A stretch of 64,000 nt of DNA from Candidatus Multivoradales bacterium (GCA_965223155.1 CBDCVR010000013.1:416001-480000), one strand, 5' to 3'. Counted from the first letter of the stretch, positions 1 to 64,000 are shown. The notes: a model not told the origin generated them from the letters alone. Made by a program: numbers and translations.

Positions 1-94
1 CGATCGGTCCATCGGGTGGAAAACGCTTTCCTGGTGAGCAGCTGCTCGCCGGGCGGGATCCTTGCCGACCGTCCTCACCCTTGCCACGGAGCGG

Positions 95-142
95 ATACAA
101 CATCTTGGGGCGCAACCGTTTGACGGCCCCAAGATCTAGGGG
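95..142. promoter_or_regulatory. Tandem NrdR-box-like operators
   Basis: atacaacatcttgggg (95-110) and ccccaagatctagggg (127-142) both fit the NrdR core CwAnATnTwG, with starts 32 bp apart. Confidence 0.7.
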
Positions 143-149
143 GTAGACT
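120..149 (+). promoter_or_regulatory. sigma70-type promoter for the small ORF at 157
   Basis: TTGACG (120-125), 18 nt spacer, TAGACT (144-149); ATG follows 7 nt later. Confidence 0.5.
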
Positions 150-156
150 TTTCCCG

Positions 157-363
157 ATGCATTGGCCGAGTTTTCTGGTTGGGCTCTTGGTCTTGCCCAC
201 CTTCGTGGTTGCGGCGGCACTGGCCCGGGCGATCGTGCAGTACCTTCGGCGCAACGGTTATCGGTTCACCGGGGCTCCCCGCCCTATCATCCGCGGCACT
301 GAGCCCCTGGAGTTCGAACCGAAGGTCATGGGCAACATTCACAGCAGCGGTACCGAGTCCTAG
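157..363 (+). CDS. Small single-pass membrane protein (68 aa), hypothetical
   Basis: N-terminal hydrophobic helix, GC-rich third codon positions, promoter-like sequence directly upstream. Confidence 0.55.
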   Translation: MHWPSFLVGLLVLPTFVVAAALARAIVQYLRRNGYRFTGAPRPIIRGTEPLEFEPKVMGNIHSSGTES

Positions 364-665
364 GCCCTGCTTCGGTAGCCGTCCCGGCGGCGCCTTGTGG
401 TGTCCCGCTCGGCTGCGGCCGGTGCTCCGGCGCCTGGCCGCGCAAGGCATGTCTCTCCGAGAGCGGCGGCTCTGAGCCGTGCGGCTAGAATCCGAGGACA
501 GTGCCTAGGACTGATCTGAAATTCCGGGCGCCCGTCCGGAATCGCCCGCAGTCGGCTAGTTGCAGGGCCGCCCGTGCCGAGTCGTCGCGCCGTCCGGAAC
601 TCGTGGTGGGCTGGGGCGGCGCTTCCCCGCGACCAGAGCCAGCGCGGTTCGCTTCACCCCTGTCG

Positions 666-2687
666 ATGGTCACCCCGGCCTTTTGCCCATCCCGGAGCAC
701 CACGTTCTCTTGGTTCGCGAAGCTTGCCGTCTTCCTCCTGGCACTCACCGTCGCCGCTTGTTCCCAGGAGCCGGAGCCCGAGGGCACGGTCGCGGTCAAC
801 ATGTACGACAACGGGTATTCGCCGCCCCGGGTCCGGATCCCGGTCGGCGGCCGCGTGGTCTTTCGCAACATGGGGCGGAACCAGCACCATGCCGTCGCGC
901 TCGACGAGTCCTGGTCGACCGAGGCCAGTCACGGAACGCTCATCATGGAGCGAGGGGAGAGCGCCGAGGTCACCTTCGAGTCACCCGGGGTCTACCCCTA
1001 CTACTGCACCTATCACGGCTCGCCCAAGGGCGATCGGGGCATGGTCGGCCTTGTCCTGGTTGGCGACGTCGCCGAGCCAGTGGCGGCTGGAGACGCCGGG
1101 GAGCACGCGGTCACAGCTCAAGCGAGCGCTCGGACGCTTCGCGTTCCCCAGGACTTTTCCAGAATCCAGCAGGCCGTCGACGCGGCGTTGCCCGGTGATC
1201 TGGTCCTCATCGACCGCGGTGTCTATGTCGAATCGGTGCGGGTGACCACCCCATCCGTGGTTCTTCGCGGTGTCGATCGCAACGAGGTCATCCTGGACGG
1301 AGACTTCCAGCTCGGCAACGGGGTTCTGATCCTGGCCGACGGGGTCGCGGTCGAGAATCTCACCGCGCGGCACTACACTCTCAACGGCTTCTACTGGACG
1401 GGCGTCACCGGCTACCGCGGGTCGCACCTCACCGCCTACAACAACGGCGACTACGGTATCTATGCCTTCGACTCGACCGACGGCCTGATCGAAGACTCCT
1501 ATGCCTCGGGTCACCCGGATGCGGGCTTCTACGTCGGCCAGTGCTACCCGTGCCGGGCCGTGCTGCGGCGACTCGTCGCCGAGAACAACGCCCTGGGCTA
1601 CTCCGGGACCAACGCCGGCGGCGAGCTCTACCTGGTCGATTCGATCTGGCGGGACAACCTTGCCGGCATCGTCCCGAATACGCTCGACACCGAACTGCTG
1701 CCACCCGAGCGCGAGACCACGATCGTCGGCAATGTCGTGATCGACAATGACAACCTCGGAGTGCCGGTCAAAGCCCTGGCCTGGCCGGCTCAGGGAACGG
1801 GCATCCTGATCGCCGGCGGGCGCGACAACCTCATCGAGCGCAATCTGATTGCGGGCCACCGCTATGGCGTGCTTCTGCTTCCCAGCAAGGACGATCGATT
1901 CTGGCCCGCGACCGGAAACCTCGTGCGAGACAATCGCTTCTCCGGCTCCAGGCAGGCGGACCTCGCCGAGGCAAGCCCCGGCGTGCGGGACAACTGCTTC
2001 GCCGGGAATCGCTTCGAGTCCTCGGCTCCGGCTCGGATCGAGACCCTCAAGCCCTGCCGGGCCGGAGGCTCGAGCTTCCGCTCGCGCCTGGACGCCAACC
2101 TCGTCCCGACTCTGACCGGCTTGATCCGTCAGCGCCAAGCTGCAGCCGGCCGCTACCGGAGCGGGGACTGGCGGAGGCAGGCCGAGCCACCGCTCCAGCC
2201 GAGCCTCGATGCCAGCGCGGCGGAGGCGGTGGCCGAGCCGGCGGTGGAGGTCTTCGCCCAGATCGATCTCGATTTGGAGGACATCCCGCTGCCCGAGCTC
2301 GAGACAGGGACACCGACCAATACCGGAACAACCTACGGAACCTACCGGCACGCTTCTCCGGGGGCGCGTCTCGGCGCTTTCCTCGAACGCTGGATCGCGC
2401 CCTTCGCGCCGGCGGGCCTGGCCCTTCTTTGGGCGGCTCTGGCCCTCATCCACTTTCGATCCGGGCGCAGGCGGGCGCGGGCGAGCGTTCGAGACCGCTC
2501 GGCACGGCTTCCGCGGGCCTGGTTGCTGGTAGTTCTCATCGTGCCCTGGCTCGGTGCGCTGGTGTTCCTGGCCTGCGGACGGGGCGGGCTCTCCCGTCAA
2601 GCCCGCTGGGGCACCGTCGCGGGAAGTCTCGTACTCCTTGCGCTCTGCCTGGCGATTCCGGTCGTCTCGGCTCTGGGCGGCTCATGA
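666..2687 (+). CDS. Lipoprotein with cupredoxin domain, right-handed parallel beta-helix (NosD-like) and C-terminal TM helices
   Basis: Lipobox VAAC; type-1 Cu ligands H...YYCTYH...M; repeated NxxxG beta-helix units; start uncertain (501 GTG or 666 ATG). Confidence 0.8.
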   Translation: MVTPAFCPSRSTTFSWFAKLAVFLLALTVAACSQEPEPEGTVAVNMYDNGYSPPRVRIPVGGRVVFRNMGRNQHHAVALDESWSTEASHGTLIMERGESAEVTFESPGVYPYYCTYHGSPKGDRGMVGLVLVGDVAEPVAAGDAGEHAVTAQASARTLRVPQDFSRIQQAVDAALPGDLVLIDRGVYVESVRVTTPSVVLRGVDRNEVILDGDFQLGNGVLILADGVAVENLTARHYTLNGFYWTGVTGYRGSHLTAYNNGDYGIYAFDSTDGLIEDSYASGHPDAGFYVGQCYPCRAVLRRLVAENNALGYSGTNAGGELYLVDSIWRDNLAGIVPNTLDTELLPPERETTIVGNVVIDNDNLGVPVKALAWPAQGTGILIAGGRDNLIERNLIAGHRYGVLLLPSKDDRFWPATGNLVRDNRFSGSRQADLAEASPGVRDNCFAGNRFESSAPARIETLKPCRAGGSSFRSRLDANLVPTLTGLIRQRQAAAGRYRSGDWRRQAEPPLQPSLDASAAEAVAEPAVEVFAQIDLDLEDIPLPELETGTPTNTGTTYGTYRHASPGARLGAFLERWIAPFAPAGLALLWAALALIHFRSGRRRARASVRDRSARLPRAWLLVVLIVPWLGALVFLACGRGGLSRQARWGTVAGSLVLLALCLAIPVVSALGGS

Positions 2688-3934
2688 GCGCCACCGGGAC
2701 GCGGCCCGAGGTCACCCTCCAGGACGTCCGTCGGCTTTGGTTCGCGCGGCAGGGGCTTTCCCAGCCGCGAGGCACAACGGCATTCGGAAAGCGGGCCTTC
2801 GTCGATCACCTGGAACGCACCGGCGCGCTCCAGGTCGACTCCGTCAACGTCGTCGATCGCGCCCACTATTTGACCCTCTGGAGCCGCTTCGGGGCCTACG
2901 ACCGCACGAGGGTCGATCGCTGGATCTACCGCGACCGCGCCGCTTATGAATACTGGGGGCACGAGGCCTCGATTCTGCCAATGGCGCACCTGCCGGTGAG
3001 CCGGCGCAGGATGCGACGCTTTCCGCCCGAGTCCTGGCGCAAGAGCGCCTGGTGGGAGCGGTTCGAAACACCCCTTGCCTCCAAGCGCCGCGTGCTGCGC
3101 CGGATTCGGGATGAAGGTCCGCTCGAGAGCATCGACTTCGAGCGCCGGAAGAACGAGCAGCAACCGAACGTGCCGGGCACCTGGGCGGGCGTCTACCCCA
3201 AAGAGGACAAGCGCACGCTCAAGCGACTCTGGCACGACGGCCGTCTGGCCGTCGCCAAGCGCAAGCACTTCCGCTGCGTCTACGACCTGGCCGATCGGGT
3301 CTATCCTGGCGGGGGCGCCCAGCCTGACGATGGCGTGTCCCCATTCGACATCGCCTCGAAAACTCAGTTCGAGGATAGCTGGCTTCTGGCCGCACTCTCG
3401 GGCAACGGCATCGTGAGCGAGAGACATGCCTTCAAGTACTTCACCTCTCCCGAGCTCAAGGCGGCCGAGCGGCGCCGGGTTCTGGCTCGCAATCTCAAGA
3501 AGGGAACCATTGTCGAGGTAGCGATCCGGGACGCGCCCGAGTTGCCCGGCCCCTGGTACGCGCGGCCCGGAGATCTAGAAAGACTCGCTGAACTGCCCGA
3601 GCCGGAGGGCACCAACCTCCTCTGCCCCTTCGACTCGTTCCTCTGGCAGCGCCAGCGCGCGGCCGACCTCCTGGACTTCCACTACCGAATCGAGATCTAC
3701 GTCCCCGCCGCCAAGCGCCAGTACGGCTACTACGTCCTGCCCATCCTCCACGGCGGCCGCCTCGTCGGCCGCCTCGATCCCAAACTTCATCGCGACCGGG
3801 ACGAGCTCGAAATCAAGTCCCTCCACTGGGAGCCCGGTATCAGGCCGGATTCGAAGCTCCGGCAGGGTCTCGTGGGAGCGCTCGAGGATCTGGGAGAGTT
3901 TCTGGGGGCGCGCAAGGTGACGGCGTGCATCTGA
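2684..3934 (+). CDS. YcaQ/AlkZ-family (HTH_42) crosslink-repair DNA glycosylase
   Basis: LQVDSVNVV (QxD motif), EYWGHEAS, LLCPFD, YRIEIYVP..KRQYGYYVLP; ATGA overlap with the upstream gene. Confidence 0.85.
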   Translation: MSATGTRPEVTLQDVRRLWFARQGLSQPRGTTAFGKRAFVDHLERTGALQVDSVNVVDRAHYLTLWSRFGAYDRTRVDRWIYRDRAAYEYWGHEASILPMAHLPVSRRRMRRFPPESWRKSAWWERFETPLASKRRVLRRIRDEGPLESIDFERRKNEQQPNVPGTWAGVYPKEDKRTLKRLWHDGRLAVAKRKHFRCVYDLADRVYPGGGAQPDDGVSPFDIASKTQFEDSWLLAALSGNGIVSERHAFKYFTSPELKAAERRRVLARNLKKGTIVEVAIRDAPELPGPWYARPGDLERLAELPEPEGTNLLCPFDSFLWQRQRAADLLDFHYRIEIYVPAAKRQYGYYVLPILHGGRLVGRLDPKLHRDRDELEIKSLHWEPGIRPDSKLRQGLVGALEDLGEFLGARKVTACI

Positions 3935-4277
3935 CCCTCTGGGCGTATGCGGCTACTGGCCTCCTTGGCCTGCTGGACGCGTTTTCCTCGCGGGCCACAG
4001 AGCTGCCCCAGAAGACACGCCTTCTTCTCATCGTCCTCTTCGCCCTCGGATTTCTTCGCTTGATGGTCCCGGCCATCATCGAAACGCACTTCGGCCAGGG
4101 CCAGCGTGTCGCCATGGGGCTCGTCGCAGGGCTTCGATGTCCGCCGTGCTGTTCTGGGCTCGGCGGCCACGAGAGGAGTAGCGATCCATGCGCCAATCGA
4201 TGCTAGCCAAGGCCTCCCCTGGAGGGCCTTGCAGAATGTGGGAAACCTTGGAAGGCAGTCGCACTAGGGCGAAACGC

Positions 4278-4311
4278 TTGAGAGCGAACTACAAAATAAG
4301 TACAATGTAGT
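4278..4311 (+). promoter_or_regulatory. TA operon promoter with inverted-repeat operator
   Basis: TTGAGA-17-TACAAT (4278-4306); inverted repeat ACTACA (4288-4293) / TGTAGT (4306-4311) overlaps it. Confidence 0.65.
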
Positions 4312-4312
4312 C

Positions 4313-4609
4313 GTGACCGGCCTGCGCCTCGAATGGGACGACACCAAGAGCGCATCCAACCTCCGCAAGCACGGCGTCTCCTTCGAGGAAGCTGCGACGG
4401 TCTTCTACGATGAGAGTGCACTCTTCATGGCCGACCCAGATCACTCAGAGACGGAAGAACGCTTCATCCTCCTGGGTATGAGCTTCAGACCGCGAGTTCT
4501 CGTCGTCTGCCACTGCTACCGGGGCAGGGAAGACACCATTCGGATCATTTCCGCGCGAAAGGCAGATCGCTCGGAGCGAGGGCAGTACAGTCGGAGACGA
4601 AGAAAATGA
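4313..4609 (+). CDS. brnT: BrnT-family toxin
   Basis: EWDDTKSASNLRKHGVSFEEA...EERF...IRIISARKA signature. Confidence 0.92.
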   Translation: MTGLRLEWDDTKSASNLRKHGVSFEEAATVFYDESALFMADPDHSETEERFILLGMSFRPRVLVVCHCYRGREDTIRIISARKADRSERGQYSRRRRK

Positions 4610-4824
4610 GGGCAAGTTACGACTTTTCCAAGGCGCGAAGGAACCCTTACGCCAAGCGGCTCAAGAAGCAGGTGACGATTCGGCTCGATGCGCCGACACT
4701 GGACTACTTCAGGGATCTTTCGGAGGAGATCGGTGTTCCCTACCAGACGCTTATCAACCTGTACCTGCGAGAATGCGTCGTAGAGGGCAAGCGGCCGTCC
4801 TTGGCGTGGACGCCAAACGGCTAG
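4606..4824 (+). CDS. brnA: BrnA-family antitoxin (ribbon-helix-helix)
   Basis: YDFSKARRNPY..KKQVTIRLD..GVPYQTLINLYLRE; ATGA overlap with the toxin. Confidence 0.9.
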   Translation: MRASYDFSKARRNPYAKRLKKQVTIRLDAPTLDYFRDLSEEIGVPYQTLINLYLRECVVEGKRPSLAWTPNG

Positions 4825-5145
4825 GGGCGCTTCCAGATCTTGCAGCACTCCTCGCTCACCTGTGGCCCCCCCAGGCGATACCCCGTTGTCACCGGACACC
4901 CGCTTGCGCTTAGGATGTCGCTTGTGCAAGAGCTCGAAGGCGACATGGGCGAAGATCAGAGCCCAGGTGATGACCAGCTTCTCGACAAGGCTCTCGACAC
5001 CAAGCCACTCCAGCGGGTAGCTAGTGATTTCGGTGACTGGATCCGATGCCGTTGTAGGACGTACCAGCAAGATCTACCGGTCGAGGGATCGGTTTCCTGT
5101 CACCGAAATCCTGCGACCCGATCGGCCTCTGCCGCGGGAGAGGTG

Positions 5146-5220
5146 TGGAGGCGACGGTCGGAATCGAACCGACGAATGAGGGTTTTGCAGACCCTTGCCT
5201 TACCACTTGGCTACGTCGCC
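5146..5220 (-). tRNA. tRNA-Cys (GCA)
   Basis: Reverse complement GGCGACGTAGCCAAGTGGTAAGGC..CTGCAAA..GGTTCGATTCC..GCCTCCA forms a cloverleaf with encoded CCA. Confidence 0.97.
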
Positions 5221-5375
5221 GTGTCCCGGTCGCTAGCGGCCGCGGGAGGCGGCTTGTCCATTCTATCCGGTCCTCGCCGAGGACGCTGGCGGGTGTCAAG
5301 TTCCCGAATCGATCCGGGCCTTGTCCCGGAATTGGCTTTGAACTTGGTCCGAGTCCGGCCCGGAATTGGATCGAA

Positions 5376-5450
5376 TGGAGCGGGAAACGGGATTCGAACC
5401 CGCGACCCCAACCTTGGCAAGGTTGTGCTCTACCACTGAGCTATTCCCGC
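5376..5450 (-). tRNA. tRNA-Gly (GCC)
   Basis: Reverse complement GCGGGAATAGCTCAGTGGTAGAGC..TTGCCAA..GGTTCGAATCCCG..CTCCA. Confidence 0.97.
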
Positions 5451-5465
5451 GCCCCAAGGGTGCGA

Positions 5466-5494
5466 AGAATACGAGCGCACCGGGGGGATGTCAA
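5466..5494 (-). promoter_or_regulatory. sigma70 promoter of the tRNA-Gly/tRNA-Cys pair
   Basis: TTGACA-17-TATTCT on the minus strand just upstream of tRNA-Gly. Confidence 0.7.
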
Positions 5495-5501
5495 GGTGCG
5501 G

Positions 5502-5921
5502 TCAGGGCAGGGAAAACGCGTCTCGCAAGAGTGTAAAGCGCCAGCCTGTGCCCTGCCGGTCGAGGGCCAGAACGTCGAAGCGGCACGGCCCGTTCCAGGC
5601 GTTGCGGGCGAGAAAGAGACTCGCCGCCGTGGCGATCCGCTCCTGCTTGTCAGGCGTGACCGATCCGATCGCCGGGCCGTAGGCGTCGGAGCGCCGGGCC
5701 TTGATCTCGACGAAGCACAGGACGTCCGGGTCGCTTCGCCCGCCCTCCTCTACCGCGATGACGTCGATCTCGGCAATCCTAGCCTGGAAGTTGGTTGCGA
5801 CGACGCGATAGCCATGCCGTTCGAGCCAGCGAACGGCCTCCGCTTCGGCCAGGCTGCCCTTGGCCCGTGTGTGGCCGGCGCGCTCGAAGGCTCGGCCGCA
5901 CAGAAATTTCCTAGGACCCAC
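5502..5921 (-). CDS. yraN: YraN (UPF0102) family putative nuclease
   Basis: G..AE..A..WL...GY..V..N, EIDVIA, FVEIKAR, SVTPDKQ, CRFDV. Confidence 0.9.
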   Translation of the reverse strand: MGPRKFLCGRAFERAGHTRAKGSLAEAEAVRWLERHGYRVVATNFQARIAEIDVIAVEEGGRSDPDVLCFVEIKARRSDAYGPAIGSVTPDKQERIATAASLFLARNAWNGPCRFDVLALDRQGTGWRFTLLRDAFSLP

Positions 5922-6023
5922 ATCCGAAAGGACGCGCTCCTGCGTTGCGATCTGACAGTGGAGACTTCGCGGTAGCCGACCCGAGCCTTGGTGTCGGCTG
6001 ATACCCGCCTTCCCCGCTGGCCG

Positions 6024-7508
6024 CTAGCGCCGCTTCCAGCGCGTGCCCTGGGGAGTGTCTTCGAGGACGATGCCGGCGGCGGTCAACTGATCGCGGATCT
6101 CGTCCGAGCGGGCAAAGTCCTTGGCTTTGCGGGCAGCGGTGCGCTCCGCGATCAGGTCCTCGATCTCCTGCTCCGCCAAGCCGTCCGACTCGCTGGTGTC
6201 CGAGTCACCCTGCCAAGATTCCGGATCGAGGACGCCAAGGACGGTGTCGGCTTCGGCCAGGGCGGCAAGGATCCTCTCGCGGTCCCCGGCCCCGAGTCCT
6301 TCCCCATCAATCGTCGTGTTGACGGCGCGGACGAAATCGAAGACCGCGGCGAAGGCCTTGGGGGTGTTGAGGTCCGCGGCCAGAGCGCCGGAGAAGGCGT
6401 CTTCGAAGGTTTCGATGGCGTCCGTAATCGCCTTGCGCTCGGAACTTCCCTCGCCGAGGGCGGTTCCGGCATGCGCCAGACGGAAGCGCATCTCGTCGAT
6501 CCGGCCGAGAGCCGCGGCCGCATCTTCGAGCGAGCGGAAGGTGAAGTTGAGCTTGGTCTTGTAGTGGACCGAGGCGAAGAGGTAGCGCAGAGCTCGTGGC
6601 GCGACATCCCGTTCCAACAGATCGTCCAGCGTGTAGAAGTTGCCGAGGGACTTCGACATCTTCTCGCCGTCCACGATCAAGTGCTCGGCATGGACCCAGT
6701 GCCGGGCGAAGGGCTTGCCGGTCGCGGTCTCGCTCTGGGCGATCTCGTTTTCGTGGTGCGGGAAGATGTTGTCCACGCCGCCGCAGTGAATGTCGAAGCT
6801 CTCGCCCAGGTACTTCATCGCCATCGCCGAGCACTCGAGGTGCCAGCCCGGCCGTCCGGCGCCCCAAGGTGAGTCCCACTGGGGCTCGCCCGGCTTGGCG
6901 CCTTTCCAGAGGACGAAATCGCGAGCGTCTTCCTTGCCGTATTCGTCGGAGGCGACGCGCTCACCCACCCTGACCTCGTCCAGGTCGAAGCCTGAAAGCT
7001 TGCCGTAGTCCTCGTCCTCGCGGATGCGGAAGAAGACCGAATCGTCCTGCCGGTAGGCGGCGCCGGTCTCGAACAACCGCTCGATCAGGGCGATCATCTC
7101 GGGAACGTGCTCGGTGGCCCGCGGGTACTCCTCGGCACGCTCCACGTGGAGGGTATCCAGGGACTCGAAGAAGGCTTCGATGAAAGGAGCGGTGTAGGCG
7201 CCGAGCTCGACTCCTTGTTCGGCGGCCCGGGCGATGGTCTTGTCGTCGACGTCGGTCAGGTTCATGACCTGGACGACCTCGTAGCCCAGATAGCGCAGCG
7301 TCCGCCGCAGGATGTCCTCGAAGAGGAAGGTGCGCAGGTTCCCGATGTGCGGGCGGTCGTAGACCGTGGGTCCGCAGGTGTAGACGCGAACCGCGGGGCG
7401 CCCGCAGGAATCGGAGTCCTTCCCGCGTTCGGAGCCGACCGGGTCGAGGGCTTCCAGCCGCCGCCCGAGGGTGTTGTAGAGCTCGAGCCGCGGCCTCGTG
7501 CGGCTCAG
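6024..7508 (-). CDS. cysS: Cysteine--tRNA ligase, probable CTG start
   Basis: Frame stays open upstream of the 7265 ATG and encodes LYNTLGR..YTCGPTVYDRPHIGNLR (HIGH motif); GRPGWHLEC and KMSKS lie downstream. Confidence 0.93.
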   Translation of the reverse strand: MSRTRPRLELYNTLGRRLEALDPVGSERGKDSDSCGRPAVRVYTCGPTVYDRPHIGNLRTFLFEDILRRTLRYLGYEVVQVMNLTDVDDKTIARAAEQGVELGAYTAPFIEAFFESLDTLHVERAEEYPRATEHVPEMIALIERLFETGAAYRQDDSVFFRIREDEDYGKLSGFDLDEVRVGERVASDEYGKEDARDFVLWKGAKPGEPQWDSPWGAGRPGWHLECSAMAMKYLGESFDIHCGGVDNIFPHHENEIAQSETATGKPFARHWVHAEHLIVDGEKMSKSLGNFYTLDDLLERDVAPRALRYLFASVHYKTKLNFTFRSLEDAAAALGRIDEMRFRLAHAGTALGEGSSERKAITDAIETFEDAFSGALAADLNTPKAFAAVFDFVRAVNTTIDGEGLGAGDRERILAALAEADTVLGVLDPESWQGDSDTSESDGLAEQEIEDLIAERTAARKAKDFARSDEIRDQLTAAGIVLEDTPQGTRWKRR

Positions 7509-8134
7509 AGCTTGACCTCGACCGAGCCCGCGATCCAGTCGGTCGCTTCGATCACGTTGCCCTCGGAGTCGACCGCGTTGTTGGAGCGGAACCGGAAGGC
7601 ACCGTCGCCCGCCTTGCCACCGTTTCGGAACCGGATCGTGAAGAGCACGCCGGAGCCGTCGACCCCCGCCCTGTTGCCGATGCGCGAGATGCCGATCACC
7701 AGGGTGTCCCCCTGCCGCTTGACCAGGATCTCGGGCTCGACACCTCCGGCCTCCAGAAACGAGCCCACGTCGACGCCGTTTCGACGAAACGTCAACAGGT
7801 CCTCAGGGAACTCCAGATCGAAGCTCACGCCGTAGAGATCCGTAACCTGGCTGGCGCGAACCTCGAGGGTGAAGTCGGAGGTCGTGTCCGCCGTGTCGTT
7901 GCCGTCGAGGTGAATCGTGTCGCTCCCCGGTGCGCCGTTGGGGGTAAAGAGGATCCCTTGAGCCGGCGGCGGAGGTGGCGGCGGGGGGCCGGGCGGCGGC
8001 GGAGCGGTCGGACTGCCGCCACCTCCCCCTCCGCAAGCGGCCACGAGGGCGGCCACCAGCAGCACCAGCAAAGCCACCGCGCGCGTGTTATCTGTTCCGA
8101 AAACTCCGAATCGATCGTGTTGCCGTCGTCTCAC
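7505..8134 (-). CDS. Lipoprotein with Gly/Pro linker and cohesin-like beta-sandwich
   Basis: Lipobox VAAC, polyproline linker, LYGVSFDL..GVDGSGVLFTIRF cohesin-like pattern. Confidence 0.7.
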   Translation of the reverse strand: MRRRQHDRFGVFGTDNTRAVALLVLLVAALVAACGGGGGGSPTAPPPPGPPPPPPPPAQGILFTPNGAPGSDTIHLDGNDTADTTSDFTLEVRASQVTDLYGVSFDLEFPEDLLTFRRNGVDVGSFLEAGGVEPEILVKRQGDTLVIGISRIGNRAGVDGSGVLFTIRFRNGGKAGDGAFRFRSNNAVDSEGNVIEATDWIAGSVEVKL

Positions 8135-8137
8135 CCT

Positions 8138-8662
8138 CTAGGCTCCTGTGGGCACGAGTTGCTCGTCCCGTAGTTTTCGTAAATGTCGCTTGGCCTTCTC
8201 GCGGCGAAGTCCGCGCAGCCGATCCACGAAGAGGATCCCGTCCAGGTGATCCACTTCGTGGCAGATGGCCCGGGCCAGGAAGTCCTCTGCCTCGAATTCC
8301 ATGATCTCGCCCTGTAAGGACTGGGCGCGGACGTGGATCCAGGTCGGACGGTCAACCTTTTCGGTCAGGCCGTTGATCGAGAGGCAGCCTTCCAAATCCT
8401 TCTCCGAGCCGCTGCCGTCCAGGATCTCCGGATTCACCAGTACCAGGAGCGCGTCTTCCTCTTCGCCGACGGTCACGTCCACCACCGCGATGCGGCGAGC
8501 GACGCCCACCTGCGGCCCGGCGAGACCGACTCCCGGCGCCGAGTACATGGTCTCGACCATGTCGGCGGCCAGGCGCGTGAGCCCGTCATCGAAGGCCTCG
8601 ACCCGCCGGCACTCTTCCCGCAGCACCGGATCGGGATACTGCCGGATCTCGAGAACGCTCAC
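8138..8662 (-). CDS. def: Peptide deformylase
   Basis: GVGLAGPQVG, EGCLS and HEVDHLDG motifs. Confidence 0.96.
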   Translation of the reverse strand: MSVLEIRQYPDPVLREECRRVEAFDDGLTRLAADMVETMYSAPGVGLAGPQVGVARRIAVVDVTVGEEEDALLVLVNPEILDGSGSEKDLEGCLSINGLTEKVDRPTWIHVRAQSLQGEIMEFEAEDFLARAICHEVDHLDGILFVDRLRGLRREKAKRHLRKLRDEQLVPTGA

Positions 8663-9639
8663 TCGCTCATCTCCTCCGATGCCCCTTCGCCCCCTGCGTC
8701 ACCTGGAGCGTCGCTCGGGGCGCTGATCGCGGGCTCGCCCTGGGATTCAGCCGGATGCGCGGCCTTGATCTTGCCGATCGCGTCCGCGATGTCCGTGTCC
8801 AAGCGTTGGATCTGTAACGTGTCCAAAAAGGCCCGAGGATCCTCTTCGCCCGTAAGCGCCTGCTGCACCCCGCGCCGATCCAGGACCAGGGCCAGGGTCT
8901 TCTCCAAGGCTCGGTAGTTGGCCGGCCAGGGCTCGCGCCGAAAGAGCGCCCGGTCGCCGACCATGTCGCCGCCGTGGAAGATCCGCAGCTCAGTCGTTGC
9001 GCCGGTAGCGAGCTCGACCTCCGCGGCGACCGAACCGGTCACGAGAGTGAACATCTCGACCCGCTTCTCGTCCCTGCGCGCGAGGAGCTCGCCCTTCTTG
9101 AAGCGACGAAAATCCATCGCTGGCATGAGCTTGCCGAGCTGCTCCTCCGAGAGCACTTCCACCAGAGGACCCCGCACGAGATCGGGCCAGTGTTTGCGGA
9201 CTTCGAAAGCCCAAGACTTGCCGATCAGGCTGTCCACCACCATGTCGCGCCGGTGGTCGAGACGCTTGGCACGCTCGATCGACGCCATCTTCCCCAAGAG
9301 GCGCTCCTCGCCGGGCATCATCCGGCTGAGCTTCGAGAGCAAGGCGTGGCCGCGATCGAAGAATCCGTCCCGGGTGTAGCGGTCGGCGATCGAAAGATAT
9401 TCGGCGATTCCCTCCGTAGGCTCCCCGGTCTTCAAGTACACGTCGGCGAGCTGAATGCGAGAGCGGTAGTCATTCGGACGGTGCTTGACTCGCTTCTTGA
9501 GCTTAGTCCGGGCTTCCTCGTAGCGCTCGAGCGTGATCAGGTCATCGATGGTCAGCTCTTCCTCACCTACGGCGCCGCCCTGGCCGCCGCTCTTGGCGGA
9601 CGACGGACGAATCTTCTCGAGAAAATCTTTGAAGGCCAT
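8659..9639 (-). CDS. TPR-like plus cyclic-nucleotide-binding-domain protein
   Basis: Helical repeats then FKKGELL..GDMVGDRAL..PWPANYRA CNB-like fold; start MAFKDF follows a TATAAT at 9707-9712. Confidence 0.7.
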   Translation of the reverse strand: MAFKDFLEKIRPSSAKSGGQGGAVGEEELTIDDLITLERYEEARTKLKKRVKHRPNDYRSRIQLADVYLKTGEPTEGIAEYLSIADRYTRDGFFDRGHALLSKLSRMMPGEERLLGKMASIERAKRLDHRRDMVVDSLIGKSWAFEVRKHWPDLVRGPLVEVLSEEQLGKLMPAMDFRRFKKGELLARRDEKRVEMFTLVTGSVAAEVELATGATTELRIFHGGDMVGDRALFRREPWPANYRALEKTLALVLDRRGVQQALTGEEDPRAFLDTLQIQRLDTDIADAIGKIKAAHPAESQGEPAISAPSDAPGDAGGEGASEEMSE

Positions 9640-9757
9640 GGGCTGCTCCGCATCTGGACCGTCACGCTTTGAGGACGTTCTGTCCCACGGTCCGAGAATG
9701 CCTGCGATTATAGCCGCTGGGCCAAGCCGGAACGAGAGGCGAACGGCCAGCCCGGCG

Positions 9758-9773
9758 TGGTATGTGCCTTGCA
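9758..9773 (+). promoter_or_regulatory. Putative sigma54 (-24/-12) promoter
   Basis: TGGTATGTGCCTTGCA has GG-N10-GC spacing, about 55 nt upstream of ATG 9828. Confidence 0.55.
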
Positions 9774-9827
9774 AAATCAGGGGCTGAGGGTCCTCGAGAG
9801 ACCCACCGAACGACCGAGACGAGGACG

Positions 9828-12278
9828 ATGATGAACGCACACCAACTCCCATCCAACAGGTGGCCGACAACGAGCGCCATGTTGCTGGCTCTGCTCGCGA
9901 CCGCCGGGCTTGTGACCGCGGACGCCGCCGGCGCGCAGGATCGGTGGAACGATCCGGGTTCTTCGCAAGCTGGCGCGCATGCCGATGCGGCGATCGATGA
10001 CGACGCCATCGGCTACGGCTTCGTGCGAACCGTCGAGGGTTCGGTGACGCTGTCCGGCCTCGACGCCACCGAACCCGCCGGCTACGGCTCGCGCGCGCAA
10101 GAGGCGGTGGAAGCCGAAGTGAACCACCCCCTGCTCTCCGGAGACGTCTTGACCACGTACTCCTCGGGTCGAGCCGAGGTGGTGCTGCCGGACGGCGGTG
10201 TCATTCGCATCGACCGCTCGTCCCGGCTTACCTTCGAAGCCCTGTTCGGTTCGCCCGACACCCGCGCGGGCCGGGCCACGGAGTTGGTGCTGGACGAGGG
10301 CGAGATTCTGCTGCGCACCGACGACTATGGCTCCGCTGACACGACCCTCGTTGCTCCCAACGCGGTCGTCTATCTCGCGCCCGGTGGCCTCTACCGCGTC
10401 ACCATCTTCGACTACGACTTCACAGAGGTCGTCGTGAGGCGGGGCCTGGCCGAGGCCGAGACCTCCGAAGGCTCCTCAATCGCCCGCGGCGGGGAGCTTC
10501 TGGAAGTGCGTGGCAGCGGCCGGTCGTACGCCACCCTTGCCTCGGCGGGCGGCGCCGACGAGCTGGAGTTCTGGAGCCAGGAGCTCGAAGGCGGAGTTCC
10601 CGCCTCAGCCACTCGTCACGTCGAGCCGAGACTTCGGTACGCGGCCCATTCCCTCCACGGCAACGGCGACTGGGTCCAGTACCAGAGCTCATGGGCCTGG
10701 CGGCCCTACGTCGGCTCGGCCTGGAGGCCCTTCGTGGACGGCCGGTGGGTGTACACGCCGAGCGGCCTGACCTGGGTGGCCTCGGCCCGCTGGGGCTGGC
10801 TCACCAGCCACTACGGGTCCTGGGACCACGTGCCCGGCTACGGCTGGATGTGGTTCCCAGGTGCGGTCTACTCGCCAGCCAGTGTCTACTGGTACTGGGG
10901 CCCGACCTATGTGGGCTGGGTTCCGAGCGGGTACTACAGCCGCTACTACGGCTACTCGGGTTTTCGCCTCGGCGTCTACGGCTGGGCCGGCGGACCCTGG
11001 AGCTACTTCGACTCCTGGACCTTCTGCCCCACCCGCTACTTCGGACGGCGGGGCTACGACAGATACTGGGGCTCGGGGCGGGACATCGGCCGCAGGGCCA
11101 GATTCGCCGTTCCTCGAGGCATCGTAACGACCGACACCCGCGGCATCACGCCCGATCGCTGGGGCAAGCCGGGAGAGATTCTCGGAACGCTCAGCCGGCG
11201 CGGCTCGGCGGTTCGGACCTCGGAGTTGGTTCGTGCGGGCGGCGGCCTGCCGGATGTGAGCCGGTTCGTCGCTCGGCGGGACCGTTCCGATGGCCTCCTC
11301 GCCTCGCGTCTCGACGCTGGGCGCCGCGGCGCGAGCCTCCGGCCCTTGGCCGAGTCCGGGACCCTCGAGCGCTCCGTGGCGGGCCGATCCGCCTTGCGTC
11401 CTTCGGGCTCCGCCGCTCGCAACGACCGCGGTCTCCAGCCGAGCGGTTCCCGCCTGGGCCGCCCCCAAAGCGGCCTCCGGACTGGCTCTTCGGGTACCGA
11501 CCGAGGCGCTGCCGATCGCATCGAATCGCTGCGCTCCCGGGCGAGAAGCGACTCCGGGAGTCTCAGCCGGGCTCCGCAGAGCCCACGGTCGACCGTGGGT
11601 ACCGACCGAGGTCGGTTGGACACCAGCACCCGAGATCGCTCTCGCCTGGCCCCACCCACCAGCCGAACGGGGGCTCGGCCTCCCATCCGTTCCGAAATCC
11701 GGCCCGAAACCCGGCCCCCGCTTCGAACGCCGCCGGGATCCGGGACACTCTCTGATCCGCGCTCAGATGTACGATCGCGCACCCGGCTCGAGAGGCGGCC
11801 GCCAGCTCAGCCCTCTCCGCCGGCCCGGCACGGCGGCATCTCCGGAACCAGAGAGCGAACCCCGCTCACCCCTTCAGGCGCCGACCGCCGGAGCGTGATC
11901 GACCGAATTCAGCGCTACCGGGAAGGCTTGGGCAGCCGCGTTCGTACCAACCCGCCTCCATCTCGGCCTTCGGGTTCTCGGCCCGCGACGACTCCGCCTC
12001 CTTCCCGGCTCCAGTCCCCCTCGTCGCGTCCGGGCGGTTCTCATGCCCGGCCCAGCTCGCAGCCTAGTGGATCGAGCTTGCGACCTTCGCAGCCCTCGCG
12101 AAGCCCGTCGCGGGCACCGCAACGAGTCGCTCCGCCCTCGAGCCGGTCCGGTTCGTCGAGTCTGTCCCGCAACGGCAGCGTGCGCTCACCGCGGAGCTCC
12201 GGCGGATCTTCCCGAGCCAGCGCGAGCCGTGGCTCTAGCCGCAGCTCGGGGCGCAGGCGCGACAACGGCGGCCGCTAG
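9828..12278 (+). CDS. Secreted FecR-domain / DUF6600-like Trp-rich protein with long R/S/P-rich disordered tail
   Basis: Signal peptide; FecR-like GDVLTT..RAEV; WRP..GRWVYT..WGWL..HYGSW..GWMWFP; GAGGA SD. Confidence 0.75.
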   Translation: MMNAHQLPSNRWPTTSAMLLALLATAGLVTADAAGAQDRWNDPGSSQAGAHADAAIDDDAIGYGFVRTVEGSVTLSGLDATEPAGYGSRAQEAVEAEVNHPLLSGDVLTTYSSGRAEVVLPDGGVIRIDRSSRLTFEALFGSPDTRAGRATELVLDEGEILLRTDDYGSADTTLVAPNAVVYLAPGGLYRVTIFDYDFTEVVVRRGLAEAETSEGSSIARGGELLEVRGSGRSYATLASAGGADELEFWSQELEGGVPASATRHVEPRLRYAAHSLHGNGDWVQYQSSWAWRPYVGSAWRPFVDGRWVYTPSGLTWVASARWGWLTSHYGSWDHVPGYGWMWFPGAVYSPASVYWYWGPTYVGWVPSGYYSRYYGYSGFRLGVYGWAGGPWSYFDSWTFCPTRYFGRRGYDRYWGSGRDIGRRARFAVPRGIVTTDTRGITPDRWGKPGEILGTLSRRGSAVRTSELVRAGGGLPDVSRFVARRDRSDGLLASRLDAGRRGASLRPLAESGTLERSVAGRSALRPSGSAARNDRGLQPSGSRLGRPQSGLRTGSSGTDRGAADRIESLRSRARSDSGSLSRAPQSPRSTVGTDRGRLDTSTRDRSRLAPPTSRTGARPPIRSEIRPETRPPLRTPPGSGTLSDPRSDVRSRTRLERRPPAQPSPPARHGGISGTRERTPLTPSGADRRSVIDRIQRYREGLGSRVRTNPPPSRPSGSRPATTPPPSRLQSPSSRPGGSHARPSSQPSGSSLRPSQPSRSPSRAPQRVAPPSSRSGSSSLSRNGSVRSPRSSGGSSRASASRGSSRSSGRRRDNGGR

Positions 12279-12301
12279 AGCGATCGGGCTAGAATCCCGC
12301 G

Positions 12302-12541
12302 GTGAGCTCGCGGGGCATCTTTCAGGCGCTCTTTATTCTTTACTGCGCCGAGGCCGGGGCTTTCCTGTTGCTCGCGCCGTGGAGCCCGGTCTGGGATCGC
12401 GCCATCGGCAACCTGCTGCCACCCCTGCTCGCAACCGTGTACGCCAGCCCGTACTTCCGGGGTGCTATCTCGGGCCTCGGCGCCGTGCACCTGCTCTGGG
12501 GAGTTCACGATCTCGAAGCCTGGCTCAGCCGGCGCAAATGA
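12302..12541 (+). CDS. Small membrane protein, hypothetical
   Basis: Two hydrophobic segments (EAGAFLLLAPW..W; YFRGAISGLG); ATGA overlap with the next gene. Confidence 0.7.
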   Translation: MSSRGIFQALFILYCAEAGAFLLLAPWSPVWDRAIGNLLPPLLATVYASPYFRGAISGLGAVHLLWGVHDLEAWLSRRK

Positions 12542-13272
12542 GAAGGTCCTTCCAGCCGCCTCGGGTCGTGGCGATCAGCTCGGGCCGGGCGCGGCCCGGT
12601 TCCGCCTGGCGGGTTCTCGAACCCTGGTTCGAGCATGTCGCAACGCTGCAACCGGACGCGGTTCACCTCCGTGAGAAGGCCTTACCCGACCGAGAGCTCC
12701 TGGAGGTCTGCCGCAGGGGTCGAGCCATACTGCCTGAACCCGTCGCTCTGATCCTCGCCCAACGACCGGACCTCGCGAACGCCGGCGGAGCCAGCGGCGT
12801 TCACCTGCCGGCCTCGGGCTTGCCCGCCGGGCAAGTCCGGAGGGCCTTTCCCGAGCTCTCGCTCGCCGTCTCGACTCACTCGGTGACCGAAGTTTGGCTT
12901 GCCGCCGAGGCCGGAGCCGACTATGTCTACTTCGGACCGGTCTTCGCCACCCCCGAGAAGGTCCGCTATGGACCCGCCCAGGGCCTTGCCGCGCTCGCGG
13001 AGGCGTCTGGCCAAGGCCTGCCGGTCCTGGCGGTCGGCGGTATCGACTCGCGACGGCTCGCGGCCGTACACCGGGCCGGAGCCGCCGGGGTGGCCGCGAT
13101 CCGTTGGTTCTCGTCTCACGAAGTCGATCGAGCCCTGGATCTGGAAACGGATCGGGCCGCGGAACAGAACCTGGATCGAGATTCCGGCCGGGAAGATCCC
13201 AACCGTTTCGGACCGGACGCGGCTGCGGCGATTTCGCGCCTGTGGCCAGTCCGGGAGACAATACCGACATGA
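12538..13272 (+). CDS. Thiamine-phosphate synthase / TenI-like protein
   Basis: VHLREK, GVHL, VSTHS, ADYVYFGPVFAT..K, VLAVGGI. Confidence 0.85.
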   Translation: MRRSFQPPRVVAISSGRARPGSAWRVLEPWFEHVATLQPDAVHLREKALPDRELLEVCRRGRAILPEPVALILAQRPDLANAGGASGVHLPASGLPAGQVRRAFPELSLAVSTHSVTEVWLAAEAGADYVYFGPVFATPEKVRYGPAQGLAALAEASGQGLPVLAVGGIDSRRLAAVHRAGAAGVAAIRWFSSHEVDRALDLETDRAAEQNLDRDSGREDPNRFGPDAAAAISRLWPVRETIPT

Positions 13273-13805
13273 AGTGGCCGGCCCGCAAGTCCGACTTTCT
13301 CCTGATCTCGGCGGCGATCTTTGTCCTGGACCAGTGGAGCAAGTTCCAGATCGAATCGAGCGTGCCGCTGCACCGCACGATCGAAGTGATTCCGGGATTC
13401 TTCAACTTGATCCACGTCGAGAACACGGGCGTCGCCTTCGGCCTCTTCGCCGCCCGCGGCGACAAGCTAGGCACATGGCTTCTGACGGGACTCGGCCTCG
13501 TCGCCCTCGCCGTGGTGTCGGTCTATTTCGCCAGGCTGGACCGCCGTGAGCGGCTGGCCCTCGGCGGTCTGGCCCTGGTCTTGGGCGGAGCCGTCGGCAA
13601 TCTCGTGGATCGCGTGCTGAGCGGCGGCGTGACCGACTTCCTGGACTTCTACCACGGCTCGTACCACTGGCACACCTTCAATGTCGCCGACAGCGCGATC
13701 ACCCTGGGGGTCTGCGTGATTCTCTTGGATTCCCTGCTTCAGGGCCGCCGGACCGGTCACGAGCCGGCGACAGCTGAGGCACCCGTTCGAACCGGCGGCG
13801 AGTGA
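13269..13805 (+). CDS. lspA: Lipoprotein signal peptidase II
   Basis: DQWSK, NTGVAFG, GAVGNLVDR, VTDF, FNVAD. Confidence 0.95.
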   Translation: MKWPARKSDFLLISAAIFVLDQWSKFQIESSVPLHRTIEVIPGFFNLIHVENTGVAFGLFAARGDKLGTWLLTGLGLVALAVVSVYFARLDRRERLALGGLALVLGGAVGNLVDRVLSGGVTDFLDFYHGSYHWHTFNVADSAITLGVCVILLDSLLQGRRTGHEPATAEAPVRTGGE

Positions 13806-14830
13806 CCGCTCAGTCTCCACCGCCGAATCGCTGGCGTATCTCGAACTCCGCTCGGGGAACGCGGCTCGACGCCTACCTGGCCGAGGCCTACGACGTCTCG
13901 CGAGCCCGGGCGGCCGCTTGGATCCGAGACGGAAGGGTGGCGCTCGGTGATCGGACGGTCAAGCCCGGCCTCAAGCTTCGCGGGGGCGAATGGGTTTCCT
14001 GCGAGCCGGCGCCGCCGGCCGCAGATGACCGCGTCCAGCCCGAGCCCGGGCCGCTTGTCGTGCTGTTCGAAGACCCGGACCTGGTCGTTCTGGACAAGCC
14101 CGCCGGTCTTGTCGTCCATCCCGGCGCGGGACGCCCGGGCGGCACCTTGGTCAACCGCCTGGTGGCCGCCTATCCCGAGATCGCCGCAGTGGGCGGAAGC
14201 GGCAGGCCGGGCATCGTTCACCGCCTGGACGCGGGCACCAGTGGAGTCATGGTGACAGCCCGAAGTGCGACAGCCTTCGAAGCGCTGAGTCGTGCCTTTG
14301 CCGAGCGCCGAGTCTCGAAACGCTACCTGACGATCGTTTTCGGGTGCCCGGATGTCAATGAAGGCTCGATCCAGGCGCCGATCGGCCGGCACCGGTTCCG
14401 ACGCAAGGAGATGGCGGTCACGAGCAGAGGCCGGGAGGCCGAGACCCGCTATCGCGTCCTGGCTTCAGCGGGCGAGCTCTCCCTGGTCGAGGCGGTTCCG
14501 ATCTCCGGTCGCACGCACCAGATCCGAGTGCATCTGCGTCACTTGGGCCACCCCATCCTGGCCGATCCGGTCTACGGCGAGAGCCGTTGGCGCTCGCTGC
14601 CGAAGAAGAAGGCGCTAGCCGCCGAGCGCCTGGACCGGCCGGCGCTCCATGCACAGGAGGTCGCGTTCGAGCACCCGCGCACCGGCACCGCGGTCTCCTT
14701 CACGGCGCCGTTTCCGGCCGCACTGGCCGAGGTATGGCAACGGATGACCGGAACGGACGTCGAAAGGCTAGCCGCCCATCTCGACGTTGCCTTTGAAGAA
14801 GGCTCCATCGGCGATCATGACCCTGGGTGA
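13802..14830 (+). CDS. rluD: RluA-family pseudouridine synthase (RluD-like, S4 domain)
   Basis: RLDAYL S4 domain, DKPAGLVVHP, GIVHRLDAGTSG, GRTHQIRVH. Confidence 0.88.
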   Translation: MTAQSPPPNRWRISNSARGTRLDAYLAEAYDVSRARAAAWIRDGRVALGDRTVKPGLKLRGGEWVSCEPAPPAADDRVQPEPGPLVVLFEDPDLVVLDKPAGLVVHPGAGRPGGTLVNRLVAAYPEIAAVGGSGRPGIVHRLDAGTSGVMVTARSATAFEALSRAFAERRVSKRYLTIVFGCPDVNEGSIQAPIGRHRFRRKEMAVTSRGREAETRYRVLASAGELSLVEAVPISGRTHQIRVHLRHLGHPILADPVYGESRWRSLPKKKALAAERLDRPALHAQEVAFEHPRTGTAVSFTAPFPAALAEVWQRMTGTDVERLAAHLDVAFEEGSIGDHDPG

Positions 14831-15187
14831 CTTGACGTCTCCCTTGACGCTTCCCTTCCCCAGGATCTCGATGGTCTCTTCGCCCAGGATGTTGCCCTCG
14901 ACGCGGCCGCCGACGCAGACTTCCTTGGCCTGAATTTCGCCGCGCACGAAGCCGCTGTCCTCGATGATGACCTTACCTTCGAGATTGAGCTTGCCATCCA
15001 CTTCACCCGAGATGCTGAGATTGCTGCTGCCGGTGATCTCGCCGCGAAACTTGAGCCCTTGGGCGATCTGTGTCGTCTGGGTCGGCGGCGCGACCGGACG
15101 GCTCCGTGGCGGTGCGGGCCGGCTGGGCTGAGGCTCGACCATGGACGGGGATTCGGGCGCTTCGTCTTCACGGCGAAAAATCGACAT
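14768..15187 (-). CDS. Bactofilin (polymer-forming cytoskeletal protein)
   Basis: Pro-rich N-terminus, then beta-helix repeats ending IADGAFFKGNVEM. Confidence 0.9.
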   Translation of the reverse strand: MSIFRREDEAPESPSMVEPQPSRPAPPRSRPVAPPTQTTQIAQGLKFRGEITGSSNLSISGEVDGKLNLEGKVIIEDSGFVRGEIQAKEVCVGGRVEGNILGEETIEILGKGSVKGDVKSPRVMIADGAFFKGNVEMGG

Positions 15188-15273
15188 CGTGCTCTCTACT
15201 CTCTTTCTCGTTCTCCGGTGGCCCCACATCAGGGGCACTCGGTACTAGGTTCTCGCTTTTCGGGTCTCAGAAC

Positions 15274-15349
15274 TGGAGCGGGCAACGGGACTCGAACCCG
15301 CGACATCAAGCTTGGGAAGCTTGCACTCTACCAACTGAGTTATGCCCGC
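15274..15349 (-). tRNA. tRNA-Gly (CCC)
   Basis: Reverse complement GCGGGCATAACTCAGTTGGTAGAGTG..TTCCCAA..GGTTCGAGTCCCG..CTCCA. Confidence 0.97.
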
Positions 15350-15415
15350 ATGGAGGCCGATTTCGGGCTCGTGCCCGGCCGCAGCGCTCGCACTTCCGAG
15401 CGCTGAGTGCTGCCG

Positions 15416-15444
15416 AACTTAGCCCAGCCACCTGGGGCCGTCAA
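15416..15444 (-). promoter_or_regulatory. sigma70 promoter of tRNA-Gly(CCC)
   Basis: TTGACG-17-TAAGTT on the minus strand. Confidence 0.55.
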
Positions 15445-15469
15445 GGGTGCCTACGCTATACTCTGGAGG

Positions 15470-15733
15470 ATGAACGGCACGACCGGCAAGACCCTCTATT
15501 TCTTCCCAGATCAGGAAGTTACCGAGGATGAACTGGCCGCGATCCTGGCCGGTGACGACCGCGAGCGGAAGTGCTGGGCGATCTCCAACATGCTGCGCTA
15601 CGCCCAGTGGGACGACATCTGGTCCTACGTCAGCCGGGAAGAGGTCCGGGGCCTATTCTGGGACCTGGATCTGCCCGACACGCTGGCAACGGCCTACGCC
15701 CGTATGCTCAAGATCGAAGCGCCTGTCGGCTAG
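15470..15733 (+). CDS. Small acidic hypothetical protein (87 aa)
   Basis: Strong GC3 bias; GGAGG and TATACT immediately upstream of ATG 15470. Confidence 0.75.
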   Translation: MNGTTGKTLYFFPDQEVTEDELAAILAGDDRERKCWAISNMLRYAQWDDIWSYVSREEVRGLFWDLDLPDTLATAYARMLKIEAPVG

Positions 15734-15746
15734 CGGCCGGAGGCGG

Positions 15747-16709
15747 CTAGGACTCCGGCTCCAGAACGACTTCGAAGAGAGCCGGCCAGAGCTTGCCGGT
15801 GACCAGGAAGCTGCCGGTCTCGGGCCGGTATGCGATGCCGTTGACGACCCCATTCGGAGGTCGTGAGGAAGGCGGCAGCAGGTGCCCCAGGTCGGCGCGG
15901 GCCGTCACCCGGCCGGTGGCCGGGTCGATCCGGATGATGAAGTCCCGGCCGTAGACGTTGGCCCAGATACCCTCGCGGGTGCACTCCAGCTCGTTGAGGC
16001 CGGTTACCGGACCGCTGCCTGAGCGAACCGTGGTCCGAAGCTCGGGCTCGAAGGTCCCGATGTGGTGGCGCCACAGGGTTGCCGAGCCGTCGGATCGGTA
16101 GAGGGCGCCATCGTGGTTACACAGGCCCCAGCCTTCGCCTTGGTACTCGAAGCTGCCCAGCGCCTCGAAGTCCTCTAGAGCGAAGCGGAATCCCCGCTCG
16201 GAACGCCAGGTCAGCCAGAGCAACTCATTTCCAACGCGGGCCAGCCCCTCGCCGAAGAACTCCTCATCGAGGGACACTTCCCGGTCCACGACGCCCGACT
16301 CCAGGCGAAGGCGGCGAAGCTTCGAATGGCCATGGCGGCCCGTTGTCTCGTAAAGCCAGCCGCCGTGCCACAACAAGCCCTGGGTAAACGACGTTCGGTC
16401 GTGTGGATACCGGGCCACTTCGTTGGCGCGATACACCGCCGGACCCGAGGCTGCCGTCCTCCGCGCCCCCTCCCCGACCGGCTCAGCACCTCCGCCTGCC
16501 GGCGCCGCCTCCGAGGGCACCCCAGCCTGCGGGCTCTCCGGAGCCTCGCCGGCGGTTTCGGGCTCGCTCCCACAGGACGTCGCGGACCAACCACCCAGCA
16601 TCATCAGAAGCGCCAGACCAGCCAAGGCCCGTCCGGCGCCGGAAGCGGGCGCACGGCGCGGCCATCCGCTGCGCCGCCCCGACCCGCCGGTGCGATGGCG
16701 CGCCGTCAC
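15747..16709 (-). CDS. Glutaminyl-peptide cyclotransferase (type I, plant/bacterial)
   Basis: YPHD..FTQGL, FGEG, LTW, GEGWG, SDGS, LNELE, WAN, VNGIA, VTGKLW; start uncertain. Confidence 0.92.
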   Translation of the reverse strand: MTARHRTGGSGRRSGWPRRAPASGAGRALAGLALLMMLGGWSATSCGSEPETAGEAPESPQAGVPSEAAPAGGGAEPVGEGARRTAASGPAVYRANEVARYPHDRTSFTQGLLWHGGWLYETTGRHGHSKLRRLRLESGVVDREVSLDEEFFGEGLARVGNELLWLTWRSERGFRFALEDFEALGSFEYQGEGWGLCNHDGALYRSDGSATLWRHHIGTFEPELRTTVRSGSGPVTGLNELECTREGIWANVYGRDFIIRIDPATGRVTARADLGHLLPPSSRPPNGVVNGIAYRPETGSFLVTGKLWPALFEVVLEPES

Positions 16710-16715
16710 GACGCC

Positions 16716-18683
16716 TTACCCGTCCTCGCTGCCCGAGCGGCGTACGATGACCACCCAGAAGAGCGCCGCCAGGGCGACGAAGGCAGCGGTCGCGAACCAA
16801 GGGCCCGCCGCGCCGGCCCATGCATGGCCCAGCCCTTCCGGACTTCGAGCCTGGAGCACGGCAACGCCGGCGATCGCCACGCCCAGAAGCCCTTCGCCTC
16901 CGACCAGCCCGGAGCCGAAGAGAATCCCGCGCTCACGCCGTTCGGCTGCGTCGTCCTCGTCCCGCGCGGAGCGCTCGGCGCAGAGCCGCAGCAGTCCGCC
17001 GAAGAAAAGGGGCACCATGGTGGCCACCGGCAGGTAGACGCCGACCGCGAAGGGCAGGCTCGGGATTCGCAGCACCTCGCATACGAGCGCAATGCCGATT
17101 CCGATCCCGACCAAGCCCCAAGGCAAGGAGTCCTCGAGCACGCCTTCGATGACGAGCTTCATGAGGGTCGCCTGCGGCGCCGGCAGCTCTTCCCCTCCGA
17201 AGCCGAAGGCTCGATCCAGCAAGATCACGGTCAGGCAGACGAAGGCCGCCGAGGACAAGACACCGATGAGCTCGCCCATCTGCTGACGCCGCGGTGTCGC
17301 GCCCAGGAGGAAACCCGTCTTCAAGTCCTGAGAGGTGTCGCCCGCGATCGAGGCGGCGATCGCGACCACGCAACCCACGGTCAGCGCACCCGCCTTGCCG
17401 GCGGCGTCGGTCCAGTCCATGAGCAGAAAGACGCCCGAGGTGGCCAGCAATGTCGCGATGGTCATGCCGCTGGTGGGATTCGACGTGACCCCGACCAGCC
17501 CGACGATTCTCGATGAGACTGTCACGAAGAAGAAAGCGGCGATGATGACCAGTGTGGCGGCGACCGCCCGTGCGGCCGGTCCTGGCAGTGTGGCGAACGC
17601 GGCGGGAGCACCCGCCAGGATCAGGGCCAGCAGCGCCACGCCAGCGCCGATCCAGGGCAGCGGCAGGTCACGGGCGGTGCGAACGACCGTGGAGTCCGCG
17701 TCGCCCAGCCTGGCGCGGAGCTGTTTCGTGCCGACCCGGAAGCTCTCGATCATGGTCGGTAGGCTCCGGATCAGTGTGATCAGGCCCGCCGTCGCCACGG
17801 CCCCGGCGCCGATGTAGCGGATGTAGCGTGTCCAAAGCCGGCTCGGCTCCATGTCCCGGATGAGCTCGATCGTCTCGGGATAGAAGGGCGCCTGGAGAGA
17901 CTCGCCCCAGATCGCGATCGCCGGAATCAAGACCAGCCAGGAAAGCAATCCGCCACCGACCATGACCGCCGCGATACGCGGTCCCAAGATGTAGCCGACC
18001 CCGAGCAAGGCCGCCGAGATCTCGAATCCCAGTTGGCCCTTCTTGAGCAGCGGCACCTTGAAGTGGACATCGTCGGGCACCACCCGCGCCCAACCCACGG
18101 CGGCTTTGAAGGCCGCGCCGATTCCGAGTCCGAAAAAGACATTCCGCGCGCGGCTGCCGCCGGCTTCGCTCGCGACCAGAACCTCGGCGCAGGCCGTGCC
18201 TTCGGGATACGGCAGCCGCCCATGCTCGCGCTCGATCAAGAAGCGGCGTAGCGGCACCATGAAGAGTACGCCCAGAAGGCCGCCGCACATGGCAAGCAGG
18301 GTCATCTGGAGAAGGCGGGGCTCGAGACCCCACAGGAAGAGCGCCGGCAAGGTGAAGATCACCCCGCTGGCGACCGAGCTCGAAGCCGAGCCCACGGTCT
18401 GGGCGGTGTTGGCCTCGAGGATCGAGCTCCGAACGCCGCCGGCCTCCAACAGCTTGAAGGCGGCGACGGTCATCACCGCCACTGGAATCGACGTTGAAAT
18501 GGTCAGTCCGACTCGAAGCCCTAGATAGGCGTTGGCGGCGCCAAAAGCGATCCCGAAGAGGATCCCGGCCAGAATCGCCTTGAAGGTGAACTCCGCCGGG
18601 CTCTCTGTGGCCGGAACGTAGGGCTCGTAGGTCTCGCCCGGACGAATCGGTTGGTACGCCTTGCGGCTCAGGCCGGCCTTCAT
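16716..18683 (-). CDS. OPT-family oligopeptide transporter
   Basis: ANAYLGLRVG, LPYPEGTACAEVL, SNPTSG, SQDLKTG, PAPQATLM. Confidence 0.93.
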   Translation of the reverse strand: MKAGLSRKAYQPIRPGETYEPYVPATESPAEFTFKAILAGILFGIAFGAANAYLGLRVGLTISTSIPVAVMTVAAFKLLEAGGVRSSILEANTAQTVGSASSSVASGVIFTLPALFLWGLEPRLLQMTLLAMCGGLLGVLFMVPLRRFLIEREHGRLPYPEGTACAEVLVASEAGGSRARNVFFGLGIGAAFKAAVGWARVVPDDVHFKVPLLKKGQLGFEISAALLGVGYILGPRIAAVMVGGGLLSWLVLIPAIAIWGESLQAPFYPETIELIRDMEPSRLWTRYIRYIGAGAVATAGLITLIRSLPTMIESFRVGTKQLRARLGDADSTVVRTARDLPLPWIGAGVALLALILAGAPAAFATLPGPAARAVAATLVIIAAFFFVTVSSRIVGLVGVTSNPTSGMTIATLLATSGVFLLMDWTDAAGKAGALTVGCVVAIAASIAGDTSQDLKTGFLLGATPRRQQMGELIGVLSSAAFVCLTVILLDRAFGFGGEELPAPQATLMKLVIEGVLEDSLPWGLVGIGIGIALVCEVLRIPSLPFAVGVYLPVATMVPLFFGGLLRLCAERSARDEDDAAERRERGILFGSGLVGGEGLLGVAIAGVAVLQARSPEGLGHAWAGAAGPWFATAAFVALAALFWVVIVRRSGSEDG

Positions 18684-21223
18684 TCCCCTGTCCTCCTCGC
18701 CGAGATACCTTCCTCGAATCCACCCGGCTCGTATCCAATCGCCCCATGGCTACAAAAACCATCCATCTGCCCGGGAAGCCCGATCGGCGATCCGGGGGGA
18801 ATCTCGGGCGCCGCGACCGGTACCAGCTCGTCGGCCAGTTGCCGCTCCTGAAAGCGCCGGATCTGGGCGCGCAGAAACTCGCCATGGACCCCGGCCCGGA
18901 GTCGCAACCGCGCCTTCCGGAGGGCCTCGTCGGCCTGGGCACGGGCCGTACCGTGAGCCTCGCCGTCGGCGGCGAGGCGCATCAAGTGCCCGACCACGAC
19001 CTCTTGCACCTCGGCGCGGATGGCGGCCGATCGAAGAGCGTCCCCTGGCGCGCCAGCCTCGAACGCCGCCTCGACGACGGCTTGCACGACCTCCGCGAAT
19101 CCGAGTTGGGACGGGTCCCGGCGGTGCTGGTCGATCAGGCGGGCCGCGCGCTCGGGCTGCAGCAGGCCGGCGACCACGAGATCGGCCGCGGTCCTGGCCG
19201 CTCCCAGGGCATCAAATCCGGGCGCGGTCCGATGGCTCAGAAGCTCCCGGTTCGAGCCGTAGCCAAAGGGCCGGGGAGCCAAGAGGCCGAGCGCCTCTTC
19301 GGGCACGTCCAGAGCCTCGAGAGTCATGGCGCCGAGAACCGCCGCCAGGGCCGCCCGCTGGACGTCCGAGGCCACCCTCCGTACCTCCCCTCCCGAGTCG
19401 TCGCGCAAGGAATACGAATAGAGCAGCCCGCCCACCGACTTCACCGTCGCTTCGAGCTGATAGCGGTGCTGGAAGTACACGGTGGCAAAGACCTCTTCCA
19501 GTAGCGCTAGAGGCTCGCCGGCGGGCAGGTTGTCCCGGCCGAAACGGGCCAGGGTGCGCCGGCGAACCTCCAGGATCTCCTCCAGGGCCGCCACCGGGTC
19601 GGCGCCGTTGTCCCAGAGATTCGCCAGCGGATGGGCGGCACCTGCCGGCCGCGCGTCCCAATCACTCAAGAACAGGTACCCGCTCTCCCGGCCCTCGGAG
19701 GCCAGCCTCTCGATCGCTGCCGCCGCCGACTCCCCGGATTCCGGCTCACCGTAAGCGAACCGGGTCGCATGCACATCCCATTCGCCGATGCCATCGTCGT
19801 AGGCCTCCGTGACATCCAGGGAACCGTCGGCCGCCGGCCGCACCCAGGGCGCCGGGTAGTCCATCACCGAAGCTCGTCCTTTATAGGTACTGGCCGCGAA
19901 GTTGTGCGAAAAGCCCAACGCATGTCCCACCTCGTGCGCCGAGAGCTGCCGAATCCGGGCGAGAGCCAGCTGGATGGGGTCGTCGGCGTCGCCGGAACCG
20001 GTCTTCTCGGTGCCCAGGAGCCCTTCGAAGATGAGGCGATCCTGACGCACTCGCAAGCTGCCCAGGTTGACGTGCCCCTTGAGCATCTCGCCCGTGCGCG
20101 GGTCGATGACGCCGCCGCCGTAGGACCAACCCCGGGTGGACCGGTGAACCCACTGGATGACGTTGTAGCGAATATCGAGGGGATGGGCGTCTTCAGGCAG
20201 CATCTCGACACGGTAGAGGTCCGGATACCCGGCAGCCGCGAACGCATCGCTCCACCAAGACGCCCCGTCAACAACCGCTCCCCGGATGGGTTCGGGGATG
20301 CCGGGATCCACGTAGAAGACGAGCTCCGAATCCGGTCCGTCGGCGGCGATGCGATGCCGCACGATCCAACGCTTCTCGATGCTTTCGGCAAGGGGAGCCG
20401 CGTAGTCCTGAAAGTAGATGGCGAGAGAGGCGAATCGGGGATCGAATGGGCGCGGTTCGTAGCCCTCATCGGGCAGCCGCACAAGACTCTGGTACTGCAC
20501 AAGGCTGAAGGATGAACCGTTCGGGACCGTAGCCGCCACCAGCGCTCCGGGCTTCCTCCCGGCGTAGGTCAGGACGGACTCGAAGACCAGGTTGTCGGGA
20601 AACGCGTGGCAGTTCGCCAGATCCACGGCGCTCCGCTCCGGATCGAGCGCGTAGCTGCCCTGTCCGGTGTTGTCCAACTGGCGCTCGACGCTATGAGCGT
20701 CGCGCACCAGAAAGGACGTCAGATCCACGAGCAGGCTCCCCGACGGGCCAGTGGTTTCGACCGGTCCGGCCCAGAGAACCGAGGGCGCGAAGGACTCCCG
20801 CGTCGCCCGGGCTTCGCTGTCGCCTGCCGCCAGCGCCCTGAAACCCAGGTTGGGCTCTTCGAAGAGCACCCGATTGCCGACGCGGCGCAAGATCAGGAAC
20901 CTGCTCGCCCCGAGCTGTCCGCGATCCAGCCCAACCGGGTTCGAGCCCAGCCCCGTCGCCAGGCCTTCGACATAGAGGTATTCTCCGATCACGCCGTCCT
21001 CGCCGGGAGCGGGAAGCTCGAGCCACACCTTGCCGCCGTCCGCGTCTTTGTACATCGTCAGCATGCCATCCGCCCGCTCGCTCTTCGCCATCATTGTCGC
21101 GATGGGATCCCGAGCTTCCGCGGCGGCTAAGGGGCCCGTCCCCGAGGTCGCGCAAGACAACAGTACCGGCATGGTGAGGAGCAGCGCGGCGGCAAGATGG
21201 AGAGCGGTCGATCGGCGCATCAT
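18680..21223 (-). CDS. Secreted or lipoprotein zinc-dependent metalloprotease (DUF5117/DUF4953 type)
   Basis: Lipobox LLSC; HEVGHALGFSHN zinc motif; SVMDY Met-turn; IDPRTGE. Confidence 0.9.
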   Translation of the reverse strand: MMRRSTALHLAAALLLTMPVLLSCATSGTGPLAAAEARDPIATMMAKSERADGMLTMYKDADGGKVWLELPAPGEDGVIGEYLYVEGLATGLGSNPVGLDRGQLGASRFLILRRVGNRVLFEEPNLGFRALAAGDSEARATRESFAPSVLWAGPVETTGPSGSLLVDLTSFLVRDAHSVERQLDNTGQGSYALDPERSAVDLANCHAFPDNLVFESVLTYAGRKPGALVAATVPNGSSFSLVQYQSLVRLPDEGYEPRPFDPRFASLAIYFQDYAAPLAESIEKRWIVRHRIAADGPDSELVFYVDPGIPEPIRGAVVDGASWWSDAFAAAGYPDLYRVEMLPEDAHPLDIRYNVIQWVHRSTRGWSYGGGVIDPRTGEMLKGHVNLGSLRVRQDRLIFEGLLGTEKTGSGDADDPIQLALARIRQLSAHEVGHALGFSHNFAASTYKGRASVMDYPAPWVRPAADGSLDVTEAYDDGIGEWDVHATRFAYGEPESGESAAAAIERLASEGRESGYLFLSDWDARPAGAAHPLANLWDNGADPVAALEEILEVRRRTLARFGRDNLPAGEPLALLEEVFATVYFQHRYQLEATVKSVGGLLYSYSLRDDSGGEVRRVASDVQRAALAAVLGAMTLEALDVPEEALGLLAPRPFGYGSNRELLSHRTAPGFDALGAARTAADLVVAGLLQPERAARLIDQHRRDPSQLGFAEVVQAVVEAAFEAGAPGDALRSAAIRAEVQEVVVGHLMRLAADGEAHGTARAQADEALRKARLRLRAGVHGEFLRAQIRRFQERQLADELVPVAAPEIPPGSPIGLPGQMDGFCSHGAIGYEPGGFEEGISARRTGE

Positions 21224-21471
21224 TGAGTCTCCTTCGGGGTCGTCCTGGTCAACTAGCTCGGCGTCCATCGCCTCGGGCGGCTCGGGCGGCGTGGGCGGCG
21301 CGGATTCCTACGGTCCGCCCGATGCTCTTGCCGTACGCGCTCGAGAGGTGAGCGCCCGGATGGTACCTCACCGTTCGGCGGTCGCGGGAGCTAGACCTGA
21401 CCGGCCAAAGAGCGAGGCAGCACGTTCGAGTAGACGCCCACCTGAAGCCGCTCGCACTACAGAGTCCTCGA

Positions 21472-24400
21472 TCACACGAGCGGCAAGCGCAGGGTCATCT
21501 CGAGGCCGCCCTCAGCATGGTTCCTGGCCTCGAGGGTGCCACCATGCTCCTCGGCAATCCGCCGGGCGATGGGAAGTCCCAGCCCGGTCCCCTCGTCGTC
21601 GGTCGAAAAGTACGGCTCGAAGATACGACCCAGCATCTTGGGATCCACCCCGGGGCCGGAGTCCTGGACCCGCACGGCAATCGAATTCCGCTCGGGCTCC
21701 GGCTCGATCTGGACTCGAACCCGGCCACCCGAGCCCGCCGCTCGACGGGCGTTCTCCAAGAGGTTCCGGAGAGCCCGGACGAGCAGGCGCTGATCGAACT
21801 CGGTCACCGTGGGCCCCTCCTCCACCTCGAGCGAGAGTCGAGCCGTGCCCGCGGGCGCCGCCAGATAGCTTTCCACCAGGTGCGCCACCGTGCCGACCAG
21901 ATTGCGGGGCTGCTTCTGAATATTCGGAATCTTGCTGTAGGTCGAGAACTCCCCCGCGATTTCGCGCAACTCGTTCACCTGCTCCAGGATGTTCTCTGTA
22001 CAGCGCTCGAAGACCGTCTCGATCTCGTCGGGACGCTCGTGGTAGACCTCGCGCAAGTGCTCGGTCGAGAGCCGGATCGGGGTCAGCGGATTCTTGATCT
22101 CGTGGGCGATCATCCGGGCCATTTCGGCCCAAGCCTCCAGGCGCTGTCCGCGCAGCACCTCGGTCACGTCCTCGACTACGAGAAGCGCGGAGGGCTCGGT
22201 CTCGCCGGCGATCGGCACCCAGACCAGGGTCCATTCGCGGCTGGCCGAGTCGCCCTCCTCGGCAACCGCATCCGGATCACCCGCCGCCACCGGCAAGCGC
22301 ATAGTCGCGTTCCGCAGGCTGCCGGTCTCGTCGCGCACGAAGCCCGCGATTTCCTCCAGGTCGGGACGCCCCTCGAGCGTTGCCAGCAGCGGCTCCCCGA
22401 TCTCGGCTCCCAGGAGCTCCCGGGCCGAGCGATTCACCAAGAGCACCCGTCCGGAGCTGTCGATCGAGACCACGGCGGCGGTGATGTTGTCGACGATTCG
22501 ATCCACCACTTCCTTTTCGTGCAGCAGACGTTCCCGACCGCGGGCCACCCGTCCGGCCATCCGGTCGATGGCCTCGGCCAGGATGCCGAACTCCCGGTCC
22601 ACGGGACGGTAGTCCAGCCCAGCCGCGCCGGCGGCGATTCGCTCGGTGCCCTCGACCAGCCGGGTCACGGGCTCGGTGAGCGTACGCGCGAAGCGCCGGC
22701 CCAGCGCCACCAGCAGCAGGCCGGTGGCGAGCGCCACCAGCAGCACCCTACGGGCCAGGCGGGCCAGATCCGCCGCAGCCTCCTCTTGCTGGCCGAGCAT
22801 CGGCAGCGACAGCACCAACTGGGTGGCGTCCACCGGGACTCCAGGAATCCGCAGAGGTGAGTAGATCTCGAGATAGGAGGCTCCCTCGACCGCGCGGCCG
22901 CGCGCCGCCAGACCCGAGCCCAACAGACGAAGCTCGGAATAGATCTCCCCCGGAATGCGAGTGGGCAACACTCCGGCGGCGAAGAGCTCACGCTTCGAGG
23001 AGGCGTAGAGCTGACTCCCCCAGTAGAGGTTGACGTCGTTGTGAATAACGTCCGCCAGCCACAGCAGGAGGTCGTCGTCGAGGATGGTCTCGATGCCGAA
23101 ACCCGGCTCGAGAGTCAGGACATAGTCGCCCAGGATGTGCTGGGCGGATTCGAGGGCGGCTTCACCCGCGACCCGCTGTTCCGATTCGATGCGCCCGCTC
23201 ACCATGCGCAGAACAAAGACGCTCACCAGCAAGATCGGAAGAATCACCAGCGCCGTGTAGGACGTGAGGACCCGTCGAGAAAACGATGGCAGCGGCCGGG
23301 CCAGACTCCAGCTCCGGCGGTTCCCCAGCCACATCGCGAGCTGCCCCGCCAGGGCCAAGATCAAGAGGGGCGTGACCGCATGGGTCGCGACCCTCTCCAG
23401 CGGCTCGAAAGGCCGCAGCTCTGGCACCACCAGCGTGTTCCAGCCTGAGGGCGCGGCAACGGCGTAGACCTTCGCCGAACCCACGGGGGACCTGATCCTG
23501 TCGGGCAGGCGCCCACCGGCCACGCTCAGGTCGCCGGCGCCGGTCCATGGCGCCTCCAGCACGCGGCCGTCCGGCCGGTAGCTGCCGACAAGAACTCCCG
23601 CCGGCATTGCCGCTCCCGGCGCTCCAAGACCGGGCCGTAGACGAAGAAGATCCAATGCCACGCGGCCAGCCCGGCGGACCGGCGCCCGGAATCCCGGATG
23701 AGGCACGTACCAGTAGGCCACCGAAGCCGGCTCTCCAGGGAGAGCGCCGCCGAGCGCGATCTCGCCCTGGATGGGCTCGTGATCCCAGCCGGCCAGCTCG
23801 AGCACATGACGGCGGGAGAGCGCCTGGTCGAGCTCTCCGTCCTCGGTCAGAGCCAGCCCGAAAGCAAAGGACGAGAGCACGCCTTCGGCCGTGCGCACCA
23901 CGACGCCAGAAGGACCGTAACGCTCGGCAAGGGGCGAGCCGCTCCAGAGAGCGAACGCGAGATCCTCCGAATCCCGATCGCCGGTCCGATTCGCCAGCAA
24001 GCCGGGTAGCTCGTAGGTGAAATAGGCGGACAGGGTCTGGGTGAGGTCCTCGAGCTCGGCCGCGCTGGGTACCGAGAGCATGGCCGGGGCACCGTCCGCC
24101 ACCTGGCGAAGCCGCGCGTCCTGGAAGGCAACCTCCCAGGCCAGCGCCGCCATCAGCACCGCCAGGCACACCCTCTTGGCGTTCCAGGTTCGAACGGGCG
24201 CCTTGACAAGGCTGCCCAGGGCGCCTCCGATCGCAAGGCAGACCAGCGAGACGACCGTTCGGTCGTGGAGCGCCGCCCCCAGGATCAAGACGCCGAACGC
24301 GGCCATAGTTCCATGCCGTAGCGAAGCCCCGGAGCCCACTCTGGGTCGCGGCAGGAGACCCAGGGCCAGAAGGGCCATGGCCAGGCGCAAGACCAGCTTC

Positions 24401-25446
24401 CGGGGCGAGCCCCCCAAGCTGGAGCCGAGGTCGACTGGACCGAGCCGCCAGTGGAGGTACGCGGCCACCGCCGCCAGGGCCAGCGCCGCGAGGGCGCCTC
24501 CCACGAGCAGCGCCGGCCGGGAGCCTAGCGCCAAGCGCGATCCCACCAGGAGGGCGGCGGCGATCCCGGCCCCGAAGAGGAGAACCGTCGGCGGCTCGCT
24601 CGGGCCGATCGAGGCGTACCCCGCCGTCGCGCCGGCCAGCAGCAGCGCGGCGATCGTGGGTTCTTCGCGCAACCTGGCGAGCCCCAGAACCAGCAGGAGA
24701 CCACCCACCAAGAACCCGGGCCAGGCTCGGGCCAGTTCCCAGCCACGTCCATCCGGGCCCCAGGGCCTCCACGGTCTCCGCCTTTCGCCACCGAAGGGAG
24801 CACTGCTCTCGTCGGCTGCACCACTGGTGGCGCTCCCCGCTTCGAGTCCCTGCCCGTCCGAGAACGGAGCGCCGAGCGAATGGCTGGCTCCCACCAGGAT
24901 TCGCCAGGGCCGTGACGAGGTGTCGAGAGGGCGCAGCGCCACCCAGGTTTCCGAAACGTAGCCCGAGCGCCGAGCCAGGCCGGTTGTCGGCAGCGCGTCG
25001 GGAGCCAGCTCGTGGATCAGGCCCCGCCCCGCCCAGGAGGCCGCGGTGCCGTCCGGATCCAAGAGCATCCAGGTCCAGTCCGGCCGGCCGCTCCTCGCCG
25101 CCCGCGCCTCCAAGGTGTCAAAGGCCGCCCGCAGCTCGGCTCCGGACGCGCCCGGGGGGTCCAGAAGGGAAGCAAGCTCCACGGCTTCGTGCTCGAGCTC
25201 CGCGGCCAGCTCGCGGCCCGGCTCCTGCTTCGGACCGGGATCCCAGTGGAACCAGATGGCGCCACCGAGCGCCAAGGCCAGCACGGTTCCGACCGTGATC
25301 GCCTCGCGGCGGCCAGGACGCAAGAGCGCCCAGGCGGCCGCAAGCGCGGCCAATCCCCAGGGCATCCCGAGTGGCGCCAGCAGTGCGAATCCCGCCGCCG
25401 CCAGGCAGAGTGCCCTGAGCAGGCGAAGCCGATCCCGAGTCAGCAT
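21472..25446 (-). CDS. Large multi-TM sensor histidine kinase (HAMP, PAS, HisKA, HATPase; NtrY-like C-terminus)
   Basis: WAEMARMIAHEIKNPLTPI, NLLENA, DSGPG, FEPYFST, GTGLGL. Confidence 0.9.
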   Translation of the reverse strand: MLTRDRLRLLRALCLAAAGFALLAPLGMPWGLAALAAAWALLRPGRREAITVGTVLALALGGAIWFHWDPGPKQEPGRELAAELEHEAVELASLLDPPGASGAELRAAFDTLEARAARSGRPDWTWMLLDPDGTAASWAGRGLIHELAPDALPTTGLARRSGYVSETWVALRPLDTSSRPWRILVGASHSLGAPFSDGQGLEAGSATSGAADESSAPFGGERRRPWRPWGPDGRGWELARAWPGFLVGGLLLVLGLARLREEPTIAALLLAGATAGYASIGPSEPPTVLLFGAGIAAALLVGSRLALGSRPALLVGGALAALALAAVAAYLHWRLGPVDLGSSLGGSPRKLVLRLAMALLALGLLPRPRVGSGASLRHGTMAAFGVLILGAALHDRTVVSLVCLAIGGALGSLVKAPVRTWNAKRVCLAVLMAALAWEVAFQDARLRQVADGAPAMLSVPSAAELEDLTQTLSAYFTYELPGLLANRTGDRDSEDLAFALWSGSPLAERYGPSGVVVRTAEGVLSSFAFGLALTEDGELDQALSRRHVLELAGWDHEPIQGEIALGGALPGEPASVAYWYVPHPGFRAPVRRAGRVALDLLRLRPGLGAPGAAMPAGVLVGSYRPDGRVLEAPWTGAGDLSVAGGRLPDRIRSPVGSAKVYAVAAPSGWNTLVVPELRPFEPLERVATHAVTPLLILALAGQLAMWLGNRRSWSLARPLPSFSRRVLTSYTALVILPILLVSVFVLRMVSGRIESEQRVAGEAALESAQHILGDYVLTLEPGFGIETILDDDLLLWLADVIHNDVNLYWGSQLYASSKRELFAAGVLPTRIPGEIYSELRLLGSGLAARGRAVEGASYLEIYSPLRIPGVPVDATQLVLSLPMLGQQEEAAADLARLARRVLLVALATGLLLVALGRRFARTLTEPVTRLVEGTERIAAGAAGLDYRPVDREFGILAEAIDRMAGRVARGRERLLHEKEVVDRIVDNITAAVVSIDSSGRVLLVNRSARELLGAEIGEPLLATLEGRPDLEEIAGFVRDETGSLRNATMRLPVAAGDPDAVAEEGDSASREWTLVWVPIAGETEPSALLVVEDVTEVLRGQRLEAWAEMARMIAHEIKNPLTPIRLSTEHLREVYHERPDEIETVFERCTENILEQVNELREIAGEFSTYSKIPNIQKQPRNLVGTVAHLVESYLAAPAGTARLSLEVEEGPTVTEFDQRLLVRALRNLLENARRAAGSGGRVRVQIEPEPERNSIAVRVQDSGPGVDPKMLGRIFEPYFSTDDEGTGLGLPIARRIAEEHGGTLEARNHAEGGLEMTLRLPLV

Positions 25447-25525
25447 CCTGCGACCTCGGCTGCAACGCTCGTGCCCGGGGGGCATCGCAAAGGCCGGACC
25501 GGTAGGGACAATGCGGCCGGCGAGA

Positions 25526-27190
25526 TCACGCCATGGGGAGATCGACGCCGTGAGTACGGGCCCATTCCCGGGCCTTGTCGTAGCCGGCGTCGGCATGACG
25601 CACGATGCCCATGCCTGGATCACCGGTCAGAACCCGCTCCAGCCGGGCCTCGGCCGCCGGAGTCCCGTCGCACACCACCACCATGCCCGCGTGCAAGGAA
25701 TACCCGATACCGACGCCACCGCCGTGGTGGACGGAAACCCAGGTGGCGCCGTTGACCGCGTTCAGGAGGGCGTTCAGCACCGGCCAGTCGGCGATGGCGT
25801 CGGATCCGTCCTTCATGGCCTCGGTCTCGCGGTTGGGCGAAGCCACCGAGCCGCAGTCCAGGTGATCCCGACCGATCACGATTGGCGCCTTGACCCGGCC
25901 CGTGGCGACCAGATCGTTGAAGGCCTTCCCCGCTCGCGCTCGCTCGCCGTAGCCCAGCCAGCAGATGCGCGACGGCAGGCCTTGAAAGGCCACTCGCTCG
26001 CGGGCCATCGTGATCCAGCGCTCGAGGGCGCGATCTTCGGGAAAGAGCTCCAGAATCACCTCATCGGTCGCGGCTAGATCGGCTTCGTCCCCCGAGAGCA
26101 CGGCCCACCGAAAGGGTCCCTTGCCCTCGCAGAACAGCGGCCGCATGAACAGAGGCACGAAGCCCTGGAAGCCGAAGGCGTTCTCGACACCGGCCTCCAG
26201 TGCCTGCCCACGCAGATTGTTGCCATAGTCGAAGGTGACGGCACCCCGTGCCTGGAGCTCCAGCATCGCCCGCACATGAGCCGCCATCGAAGCCATCGAG
26301 AGCCGGATGTACTCCTCGGGGTCGCCTTCCCGCAAGGCGAGGGCTTGGCCATAGTCGAGACCGTGAGGCACGTACCCGGTCAGAGCGTCGTGAGCCGACG
26401 TCTGATCGGTCACCACCTCGGGCACGATGTTGGCGTCCAGTAGGGCCTTGAGCAGATCCACGGCGTTGGCTTCGACCCCGATCGAGACCGCCTCGCCGGC
26501 CTCCCGAGCCGCCAGCGCCCGAGCAATGGCCGCGTCCAGATCGGTGCCGCTCTCGTCCAGGTAGCGGGTCTCGAGGCGCCGGGCGATGCGGTGGGGATCC
26601 ACTTCGGCCACCAGCGCCACGCCCTCGTTCATGGTTACAGCCAGTGGCTGGGCTCCACCCATGCCGCCCAGGCCCGCGGTCACGGTAAGGGTCCCCTTGA
26701 GAGATCCGCCGAAGTGCTGGCGCGCGCACTCGGCCAGGGTCTCGTAGGTCCCTTGTAGGATGCCCTGGGTGCCGATGTAGATCCAGGAGCCGGCCGTCAT
26801 CTGGCCGAACATCGTCAGTCCCAAGCCTTCCAGCCGCCGGAACTCGTCGGCGGTCGCCCAGTGCGGCACCAAGAGGGAGTTGGCGATCAGGACCCGGGGC
26901 GCGTCCTCATGGGTGCGAAAGATGCCGACGGGCTTGCCCGATTGGACCAGCAGGGTCTCGTCGGCCTCGAGCCGCTTGAGGCTGGCGGTGATGGCCTCAT
27001 AACAGTCCCAGTTCCGGGCAGCTTTGCCCGAGCCGCCGTACACCACCAGCTCCTCGGGAATCTCCGCGACCTCGGGGTCGAGGTTGTTCATCAGCATCCT
27101 GAGCGCGGCCTCTTGGAGCCAGCCCTTGCACTGGAGCTCGGTTCCACGAGGGGCGCGGATGGTATGGGGTTCGGCCGGGGAATCGGTCAT
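25526..27190 (-). CDS. hutU: Urocanate hydratase
   Basis: [45 protein letters not shown]. Confidence 0.97.
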
Positions 27191-27268
27191 AGGTCTCGCG
27201 TTGCCTCCACAAGCGATTCTAGCCTGCCTCCCGGCTGGATCACCGGGCGTTGCTCCGCGGCACCGTGC

Positions 27269-28792
27269 TTACTCGAGCGGTGGCAGAAGCTCGTCAAGAT
27301 CGCGCCGCAGGCACTGACGGGCCTGCTCGATGTCGTTGGCCATCACCCGGTCCTCGCGCCATCTTCCTACCCGTTTCCGGAGCGCGCCGTGAAGCGCTTC
27401 GAGCGGATCGCTCGAGCGCAACGGCCGCACCAGGTCGATGCCTTGTCCGGCGGCCAGGAGCTCGATTGCCAGGACGGTCTCGACGTTGCGGAATACGGGT
27501 TCCAGGCGGAGCGCCGCGCCCATTCCCATCGAGACGTGGTCCTCCTTGCCCGCCGAGGTCGGGATCGAGTCCACCGAGGCCGGATGGCACAAGCTCTTGG
27601 TCTCGCTCACCAGGGCTGCCGCGGTCACGTGGGCGATCATGAATCCGGAGTTGAGGCCGGAATCTTCGACCAGGAACGCCGGCAAGCCGGAGAATCTGGG
27701 ATCGGTCAACTTCTCGATCCGCCGTTCGCTGAGCGAACCTAGCTCGGCCACGGCCACCGCCAGCGCATCGGCCGCGAAGGCCATGGGCTCGCCATGGAAA
27801 TTCCCGCCCGAGAGCACCTCCGCAGTCCCGTCCGAACTCTCGAAGACAAGGGGATTGTCGGTGACCGCGTTCATCTCGATGGCGAGCTTGCGCTCGACGT
27901 CGGCCAGTACGTCCCGCACCGCGCCGTGGACCTGCGGCATGCAGCGGAAGCTGTAGGCGTCCTGGACGCGGTCATCGTCGTGACGGTGGGATTCGCGAAT
28001 CTCGGAACCGCTCAGCAGGCGGCGCAAGTTGGCCGCGCTCGCGATCTGCCCGGGATGTGGACGCAGAGCATGAATGCGCTCGTCGAAGGCCGTGTCGGTG
28101 CCGCGGATGGCATCCGTCGCCAAGGCACCGATGAGATCCGCCAGCCTCACAAGCCGGCGGGCGCCCAAAGCCGCCAGCGCTACCAGGGCGGTCATGGCCT
28201 GGGTGCCGTTGATCAGGGCCAGGCCCTCCTTGGCCTCGAGAGCCAGAGGCTCGAGACCGGCTTCCGCCAGGGCGTCCCCCGCCGGCACGCGCTCGCCTCC
28301 CCGCTCGACCTCGCCCTCCCCGATGAGCGGCAGCGCCAGGTGCGCCAGGGGCGCCAGATCGCCCGAGGCGCCGACCGAGCCCCGCCCGGGCACGACCGGC
28401 AAGAGATCCCGGCTGAGCAATTCCAGGAGGCGATCGACGACCTCGGGCCGCGCCCCGGAGTGCCCACGCGCCAGGGTGTTGGCTCGCAGCAGCAGCATGC
28501 CCCGAACCGCGGGCGCCGGCAGCGGATCGCCGGTGCCGGCGGCGTGGCTTACGAGCAGCCGGCGCTGCAACTCGCCAAGCCGTTCGGGCGCGATCCGGGT
28601 GTCGGCGAGGAGTCCGAAGCCGGTGTTGACGCCGTACACGGCGTCACCCTCGGCCGCCCGCGTTTCGAGCGCGCGCCGCCCGGCCGCCATCGCGGTCCGG
28701 GCCTCCCGGGTCAGCCGAACCCTTCGGCCACCTGCGGCGATCTCCCCGAAGGCGTCGAGCGTGAGCCCGCCGCCCGACAGCTCTAGAGTCAA
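27269..28792 (-). CDS. hutH: Histidine ammonia-lyase
   Basis: VYGVNTGFG, GSVGASGDLAPL (MIO-forming ASG), QDAYSFRC, GGNFHG, EDHVSMG. Confidence 0.95.
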   Translation of the reverse strand: MTLELSGGGLTLDAFGEIAAGGRRVRLTREARTAMAAGRRALETRAAEGDAVYGVNTGFGLLADTRIAPERLGELQRRLLVSHAAGTGDPLPAPAVRGMLLLRANTLARGHSGARPEVVDRLLELLSRDLLPVVPGRGSVGASGDLAPLAHLALPLIGEGEVERGGERVPAGDALAEAGLEPLALEAKEGLALINGTQAMTALVALAALGARRLVRLADLIGALATDAIRGTDTAFDERIHALRPHPGQIASAANLRRLLSGSEIRESHRHDDDRVQDAYSFRCMPQVHGAVRDVLADVERKLAIEMNAVTDNPLVFESSDGTAEVLSGGNFHGEPMAFAADALAVAVAELGSLSERRIEKLTDPRFSGLPAFLVEDSGLNSGFMIAHVTAAALVSETKSLCHPASVDSIPTSAGKEDHVSMGMGAALRLEPVFRNVETVLAIELLAAGQGIDLVRPLRSSDPLEALHGALRKRVGRWREDRVMANDIEQARQCLRRDLDELLPPLE

Positions 28793-28810
28793 CGTTCCCG
28801 AGCGGCCTCG

Positions 28811-29428
28811 CTAGTCGCCCAAGTCGAAATCCACCTCGGGCGCGGTCTCCGCTCCCGGCTGCGAGGCAAAGTAGGACTTGGCTTCGAACGGCCAGCCCAG
28901 CGTCTTGATGAACCAGCTCGTCGGAACCCGGCGAATCCGGGTATTGAACGCCCGGGCGACCTCGTTGAAGCGATTCCGCTCGACCGAGATGCGGTTCTCG
29001 GTGCCCTCGAGCTGGACCATCAGGTCCTGGAAGGCGGCCACCGCCCGCAGCTCGGGATAGCGCTCGACGACCAGCAGCAGCCGGCTCAAGGCCGAGGACA
29101 GGCCGTCCTGGGCCTGCTGGAACCGGGCGAAGGCTTCCGGGCTGTTCAGGAGATCCGGGTTGGCCTCGAGGCCCACGCGGGTCGCCTGGGATCTCGCCTC
29201 GACCACCTGGGTCAGCGTCTCCTGCTCGAACTCGGCGGCGCCCTCGACGCTCGCAACCAGATTCGGGATCAGATCGGCCCGGCGCTGGTAGGCGGTCTCG
29301 ACCTGCGCCCAAGCCGTCGTCACGGCTTCGTCTTCGGCCACGAGGCGGTTGTACTCGCCGAAAACCCAGAAGGCGACGACGCCCCCGAGCAGCAAGAGAA
29401 CGACGAGGCAGCCAGCGATAAATTTCAT
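28811..29428 (-). CDS. lemA: LemA family protein
   Basis: YQRRADLIPNLV, ERYPEL, LEGTENRISVER..FN. Confidence 0.93.
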   Translation of the reverse strand: MKFIAGCLVVLLLLGGVVAFWVFGEYNRLVAEDEAVTTAWAQVETAYQRRADLIPNLVASVEGAAEFEQETLTQVVEARSQATRVGLEANPDLLNSPEAFARFQQAQDGLSSALSRLLLVVERYPELRAVAAFQDLMVQLEGTENRISVERNRFNEVARAFNTRIRRVPTSWFIKTLGWPFEAKSYFASQPGAETAPEVDFDLGD

Positions 29429-29631
29429 GCTTCGAACCCTCCTTCTCGACCTTCCGAACCGTTGGGCGCCCTCGGCCCATGAAGGCGAGCGCCCGACGCG
29501 ATCTTACCCCGAGCCGGGATGATTTCTTGTCCACCGAGACCCCAGGCCAGGAATCGAGACCGAATCGATGGCGGCCTGAACGCTGCGACCCGTCAGATTT
29601 CGGCCCTCGCTGCCGTCTCTCATCACGAGAG

Positions 29632-31158
29632 ATGTTCGCGCGCGTGACATCGGCAACGCCCTGGGGGATCGAGGCACGAGAGGTGGCGGTCGAGATCGAC
29701 GCTCACAACGGCCTGCCCCAGGTTCAGATCGTGGGCCTGCCCGACGCAGCGGTGCGCGAGAGTCGGGAACGGGTCCGAACCGCGCTCCGCAATTGCGGCT
29801 TCACCCTGCCGCCCCGCTCGATCGTGGTGAACCTGGCTCCGGCCGACATCCGCAAGGCCGGCAACCATCTGGACCTGGCGATCGCGCTCGGCCTGCTCGC
29901 GGCGTTCGAGCAAGTCCCCCGGGAGACCCTCGTCGGCCGGCTCTTCTGCGGGGAGCTCGGCCTAGACGGTACGGTCCGGCCGATACGAGGCGGGCTCGCC
30001 ATCGCCGATCTGGCCCACCGGCTTGGATGCCGCGAGCTCCTCGTTCCAGAGGCTAACGGACCGGAGGCGGCGGCTCTCGGACGGGTTCCAGTCCTCCCGA
30101 TCTCGAGTCTCCGCGGCGCAGTCGAGCACCTCCTTGAAGTCACCCCGGTCAGCCCGGTCGAGCCCTTCGCCACCGGTCTCGAGACCGGACCGAAGGCGGC
30201 GAGCGACCTGGCCGAGGTGCGGGGTCAAGAGACCGCCAAGCGCTGCCTCGAGATCGCGGCCGGCGGCGGCCACAACCTCCTCTTTCTGGGACCGCCGGGG
30301 GCGGGCAAGACCATGCTCGCGCGCTGCCTCCCTGGCTTGCTTCCGGCATTGACTCCGAGCGAAGCCGCCGAGCTCACCAAGGTGGTTTCCCGGGTCGCCG
30401 CCGAGCCTCCGAGCGGCCTGGTATGCGAGCGACCCTTTCGGAGTCCACACACCGGCATCTCCACCGCCGCTCTCATCGGCGGCGGAACCGTTCCGCGCCC
30501 TGGCGAAGTGAGTCTCGCCCACACCGGGGTGCTCTTCCTGGACGAGCTCCCCGAGTTCCGGCGCGACGCTCTCGAATCGCTGCGTCAACCTCTGGAAGAC
30601 GGGCACGTCTGGGTAGTTCGGACCCAAGGGAGATTCCGGTTCCCGGCCCGCTTCGCGCTTCTGGCGGCGATGAATCCGTGCCCGTGCGGTCACCACGGCG
30701 ATCCCAAGCACGAGTGCTCCTGCTCCCCGCTCCAGATCGAGAACTACCGGCGCCGGGTCTCGGGACCGCTCTTGGATCGCATTGATCTCCACGTCGAGGT
30801 CCCAGCTCTCGAGCTCCAGCACCTTCGGGGGCCGGCAGGTGAATCCAGCGCCGTTGTTCGGGACCGGATCCGACACGCGCGCGAGCTTCAGGGCAAGCGC
30901 CTGGGAGAGACTCTCGCGGTCCCGGCCAACGCGGCCATGGGGCCTCGCGAGATCCGGCGCCACTGCCGCCTCTCCGGCGAGGCTCGGACCCTCCTCGACG
31001 ACGCCTTCGAGCGCCTGGGGCTCTCAGCCCGTGCCTACAGCCGCGTCCTCAAGGTCTCCCGCACCATCGCCGACCTGGCCGGCGGCGACACCATCGGACC
31101 CGCCCACGTCGCCGAAGCCATCCAGTACCGCAGCCTGGACCGGCGGCTGGTCTCCTAG
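29632..31158 (+). CDS. comM: YifB/ComM Mg-chelatase-like AAA+ ATPase
   Basis: IVGLPDAAVRESRERV, NLAPAD, GPPGAGKTM, LFLDELPEF, AMNPCPCG. Confidence 0.92.
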   Translation: MFARVTSATPWGIEAREVAVEIDAHNGLPQVQIVGLPDAAVRESRERVRTALRNCGFTLPPRSIVVNLAPADIRKAGNHLDLAIALGLLAAFEQVPRETLVGRLFCGELGLDGTVRPIRGGLAIADLAHRLGCRELLVPEANGPEAAALGRVPVLPISSLRGAVEHLLEVTPVSPVEPFATGLETGPKAASDLAEVRGQETAKRCLEIAAGGGHNLLFLGPPGAGKTMLARCLPGLLPALTPSEAAELTKVVSRVAAEPPSGLVCERPFRSPHTGISTAALIGGGTVPRPGEVSLAHTGVLFLDELPEFRRDALESLRQPLEDGHVWVVRTQGRFRFPARFALLAAMNPCPCGHHGDPKHECSCSPLQIENYRRRVSGPLLDRIDLHVEVPALELQHLRGPAGESSAVVRDRIRHARELQGKRLGETLAVPANAAMGPREIRRHCRLSGEARTLLDDAFERLGLSARAYSRVLKVSRTIADLAGGDTIGPAHVAEAIQYRSLDRRLVS

Positions 31159-31340
31159 GGTCCTCTTCCGGTCTCCCACGGGGCCAAGACCAGTGCTGAA
31201 TACATCGAGCCACCTGGGTAGGACCTGAAGGGCCTCCGCCGTCGTCTTCGAGACTGCGCTACTTCGCCCGGGTTCTTGAAGCGCAAGAGGGATCGAGGAC
31301 TAGACTTCTTCGCTCTCCGGCAAGTCCCGAGTTCGTCGCA

Positions 31341-32765
31341 CTAGTCTCCAAATCCGAGCCATTCGTGCACGTACTCGGGACCTTCGAATTTTCTCCTGTA
31401 CACCACCTTCTCCAGGCCAGTAGACCAGTCCCTGACTTCAATAATGAAGCCGTCAGCCTTTCCCTTTCGATTCGACGTCATGTTGATGAATCCCGACTTG
31501 CAGCGGTTGAAGCCAGTCTGTGGACATGCCATCCCCGAACAGGGTCTTAGCTCGTCGAAAATCGATGGATACTTTCGGATCTTGCCTTTCGAGTCGCGTC
31601 GAAAGGAGATGGCGAAGGGCTCGACGGTCTGATCCAGGCCGTTGCACACGCGAAGCTTGACGAATATGTCGCTGATGCCGAACTTCGAATTCAGCTCGAC
31701 ATCGTCGAGTTTGACCCTTCCGGGTTCGGTTATCGCCTGCTCGGCCACGCCAACCCTAACCGCAACGAGATCGCTCTCTGAGCCCTGTGAGTTCGCGAGG
31801 AGAGTCTTCGGGTATTGCCTCAACGAAACCGTGGCGCGAACGCGATCGCCAGCTCGAAACTCGATCGGAGCCCCGCGGCACGTAAGGAACGCGAATTTTC
31901 GGCGATTGTGGACAATTCGGCGCCGCTCGCTGGAGCCGTCCGCATGCCGAACCTCGATGGCGGCGATCGCTTTGCCCCGTCTCGCGGACTTGCACTCCGC
32001 TCCTCGACAGACGATCGGAGTGCCTTGCATACATAGGAAGCCGGGGCCGAGACTCTCCGCAAGCTCGATCTCCGCAAGCCGGAACTTCATCGGCATCCTG
32101 AACGAGGTTCCTTCGGCGGCCTCCGGTGGTACGTACGCGACGAAATGAGAGTCCAGCGACCGAGCAATGAAATCAGGAGGTCGTGCATCACCCATCGGTT
32201 GATATTCCGGCCCTTCAGCCCAACCGGTCGTTCCACCTGGCAAGGCGCTGACGGCGAAGGCGGATACGGCACTGCCAGAAGAAGTATCCGGCGTTATTGC
32301 AAGTTGCGCCAATACGGCATCATCCCATTTCAGTCTTGGCAATCTTTCGAACGCAAACCTAGCAACAAGGCGCTCTTCCGGCTCGAATCTGACCGGCCCA
32401 CCCGACACCGTACAGACGGCGTCTTCCGACAGAACGCATTCGTCACCGACCAGGACCGCCTCTTGACCGTTTCGCTCCGCAACCAGCGAAAACGAAGCGG
32501 GACCTTGGCCACTGTAACGGGCTGGAAGTCGGAAGTCGCTATGGACGGCTGCGACGGTGCTGGTCCGGAAGGGAGACTTGGAGACCCACACCCATTGATC
32601 GAGGACCGCCTTGTTGGTCGTGACGCCATACGAGGTAAGCCAGAATGTCGTCCTGGCGGCCTCCTGCGCGAAGGCAGAACCGGCAGTACAGACTGACATC
32701 CACGAGGCAAGGAGTAACGCGGGGCCCCGGACTAGCAAATTCGCTCGCGGGCCACGTCCGTTCAT
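31341..32765 (-). CDS. Secreted Cys-rich hypothetical protein (lower GC than flanks)
   Basis: Long ORF with signal peptide (..GSAFA/QE); two internal domains resembling the proteins at 47836-49336. Confidence 0.7.
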   Translation of the reverse strand: MNGRGPRANLLVRGPALLLASWMSVCTAGSAFAQEAARTTFWLTSYGVTTNKAVLDQWVWVSKSPFRTSTVAAVHSDFRLPARYSGQGPASFSLVAERNGQEAVLVGDECVLSEDAVCTVSGGPVRFEPEERLVARFAFERLPRLKWDDAVLAQLAITPDTSSGSAVSAFAVSALPGGTTGWAEGPEYQPMGDARPPDFIARSLDSHFVAYVPPEAAEGTSFRMPMKFRLAEIELAESLGPGFLCMQGTPIVCRGAECKSARRGKAIAAIEVRHADGSSERRRIVHNRRKFAFLTCRGAPIEFRAGDRVRATVSLRQYPKTLLANSQGSESDLVAVRVGVAEQAITEPGRVKLDDVELNSKFGISDIFVKLRVCNGLDQTVEPFAISFRRDSKGKIRKYPSIFDELRPCSGMACPQTGFNRCKSGFINMTSNRKGKADGFIIEVRDWSTGLEKVVYRRKFEGPEYVHEWLGFGD

Positions 32766-32947
32766 TCCTATGCCCCCGTCAATTCTGCTCGAAGATGCCA
32801 AGGTACTGCCCTTTCGTAGGAACGCTTCTTTGGGCCGGTGCCTGATGATACCGCGCTTGCACGACGCCTGGTTGTCGAGTCTCAGGACCGTGTTCACGGG
32901 TATTGAAAGTCCACTGGCCGGCCGAACTCCCTTGGTATCGTGGTCAC

Positions 32948-35590
32948 GTGAGCTCGACTCCCAGTCGGCGGCGCCTGCCTTGGGCGGTTTGCTGCCTGGC
33001 CTTGACCCTAGCCCTCCCGAGTGCCGTGGGCGGACAGGCTCGAGGCCCCGAACCCGACGCGATCTTCCCGGGACAGTCCCTGACGCGGGCGCTCCAGGAG
33101 CTCCAGGCCCGGGGTCTCGAGCTGATCTTCACTAGCCGGGTCGTCGGGCCAGAGCTGCGGGTGGAGGCTGTGCCCGCGGAGGCCAATACGCGCAAGCTCC
33201 TGGATGGGCTCTTGGCGGCCCACGGCCTCGAGGCGCGGGAGGGTGTCGGCGGGGCGCTGGTGGTGGTTCCGGCCGATCGCAGCCGCTCGGCGGACTCTGC
33301 CGGCCTATCCGGAGTGGTGCTTTCCAGGGCTACCGGCCGGGCCGAGCCCGGAGTCCAGGTTGTCCTAGTGGGATTGACCGGATCTAGCGAATCTGGCAAC
33401 TCGACCAGCTCGGGCAGATCGGCGGCCACCTCTACGCTGACCGATGAGGCTGGCAAGTTCGGGTTCTCGGATCTCACGCCGGGCCGCCTGACCCTCGAGT
33501 TCCGGCGCCGGGGATTCGTGGTGCGGGAGCTCCCCGACGTCGAGGTCGGACTCGGCACGAATCTCGCCGTGACGGTGCTCCTGGATCCGGCGCCGATCGC
33601 CGAAGACTCGATCGTGGTGACGCCCAGCAAGATCTCTCTCTTGCGCCGCGATCCGATCACCCCGGTCGCGGTCAACCGCGAACAGTTGACCGCCCTACCC
33701 CAGCTCGGCGGCGACTTCTTCCGGGCGCTGAGCCTGTTGCCCGGAATCGCCGCCAACGATGTGTCCGCCGCCTTTCACGTGCGGGGCGCTCGGCGCGACG
33801 CCACCCAGATCGTCCTCGACGGCCAGGAGCTCTACGAGGGGTTCCATCTCCAGGACTTCGACCGGGCTCTCAGCCTCATCGCTCCCGGAGTTCTCGACAA
33901 CGTTGAGCTCTCGACCGGCGGTTTTGGCGCCAGCCACGGCGATCGCTTGGCTGGCGTCCTGGACATGACCACGCGCACGCCGGCGGGCGCCATCCGCAGC
34001 CAGATCGGACTCGACGTCTTGAGTCTCCAGCTTGGCGCCGCCGGCGCCTCGGACTCCGGCCAAACCGCCTGGCTGGCGCAGGGTCGGCGCGGAACCGCCG
34101 ATCTGGCCCGGAAGATCGTCGGGGACGAGCGGCCGGAGTACTGGGATCTCTTCGCCAAGATCGACCGGCAGACCAGCCCGGGGACGAGCCTGCGTGGCAA
34201 TTTGCTGCACGCCGAGGATTCGTTTCACCTCGCCGAGACCAACGCGGACGGCGAAAAGGGTTTCCGCACCGCCTACGAGACCTCGTACCTCTGGACGACT
34301 CTCCAACGCCTGCTAGGCGACTCTCTCCTGGTCGATAGCGCGCTCTCGTGGAGCCGGATCCGGCGTGACCGGAACGGATTCGAGCTTGACGAGGACGTGC
34401 GCTTCGACGTTGGCGACCGCCGGGACACCGACGTGCTCGCCGCCCGCCAGTCCTGGCACCTCCAGCAGCGAAGCGGCCCGGAGCTGCGCTGGGGCTTCGA
34501 CCTGAGACGGTTCGACACGGCGTACGACTACGCGGCGGATTTCGCCTTCGACAGTCCCCTGGCCGAGATCCGCGCCAACGGTCCCGAGGGCTCGATCGCG
34601 ATCGCGGGGACCCTGGAAGAGCGCCAGGACAGCGCGTTCTTGATCTACCGCTGGCATCCAACAACAGCGTTGGCTCTGGAGACCGGCCTGCGCTACGACC
34701 GTGCCGGCCAGACCGGCCAAAGCTTGCTGCAGCCGCGGCTCAATCTGGCCTACTCAGCCGGCAGCGAAGTCCTGTGGCGAGCGGCCTGGGGACGCTTCGC
34801 CCAGAGTCAGCGCACCTACGAGTTGGACATCGCCGACGGCGTCACCACCTTCGCTCCGATCGAGCGAGCCGAGCACCGCGTGTTGGGGTTCGAGAAGCGT
34901 TTCCGGCCGAGACGGGCCCGACCCTTGACTCTCCGGGTCGAAGCCTACCAGCGCACAGTCGACGACCCCCGACCCCGTTTCGAGAACCTGTACGAGCCGA
35001 TCAACGAGTTCCAGGAGGTCGAGCCGGATCGGGTGCTCATCCGACCTCGGAGCAGCCGTGCCGAGGGACTCGAGCTCTTCCTGCAGGGCGGTCTTGGGCG
35101 GCGGCTGGACTGGTGGATCAACTACGCCTTGGCCGACACCGAGGATGTTCTCTTCGACGGCCTCCGGGTGCCGCGTGCATTCGACCAAACCCATACGCTG
35201 AATCTGGATCTCGACTACCGAATCGGTCCGGCCTGGACAGTGAACCTGGCCTGGCGGTACCACACGGGCTGGCCCACCACGCCGCTCACCTTGGTTGCCG
35301 AGCTCCCAGACGGTGATGAAGACGACGAGGCCGAGTTCCTGCCCAGACTGGGCCTCCCGTTTAGCGAGCGCCTACCGGCGTACCACCGGCTAGACGTTCG
35401 CGTCACCCGGCGCTGGAAGCCCTCGGAGCGAACGAGTCTACTTGCCTTTCTGGACGTCCAGAACGCCTACGATCGGGACAATGTCGCGGGCTTCGACTAC
35501 GGTATCGACGAGGAACTGGGAATCCTCGACGCGGAGCCCGAGCACTGGACCGGGCTCTTTCCGTCGATCGGAGTCCGGATCACGTTCTGA
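32948..35590 (+). CDS. TonB-dependent receptor with N-terminal signalling (STN-like) and carboxypeptidase-regulatory-like domains
   Basis: Signal peptide; plug DFFRALSLLPG..VRG..LDG; GGFGASHGD; YHRLD; C-terminal Phe; start uncertain (32903 or 32948). Confidence 0.88.
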   Translation: MSSTPSRRRLPWAVCCLALTLALPSAVGGQARGPEPDAIFPGQSLTRALQELQARGLELIFTSRVVGPELRVEAVPAEANTRKLLDGLLAAHGLEAREGVGGALVVVPADRSRSADSAGLSGVVLSRATGRAEPGVQVVLVGLTGSSESGNSTSSGRSAATSTLTDEAGKFGFSDLTPGRLTLEFRRRGFVVRELPDVEVGLGTNLAVTVLLDPAPIAEDSIVVTPSKISLLRRDPITPVAVNREQLTALPQLGGDFFRALSLLPGIAANDVSAAFHVRGARRDATQIVLDGQELYEGFHLQDFDRALSLIAPGVLDNVELSTGGFGASHGDRLAGVLDMTTRTPAGAIRSQIGLDVLSLQLGAAGASDSGQTAWLAQGRRGTADLARKIVGDERPEYWDLFAKIDRQTSPGTSLRGNLLHAEDSFHLAETNADGEKGFRTAYETSYLWTTLQRLLGDSLLVDSALSWSRIRRDRNGFELDEDVRFDVGDRRDTDVLAARQSWHLQQRSGPELRWGFDLRRFDTAYDYAADFAFDSPLAEIRANGPEGSIAIAGTLEERQDSAFLIYRWHPTTALALETGLRYDRAGQTGQSLLQPRLNLAYSAGSEVLWRAAWGRFAQSQRTYELDIADGVTTFAPIERAEHRVLGFEKRFRPRRARPLTLRVEAYQRTVDDPRPRFENLYEPINEFQEVEPDRVLIRPRSSRAEGLELFLQGGLGRRLDWWINYALADTEDVLFDGLRVPRAFDQTHTLNLDLDYRIGPAWTVNLAWRYHTGWPTTPLTLVAELPDGDEDDEAEFLPRLGLPFSERLPAYHRLDVRVTRRWKPSERTSLLAFLDVQNAYDRDNVAGFDYGIDEELGILDAEPEHWTGLFPSIGVRITF

Positions 35591-35655
35591 GATCTAGCTC
35601 CACGTGCAGTTTGATCTATTGGACCGGTTCAGTAGCGTCGGTCGCGTCTCCTGCC

Positions 35656-36810
35656 CTAGTCGATCGACTCATCGACGAGAACCAAGAGACCACCGTCCTC
35701 GAACCGAGCCTCGAGACCGCTGCCGACGAGTATCGGCGTGACCGATTCACGCGGTGCCATGCCTTCGATCGAACCGTGCAGAATGGTGCCTTCGAGCTCG
35801 GCCCTCGCCTGGGGATCCTGAAAGCGAACCGTCCAGCCGGTCTCTCGCTCCAGCCAACGTAGATACTCGCTGAGGGTTCGTCCCTCGATCGAGAACGGAA
35901 TCGCCAGCGCCTCGATCCAGGTCCACGAAGAATCGTCGCTTGAGACCTGACTTCGCGACCAAGCGCCACCGGCGCTCATCTGAACCGCCTCGCCCGCCGC
36001 GGCCCCCTGCTCGCTCGCACCCGCCTCCACCACGACCGCACCCTCCCGCACCCGCACGCCGAGAACGGCCTCCGCGTCCTCCTGGAGCCGAACCTCGAAC
36101 TGGGTTCCAATCTCACGCACCGAGCCCCACGGAGTCGTGACGGTGATCGCCGAGCCGGGATTTGCTCTCGAGGTCTCGACACCGGAGTCAACGTAGACCG
36201 CTCCGGATTCGAGCTGGATACGCTCAGCCGAGAGGAACCGGGCGCGGCTGCCGGCATCGAATCGCACGCTCTGGCCGGCGCCAAGGCGTAGGCCGACCCG
36301 GCCGGCGCCGGATTCCCGGTCACCGGTCTCGATCCACGCTCCCGAAAGAACCTCGCTGCCCAAGGTCCCCTCCGTCTCGCCTATCCGCACCGAGCCGGCT
36401 ACGGCCTCGACCGTGCCCAGACGCACCACAGACTCATCCAAGGCTCTCTGGCGCTCGCCGCTCAGCAACCACCAGCCGGCGGTCACCGCGAGCAGCAGAA
36501 CCGCCGCCGCGGCCAGGGAACCCGGTCGCCATCCGGACCGGCTTGCCGGGTGCTGGATAGCGGCGCCAATCTCGGAATCCTCGTTCTCTTCAGCCAGATG
36601 GTCCCGCCAGGAGGCGCGAGCCGCGGCCTTGGCCTGTTCGAAGCGCCTGCCGGAGTCCGAGCCATCCAGCTCCACGGAATCCCGCGGCCCCGCCTCGGCC
36701 AACAGGGCGGCGATCGGGTCGGACCCATCCGCAGGCGACGTCACGTCGGTTCCTGCCGGCGAGTCCAGTCGGCCGTTTCGAGGTTCGTTCTTTGGGTCGC
36801 GAGTCGTCAT
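35656..36810 (-). CDS. FecR-family anti-sigma factor
   Basis: Single TM helix, VREIGTQFEVR, VREG, FecR C-terminal domain; ATGA overlap with the sigma gene. Confidence 0.88.
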   Translation of the reverse strand: MTTRDPKNEPRNGRLDSPAGTDVTSPADGSDPIAALLAEAGPRDSVELDGSDSGRRFEQAKAAARASWRDHLAEENEDSEIGAAIQHPASRSGWRPGSLAAAAVLLLAVTAGWWLLSGERQRALDESVVRLGTVEAVAGSVRIGETEGTLGSEVLSGAWIETGDRESGAGRVGLRLGAGQSVRFDAGSRARFLSAERIQLESGAVYVDSGVETSRANPGSAITVTTPWGSVREIGTQFEVRLQEDAEAVLGVRVREGAVVVEAGASEQGAAAGEAVQMSAGGAWSRSQVSSDDSSWTWIEALAIPFSIEGRTLSEYLRWLERETGWTVRFQDPQARAELEGTILHGSIEGMAPRESVTPILVGSGLEARFEDGGLLVLVDESID

Positions 36811-37550
36811 GATTGCTTCCTCGGAAGGTTGAGGGGGCGGGATCGAACATCTGGAGCGCGAGCAAGGCCCTCGGATTCCGCAACCCGTAGGGGGCTCGGG
36901 CGGTCGGATTCGGTGTCCGCGACGAGCTCGCGGGGCCAGCCCAGGTCCTTGGGTGCCGGCTCGGCTAGATCGGCGTAGGCCTGCCGAAAGGCGTTGCGCG
37001 CCCGGGTTAGGAGCGACTCGGCGGCTTTGGGGCTGAGGTCGAGCCGCAAGGCGATCTCGCGTACCGAAGCGCCCTCGAGATACTTCCACTCCAGAGCCTC
37101 GGCGTAGTGCGGCGGCAAGAGGTCCAGGGCCTCGTGCACGAGATCGCGGCGCTCACGACGCAGCAAGCCCGGCTCGGGACCCAGGCCCAAGGGCGCGGTC
37201 ACGGCTTCAGGCCCAAAGTCGCCATCGTCGAGAGGCAGCTCGCGCTCGGGCCGGCGCTTGCGGAAGTGAGACGCGATCTCGTTACGGCAGCATGCGCAGA
37301 GCCAGGTCGACAGACTGGCCTCTCCGCGATAGGTCGAGAGCTTGGGAATCGCCTTGCACATCGTCGTCTGGACGACGTCCCAGGCCAACTCGATATCGCC
37401 GTGCAGCCGGCGGCGGGCGAAGCGGAAGAGAATCGGCATGTAGCGGTCGGCAAATGCGTCGAAGGCCACCTCGTCCCCACCCAGGATCCGGTGCACCAGT
37501 GCACGCTCGTCCCGGGGGGCGGTTGCGGTCCCTGACTTGGGTTCGATCAC
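36807..37550 (-). CDS. ECF RNA polymerase sigma factor
   Basis: Region 2 DVVQ..YRGEASLSTWL and region 4 LP..S.REIA..S.KAAESLL.RAR. Confidence 0.92.
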   Translation of the reverse strand: MIEPKSGTATAPRDERALVHRILGGDEVAFDAFADRYMPILFRFARRRLHGDIELAWDVVQTTMCKAIPKLSTYRGEASLSTWLCACCRNEIASHFRKRRPERELPLDDGDFGPEAVTAPLGLGPEPGLLRRERRDLVHEALDLLPPHYAEALEWKYLEGASVREIALRLDLSPKAAESLLTRARNAFRQAYADLAEPAPKDLGWPRELVADTESDRPSPLRVAESEGLARAPDVRSRPLNLPRKQS

Positions 37551-37727
37551 GGCTGGATTGCGTCTCTGAAGGGTTTCCGGGGCCTCGGCTCGCTCAGTGA
37601 CCGCTCCGGCCCCTGCTCACTTGGATGCCGGAAAGCCGAAAATCCTTCGTCCCCTTCCCGTTCGACCGACCAGGGTCGTCCCGACGGAACCCCGTGCCCG
37701 GCACCGCCGGTCGCGAGCACGCCACAG

Positions 37728-40493
37728 CTACGGCCCGGAGGGTGCCTGGGCAAAGGCGCCTGGAAACACGTTCTCGGTCGTCTCGTCCGGGGCCGGCTCG
37801 ATGCGAGCCGCGCACACCTTGTACTCGCCGGTTCCGGTGATCTTGTCCCCGGCGTCAGTGGTCAACGCGTTGGTCCTCGCCTCCGGAAAGTGAAAGGGCA
37901 TCCAGATGGCGTTGGGCAGGACCTGCCGCGAGACCATGGCTCGGCAGCGCACCCGGCCCCGCCGGGAAACCACGTCCACGAGCTGGCCGTCTCGGATCCC
38001 GAGCTTGCGGGCATTGGCGGGATGGATCTCGACGAAGGCTCCGGGCTGCTTTGTGGTCAGCCCATCGTTGCGCCGCGTCTGGGTCGCGGCGTTGTAGTGA
38101 TAGAGCGTCCGGCCCGTGGACAGGACCAAGGGGTACTCCACGTCCTCCTCCTCGAAGGGCGGGGCATATTCGACCGGCTGGAAGAGCCCCTTGCCGCGCA
38201 GCACTCCGTCCTTGTGGAGATATTCCGTGGACGGAGCCTCCGGACTCTCCACCGGCCACTGAAGGCCCCCCTCGCGCTCGATCCGCTGGTGGGAGATCCC
38301 CGCGAACTTGGGCGCCAGCGCAGCCATCTCGTCGTAGATGTCGGCGGGCGAGGCGTAGTCGGGCTGGTCCAAACCCGCGCGGTCCATGACTTCGAGAAGG
38401 ATCCGCCAGTCAGCACGGGCTTGGCCTGGAGGCTCGATGGCCTTCCGGACGCGCTGGACCCGGCGATCCGAGTTGGTGAAGACGCCTTCCTTCTCCGCGA
38501 AGCAGGCGGCCGGCAGCACCACGTCGGCGAACCGGCAGCTCTCGTTCAGGAAAATGTCCTGGACCACCAGGAAGTCGATCTGGTTCAGAGCTTCCTCGAG
38601 CTTGCCCACGTTGGGCTCGGAGATCACGATGTCTTCGCCCATGAGATACATACCGCGGATCTGCGTGCCGATGACCTTCATCATCTCGTTGAGATTGAGG
38701 CCGCGAGTCTCGCTTTGGGGCACGCCCCAGGCCGCGGCGAACTTGCGCCGGATCTCCGGATCCTCGGCCCGCTGGTAGCCGGGATAGAAGACGGGCGTGG
38801 CGCCGGCATCGTTGGCGCCCTGGACGTTGTTCTGGCCGCGCAGCGGATTCATGCCCGCCGAGCGCTTGCCCAGATGGCCGGTCATCAGGACCAGGTTCGA
38901 GAGCGCGTAGACGTTATCGGTGCCGCAGGTATGCTCGGTGATACCGAGGGTGTAGTAGATTCCGGCCTTCTCGGTGGTCGCGTAGGCCCGGGCCACTTCC
39001 CTGATCCGCTCCGCGGGAACGCCGGTGACCTTCTCGGCCTCCTCCGGGGGATAGCGCAGGACGGTCTCCTGTACCGCCTCGAAGTTTTCGGTGTTGGCGG
39101 CTACCCACTCCCGGTCCTCCAGACCCTCGGTCACGATGACGTGGGCCATGGCATTGAGCAGCCAGACGTCCGAGCCGGGCTTCAATTGCAGGTGCCAGTC
39201 GGCGATCTGGGTCATCCAGATGGCGCGCGGATCGGCCACCGCCAGACGGGCTCCCCGCCCGATGGCACGCTTCATCTCCATCGCAATAATCGGATGCGCC
39301 TCGCTGGTGTTCGAGCCGATGACGAAGAGGAAGTCCGCGTCCCGAATCTCGGGAATCGAGTTGGTCATCGCCCCGGCCCCGTACGTGGTCACCAGACCGG
39401 CGACCGTGGGAGCGTGTCACGTGGCCGCGCATTGATGAACGTTGTGGGTATGAAACGCCGCCCGCGCCATCTTCTGCATCAGGTAGTTCTCTTCCACTGT
39501 GCAGCGCGAGGAGGACACGAAGGCCAGCGCGCTGTCGCCGTGCTCGGCAGCCACGCCCTGAAGCCCGGTTACGACCCGGCCGAGAGCTTCATCCCAAGAA
39601 GCACGCCGTAGTCCGTCGCCTTCCCGCACCAGAGGCTCGGTCAGCCGGTCCGGATGGTCCACGAAGTCGTTGGCGAAGCGCCCCTTGACGCAGAGGTTGC
39701 CGTCGTTGACGGTGGTGCCCGCTGGCGGGCTCGTGACCTTGACCAGCTTGTTGGCCTCGGCGTCCACATTGAGATCCACCTGGCAGCCGACACCGCAGAA
39801 GTTGCAGGTGCTTCGGACCTTGTCGAGCTCTCCCTCGGGCTTGCCGTAGAGGACGGCCTGGCGCTCGGTCATGGCGCCGGTCGGACAGACGTCGATACAC
39901 CCGCCACAAAGCTCGCAGGTGGTGTCGGCCAGGCCCAGCGAGTCGGCGGTCGAGATCGTGGTCTCACCGCCCCGGAAGGCCAGCGAGATGGCGGACACGG
40001 CCTCGATCTCGTCGCAGTACCGGGTACACAGAGAACAGGCGATACAGCGGTCGGGCCGGAACTGGACGAAAGGATTCGTGTCCTCGGGCCGCCCCTGCCG
40101 CGGACTCGCGACCGCCGGCCAGGGATTGTACGAGCCGTAGCGGTCCTGGAGCTCGAAGAGCTTCGACGGATTGTTGTCTTCGGCGACCTCGCGATCGGCG
40201 ACCGTGTCGGCCAGGTGCAGCGAAAGGATAAAACGGCGGTTCCGTTCGGTGCGTGCGGTCTGGGTCCGGACCACCATCCCAGGGCTAGTCTTCATCGCGC
40301 AGGCTGGCTGCATCAGCCGCGAGCCCTCCACCTCGACCAAACACATCCGGCAAGCTCCCGCGGGATCCAAACGCGGATCGTGGCAAAGCGTCGGGATCTG
40401 GATTTCGGCACGCTCCGCGCACTCCAGGATGGTCTCGCTGGGGCGAAGGTCCATCTCGTCGCCGTCGATCACCACGAACTTGGCCTCGTCCAT
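37728..40493 (-). CDS. fdhA: Formate dehydrogenase alpha subunit, selenocysteine-containing (921 aa, Sec at codon 359)
   Basis: ORFs 39417-40493 and 37728-39392 are in the same frame, joined by HQCAAT-UGA-HAPTVAGL; 2Fe-2S, two ferredoxin-type 4Fe-4S, CNFCGVGC..LCVKG, PLRGQNNVQG. Confidence 0.92.
39387..39405 (-). other. Bacterial SECIS hairpin
   Basis: GGTCGCC-GGTCT-GGTGACC stem-loop starts 11 nt after the in-frame TGA (39417-39419), resembling the E. coli fdhF SECIS. Confidence 0.85.
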
Positions 40494-42031
40494 CAGTCGC
40501 TTCCTTTCTCGAGCCCAAACTCCTCGGGCCAGTACGTCATCGCGCTGGTGAGCGGCAGCGAGGCCGCCTGCCCGAGACCACAGATCGACGCCTCGGTCAT
40601 CCCCCAGGCCACGTCGTGGACATGTTCGAGGGTCGACGGGTCCCGGCAGCTCGCTAGATACCTCTCCAGCGTCTGCCGCAGGATCTGGGTGCCGATACGG
40701 CAGGGAGAGCACTGCCCGCAGGACTCGTCTTCGAAGAAGACTGCCTGGGCCAGCGCCGCCTCCACCATGTCCACCGTGTCGTTCAGGACCACGACGCCCG
40801 CCGAGCCCAGCATCGAGCCCGCTTCGGCCAAGCTCTTGAAGTCCATGGCGACATCCGCCCGTTGTGCCGGCAGGAATCCGCTCGACGCTCCCCCCGGCGA
40901 GAAGGCCTTGAGCCGGCCCACCGGCCCGCCCGCGAGTTCGAGGAGCTCGGCGAACGAAGTCCCCAGAGGCGCTTCGTAGACCCCGGGTCTGGCCACGTGA
41001 CCGGACAGGCAGTAGAGTTTGCTGCCGGCCTGGGTCTTCCCCGCTTCGCGGAACCACGCCCCGCCCCGTTTCAGGATGGCTGGCACGCAAGCGATCGTTT
41101 CGACGTTTTGGATCAAGGTCGGCTTGCCCCGGAAGCCGACCTCGACGGGATACGGGGGACGGAGACGCGGCATGCCGCGCTTGCCCTCGAGCGCTTCCAG
41201 GAGGGCCGTTTCCTCGCCGCAGATGTAGGCGCCGTGGCCATCCACGAAGTGCCACGCGGGCACCGATCCGTCGGCACCGAGCCTTCCGCCGGAACGGGCC
41301 GCCGCCACCGCCTCCTCGAGAGCCTTGCGCACCTGGCCGAACTCGCCACGGACGTAGCAATAGATTTCGGCCGCGCCCAGGGTCTCGGCCGCGATCGACA
41401 GCCCCTCCACGACCAGGTGGGGCCGGCGCAGGATAACCTCGCGGTCTTTGAAGGTGCCTGGCTCGCCCTCGTCGGCGTTGAGCACGACGTAGCGCTCGGA
41501 CTCGGCCTGTCCCGCGATCGCGCGCCACTTGATGTGGGCCGGAAATCCGGCTCCCCCCCGGCCCGTGAGCTCGGCTGTTTCGAGCTGTTCGAAGACCCAG
41601 GCAGCACCCCGCCCCCGCGCCCGCCTCAGAGCCTCGTAGGCGGTCGCGTCCGGACTCGCCAGGTCGATGGCAAAGCCGTCGCTAGAGGGCGAAAGGCCGG
41701 TCTTTGGCGTCGATGGATCGCCCTCCGGATCCCACGCCGCAGGCGCCAGATCGCACCGGCCCAGGCAGGAAACGAAGGCGCTCGCGATCCCCTTGGCCTT
41801 GAGGTCGGCCTGGACCGAAGCGCTTCCCGCGATGCGGCACGACAGGCCCTGGCACACCCGCACGCCGTCCTCCGGACGCGCCAGCAGATGATAGAAGCTG
41901 GCAACACCGTAGATGTCGGCCTCGGGAACACCGGTCTCGCGATGGACCTCAGCGACGACTCCGGGTCGGAGACCGCCCTTGGCCTCGAGAAGCTCCAGGA
42001 TCCGCTCGCGATTCGCTCCTTTCGGAAGCAT
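40493..42031 (-). CDS. NuoE-NuoF-like fused diaphorase subunit of NAD-linked FDH
   Basis: GVASFY..CQGLSC..CLGRC (2Fe-2S); GRGGAGFP, NADEGEPG, YICGEETAL, ESCGQCSPCR..CGLG; TGATG overlap with fdhA. Confidence 0.9.
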   Translation of the reverse strand: MLPKGANRERILELLEAKGGLRPGVVAEVHRETGVPEADIYGVASFYHLLARPEDGVRVCQGLSCRIAGSASVQADLKAKGIASAFVSCLGRCDLAPAAWDPEGDPSTPKTGLSPSSDGFAIDLASPDATAYEALRRARGRGAAWVFEQLETAELTGRGGAGFPAHIKWRAIAGQAESERYVVLNADEGEPGTFKDREVILRRPHLVVEGLSIAAETLGAAEIYCYVRGEFGQVRKALEEAVAAARSGGRLGADGSVPAWHFVDGHGAYICGEETALLEALEGKRGMPRLRPPYPVEVGFRGKPTLIQNVETIACVPAILKRGGAWFREAGKTQAGSKLYCLSGHVARPGVYEAPLGTSFAELLELAGGPVGRLKAFSPGGASSGFLPAQRADVAMDFKSLAEAGSMLGSAGVVVLNDTVDMVEAALAQAVFFEDESCGQCSPCRIGTQILRQTLERYLASCRDPSTLEHVHDVAWGMTEASICGLGQAASLPLTSAMTYWPEEFGLEKGSD

Positions 42032-42222
42032 CCTGCAGGAATTCTAGCCTGTTCCGCGGCTCGATCCCGATCCATCGACGTGGCGCCGGAGCGAAGGATT
42101 CCTAGCACCGGTGCATCCAACAGAGTGCCCGAGAGCCGATGACGGCGGAATCCCGAACTCGGCCCCGGGCCCAAACCCCGGCCCCCCGGGATTCGTACAA
42201 GAAAGTGAAAGCGACGGACGTC

Positions 42223-42351
42223 ATGACCAAGCTCAAAGATCGCAGGACCCTGGCCCAGATCGGTGGGATCCGGGCCTACCTGCGCCAGGTGGCCTGGTCG
42301 CTACGCTGGCCCTTCGTCTTGCGCCGCCGGATTCGCACCGCCGGACGCTGA
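42223..42351 (+). CDS. Putative small cationic peptide (42 aa)
   Basis: MTKLKDRRTLAQIGGIRAYLRQVAWSLRWPFVLRRRIRTAGR; strongly GC3-biased codons in an intergenic gap. Confidence 0.4.
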   Translation: MTKLKDRRTLAQIGGIRAYLRQVAWSLRWPFVLRRRIRTAGR

Positions 42352-42448
42352 TCCGGCGCCCCACGACCGGGCGCCGTCCGCAACGGACTTGACAAGGGCC
42401 CGAGGGTCGGGCGACCCTAAGGCCGCCAAACCGGCCGTCCGCCTGACC

Positions 42449-43834
42449 ATGTCGTCCCAACGCGAAACCTGGGGCTCGCGCCTCGGCTTTGTCCTAGCTG
42501 CCGCCGGCAGTGCCATTGGGCTGGGCAATCTCTGGAAGTTCCCCTACATCACCTGGGCTAACGAGGGTGGCGCCTTCGTCTACGTCTACGCCCTGTGCAT
42601 CCTGGCGGTAGGCATGCCGATCATGATCGCAGAGATTCTCATCGGCCGGCACACGCAACGAAGCCCGGTGGGCGCGGTCCGGCAAGCCTTCGGAACCGGC
42701 TGGAGCTGGATCGGAGGATTGGGTGTCTTCACCGGTTTCGTGCTCCTGTCCTACTACGTGATCATCGCGGGCTGGACCCTGCGCTACTTCGTGGCGTGCG
42801 TGCGCTGGTCGCTCTCCGGCTTCGACCCGGCCGCGGCCTCGGCCGAGGCCTTCGGTCTCTTCGCCGCCAATGGTCCACAGCAGGTCCTGCTCGCAGGCTC
42901 GTTCATGGCGATCACCATCTGGATCGTCTCCCGGGGCGTCAGCTCCGGCATCGAGCGGGTCGCCAAGATCCTCATGCCCACACTCTTCGCCATCCTGGTG
43001 CTGCTGCTCCTGAGCGCGCTCAGCATGGACGGCGCCCGCGAGGCCCTCGGCTACATCTTCCGCCCCGACTTCGCCCGCCTGGAGCCCGCCGGAGCGCTCG
43101 AAGCCCTCGGCCACGCCTTCTTCACCCTGTCCTTGGGCATGGGCGCGATGATCACCTACGGCTCCTATCTCAAACGGCGCGACTCGATCGTGTCTTCGGC
43201 CGGAATCGTGGTGTGCCTCGACACGCTCATCGCTTTTGTGGCCACGGTCATCATGTTCTCGGTGATCTTCAGCGTGCCAGGCATGCGCGAGCAAGTCACC
43301 AAGTCCACGGTCGGCATGCTCTTCCTGACTCTGCCTCAGCTTTTCTACACAGCGGTCCCGCTCGGCAAGCTCCTGGCCCCGCTGTTCTACGTCCTGGTGG
43401 CCTTCGCCGCCCTAACCTCCACGATCTCGCTACTCGAGGTCGTGACCAGCTACTTCATCGACGAGCGCGGGATGAAGCGTCCGCGCGCGGCTCTCGCCTG
43501 CGGCAGCGCCATCATGGCCTTGGCCGTCCTTTGCGGCCTGTCCTTCGGAGGCTGGGGCGCGGTCTCCAGCTTCGAGGTTTTCTCCGGCAAGGCCGGACTG
43601 TTCGCGACGTTGGATCACCTGGTCTCGAACTGGCTCCTGCCCGTCGGTGGCTTCCTCATCACCTTTGGAACCGGCTGGCTGATGACCCGTGAGCGCACCG
43701 AGGCGGAGCTGATGGATGGCAAGGCTCCCCGTTGGTTCCATTTCGGCGTCTGGCGCATCTTCATCCGCTACGTCGCGCCGCTGGCGGTGGCCCTGATCCT
43801 GGCCGCCGTCTTGACCGGCAAGGACTTCTCCTAG
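42449..43834 (+). CDS. Sodium-dependent transporter, NSS/SNF family
   Basis: RETWGSRLGFVLAAAGSAIGLGNLWKFP, FFTLSLGMGAMITYGSY. Confidence 0.95.
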   Translation: MSSQRETWGSRLGFVLAAAGSAIGLGNLWKFPYITWANEGGAFVYVYALCILAVGMPIMIAEILIGRHTQRSPVGAVRQAFGTGWSWIGGLGVFTGFVLLSYYVIIAGWTLRYFVACVRWSLSGFDPAAASAEAFGLFAANGPQQVLLAGSFMAITIWIVSRGVSSGIERVAKILMPTLFAILVLLLLSALSMDGAREALGYIFRPDFARLEPAGALEALGHAFFTLSLGMGAMITYGSYLKRRDSIVSSAGIVVCLDTLIAFVATVIMFSVIFSVPGMREQVTKSTVGMLFLTLPQLFYTAVPLGKLLAPLFYVLVAFAALTSTISLLEVVTSYFIDERGMKRPRAALACGSAIMALAVLCGLSFGGWGAVSSFEVFSGKAGLFATLDHLVSNWLLPVGGFLITFGTGWLMTRERTEAELMDGKAPRWFHFGVWRIFIRYVAPLAVALILAAVLTGKDFS

Positions 43835-43907
43835 CCTGCCCGCCGGCCACGCCAGACGTCGTGAGCCAAACGCGATCTCGCGGCAGCGAGCCCGGCAGAG
43901 CGTCGGC

Positions 43908-46670
43908 TTAGCGCGGACGAATCCGGGAATCCAGCCGGCCCAGCCGGAAGCGGGCATCGAAACGGCACCCACCGTCGGCCTGGTTCTGGGCGGCTCGGCA
44001 TGAGGACTCCAGATCGCGGCCCTTGAGGGCGCCGCCGCGGTCCACCCAGCCGACCAAGGCGTTCCAAGCACCCAGGCGCTCGGCATCCGTGAAACCGCAG
44101 TGACTTGCGGTCTTCTCCACGGCGACGCCGGCCAAGAAGTTGTCTTCCGGAGCGAGAGCGGCATACTCACGCTGGTTCTCGACCAGAAACACGGCATCCT
44201 TGCTGGTGTGGATCGAGAGCACCTTGGAGCCCTTGACCCGGCCGTTGGGATCGTAGAAGCGGCGGAGCTTGCGTCGCCCAGGTGCATCGGCGCGAATCCG
44301 CTGGATCGACGCGTTGAGGGCGGCCGAGCCGTAGTTCACCGACTCGTTGCCGACCGGTAAGCGGTTCTTGAGCTTCTTCTTGTCCCGGACCAGGTCGCTG
44401 AAGCCGAAGACGGCCAACTCCATGGCCTCCTGGAGACCACCCTCGGGAATATCCAGCACACGCAGGAGCTCGTTCAGCCGGTCCTTCTCGAGTCGGCTGC
44501 GCTTGCTGCGGTCCTTGGCTAGGCCGGTGCATCGATTGACCGCCGCTGCGAGGTCTAGGACCGTCACGTCGTGGTTGCGCGGCAGCCCCTTGGCGTTGCC
44601 CTCGATGCCGGCACCCGGCACGTCGCCGCACACGGCTCGAAAGGCCATCCACATATCGAAGGCACCTTGCCAATTCGGGCTCCCGGCCATCGGCCCGCAC
44701 ATGGTGAGTGCCCCATCGATCTTTCCGAACTTCCCCTTCTCGACGGCGTAGACGGCGACCAGGCTTCCACTGCCCTCGCCCACCAGGAAGACACGTCCCG
44801 GCTTCCCGTGCCGGGCCGTGAAGGTCGTGACCAGCTTCTTGAGATCGGTGTTGGAGCGGAACACCGGCCACCCTGGAACCGAATAGCTGGTTGCGGCCAC
44901 CGCGTAGCCCTGCTCGAGCTGCTCGACTGCCAGAGGGCCGAGGTCGTCAACCACGCGCACTCCGAAGAAGTTGGAGGCGTGGTTCCAGAGGACGAGGTCC
45001 CCGTTCCAAGCCGTGGGCACGGCCATCAGAAACCGGGCGCCGCCGGTGTGCTGGCCCTCTGAGCAGTCGCAGGCTCGGAGATCAAAGGCCACCGGCTCGC
45101 TCCAATCCCCGTTGCCGAGCGGGTTCGACGCACGCACCCGCCAACTGTAGGGACCGGGATTCAACAGCCGTGATTCCCACCGGCAGATCCCGCCGCTGCA
45201 GACGTCTTCCCGGGACAGGCTGACGGTGCCGCCGAGCGGCTCTTCGATTTCGTAGCTGTCGGCTCCGAACGATTCCCGCCAACGCAGAATCGGAGTGGGA
45301 TCGAAGGTCGGCGCACTCGGTGCCAGCGCCTGGGGCGCCTCCGGCGGCGAGTCGAATACGGTAAAGCGAACCGATGGGCTCCAGGTCCCGCCGCAGATAT
45401 TGGTCGCCAGGACGCGCCACGTATAGGAACCAGTGCCCAAAGTCGTACCGCCCGAAAGCGAGCAGCGGGATCCCGGGCAGGCCTCCTCGGCGCCAACCTC
45501 TTGGTTCACCACCCTCTTGCCGTTCTCGTCGAACACTTCCAGGTGGTAGCTCTCGGCGATGGTGGCCCGCTTCCATTCGAAGGCGGGATCCACGCCACCG
45601 GCGGCGAAGATCTCCGAGTCCGGGGTGTAGAGGGTGGTCACCTGCTTGGGCGCGGCGGCGACCACTTCAAAGGACTGATCCGCAGAGAACGGGCCGTACC
45701 CGGCGGTGTTGCGCGTTTGCACACGGAAGGAGTTCGTCCCGGTCTTGAGGCTTACCGGGGCGCTGAGCCGGCACGTGCTGCCACTGCACAGGCCGCTGCC
45801 GCGGTGCCAGCGGTCGAAGGCCTTACCGCTGGGACCGTCGATGACCACGCGGAACCAGTTGCCGCAACTCGACTTGGACACGGTCTCCTTGTTCCAAACG
45901 AGCTCGGGTCGGGAACCGCAGATCTTCCCGGACGGGGACTTGGGACTGGGCGCGCCCGGTGCCCGCTTGCCCCCAGTGTGCTTCCAGAACTCCGCGGCCA
46001 AGACGTCGAAGCCCTTCGAGTTGGGATGCCCGACCGGATCGACCTTCCCCGCCGGCGGCTTCCAGTAGTTCTGTGAAAAGCAGGATGAGGACGTGCAGAG
46101 CCGGCTCCAGGGATCCGCGAAGCAGCGTCCGTTCGAAGACGCCCGCGACTGAATCCTGGCCCGCAGCTCCTGCGCCACCGCGTTGCGGGCGGCAACGCTC
46201 CGGCCGTCCGACGCCAGGTGGCGAATGATCGAGCCATGGACGGCTTCCACTCCCTTGGCGGCAGCCTTGTCGGCCATGACGGCGAGATTGAATTCGATCG
46301 TCTGGGCCGAGAACTTCCTGGTGTCGTTGGAGCCCTCCATCAACATGACGAGGTCCCAGGATCGTTTGTTCAAGACGCCCTGGATCCGGGTCACGCCGCT
46401 GGCGGTGCGCTCGCCGGCCTTGCCCTCATTCTCCAGCAAGCAGTCCCCCTTGCCACCGCAGTCGAAATAGCTGCTGTCGGCAAGGCGGCCTGGATAGCCG
46501 CAGAGGTCCTGATTCCCGCACTTGGAACTACGGGCGGAGTCGAATCCTTGCGCTTGGGTGATGCTGTCGCCGAAAGCGAACATGCGAAACGTCTCCTGAG
46601 CGCCGACGGCACCGGCGGCGAACGTGAGAACTGCGGCCACCAGAGCGATTCGAGCACTTCGCTGCGTCAT
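43908..46670 (-). CDS. Secreted multidomain protein: SGNH/GDSL hydrolase, three Fn3-like repeats, alpha/beta-hydrolase-like domain
   Basis: Signal peptide; FGDSIT, GxND, HPN; repeats with WRV.A.N..G..WS; WNGDLVLWNH, GYAVAA, SHCGF. Confidence 0.8.
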   Translation of the reverse strand: MTQRSARIALVAAVLTFAAGAVGAQETFRMFAFGDSITQAQGFDSARSSKCGNQDLCGYPGRLADSSYFDCGGKGDCLLENEGKAGERTASGVTRIQGVLNKRSWDLVMLMEGSNDTRKFSAQTIEFNLAVMADKAAAKGVEAVHGSIIRHLASDGRSVAARNAVAQELRARIQSRASSNGRCFADPWSRLCTSSSCFSQNYWKPPAGKVDPVGHPNSKGFDVLAAEFWKHTGGKRAPGAPSPKSPSGKICGSRPELVWNKETVSKSSCGNWFRVVIDGPSGKAFDRWHRGSGLCSGSTCRLSAPVSLKTGTNSFRVQTRNTAGYGPFSADQSFEVVAAAPKQVTTLYTPDSEIFAAGGVDPAFEWKRATIAESYHLEVFDENGKRVVNQEVGAEEACPGSRCSLSGGTTLGTGSYTWRVLATNICGGTWSPSVRFTVFDSPPEAPQALAPSAPTFDPTPILRWRESFGADSYEIEEPLGGTVSLSREDVCSGGICRWESRLLNPGPYSWRVRASNPLGNGDWSEPVAFDLRACDCSEGQHTGGARFLMAVPTAWNGDLVLWNHASNFFGVRVVDDLGPLAVEQLEQGYAVAATSYSVPGWPVFRSNTDLKKLVTTFTARHGKPGRVFLVGEGSGSLVAVYAVEKGKFGKIDGALTMCGPMAGSPNWQGAFDMWMAFRAVCGDVPGAGIEGNAKGLPRNHDVTVLDLAAAVNRCTGLAKDRSKRSRLEKDRLNELLRVLDIPEGGLQEAMELAVFGFSDLVRDKKKLKNRLPVGNESVNYGSAALNASIQRIRADAPGRRKLRRFYDPNGRVKGSKVLSIHTSKDAVFLVENQREYAALAPEDNFLAGVAVEKTASHCGFTDAERLGAWNALVGWVDRGGALKGRDLESSCRAAQNQADGGCRFDARFRLGRLDSRIRPR

Positions 46671-47710
46671 CGTTCGACCTCCGGGCGGGACGACGCCAAT
46701 CCTCCGGCAGGAACGAAGGTTGGCGCCCCTCCTTCCAGCCGCAAGAGCGGTCGTTCCGTGATCCGGTCCGGCAGGCTTCCGGGCGCGCTCGCCAGACGCG
46801 AGCTGCGGCTACCGAAAGAACGAACCTCGAAGGCGCTCCAGAAATCGGGCACGACGCTCCGGTAGGTGAGAAAGATCTTCGAACCAAGTGTCTCCCAAGC
46901 CGCGTCGACGCCCCCCCGCCCCGGCAGGACTTCGCCGATTCGCCAGCGACCCGCCGAATAGACGGCCGAACGAACACGGTAGTCGTTCCCGTCGAACCAA
47001 CTCCAAGCGGCCAGCGCGCCTTCCCGGTTCGCCACCACCGAGGGGATGACGTCGGGAACGCGGTTGTCGCGATGGAGGCGGCGTGGGCTGGACCAAGCGC
47101 CGATGTCTCCAGCGACCGCGTCGGCGCTGCGTAGGCTCCAGAAGATCTCGTCATCTTCGCCATCGAACCCGGCCCAAACCAGGAGCCAGCTGCCGTCTTC
47201 GAGCACCGCGCCGGAAAGCGCGAGCTGGGGGCCATCGATCGGCGCCGAGACGCGCTCGCTCCGCTCCCAAGAGCTGCCGTTCCAGACCGCCGCTCGCACC
47301 GTCAGGCGCTGGTGGGTTCCCCCTTCCAGCCAGGCAATGCCGTCGATCCGGCCATCTCGATCCAAGAGAACGGGTGAGAGTTCCAAAGCCTGATTGCGCG
47401 CCGGGATTCGAGGCAGCTTCTGGAAAGCGTTAGCGCTTTGGCCGGTTCTCGGCCGCTCCGCAAGACGAACCGCGACGCGGCCGTCGGCATCCAGGCCAGC
47501 CACGACGAAACCACCCTCGGCCGCGACGGCTGACTCGATTTCGATCTTCGGGCTCCGAACCGTCGCAACCGTCCGGCCCCCCTGGTACAACTCGACCCGA
47601 TCGCGATCTTGTCGGAAGCGAACCGAGTCGGCTTCCCCGGCGGCGGCGGCAGCCGTGCCGACGAGTCCACCCAAGACAACAACGACCGGCCAGTACCGTG
47701 ACCCCTTCAT
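46667..47710 (-). CDS. Secreted hypothetical protein (possible beta-propeller-like repeats)
   Basis: Signal peptide; repeated xxW..DG.D..I/V...W units; ATGA overlap with the downstream gene. Confidence 0.7.
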   Translation of the reverse strand: MKGSRYWPVVVVLGGLVGTAAAAAGEADSVRFRQDRDRVELYQGGRTVATVRSPKIEIESAVAAEGGFVVAGLDADGRVAVRLAERPRTGQSANAFQKLPRIPARNQALELSPVLLDRDGRIDGIAWLEGGTHQRLTVRAAVWNGSSWERSERVSAPIDGPQLALSGAVLEDGSWLLVWAGFDGEDDEIFWSLRSADAVAGDIGAWSSPRRLHRDNRVPDVIPSVVANREGALAAWSWFDGNDYRVRSAVYSAGRWRIGEVLPGRGGVDAAWETLGSKIFLTYRSVVPDFWSAFEVRSFGSRSSRLASAPGSLPDRITERPLLRLEGGAPTFVPAGGLASSRPEVER

Positions 47711-47835
47711 GCTTTCGTTCTCCTCTTCGAACGGCTAGGCCTGGCTGCCGCGCTCCCCATACACGAAGGAAGCAGCCCGAAAAGCCGCTTCCTTCGCTTG
47801 GGATGATGCACGGCCTGGCGCCGTTCGCTCCCGCT

Positions 47836-48834
47836 CTACCCGCAGCCCCCCGAGGAGGGATGCTTGCAGAAGTTGTTGACCGCAGCCGTGATCGAGCTAA
47901 AGGGACCGGTATGGACACCTTCGTTGGTCGTGCGCTCACCGATCCAATCGATGTGCACCCGCCCACCCGACTCGAAGCGAAGGCCCAGGCGCCGCTTGCC
48001 CGCCGGCGAAGCCCAGCGCTGGAGCTTCACGACCGAGCTCTGATCGGAACCCGAAAGAGCGCCGCCCGAACCGCAACCACCGGCCGCGGCGCAGTGCGCG
48101 TTCACCGCGGGAGCGATGCTGCTATAGGGGCCCACGGCGCTGATGACACCGCTGACCCGGCGGTCGACGTAGTGCCGGCCACCACCCTGGAGGCGCAGCT
48201 GGACGCCGCGGCTACCGCTCGCCCACTGCCGCAGCCGGACGATACCGACCTGGTCGGCACCCGAAAGTGCGCCTGAGGGCGGGGTCGTGCCGCCGCCGCC
48301 ACCGCCACCACCACCCCCACCGGAGCCCCCGCCCCCGCCGCCGCCCGGATTGGTCGGCGCGACGTCTCGAATCAAGGGGCTCGCGCCGTCAATCGCGACG
48401 GCCCCGGCGAGCTGGAAGGCGTTCTTGGGGCCCACCCTGGGCATACCCTTGAACTGGAAGTTGAAGACCACCACGTCTCCGGCCTTCATGGGCTTGACCG
48501 ACTGGCAGTCGCCGGCGCCGTTCCGGCGCACGTTCGAGCTCAGCCCGAATGTCGTCGGGTTCTCTTGATCCTGCCGCGAGATCTCGACCTGGGCGTCGAC
48601 CCGGCCGCGATTGCTGAGAGCGAGGTTATTGACATAGCCCATGCACACCAGGACGTCGCCTTCGGCGTCGGTGGGCAGGACGATCGAACGCTGGAGAGCG
48701 GTCGGGTGCTTCTCGCCCCCACCGAGGAAGCGGGAATCCCCGAAGTGGACCCAGTCTGCGCTCGCCGGAGCGACCGCGATCAGGGCCAGGACGGGCACAA
48801 GCGCCCACAGGAGTCGTTTCGAAAGCTTCTTCAT
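47836..48834 (-). CDS. Secreted hypothetical protein with poly-Gly linker and two tandem C-terminal Cys-containing repeats
   Basis: Signal ..APASA/DWVHF; repeats GALSGxDQ..L..WAS..GPxSSI..AVN..C..GGCG. Confidence 0.8.
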   Translation of the reverse strand: MKKLSKRLLWALVPVLALIAVAPASADWVHFGDSRFLGGGEKHPTALQRSIVLPTDAEGDVLVCMGYVNNLALSNRGRVDAQVEISRQDQENPTTFGLSSNVRRNGAGDCQSVKPMKAGDVVVFNFQFKGMPRVGPKNAFQLAGAVAIDGASPLIRDVAPTNPGGGGGGGSGGGGGGGGGGGTTPPSGALSGADQVGIVRLRQWASGSRGVQLRLQGGGRHYVDRRVSGVISAVGPYSSIAPAVNAHCAAAGGCGSGGALSGSDQSSVVKLQRWASPAGKRRLGLRFESGGRVHIDWIGERTTNEGVHTGPFSSITAAVNNFCKHPSSGGCG

Positions 48835-48844
48835 CGGGTCGCTC

Positions 48845-49336
48845 CTATTCCACCGGCTCGAGAGGGTTCTCGCCCGCGACGGCGATCGCCGCCGAGGTCT
48901 GCACGAGATTTCCCTCGGCGACTCTGGGCATGTTCTTGAACTTGAATCGAAATACCACGACGTCGCCTTCGGCCAAAGGAGCGATCCGCTCGCAGCCCTC
49001 GGACTCGTTCTCCTTCACCGATCCGGCCATCTCGACCATCTCATTCTCCTCGGCCTCGGCGCGGGAGATCTCGACCACCACATCCAGCTTGCCCTTCTTG
49101 CCGTTGTTGTGGTTGTTGGCGTACTTGTAGCAAACCTCGGTCTTGCCTTCGGTGGCCGTCGGCAGCACGAGGCTGCGCTCGAGCGTCTTCGGATGCTTCT
49201 TCTTCTTGCCCTCGGCGTGGAACATGGACTCGCTAAAGTGGAGCCAGTCGGCCGATGCAGGGGCGGCTACGGCCAGAATGGCCGTTACGGTCAGCGCCGC
49301 CGCTCCGATGCGCTGAGCCGTCGTCAATCGGTTCAT
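48845..49336 (-). CDS. Secreted hypothetical protein, paralog of the N-terminal domain of the adjacent gene
   Basis: GGAGG SD; APASADWLHF, KHPKTLERSLVLPT, GDVVVFRFKFKNMPRV. Confidence 0.8.
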   Translation of the reverse strand: MNRLTTAQRIGAAALTVTAILAVAAPASADWLHFSESMFHAEGKKKKHPKTLERSLVLPTATEGKTEVCYKYANNHNNGKKGKLDVVVEISRAEAEENEMVEMAGSVKENESEGCERIAPLAEGDVVVFRFKFKNMPRVAEGNLVQTSAAIAVAGENPLEPVE

Positions 49337-49580
49337 GAAACCTCCTCGTGCCGGTGCTCTCCCGGGCTTGGTGCTTCCCACGGTGTAACTGCTGCCGGAA
49401 CTATTGAATGATGCAGAGGATCGATCCCGGACGGGATCGCCGTTAACCCTACCCACAGACGGCGCCCCGGTCAAGTTCGCCCTCCTAGTCCGCCGCCTTC
49501 TTTGCAAATCTCGTGCGAGGGGCCCGCAAGTCGGCGCGCCAGGGCCCGATTCCCAAACTGGCGATTCCTTACGATTTTCC

Positions 49581-49608
49581 TTGACAGACGGTCCGGCTTC
49601 AGTAGAAT
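49581..49608 (+). promoter_or_regulatory. sigma70 promoter of the M23 peptidase gene
   Basis: TTGACA-16-TAGAAT. Confidence 0.65.
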
Positions 49609-49667
49609 GGCGCCCGGTCCTCCGGCTCCGAACTCCGAGACGGTCGATTTTTCTCCCGACAGCTCGC

Positions 49668-50546
49668 ATGGATTCGAAGAAGCACACCATCATTTTTGTG
49701 CCCCATGCCCGGGCTCGCTTCATCAAGTGGCGCATCTCCGGCCGCGTCCTGACCGGAATCGCCGCGGGGCTCGGCTTTTTTCTGTTGCTGTCGCTAGTGA
49801 CGACCTGGTCGTTCTTTACCAACAACATCGACCGGAACGAGCTGGCCCGGATCCAGGAAGAGAACCAGCAGCTTCGCGATGTCAACCGTTCGTTCGAGGA
49901 CAGCATCGGCGACCTCGAGAATCAGCTCGCCAACTTCGAGCAGAGAACGCGCCAACTGGCGATCGTGGCGGGCCTGGAGACCACGGCGGGGAGTCCCGAG
50001 TCGGGCATCGGTGGCGCCGAGCTCGTCCCCGCTTCCCTGTCCGCTGTAGGGGACGGCGACTTCGACGTTCTCCGCGCTCGCGCCGGAGACGTCTTGACTA
50101 GCCTCGACTCGATCCAGAAGCAGTTTGACGAGCGCGAGCGCTGGATCTCGTCCACGCCGGTGATCGAGCCCGTGCGCGGAATTCTGACGTCCGGATTCGG
50201 CTACCGCAGGGATCCTGTAACCGGACGCCCCGCCAGCCACTTCGGCGTCGACATCGCGACCGCGCCCGGCCGCGCCGTCCAGGCACCCGCCACCGGCATC
50301 GTGGTACGTGCCGGCCGCATCGGCAGTCTGGGCGAGGCCGTCTACATTTCCCACGGATACGGGGTGACGACTCGCTATGGCCACCTCTCCGAGGTCTTGG
50401 TCTCCCCCGGGCAGCGCGTTTCCCGCGGGGACACCATCGGCAAGGTGGGCAGCACCGGCAAAGCCACCGGCTACCACCTCCACTACGAAGTCCGCATCGA
50501 CGGCGAGCCGGTCAATCCGATCGCCTACATGTTGGATCGTTCGTAG
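49668..50546 (+). CDS. M23-family metallopeptidase with TM anchor and coiled coil
   Basis: HFGVD, YGHL and HLHYEV motifs. Confidence 0.93.
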   Translation: MDSKKHTIIFVPHARARFIKWRISGRVLTGIAAGLGFFLLLSLVTTWSFFTNNIDRNELARIQEENQQLRDVNRSFEDSIGDLENQLANFEQRTRQLAIVAGLETTAGSPESGIGGAELVPASLSAVGDGDFDVLRARAGDVLTSLDSIQKQFDERERWISSTPVIEPVRGILTSGFGYRRDPVTGRPASHFGVDIATAPGRAVQAPATGIVVRAGRIGSLGEAVYISHGYGVTTRYGHLSEVLVSPGQRVSRGDTIGKVGSTGKATGYHLHYEVRIDGEPVNPIAYMLDRS

Positions 50547-50678
50547 CGTCTTCTCACATCGCACCCGATCTCGGGGTCGCGTGGAGGCGCCGAGGAACGC
50601 GGGCCGGGAACAAATTCGGGCCGCCGGCGGTTTGCTAGACTGGCTCGCCCGTCGGCCCGGGCCCCTCGGTCTCGAATC

Positions 50679-53384
<2,706 letters not shown>

Positions 53385-53427
53385 GGGCTCGGGCCGCCCT
53401 TCGACCGGGGCTCGCCCTAGACCGGCG

Positions 53428-54624
53428 CTACCAGTCGGTGTAGCCGGCGCGGGTGCGAACGCTGGCGCCGCCGTCGACGCGGACCCGGACGTTGTGCCAG
53501 GAGCCGTCGTTGCGCCGCTCGGAGGGGTAGTACCCGATCACGTACTGCCCGCGAAGCTCCGCCAGGATCTCTCCAAAGGCTCCGGCCAACTCGTCCGGAT
53601 CCTGCACGATCTGGATTCGTCCACCGCTCTCGTCAACCGCCCGGCGCAGCCTCCGGAACTCGGTTCGGTTGCCGTCGACGTCCCGCCATGAGCTCGTATA
53701 GGTGGGAATGGCCTCGGGGTCCGGAGCGTGGGTCAGGTAGATCCAGTAGATGAGGCTGGCGCTCCGGCGCGCCTTCTCCAGGACGTCGTCCATGCCCAGT
53801 ACGCTGTGCACGTCGGCACCGTCGGAGAACACGACCAGAACGCGCCGGCCTTGCTGGCGCTCCACCTGCTGCAGCGCGAGGAAGAGATGATCGGTGAGCG
53901 CGGTGCCGCCGGCGGCAACGACGTCTTCGAGCGCCGGCGCCAGCTCCGCTGCCGAATCCTCGAATCCGGTCGCCCGGAGCAACTGGTCCGAAAACAGCAT
54001 CACGCTCACCTCGTCCAGTTCGCGCATGCCGTTCAAGAAGACTCGAGCGCCTTCGAGGGCGCCGTCCAACCGCTCGCCCGTCATGCTGAGACTGCTGTCC
54101 AGCAGCAGCACCGCTGTCAGCGGTACGTCGCCGCGCTCGAACGTCACGATCTTCTGCGGAGTGCCCTCGTCCAAGACGCGAAAATCGCCGCGCTCGAGAT
54201 CCAGCCGGCGCCGGCCGCCTTCGGTGACGGTCACGTAGAGCTGCTGCAGCTCGATGTCCACGAGCTCATCGACGCGGAGCTTGGGTGTCGTAATCCGGCC
54301 TCTGGCCTGCGAGCCCGAGACCGTCTCGAGCACGACCTCGAAAACATGTTCGACGTTGTCCTGGCCGACGTCCACCAGGGCCTGGTACGGCGGACTGGTC
54401 ACCCGCATTTCGGACTTGCCATCGACCAGAAAGTCGACGTGCCGGACAGGCTCGTCCGAAACCGCCGTGGCCACGACCTCGACCAAACCGGAGACAAAAT
54501 CGGTGCCGAGTGGATAGTCGATGAAGATCCGTGGCTCTTCGGCTAGGGCCGGCCGAGCGAACCCCAAGAGCAGGACGCCGGCGACCAGCGCTCGTCCCGC
54601 CACTCGCCACATTCGCCGGCTCAC
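53428..54624 (-). CDS. Secreted Ig-like plus VWA-domain protein (acidobacterial VWFA type)
   Basis: MIDAS DSSLSM, GGTAL, FSDGAD, ESGG, ELRGQYVIGY. Confidence 0.88.
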   Translation of the reverse strand: MSRRMWRVAGRALVAGVLLLGFARPALAEEPRIFIDYPLGTDFVSGLVEVVATAVSDEPVRHVDFLVDGKSEMRVTSPPYQALVDVGQDNVEHVFEVVLETVSGSQARGRITTPKLRVDELVDIELQQLYVTVTEGGRRRLDLERGDFRVLDEGTPQKIVTFERGDVPLTAVLLLDSSLSMTGERLDGALEGARVFLNGMRELDEVSVMLFSDQLLRATGFEDSAAELAPALEDVVAAGGTALTDHLFLALQQVERQQGRRVLVVFSDGADVHSVLGMDDVLEKARRSASLIYWIYLTHAPDPEAIPTYTSSWRDVDGNRTEFRRLRRAVDESGGRIQIVQDPDELAGAFGEILAELRGQYVIGYYPSERRNDGSWHNVRVRVDGGASVRTRAGYTDW

Positions 54625-55748
54625 GAAGCGTCCTCCCCGTCTTCCTCCCCGCCCAGCCCCAGGCCGGAAGCCAGAAGAGGCAGCCGGTCGGTCATGGCCT
54701 GGATGAGCCCCGCGCGGGCTTCCTCGAGTCCGGCCCTGGGGTAGGAGTCGTAGATCTGGCGCGGGCCCGAGCCGCTGGCCGTCTGCTCGCTCAACCGATT
54801 GAGGAGATTCCAGGCCTCGGTCCGACGCTTCGAACCCTCGAGCAGCCGGATCAGCTGAAGGGTCAGGTTCTGGTCACCGGGCAGTTCCTCCAGCGCGCCC
54901 CGGAGCACGGTCTCGGCCGCGTCCACTCGACCGAGTTGGATCAGAAGGCGGGCGCGCTCCTGCGCCGCGATCGAGCGGATCCATTCCGCCGTCGCCTCGC
55001 TCGCCAGGCGCTCCAGGTCCCGTAGCGCGGCTTGCTGGGTCGCGTCCTGCGCTTCCGAGGCCAGCTTCGGCACGAGCCGAACTCGACATAGCGTCAGTCT
55101 CAGCTCGGCCTCCTCGAAACCCGGCCGCATTTCCAGCAAGCGCTCGAAGTATTCGACCGCCCGCTCGTACTCGCCGCCCTTTTCGAAATTGGCCCCCAGG
55201 CTCCAGATCGCGAAGACATTGCGCGGGTCCAGGGCGACGGCCTTGTAGAAGAACTCGGTCGAGCCCGCGAGCGCACGCTGCTCCTGCAAGTTCGCGGCGA
55301 AGCTGATCCGGACCCAGGCGGCGAAGTCGCGGGCAGCGCGCGAGTCCCCCTTCTCGGCGTAGAAGTCCGCCAGCTCGGTGGCCATGACCCGGGCGTGCCC
55401 GGCGAGGACGCCGCGGCCGTTCTCGAGATAGTGCTGGTAGGCCTCGTGGTGCAGCATCACGACCGGTATCAGGATGTCGGGAGGCTGGCCGTCCAACACT
55501 TCGCGCAGCACACCCAGCTTGAGCTTCCAGAAGGCCTCCAACCGCTTCTGATTCGGATCCGAGCCGAAAGCCTCGTGCTCGAGCTTAGCTAGCGGCGCCA
55601 GAGCCGGCTCGACACCCTCGGCCGCCAGGGTCCTGAGCACCGCCCGGTACCGAAGTTGGACCGTCCTGGGCCTGAGCGCGGCGCTCAACTGCGCGCTTGC
55701 GAGAAGCACGAGACCGGCGAAAACTAGGAAGGTGGATCGGCGAGGCAC
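54621..55748 (-). CDS. Secreted tetratricopeptide-repeat protein
   Basis: Signal peptide from GTG 55748; TPR pattern AVALDPRN..LG..YERAV..FER.LE.RP; GTGA overlap with the VWA gene. Confidence 0.75.
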   Translation of the reverse strand: MPRRSTFLVFAGLVLLASAQLSAALRPRTVQLRYRAVLRTLAAEGVEPALAPLAKLEHEAFGSDPNQKRLEAFWKLKLGVLREVLDGQPPDILIPVVMLHHEAYQHYLENGRGVLAGHARVMATELADFYAEKGDSRAARDFAAWVRISFAANLQEQRALAGSTEFFYKAVALDPRNVFAIWSLGANFEKGGEYERAVEYFERLLEMRPGFEEAELRLTLCRVRLVPKLASEAQDATQQAALRDLERLASEATAEWIRSIAAQERARLLIQLGRVDAAETVLRGALEELPGDQNLTLQLIRLLEGSKRRTEAWNLLNRLSEQTASGSGPRQIYDSYPRAGLEEARAGLIQAMTDRLPLLASGLGLGGEEDGEDAS

Positions 55749-55952
55749 GATGGTTTGGAACGTCCGCCCGGCGGGTTGGGGGGTCCGGGCGTGGACGGAA
55801 AAATACCACAAAGCACCACCTCCGAGCACGTGGTAACGTCCGGCGCTCAAGGCCCCCCGCAACTCGGCCCACGCTCCTCTGGAACCGCAGCGGCCGCTTC
55901 GCACGCTGCGCCCGAGGGCCATCCGCTCGCAAGCCGCTCCGGCACGTCACGA

Positions 55953-58037
55953 ATGACCGAACAACCCGAACGCCTCGAAAAGCAGCTCGGGTTCTTCTCC
56001 ATCTACGCCATCGCCACCGGTACTACGCTGAGCGCCGGGATTTTTCTGCTGCCGGGCATTGCGGCCCTCCAGGCGGGACCCGCGTTGGTCCTCTCCTACC
56101 TCCTGGCGGTGGTACCGCTGATCCCGGCCACCTGCAGCATCTTGGAGCTCTCGACCGCGCTTCCCCGCGCCGGAGGCGTCTACTATTTCCTGGACCGAAG
56201 CTTGGGGCCGGCGGTGGGCTCGGTCGGCGGCTGGGGGACCTGGCTGGCGCTGCTCCTCAAAGTGGCCTTCGCGTTGGTCGGGATGGGTGCGTACATCGCG
56301 CTGTTTCAGCCGGACCTGCCGATTCGCCCTCTGGCGATCGCGATCGCCCTTGCCCTGGGCGGACTCAATCTCTTTGGCGCGCGCAAGAGCGGCCAGGTGC
56401 AGCTCTTGCTCGTGGTCGGGCTCCTGGTCGTCTTGACTGGCTTCATCGCCATGGGTCTGGTGCGCATGGAGCCAACGCACTTCAATGACTTCACCGCTGC
56501 CGGACTGGACGGCATCGTGGCCACCGCCGGCTTGGTGTTCATCAGTTACGTCGGCGTGACCAAGGTCGCGAGCCTGTCCGAGGAAGTCGCCGATCCGGAG
56601 CGGACGCTACCCGTGGCAGTCTTCCTGGCGCTGGCCACCGCCGTGCTCATCTATGGCCTTGCGACTCTGGTCCTGGTCGGGGTGCTGCCGCTGCCCGAGT
56701 TCCAAGGCGACTTGACGCCGATGGCCTCCGCCGCCGACCGCATCCTGGGCCGCTGGGGCCTGGTGCTGGTCTCAGCCGCCGCGCTCGCCGCCTTCACCTC
56801 GGTCGCGAACGCCGGCACCCTGTCCTCCTCCCGCTATCCGCTCGCCATGAGTCGCGACCATCTGATGCCGCCGCTCTTTCGCCGGCTGAACAGCGCCAAG
56901 GTGCCGTATGCCAGCGTTGCTCTATCGACTTTGGTTCTGGTCGTGATCCTCACGTTTCTGGACGTCGCCAAGATCGCCAAGCTGGCGAGCTCGTTTCAAC
57001 TCCTCATGTTCGCCCTGGTTTGCCTGGCGGTAATCGTCCTACGCGAAAGCCGGCTCGAGGCCTACGACCCGGGATTTCGCTCGCCTCTCTACCCCTGGAT
57101 GCAGCTCTTCGGGATCGCCGCCTCGGTCGTCATGATCTGGAGCATGGGTCCACTGACCAAGTACTTCAGTCTCGGCTTCGTCGCCGCCGGCCTCCTTTGG
57201 TATCGCTTCTACGCCCACGGCAAGGTCTCCAGAAGCGGCGCCATCTACCACCTGCTGGCCCGCATCGCGAACCGGCGGCTGGACCTCGGCCTGGAATCGG
57301 AGCTGCGCCAACTCCTGCGGGAAAAGGGCCTGCGCGATGACGATCCGTTCGAGAGCACTGTCACCGCTGCGCGCTTCGTGGATCTGGACGACGAGGAGCC
57401 GGTCTTCGACGACATCACCATGGCGGTCGCGGACTCGCTCGAACTGGACGTCCCCGCCAGCCGCGACGAGCTCAATTCCGGCTTCCTGGAGGGCAACCGC
57501 CTGGGCACCACCTTGGTCGCCGACGGCGCCGCGATGCCCCATCTGCGCCTCTTCGGGATCGAACGGCCGGAACTGGTCATCGTCCGTGCCCGGCGGGGCG
57601 TCCAGGTGGACGTGACCGACGTTCACGGCGAGCATTCCCACACCGAGCCCGCTTACGCTCTCTTCTACCTGGTCAGCCCCGAGGAGAATCCCCAGCAGCA
57701 CTTCCGAATCCTGGCCGAGCTGGCCGAGCGGGTGGCCTCAGCCGGCTTTGTCGAGGCCTGGCGGCGAGCGGACGACGAGCAGAGCGTCAAAGAGATCCTC
57801 TTGCGTGACGAGCACTTTCTCTCGGTCCGCATCCGCTCTGGAGCGCCCAGCGGCGAGTTCATCGGCCGGACCATTCGCGAGATCTCGCTGGGAGACGACG
57901 TGCTCATCGCCTTGATCCATCGCCAGGGCGAGATCACCGTACCGCGCGGCCAGGTGGTCCTTCAGGAGCACGACCGGCTGACCCTGCTAGGAGAGCCGAC
58001 GCGCATCCTGAGCCTGCGAGAGCGGTTCTCGCCGTAG
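55953..58037 (+). CDS. APC-family amino-acid permease fused to PTS EIIA-like and TrkA-C (RCK_C) domains
   Basis: About 12 TM APC core (GIFLLPG, PRAGG.Y, SEEV.DPER.LP); GAAMPHLR EIIA His motif; C-terminal RCK_C. Confidence 0.88.
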   Translation: MTEQPERLEKQLGFFSIYAIATGTTLSAGIFLLPGIAALQAGPALVLSYLLAVVPLIPATCSILELSTALPRAGGVYYFLDRSLGPAVGSVGGWGTWLALLLKVAFALVGMGAYIALFQPDLPIRPLAIAIALALGGLNLFGARKSGQVQLLLVVGLLVVLTGFIAMGLVRMEPTHFNDFTAAGLDGIVATAGLVFISYVGVTKVASLSEEVADPERTLPVAVFLALATAVLIYGLATLVLVGVLPLPEFQGDLTPMASAADRILGRWGLVLVSAAALAAFTSVANAGTLSSSRYPLAMSRDHLMPPLFRRLNSAKVPYASVALSTLVLVVILTFLDVAKIAKLASSFQLLMFALVCLAVIVLRESRLEAYDPGFRSPLYPWMQLFGIAASVVMIWSMGPLTKYFSLGFVAAGLLWYRFYAHGKVSRSGAIYHLLARIANRRLDLGLESELRQLLREKGLRDDDPFESTVTAARFVDLDDEEPVFDDITMAVADSLELDVPASRDELNSGFLEGNRLGTTLVADGAAMPHLRLFGIERPELVIVRARRGVQVDVTDVHGEHSHTEPAYALFYLVSPEENPQQHFRILAELAERVASAGFVEAWRRADDEQSVKEILLRDEHFLSVRIRSGAPSGEFIGRTIREISLGDDVLIALIHRQGEITVPRGQVVLQEHDRLTLLGEPTRILSLRERFSP

Positions 58038-58081
58038 ACTCGCCCACTCAAGCGTCATTGGCGCCTCTCTTGGCGGGACGA

Positions 58082-59650
58082 TCAGGCCAGGAGCAGCGGC
58101 AGGCGCTCGATTGCCGTAGCCTGGGACAACCCCAGCAGGTGAGCGCCCCGGACCACCGCGTCGAGATCGACCGGGTACAGGTTCCGGCGGCCGGGCTCGG
58201 CCAGGCCGGCCAGATTCCAAGGCTCGATCGCCCGCCGGATCCACCGCTCGAAAGACTCGTCCCGGTTCTCGAAGTCCGAGGCCGCGAGACGACGACATGC
58301 CTCATCCAGCAGGGCCTCCCGCTCGGGCCGGCCGCCTCCCAGGAATCCCGACCAATGAGCCCGCTCGCGTCGCTCCAGCAGCATCCGTTGCTCCACTTCA
58401 GCAAAGCTCACCAGCGAGAAGTACAGGAGCGCGTGGGCGATGGCGCGGCCAGGACGCTCGCGTGCCAGGTAGGCACCATGGACCAGCCGTTCGATCTGAT
58501 CGGCCTCGGCGGCGAGAAGCGCGGCGTAGCGGCCGGTGTCGGGCTCGTCCCCGCACAAGATCTCGGACAGGCGCTCCACCGCGATCAGGGTCCAAGCGAT
58601 GCCGGTGGAGAACAGCGGTTCGAAGAATGCGTAGGCGTGCGGCAAGGCCGCCCAGGAGACGCCGGCGGGCCGCTCACGACGGTACTGGAGCTCGGGCACC
58701 GAGCGCCAGGGACGGATCGGCCGAGCGGTCTCGAACACCTCGGCCAAGGTGGGATACCGGGCCACGACTCGCGTCCACAGCGCCTTGGGCTCCCGCTTGG
58801 AGAGCGCGGCCCGGGCCTCTCGATCGATGGTAACCAGGCCCACGCTCGTCACCCCGCCATCAAAGGGAAGAAGGTAGATCCAGCCCTCGTCCACGAAGTG
58901 ATGCACCGCGGCCCGAAACTCCGCATACGGCCCCGGCTCCGCACCCCTCAAGACGGGCGGCGCGGCCTCGACGCCTTCGAGATGGCTGAAGAGCAGTCCC
59001 GACCGGAAGCGCGCCGGGCGCGGGCGGCGTTCGGCGCCCAGGGTTTGGCTCACGACTCCAGCCCTCCCGGACGCATCGACCACGAATCCCGCCCGGACGG
59101 CCTCAGTCGGACCGCGGTTGTCCGTCGAGGCTAGCTCCAGACGCATTCCACCCGGCTCCACCACGACGTCGACGACCTCGGTGTTCTCACGGAGCTCGAC
59201 CCCGCGATCCCGGGCCCGGGCCGCCAGGAACGCGTCTACGTCGGCCCGCAGCCAGTGCGTGTCGGCCAGCTCATCGTCAGGCGAAGCCGCCACCAGGAGG
59301 CGCCGGCCGGCGGCCGGGTCCGGATCGAACCGCTGCCCGGGCCGATGCCACCAGAACGTGAAGCCGCGCTTGAGGCCGCGCTCGAGCTCGGGTCGCCGCT
59401 TGCGCCAGCGCCCATAGGTGGCCAGATCGCGAAGCTCCGGGAACTCGTACCTCCCGGCCAGGCGTTGGAGGCTCAGGTTGGCAAGCGGCGTCGTCGACTC
59501 ACCCAGGGCAAAGCGCGGATGCCTTCCCCGCTCAACCACGAGGACCCTCCGTCCCCGAGAAGCCAGGCAGCCTCCCAGTATCGTGCCCCCGAAACCGCCG
59601 CCCACGATGGCGACGTCGTACCGGTCCCCGGCTCGGCCTCCGCTCATCAT
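58082..59650 (-). CDS. Flavin-dependent halogenase-like protein (PrnC / tryptophan-halogenase family)
   Basis: GGGFGG, HPRFALGES, GLKRGFTF (candidate catalytic Lys), DASG, GWIYLLP (WxWxIP variant), FFEPLFSTG. Confidence 0.8.
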   Translation of the reverse strand: MMSGGRAGDRYDVAIVGGGFGGTILGGCLASRGRRVLVVERGRHPRFALGESTTPLANLSLQRLAGRYEFPELRDLATYGRWRKRRPELERGLKRGFTFWWHRPGQRFDPDPAAGRRLLVAASPDDELADTHWLRADVDAFLAARARDRGVELRENTEVVDVVVEPGGMRLELASTDNRGPTEAVRAGFVVDASGRAGVVSQTLGAERRPRPARFRSGLLFSHLEGVEAAPPVLRGAEPGPYAEFRAAVHHFVDEGWIYLLPFDGGVTSVGLVTIDREARAALSKREPKALWTRVVARYPTLAEVFETARPIRPWRSVPELQYRRERPAGVSWAALPHAYAFFEPLFSTGIAWTLIAVERLSEILCGDEPDTGRYAALLAAEADQIERLVHGAYLARERPGRAIAHALLYFSLVSFAEVEQRMLLERRERAHWSGFLGGGRPEREALLDEACRRLAASDFENRDESFERWIRRAIEPWNLAGLAEPGRRNLYPVDLDAVVRGAHLLGLSQATAIERLPLLLA

Positions 59651-60669
59651 CCGTGCGGTTGGGCCGGCGGCTGCCCAGCGGCCGGACCGGACGGACAATC
59701 TGGGCAGGGAGCTCCGTCGAGGACCTCCGCGGCGCCGCTCTCGGCCGCCTCCATGAGTCGAGCCAGCCGCGCTTCCGAGCAGGACGGGCAGCGGCCGAAC
59801 GAGGCGAGATCCCAGGTGTCCAGCAGGACGGTTCCGCCAGTGAGTCCCAGAGCCCGGCCGAACACCCTTTCGACCTCGGCCAGGTCCGGCGCCCGGAATT
59901 CCCCCCCCTCGGCCAGCCGCTCCAGCGCGCCGTTGCCTCCTCGCACGGGGATTAGCGAGACGGTCTCGACACCGTGCTCGAAGGCGTAGGCCGCGCTCAG
60001 CACCGGCCAATGCTCCCGCTCCGACTCCGGCACATACGGGGCGCCGACGAGGACGAACGCCCGTACCGGAATCCCGCTCGCGTCCAGGAATTCGAGAGCC
60101 CGATCGAAGTCGTCGCGACTCATTGCCTTGTTCAGCCGCGGTAGCGCCCGAGGATGGATCGTCTCGAGACCGATGGCCACCTCCAGGCATCCACCCAGAG
60201 CTTCATGAAAGCGCGTAACGCCGGGGCCCAAGAAGGCGGGGTGGCATTCCGCCACCACCCGCTCGTATCCCGCGCACAGGCCCGCCAGGGCGCCCAAGTC
60301 CTCCTCGGGCACGGCGCGCGGATCGAAGAAGTTCGAGGCGTTGTAGAGCTTGAGGCGGGCTCCCGGCGGCGGCTCGCCCGCCTCCCGCAGAACCGCGTCG
60401 AGCTGTCGCGGCAACACTCCGGGCGGCGTCGGCCCCTCCAGCGTGTGCTGCCACAGGTCGCAGAAAACGCACGAGAACGGACACTCGGCGCCGGCCAGAA
60501 ACACGGTCACCGAACGGACCTTCCGGCCGCCGGCCCGCTCCTTCTCGATCAACGTACCGATAGCCGCATTGGGATCGGGCGGCCGCTTGGCTTCCCGCAG
60601 GCTTCGAACCCACCGGCCCGCGCCGGCCGTCTGGCTTCCGACCCGGGCGGCGTCCCCGGGCCCGGTCAC
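59647..60669 (-). CDS. Radical SAM enzyme, RaSEA/TIGR01210-like
   Basis: CPFSCVFC; KLYNASNFFD..VP; LEVAIGLET; LNK; GTG start overlaps the upstream stop (GTGA). Confidence 0.85.
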   Translation of the reverse strand: MTGPGDAARVGSQTAGAGRWVRSLREAKRPPDPNAAIGTLIEKERAGGRKVRSVTVFLAGAECPFSCVFCDLWQHTLEGPTPPGVLPRQLDAVLREAGEPPPGARLKLYNASNFFDPRAVPEEDLGALAGLCAGYERVVAECHPAFLGPGVTRFHEALGGCLEVAIGLETIHPRALPRLNKAMSRDDFDRALEFLDASGIPVRAFVLVGAPYVPESEREHWPVLSAAYAFEHGVETVSLIPVRGGNGALERLAEGGEFRAPDLAEVERVFGRALGLTGGTVLLDTWDLASFGRCPSCSEARLARLMEAAESGAAEVLDGAPCPDCPSGPAAGQPPAQPHG

Positions 60670-62012
60670 GCCCGCCGCGGGCTCGGATCGGCGTAGAGCG
60701 AGGTGAAGTGCCGGCGATAGGCCTCTGCGCTCGCCCCGAAGATCCGCGCGAAGTCGTCGCCGGAAGTCGCGCCGGTCTGAAAGCGGCACTTGGGGAAGAC
60801 CGGCATTTCGAATCCGAGAACCGAGCGTACGCCGCTCGCCACGATCTCGCCCTTGAGGGCGTAGAGGCGCTCGTGGTCGCCGTCCGCCAGCTCGGAAAAG
60901 GGAATCGCCGAGGCGATCTCGACCAGACGCGGTGACGTGTAGGGGCTAAACCCGACGAAGCCCAGCCTGCGGGCGGGCGCGAAGGTGCGTACGCAACCGC
61001 GGCTCAAGCCGCCACTGTAGGTCAGCGAGTGCTTGATGCAGTCGACGCCCCATCCCTCCTGGTACAGCATCGGGTTGTTGACTACGCTCCGGATGGTGAG
61101 CTCGGGATTTTCCTCGATCGGGTAGTCCTTCAGGTTTTCGTCGCCGCCGTCGCCATCGATCAGGAAGGTCCAGTCCGCATACCGGGCTCGCAACGCCTCC
61201 AGAAGGGCCAGATTCACCGCCGCGCACTCCACGTCCCGAGGCTTGTAGTCCTCAATCGCTTCGATCGCTCGGAGCGGATCCACCGCGCCCGCCGGGACCT
61301 CGATCGGCTCCAGGAAAAGCTCCAGATCCAGTGCGGAGAGAAAGGCGCGGGACTGCTCCAGATCGCTGCCCCCGCCGTCCACGGCAAGGGTGAAGGCCTT
61401 GAGCCTGGCCGGAGACTGACCGCGCTCCAGCAGACCGCGGTACACCGACAGAAACACCGAGCCACTGTCGATTCCCCCGGAGAACAGGACACCGATGGGC
61501 TCGCGCTCGGGCTGAGAGTCCAGCCAGTGCCCCACCTGGGTGTGAAGCGCACCGACGTAGCTGTGCCCGATGGCATCGACCTTGGCCGTCAGGGCCGCGG
61601 GCCGCTCGGCCACGAAGCGGACATGCTCCGGATTGGGATCGGGACAGCCGATGAGCCGGAGCGAGGTGACGTGATGCGCGGGCACCATCCGCGTGTAGGA
61701 CGGATGGAACTGCTCCGCGTACCCCTCCTCCGCCAGGGTCGTCTCGATCTCGGCGATCGACTCGGCAACTACCAGGAGCGGCCCCTCGACTTCCTTCGCC
61801 AGAAAGTAGCGCAGGGGACGATCCAGGGAGCGAGCCAAGAACACCACCTCGTCACAGCGCGCGGCGAGAGCGAAAGACCCCTCGACCGCGCCAAAGGCTT
61901 CGGCATTGCCCGAGGCCAGGACCTCCCTGGCTTCCTCAACGCTGTGGTGCCATAGACGCTGGCCCTCCGGCCGCGTCCGATCGATCATCCGGGCTACGTA
62001 ATCTGCTCGCAT
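60666..62012 (-). CDS. Asparagine-synthetase-like ATP pyrophosphatase lacking the N-terminal glutaminase Cys
   Basis: PP-loop LFSGGIDSG; DGDGGDE; truncated GATase remnant GSFALA..LARSLDRPLRY; GAGGAG SD. Confidence 0.85.
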   Translation of the reverse strand: MRADYVARMIDRTRPEGQRLWHHSVEEAREVLASGNAEAFGAVEGSFALAARCDEVVFLARSLDRPLRYFLAKEVEGPLLVVAESIAEIETTLAEEGYAEQFHPSYTRMVPAHHVTSLRLIGCPDPNPEHVRFVAERPAALTAKVDAIGHSYVGALHTQVGHWLDSQPEREPIGVLFSGGIDSGSVFLSVYRGLLERGQSPARLKAFTLAVDGGGSDLEQSRAFLSALDLELFLEPIEVPAGAVDPLRAIEAIEDYKPRDVECAAVNLALLEALRARYADWTFLIDGDGGDENLKDYPIEENPELTIRSVVNNPMLYQEGWGVDCIKHSLTYSGGLSRGCVRTFAPARRLGFVGFSPYTSPRLVEIASAIPFSELADGDHERLYALKGEIVASGVRSVLGFEMPVFPKCRFQTGATSGDDFARIFGASAEAYRRHFTSLYADPSPRRA

Positions 62013-62057
62013 CGCTCGTCTCCTCGAGGCCGGCACCGAACGTCCGGAGCCGCTGGA

Positions 62058-62066
62058 ATCTTACCA
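62058..62066 (-). promoter_or_regulatory. Extended -10 promoter candidate for the AsnB-like/rSAM/halogenase operon
   Basis: TGGTAAGAT (TGn plus TAAGAT) about 45 nt upstream of ATG 62012. Confidence 0.45.
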
Positions 62067-62110
62067 GCGCGACGCCCGCGGGCAGAGCCGACTCGGCAGC
62101 CGTTCCGCCG

Positions 62111-63586
62111 CTACCGGTCAACCCAGTAATTGGGCGCTTCCTTGGTGATCACGACATCGTGGGCGTGGCTCTCCTTGTGCCCCGCTGCCGTCACCCGCGC
62201 CAGCCGGGCCTCGGTTCTGAGCTCCTCGATCGAGGCGCAGCCGGCAAGCCCCATGCCGGCGCGAAGGCCGCCCACGACCTGGGCCAGCATCTGATGCACG
62301 CTTCCCTTGAAGGGGACCATCCCTTCGATGCCTTCGGGCACCATCTTGGCGAGCTCGCCTTCACTGCTCTGGAAGTACCGGTCGGCGCTGCCCTTGCGCA
62401 TGGCCGAAATCGAGCCCATTCCCCGGTGGGCCTTGTACGAGCGGCCTTGGTACAGGATGGTCTCCCCAGGGCTCTCCTCGGTACCCGCAAACAACGAACC
62501 GATCATGACCGAGTGCCCGCCGGCGGCGACCGCCTTGACCACGTCACCCGAGAACTTGATGCCGCCGTCGGCGATCACCGGCAGGTCGTGCTCGGCGGCA
62601 GCCCGGGCGCAATCCAGAACCGCGCTCACCTGGGGCAAACCGGCGCCGGTCACGATCCGGGTGGTGCAGATGGAGCCCGGCCCGATGCCCACCTTGACGC
62701 CGTCGACGCCTCGTTCAGCGAGCGCTCGTACGCCCTCGCCGGTGGCCACGTTCCCCGCCACCAGACGCACCTCGGGCAACGCCTCGCGCAGCCGCGAGAG
62801 CCCGTCTAGGACACCCCAACTGTGGGCGTGCGACGAATCCAGCACCAGGAAGTCCACCTTGGCCGCCACCAGCGCCTGGGCGCGCTCGACCGCGTCGCCC
62901 CCCGAGCCCACCGCGCCGCCGACCCGCAGGCGGCCCAGGTCGTCCTTGCAGGCATTCGGGAACCGTTCGGCCTTTTCGATGTCCTTGACGGTAATCAACC
63001 CCTTGAGCTCGCGGGCTTCGTCGACCACCAGGAGCTTCTCGATCCGGTGCCGGTGGAGCAGCTCCTTCGCCTCTTCCAGGGTCGTGCCCTCGGCAACGGT
63101 TACCAGATCCTGGCTGGTCATCACCGCCTCGATCGGCTGCTCCAGATCGCTCTCGAAGCGCAGGTCCCGATTCGTCAGGATGCCGGCCAGCTTGCCGGAG
63201 GCTTCGGTCACCGGCACGCCCGAGATCTTGTAGCGGGCCATCACCTCCAGGGCTTCCCGCAGTTTCTGGTCCGGGCGCATGGTGACCGGGTCCACGATCA
63301 TGCCGGCCTCGCTACGCTTGACCCGGTCTACCTCCGCGGCCTGATCCGCGATGGTGAGATTCTTGTGGATCACGCCGACGCCGCCCTCCTGAGCCAAGGC
63401 GATGGCGAGCCGAGACTCGGTCACGGTGTCCATCGCCGCCGCCACGATCGGGACGTTGAGATGGATTCCACGGCACAGTCGCGTCCGCAGATCGACCTCG
63501 TTCGGATGGACCCCGGAGTACGCCGGGACCAGCAGCACGTCATCGAAGGTCAGGGCGACGGGAAGATCGGATTTGGGATCGGGCAT
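62111..63586 (-). CDS. guaB: IMP dehydrogenase
   Basis: [11 protein letters not shown] pair, [28 protein letters not shown]. Confidence 0.97.
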
Positions 63587-63691
63587 CGCTCGCCAGGGGT
63601 TGCCGGAGAGTATCAGAGGACGGAGAGTCGGACGCCGCCTTACACGGCTCAGGGGAATCCCGGGTCGGGGCGGCGAGCCGCGGTGCTCCTC

Positions 63692-64000
63692 CTAGGAGGA
63701 ATACTCGTAGAAGCCGCGGCCGCTCTTGCGGCCCAGGCGCCCGGCCAGCACCATCTTCTTGAGGAGCGGCGGCGGCGCGAAGCGGGTCTCCCGGTACTCC
63801 TCGAACATGATGTTGGCGATGTAGTAGGTGGTGTCGAGGCCCACGAAGTCGAGCAAAGTGAACGGCCCCATCGGATAGCCGCAACCGAGCTGCATCGCCT
63901 TGTCGATGTCTTCGACCGAGCCGACGCCGGTCTCGTAGGCGCGGATCGCGTCCAGCAGGTAGGGCACCAAGAGCCGGTTGACGATGAAGCCCGAGTTGTC
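63692..64000 (-). CDS. 3-hydroxyacyl(butyryl)-CoA dehydrogenase, C-terminal part (5' end outside the window)
   Basis: [39 protein letters not shown]. Confidence 0.9.

Follow-up and report, generated by a model that had tools for sequence, protein, structure and literature searches.

ArcS, a paralogue of tRNA-guanine transglycosylase, adds lysine to a nitrile. In the Euryarchaeota it works together with the radical SAM enzyme RaSEA, which converts preQ0-Lys to archaeosine and which is reported to be active only in complex with the lysine-adding ArcS (PMC11298593). There the radical SAM enzyme cleaves the added amino acid such that its nitrogen stays, the donor being an amino acid rather than glutamine or ammonia (PMC11298593). 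Like RaSEA, MnmL/YtqA and YhcC (TIGR01212) remove an amino-acid-derived group from nitrogen; MnmL/YhcC is reported to take the carboxymethyl group off cmnm5s2U (bioRxiv 10.64898/2026.05.18.725915). RaSEA and MnmL/YhcC both strip an amino-acid-derived alkyl group off a nitrogen that remains in place; MnmL acts alone on tRNA, without a paired ligase. Among enzymes of the two-domain AsnB fold, beta-lactam synthetase (clavulanate) and CarA have a vestigial N-terminal domain that lacks the Cys nucleophile, and an ATP/PP-loop site; they close intramolecular rings and have no RaSEA-type partner. The catalytic residues of beta-lactam and carbapenam synthetases are a Tyr-Glu dyad and a lysine. Flavin-dependent halogenases, marked by a WxWxIP motif, include CtcP (the tetracycline 7-halogenase) and PltM (a phloroglucinol halogenase), both of which use free phenolic substrates.

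Within a window of 64,000 nucleotides, from whose first letter all positions are counted, lie three minus-strand genes, for a PP-loop enzyme, a member of the radical SAM superfamily and a flavoprotein (Table 1). The original prediction had joined them by GTGA and ATGA overlaps, and both overlaps were read directly from the sequence. The genes are translationally coupled and form a true, self-contained operon for a cytoplasmic enzyme pathway. The original prediction had also given the operon its own start signals, of which the Shine-Dalgarno-like element stands, whereas the extended -10 element is a candidate seen by eye, since a two-hexamer consensus promoter scan of positions 57800-62300 gave 0 sites. 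The operon is surrounded in the window by housekeeping genes (IMP dehydrogenase, SecA). As predicted, no carrier protein, NRPS, PKS, precursor-peptide ORF or flavin reductase adjoins it; no riboswitch was found and no exporter is linked to it. The three enzyme classes were named correctly, with gene 1 scoring 37.7 bits against PF00733 (cut-off 21), gene 2 scoring 34 bits against PF04055 (cut-off 29.5) and gene 3 scoring 60 bits against PF04820 (cut-off 21). A search of the literature found no paper on the trio and no described pathway that would account for its product, in agreement with the original prediction, which knew of no characterised pathway with this triad.

Table 1. Features of the three-gene operon and its neighbours, numbered along the 64,000-nucleotide window.
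Feature	Position	Strand	Details
Gene 1, Cys-less AsnB/beta-lactam-synthetase-fold PP-loop enzyme	60666..62012	-	448 aa; PF00733 2.4e-9
Gene 2, radical SAM enzyme, nearest RaSEA and MnmL/YtqA	59647..60669	-	340 aa; PF04055
Gene 3, flavin-dependent halogenase family protein, nearest CtcP and PltM	58082..59650	-	522 aa; PF04820 2.6e-16
Gene 1/gene 2 overlap, GTGA	60666-60669	-	4 bp
Gene 2/gene 3 overlap, ATGA	59647-59650	-	4 bp
Shine-Dalgarno-like GAGGAG	62020..62025	-	7 nt before gene 1 ATG (62010-62012); read from sequence
Candidate extended -10 element TGGTAAGAT	62058..62066	-	read from sequence by eye
PP-loop SGGIDS, residues 178-183 of gene 1	61464..61481	-	SGGxDS-type
Near-invariant 38-residue block, residues 286-323 of gene 1	61044..61157	-	alignment, n=19
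CX3CX2C cluster motif CPFSCVFC, C63/C67/C70 of gene 2	60460..60483	-	radical SAM motif
FAD-binding GxGxxG (GGGFGG), residues 17-22 of gene 3	59585..59602	-	sequence motif
Lys94 of gene 3, aligned with catalytic Lys87 of PltM	59369..59371	-	alignment
Degenerate WxWxIP motif, WIYLLP, residues 257-262 of gene 3	58865..58882	-	sequence
IMP dehydrogenase, upstream neighbour	62111-63586	-	
Amino-acid permease, downstream neighbour	55755-58037	+	convergent

Conservation was assessed in 80 related loci and in a sample of 201 genomes belonging to the phylum of the window. The radical SAM gene adjoins the ligase gene in 77 of the 80 loci and the flavoprotein gene comes next in 72, with order and strand identical in all 72. 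Of the 201 genomes, 17 have both ligase and radical SAM enzyme, while in the remaining 184 neither was detected; the two genes lie side by side in 16 of the 17 carriers, the last one (G178) having them at two contig ends. They are obligate partners and form the core of the system. The original prediction was to fall if the three genes did not co-occur in other genomes, and by this measure it survives, strictly for this pair but less so for the flavoprotein, which was found in only 15 of 17 carriers (one of the two genomes without it is 100% complete) and is absent from G204 as well. The halogenase is therefore a frequent yet dispensable third step, and the core function cannot depend on halogenation. 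The hosts are soil and water bacteria of several phyla in which the trio is kept or missing as a unit; carriers are patchy in the two phyla counted (17/201 and 6/151 genomes), flanking genes vary between phyla, and IMP dehydrogenase adjoins the trio in 0 of 80 related loci. Each of the three proteins comes from a large superfamily that includes housekeeping enzymes, and the operon sits among housekeeping genes, as would be expected if an enzyme of plain ammonia-dependent asparagine synthesis had come to lie, without meaning, beside a radical SAM enzyme and a monooxygenase that have nothing to do with it. This is very improbable and already close to refuted by the 4-bp overlaps, the invariant gene order and the shared presence and absence of genes 1 and 2, as well as by three planctomycete genomes with a lone ligase gene, in which the radical SAM and flavoprotein genes lie at other places, so that all three genes are kept even when dispersed. 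Gene 1 also reaches only 26.9 bits against the AsnB model TIGR01536, far below its cut-off of 267.1.

The reading that we favour, at a probability of about 0.35, is an amino-acid nitrogen relay, in which an amine would be ligated, its N-C bond cut radically so that a small aromatic acid keeps an amide, and the product halogenated. Gene 1 would activate, by adenylation, a carboxylate on some common small metabolite, which is probably aromatic, and join it to an amino acid's amine, for example that of lysine or glycine. Radical cleavage of that N-C bond by gene 2 would leave a primary amide or amidine, with the amino acid replacing glutamine as nitrogen donor. Gene 3 may then add chlorine or bromine to an electron-rich ring of this scaffold, with a general reductase supplying the reduced flavin. 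We infer these three steps, which the original prediction had also proposed with lysine as an example of the amine, by analogy with RaSEA and MnmL, the radical SAM enzymes nearest gene 2. Since the cassette operates in unrelated phyla and has no fixed neighbours there, it must draw its substrates from the ordinary constituents of the cell.

Gene 1 is an ATP-dependent PP-loop enzyme of the two-domain AsnB/beta-lactam-synthetase fold that lacks the glutaminase nucleophile. This nucleophile is the N-terminal Cys of AsnB (Cys2 before removal of the initiator Met); gene 1 begins MRADY, without Cys2, as the original prediction held, and an alignment of 19 sequences has no conserved N-terminal Cys. 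Within the PP-loop, S178, G179, G180, D182 and S183 are invariant in 19/19 sequences, as are almost all columns of the block at residues 286-323. With 18 homologues, drawn from several phyla, the protein shares 54-63% identity. Its AF2 model (pLDDT 81.9, with a low-confidence stretch at 293-334 that covers most of the conserved block) has beta-lactam synthetase 1mbz_A as top fold match in Foldseek (E 2.8e-12, TMq 0.62), followed by ASNS, AsnB, the carbapenam synthetase CarA (1q19_A, E 2.1e-9, TMq 0.58) and TsnB9, with the whole chain spanned. Both synthetases are Cys-less and form intramolecular amides, and radical SAM tailoring enzymes are known in carbapenem pathways. It could be supposed on these grounds that gene 1 is a cyclase making a small amino-acid-derived lactam, tailored by genes 2 and 3 into a secondary metabolite. 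We regard this as improbable: phmmer gave no match between gene 1 and beta-lactam synthetase or CarA, and the gene 1 profile matched ASNS and AsnB only (E 5.6e-5 to 2.8e-3). Other beta-lactam pathway genes, resistance genes and exporters were not found nearby, the ligase is unusually conserved for secondary metabolism, and its strict 17/17 pairing with an enzyme of the RaSEA/MnmL type suggests two coupled reactions and not a tailoring step that could be left out. That beta-lactam synthetase and CarA form intramolecular lactams, not intermolecular amides, also sits uneasily with the nitrogen relay.

Gene 2 is a [4Fe-4S]/SAM radical enzyme whose nearest characterised relatives are RaSEA and MnmL/YhcC. 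Its cluster cysteines C63, C67 and C70 are invariant in 18/18 sequences, and the CxxC pairs of the C-terminal part (residues 294 and 322) are almost so. The RaSEA model TIGR01210 matches 18/18 family members (best E 5.6e-31). The window protein itself scores 53.6 bits, far below the cut-off of 212.15, and its chemistry may for this reason differ from that of RaSEA. TIGR01212 matches 9/18 members weakly (best E 1.2e-6), family scores against both models apparently staying under the curated cut-offs, and the AF2 model (pLDDT 89.2) has as its top match the Elp3 radical SAM domain 8pty_C (2.3e-7, TMq 0.50). As in ArcS-RaSEA, an amine-adding enzyme would be obligately paired with a TIGR01210-type radical SAM enzyme (PMC11298593). 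The trio differs in having bacterial hosts, an attached halogenase and a low RaSEA score; in place of ArcS it has an AsnB/PP-loop-fold partner predicted to use ATP on a carboxylate, and such a ligase partner also sets the gene 2 family apart from MnmL.

The characterised relatives of gene 2 (RaSEA, MnmL/YhcC and, by fold, Elp3) all act on tRNA and none on small molecules, which speaks against the nitrogen relay on a free metabolite. PP-loop enzymes, too, often act on tRNA. The cassette might accordingly modify a nucleoside in tRNA or another RNA, with the ligase adding an amino acid to a base carboxylate, the radical SAM enzyme trimming it and the flavoprotein oxidising or halogenating the result; the cross-phylum identity of the ligase and its near-invariant block would fit a universally conserved macromolecular substrate. 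It is nevertheless unlikely, given that Pfam finds no PUA, THUMP or other RNA-binding domain in the three proteins and that all three families are acidic (median pI 5.8, 6.05 and 6.5 for genes 1, 2 and 3). The patchy spread of carriers would be unusual, though precedented, for a translation-related modification, the near relatives of the flavoprotein work on free phenolic compounds, and we know of no halogenated RNA nucleoside.

Gene 3 belongs by its sequence to the CtcP/PltM type of flavin halogenase, with the catalytic lysine kept. With phmmer against PDB sequences it matched 7xgb (CtcP, 3.7e-47) and 6bzt (PltM, 1.3e-44) over about 360 residues, and it shares with them the GxGxxG motif, the catalytic lysine and a C-terminal FxPxFSxG-like segment. 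The original prediction, which had pointed to PrnC-like enzymes, is right as to the halogenase family and is refined as to the closest relatives, PrnC being absent from the structure matches. G17, G19 and G22 are invariant in 17/17 sequences. So is Lys94, which pairs with the lysine mutated in PltM K87A, a variant reported as inactive (PMC6424973). Where CtcP and PltM have a complete WxWxIP, gene 3 reads WIYLLP; only W257 is invariant among the 17 sequences, most homologues having W-x-W-V-L-R/H. A C-terminal domain of about 160 residues is particular to the gene 3 family, and, by comparison with CtcP and PltM, polyketide genes are not linked. The use of free phenolic substrates by CtcP and PltM is consistent with an operon that lacks a carrier protein. 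The degenerate motif speaks against the relay, as do the carriers without gene 3 and the lack of a flavin reductase or exporter linked to the operon.

The neighbours of the trio suggest another role, in the service of secreted FG-GAP/ASPIC-UnbV beta-propeller proteins, a subset of which might be modified before export or supplied with a ligand or cofactor. Genes for an ASPIC/UnbV FG-GAP protein and an RnfD/NqrB-like membrane protein lie beside the trio in 57-59 of 80 loci, mostly from Acidobacteriaceae but with a Gemmatimonadaceae locus (L005) among them; a Bryobacterales locus (L044) has the FG-GAP gene only. In one genome (G011) the position after the radical SAM gene, elsewhere that of the flavoprotein gene, is taken by an FG-GAP gene of the same strand. 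In the window's phylum the pair lies within 2-6 kb of the trio in four genomes of four families (G099, G028, G178 and G146), although seven carriers have no RnfD-like match and four more have weak ones only, probably paralogues; the RnfD-like orthologue also occurs without the trio in three genomes. PF07593 is found in 17/17 carriers and 91/184 non-carriers, counts in which related genomes are not independent, and the trio is missing from most PF07593 genomes (91/108). A 50%-cluster representative, P0248, is a fusion of radical SAM and FG-GAP/ASPIC domains, but as a lone case it may be a gene-calling artefact. Weak matches of gene 3 (E 6e-16 to 7e-8) are to the protein maturase flavoproteins QhpG, LodB and GoxB. 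FG-GAP/ASPIC genes are abundant (4-20 per carrier), so that adjacency could be chance, and the source genome has 16 such ORFs with 0 in the window. We consider a role in the service of FG-GAP/ASPIC proteins distinctly unlikely.

For a nitrogen relay encoded by so few genes, the pyrrolysine cassette PylBCD offers a parallel. It is a compact, portable trio of a radical SAM enzyme, an ATP-dependent amide ligase and an oxidoreductase that makes a new compound from ordinary amino acids without further dedicated genes. PylC is an ATP-grasp enzyme and PylD a dehydrogenase; the protein families differ from those of the present trio, and the likeness is one of analogy that does not imply homology. PylB (3t7v) is a distant fold match to the gene 2 model, at rank 45.

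The three genes that had been read from the sequence as a compact operon do fill 58082-62012 as minus-strand open reading frames, and both of the overlaps that had been described are present: a GTGA at 60666-60669, where the GTG start codon of the radical SAM gene (gene 2) shares bases with the stop codon of the ligase gene (gene 1), and an ATGA at 59647-59650, where the radical SAM stop overlaps the ATG start of the flavoprotein gene (gene 3). All three starts match the N-termini of homologues in three alignments, and a GAGGAG lies 7 nt upstream of the ligase ATG. Because a two-hexamer promoter scan of the operon region returned no site, the promoter element is regarded as a candidate only. 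As described before, none of the adjoining genes encodes a carrier protein, NRPS, PKS, precursor peptide, or reductase. Twelve loci (139,399 bases), the window's operon among them, were scanned with Rfam at the gathering threshold, and no match preceded the operon. The sole matches were two Acido-Lenti-1 sRNAs that barely passed this threshold; they lie some 2.6 kb upstream from the trio in a locus of a Blastocatellia genome (L056:3207-3251, minus strand, and 3348-3392, plus strand).

Coordinates of the operon, its neighbours in the window, and an interposed gene at one other locus
Feature	Location	Strand	Length	Remark
Gene 1 (ligase)	60666-62012	-	448 aa	
Gene 2 (radical SAM)	59647-60669	-	340 aa	
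Gene 3 (flavoprotein)	58082-59650	-	522 aa	
Candidate promoter element TGGTAAGAT	62058-62066	-		read from sequence
IMP dehydrogenase	62111-63586	-		upstream neighbour
Amino-acid permease	55755-58037	+		downstream, convergent with operon
PIN-domain gene	L092 (G011:C302) 4077-4472	+		between ligase and radical SAM genes

The linkage of the three genes, central to the original prediction, extends to other genomes. One genome per species was scanned with six peptide patterns from the ligase, matching 258 stretches; 186 of these encode a relative of the ligase, and 80 loci, mostly from Acidobacteriaceae, were kept. One of them, L069, holds the trio of a cultured bacterium, Acidipila rosea DSM 103428. 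The radical SAM gene follows the ligase gene in 77 of the 80 loci and the flavoprotein gene comes next in 72, and all 72 complete sets run in the order ligase, radical SAM, flavoprotein on a single strand. Four loci that have no flavoprotein gene (L057, L059, L070, and L075) end within or right after the radical SAM gene, while a fifth (L074) has space for the gene, which is absent. In three planctomycete loci (L006, L007, and L013) the ligase has neither partner nearby; all three genomes with such a lone ligase encode the radical SAM enzyme and flavoprotein elsewhere, in one case (G201) as adjoining genes. IMP dehydrogenase adjoins the trio in none of the 80 loci, and genes flanking it at ten diverse loci have nothing in common from phylum to phylum, so the trio is a self-contained unit. 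These data nearly exclude the reading of the three as independent housekeeping enzymes, which is extremely unlikely. Gene fusions fit the linkage as well, joining ligase to radical SAM enzyme (P0126, P0129, and probably P0128) or radical SAM enzyme to flavoprotein (P0127), although these may be frameshift or gene-call artefacts, since the clusters have single members and the genes overlap by 4 bp. Two further single-member clusters, a radical SAM-FHA protein (P0125) and a ligase with a PmoA-like domain (P0132), gave no functional lead.

An even sample of 201 genomes from the window's phylum contains 17 that encode the ligase, and the radical SAM enzyme is encoded by these 17 and no others (counts that include the unpublished genome G024). 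The two genes are adjacent in 16 of these carriers and lie at the ends of two contigs in the other (G178). A flavoprotein orthologue (E ≤ 1e-146) stands beside the pair in 15 carriers and is missing from G119 and G011. The former, a 100% complete genome of the window's own family, has an operon of ligase and radical SAM genes only, followed by a convergent gene for the glycine-cleavage P protein; in the latter an FG-GAP gene follows, overlapping the end of the radical SAM gene. The ligase-radical SAM pair is an obligate core, to which the halogenase adds a common third step that can be dispensed with. Among 151 genomes sampled from the phylum of the planctomycete G201, six (G201 included) encode the ligase, and a tblastn search with the ligase against 72,556 plasmid records gave no match at 1e-20.

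The ligase matches PF00733 but fails the curated membership test for AsnB, scoring 26.9 bits against an equivalog cut-off of 267. Its N-terminus (MRADY) is without the glutaminase cysteine, and the PP-loop motif SGGIDS is invariant in the alignment of homologues. The best whole-chain fold match of its AF2 model (pLDDT 81.9) is beta-lactam synthetase (1mbz_A, E 2.8e-12, TMq 0.62), followed by human ASNS, E. coli AsnB, CarA, and TsnB9, and its sequence is far from all five alike; beta-lactam synthetase and CarA are the closest known systems for the fold. A beta-lactam-synthetase-like ring closure with later tailoring would accord with the best fold match, but it has no sequence-level or pathway support and is rather unlikely. 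A single-sequence search of PDB sequences found no match to the ligase, and an Atlas look-up returned only unnamed "asparagine synthase-related" clusters. Identity to homologues of Acidobacteriota, Planctomycetota, Gemmatimonadota, and Thermoanaerobaculia is 54-63%, and residues 286-323, a block of 38, hardly vary at all; the model has low confidence over most of this block. Ligases with an extra N-terminal stretch of about 440 aa form clusters P0130 and probably P0131 (31-33 members; P0130 alone inspected), and the stretch looks like a spurious ORF extension.

In the radical SAM enzyme the CX3CX2C motif is invariant, and the C-terminal part holds two CxxC pairs. All 18 aligned members of its family match the RaSEA model TIGR01210 (best 5.6e-31) and nine of them match TIGR01212 (MnmL/YtqA), but the window's own protein falls far under the TIGR01210 cut-off and so fails curated membership of RaSEA. 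Its AF2 model (pLDDT 89.2) has the Elp3 radical SAM domain as its top fold match. Among PDB sequences, a single-sequence search found no match and the radical SAM profile nothing below E 0.44, while a profile search of 1.84 billion representatives gathered 572 clusters at E ≤ 1e-30. In one genome (G005:C86:151634-152605) the gene matches in two separate pieces, which may reflect frameshift, insertion, or decay. RaSEA itself converts preQ0-Lys to archaeosine and is active solely in complex with ArcS, which adds lysine and does not use ammonia or glutamine (PMC11298593). MnmL/YhcC is described as stripping the carboxymethyl group from cmnm5s2U (bioRxiv 10.64898/2026.05.18.725915). Both characterised relatives cut an amino-acid-derived group off a nitrogen that is retained. 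Every characterised relative is also a tRNA enzyme, as would be expected if the cassette modified tRNA or another RNA, but a Pfam search found no RNA-binding domain in the trio, proteins of all three families are acidic (median pI 5.8-6.5), and carriers are patchily distributed; such a role is rather unlikely.

The assignment of the third gene to the flavin halogenases stands: it matches PF04820 and keeps a lysine equivalent to Lys87 of PltM. This residue, Lys94, does not vary among the 17 homologues and aligns with PltM Lys87, whose alanine mutant is inactive (PMC6424973). CtcP (3.7e-47) and PltM (1.3e-44) are its closest matches and the closest known systems, and close relatives act on free phenolic substrates. 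Unlike flavin halogenases with a strict WxWxIP motif, it has a degenerate version, WIYLLP in the window and W-x-W-V-L-R/H in most homologues. The flavoprotein could instead be an aerobic alternative to the radical SAM enzyme, given that MnmC, a flavin enzyme that depends on oxygen, and MnmL, a radical SAM enzyme that works anaerobically, are reported to carry out one step in parallel (bioRxiv 10.64898/2026.05.18.725915); the conserved halogenase lysine argues against this. In G203, one of the three planctomycete genomes with a lone ligase (G203:C6:914757-916224), the flavoprotein gene matches in two pieces, again possibly through frameshift, insertion, or decay. A more distant halogenase paralogue occurs in other gene contexts in two non-carriers. 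In G034 (L094, G034:C4:33000-52000) it lies beside DUF1702, RoxA-like cytochrome c proteins, an ALO-like FAD oxidase, an ASPIC/UnbV gene, and the adjoining 314-aa ORF, which is this genome's RnfD-like match; in G188 (L095, G188:C1:356000-375000) neighbouring genes encode a 2007-aa AT-KS-KR-DH PKS, an ACP-KR protein, and a desaturase.

An AsnB-fold enzyme without a nitrogen supply, genetically tied to a RaSEA/MnmL-type enzyme, suggests a nitrogen relay. In the proposed scheme, the ligase would adenylate a carboxylate, and the activated carboxylate would be coupled to the amine of an amino acid; radical chemistry would then cut the N-C bond to leave a primary amide, and the flavoprotein would halogenate an electron-rich ring on the same scaffold. 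ArcS-RaSEA is the closest known system to the core pair in logic, with MnmL/YhcC also among the closest. A nitrogen relay with halogenation, essentially the original prediction, is tentatively preferred, with a probability of roughly 0.35.

The sole recurrent neighbour of the trio is an ASPIC gene together with a gene for an RnfD-like membrane protein, which raises a possible link to secreted FG-GAP/ASPIC-UnbV proteins. In G011 the FG-GAP gene stands in the flavoprotein's place, and P0248 (896 aa, a 50% cluster representative) joins a radical SAM domain of the gene 2 family (residues 6-307) to FG-GAP repeats and an ASPIC/UnbV domain, either as a genuine fusion or through an error in gene calling. 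All 17 carriers have PF07593, as do 91 of 184 non-carriers, a contrast that is not a statistical test, because the genomes are related. Nevertheless, the trio is absent from 91 of the 108 genomes with PF07593, and none of the 16 FG-GAP/ASPIC ORFs of this genome lies within the window. The RnfD-like gene occurs without the trio in three genomes and has no match in seven carriers, so the protein was rejected as an obligate partner (RnfD-like and PF07593 counts include the unpublished genomes G024, G152, or G049). The link is very unlikely. A further reading, in which the modification made by the cassette bears an amide, is sometimes halogenated, and sits on a macromolecule (either a tRNA nucleoside or a secreted FG-GAP/ASPIC protein), with an amino acid as a sacrificial nitrogen donor, is quite unlikely. 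Were this true, bacteria would have nitrogen-relay chemistry of a new kind, and a halogenase would for the first time be tied to the modification of RNA, or of a folded protein that is not a RiPP.

Elsewhere in the window's genome, a minus-strand gene run (G000:C14:282948-294242; L093:948-12242) includes an RnfD-like/ASPIC pair. It comprises two ORFs without a family, an ASPIC/UnbV FG-GAP protein (818 aa), an RnfD/NqrB-like membrane protein (437 aa), and a PfaA-like type I PKS (1987 aa, KS-AT-KR-DH), with an AraC regulator next. We take the run to resemble an enediyne-type PKSE cassette with UnbU and UnbV partners. The idea that the trio is part of a PKS cassette was dropped because the 1987-aa PKS has no orthologue in five other carriers (G205-G209), of which three have only partial KS-AT matches to it.

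The trio proteins fall into new families within known superfamilies. The earlier statement that no characterised pathway with this triad was known agrees with a search of full-text literature, outside which lay subscription journals and preprint supplements, and of the Atlas: neither yielded a description of the combination. Bacteria of at least three phyla retain the cassette, and its sequences are conserved to an unusual degree; it is an orphan pathway with wide conservation and sharp boundaries, and it is amenable to experiment. Solving it would most likely reveal either a bacterial version of the ArcS-RaSEA nitrogen relay, with an amino acid in glutamine's place as the amide donor, or a new product, be it a small metabolite or a modification of a macromolecule, which may carry halogen and would be common in soil Acidobacteriota, Gemmatimonadota, and Planctomycetota. 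A distinct flavin halogenase clade and a radical SAM family with 572 or more clusters would gain a function as well.

Several other genes in the window were noted. Four consecutive minus-strand ORFs of 332-421 aa (46667-51059) have no Pfam family at 1e-5, and some may be spurious in this GC-rich genome; they adjoin a 920-aa GDSL-lipase-domain protein (43908-46670). Adjacent genes for VWA-domain and TPR proteins, possibly Bat-like (53428-55922, minus strand), showed no linkage to the trio in other genomes. The convergent permease is a 760-aa APC-family protein fused to PTS EIIA-2 and TrkA-C domains, an architecture that looks regulatory.
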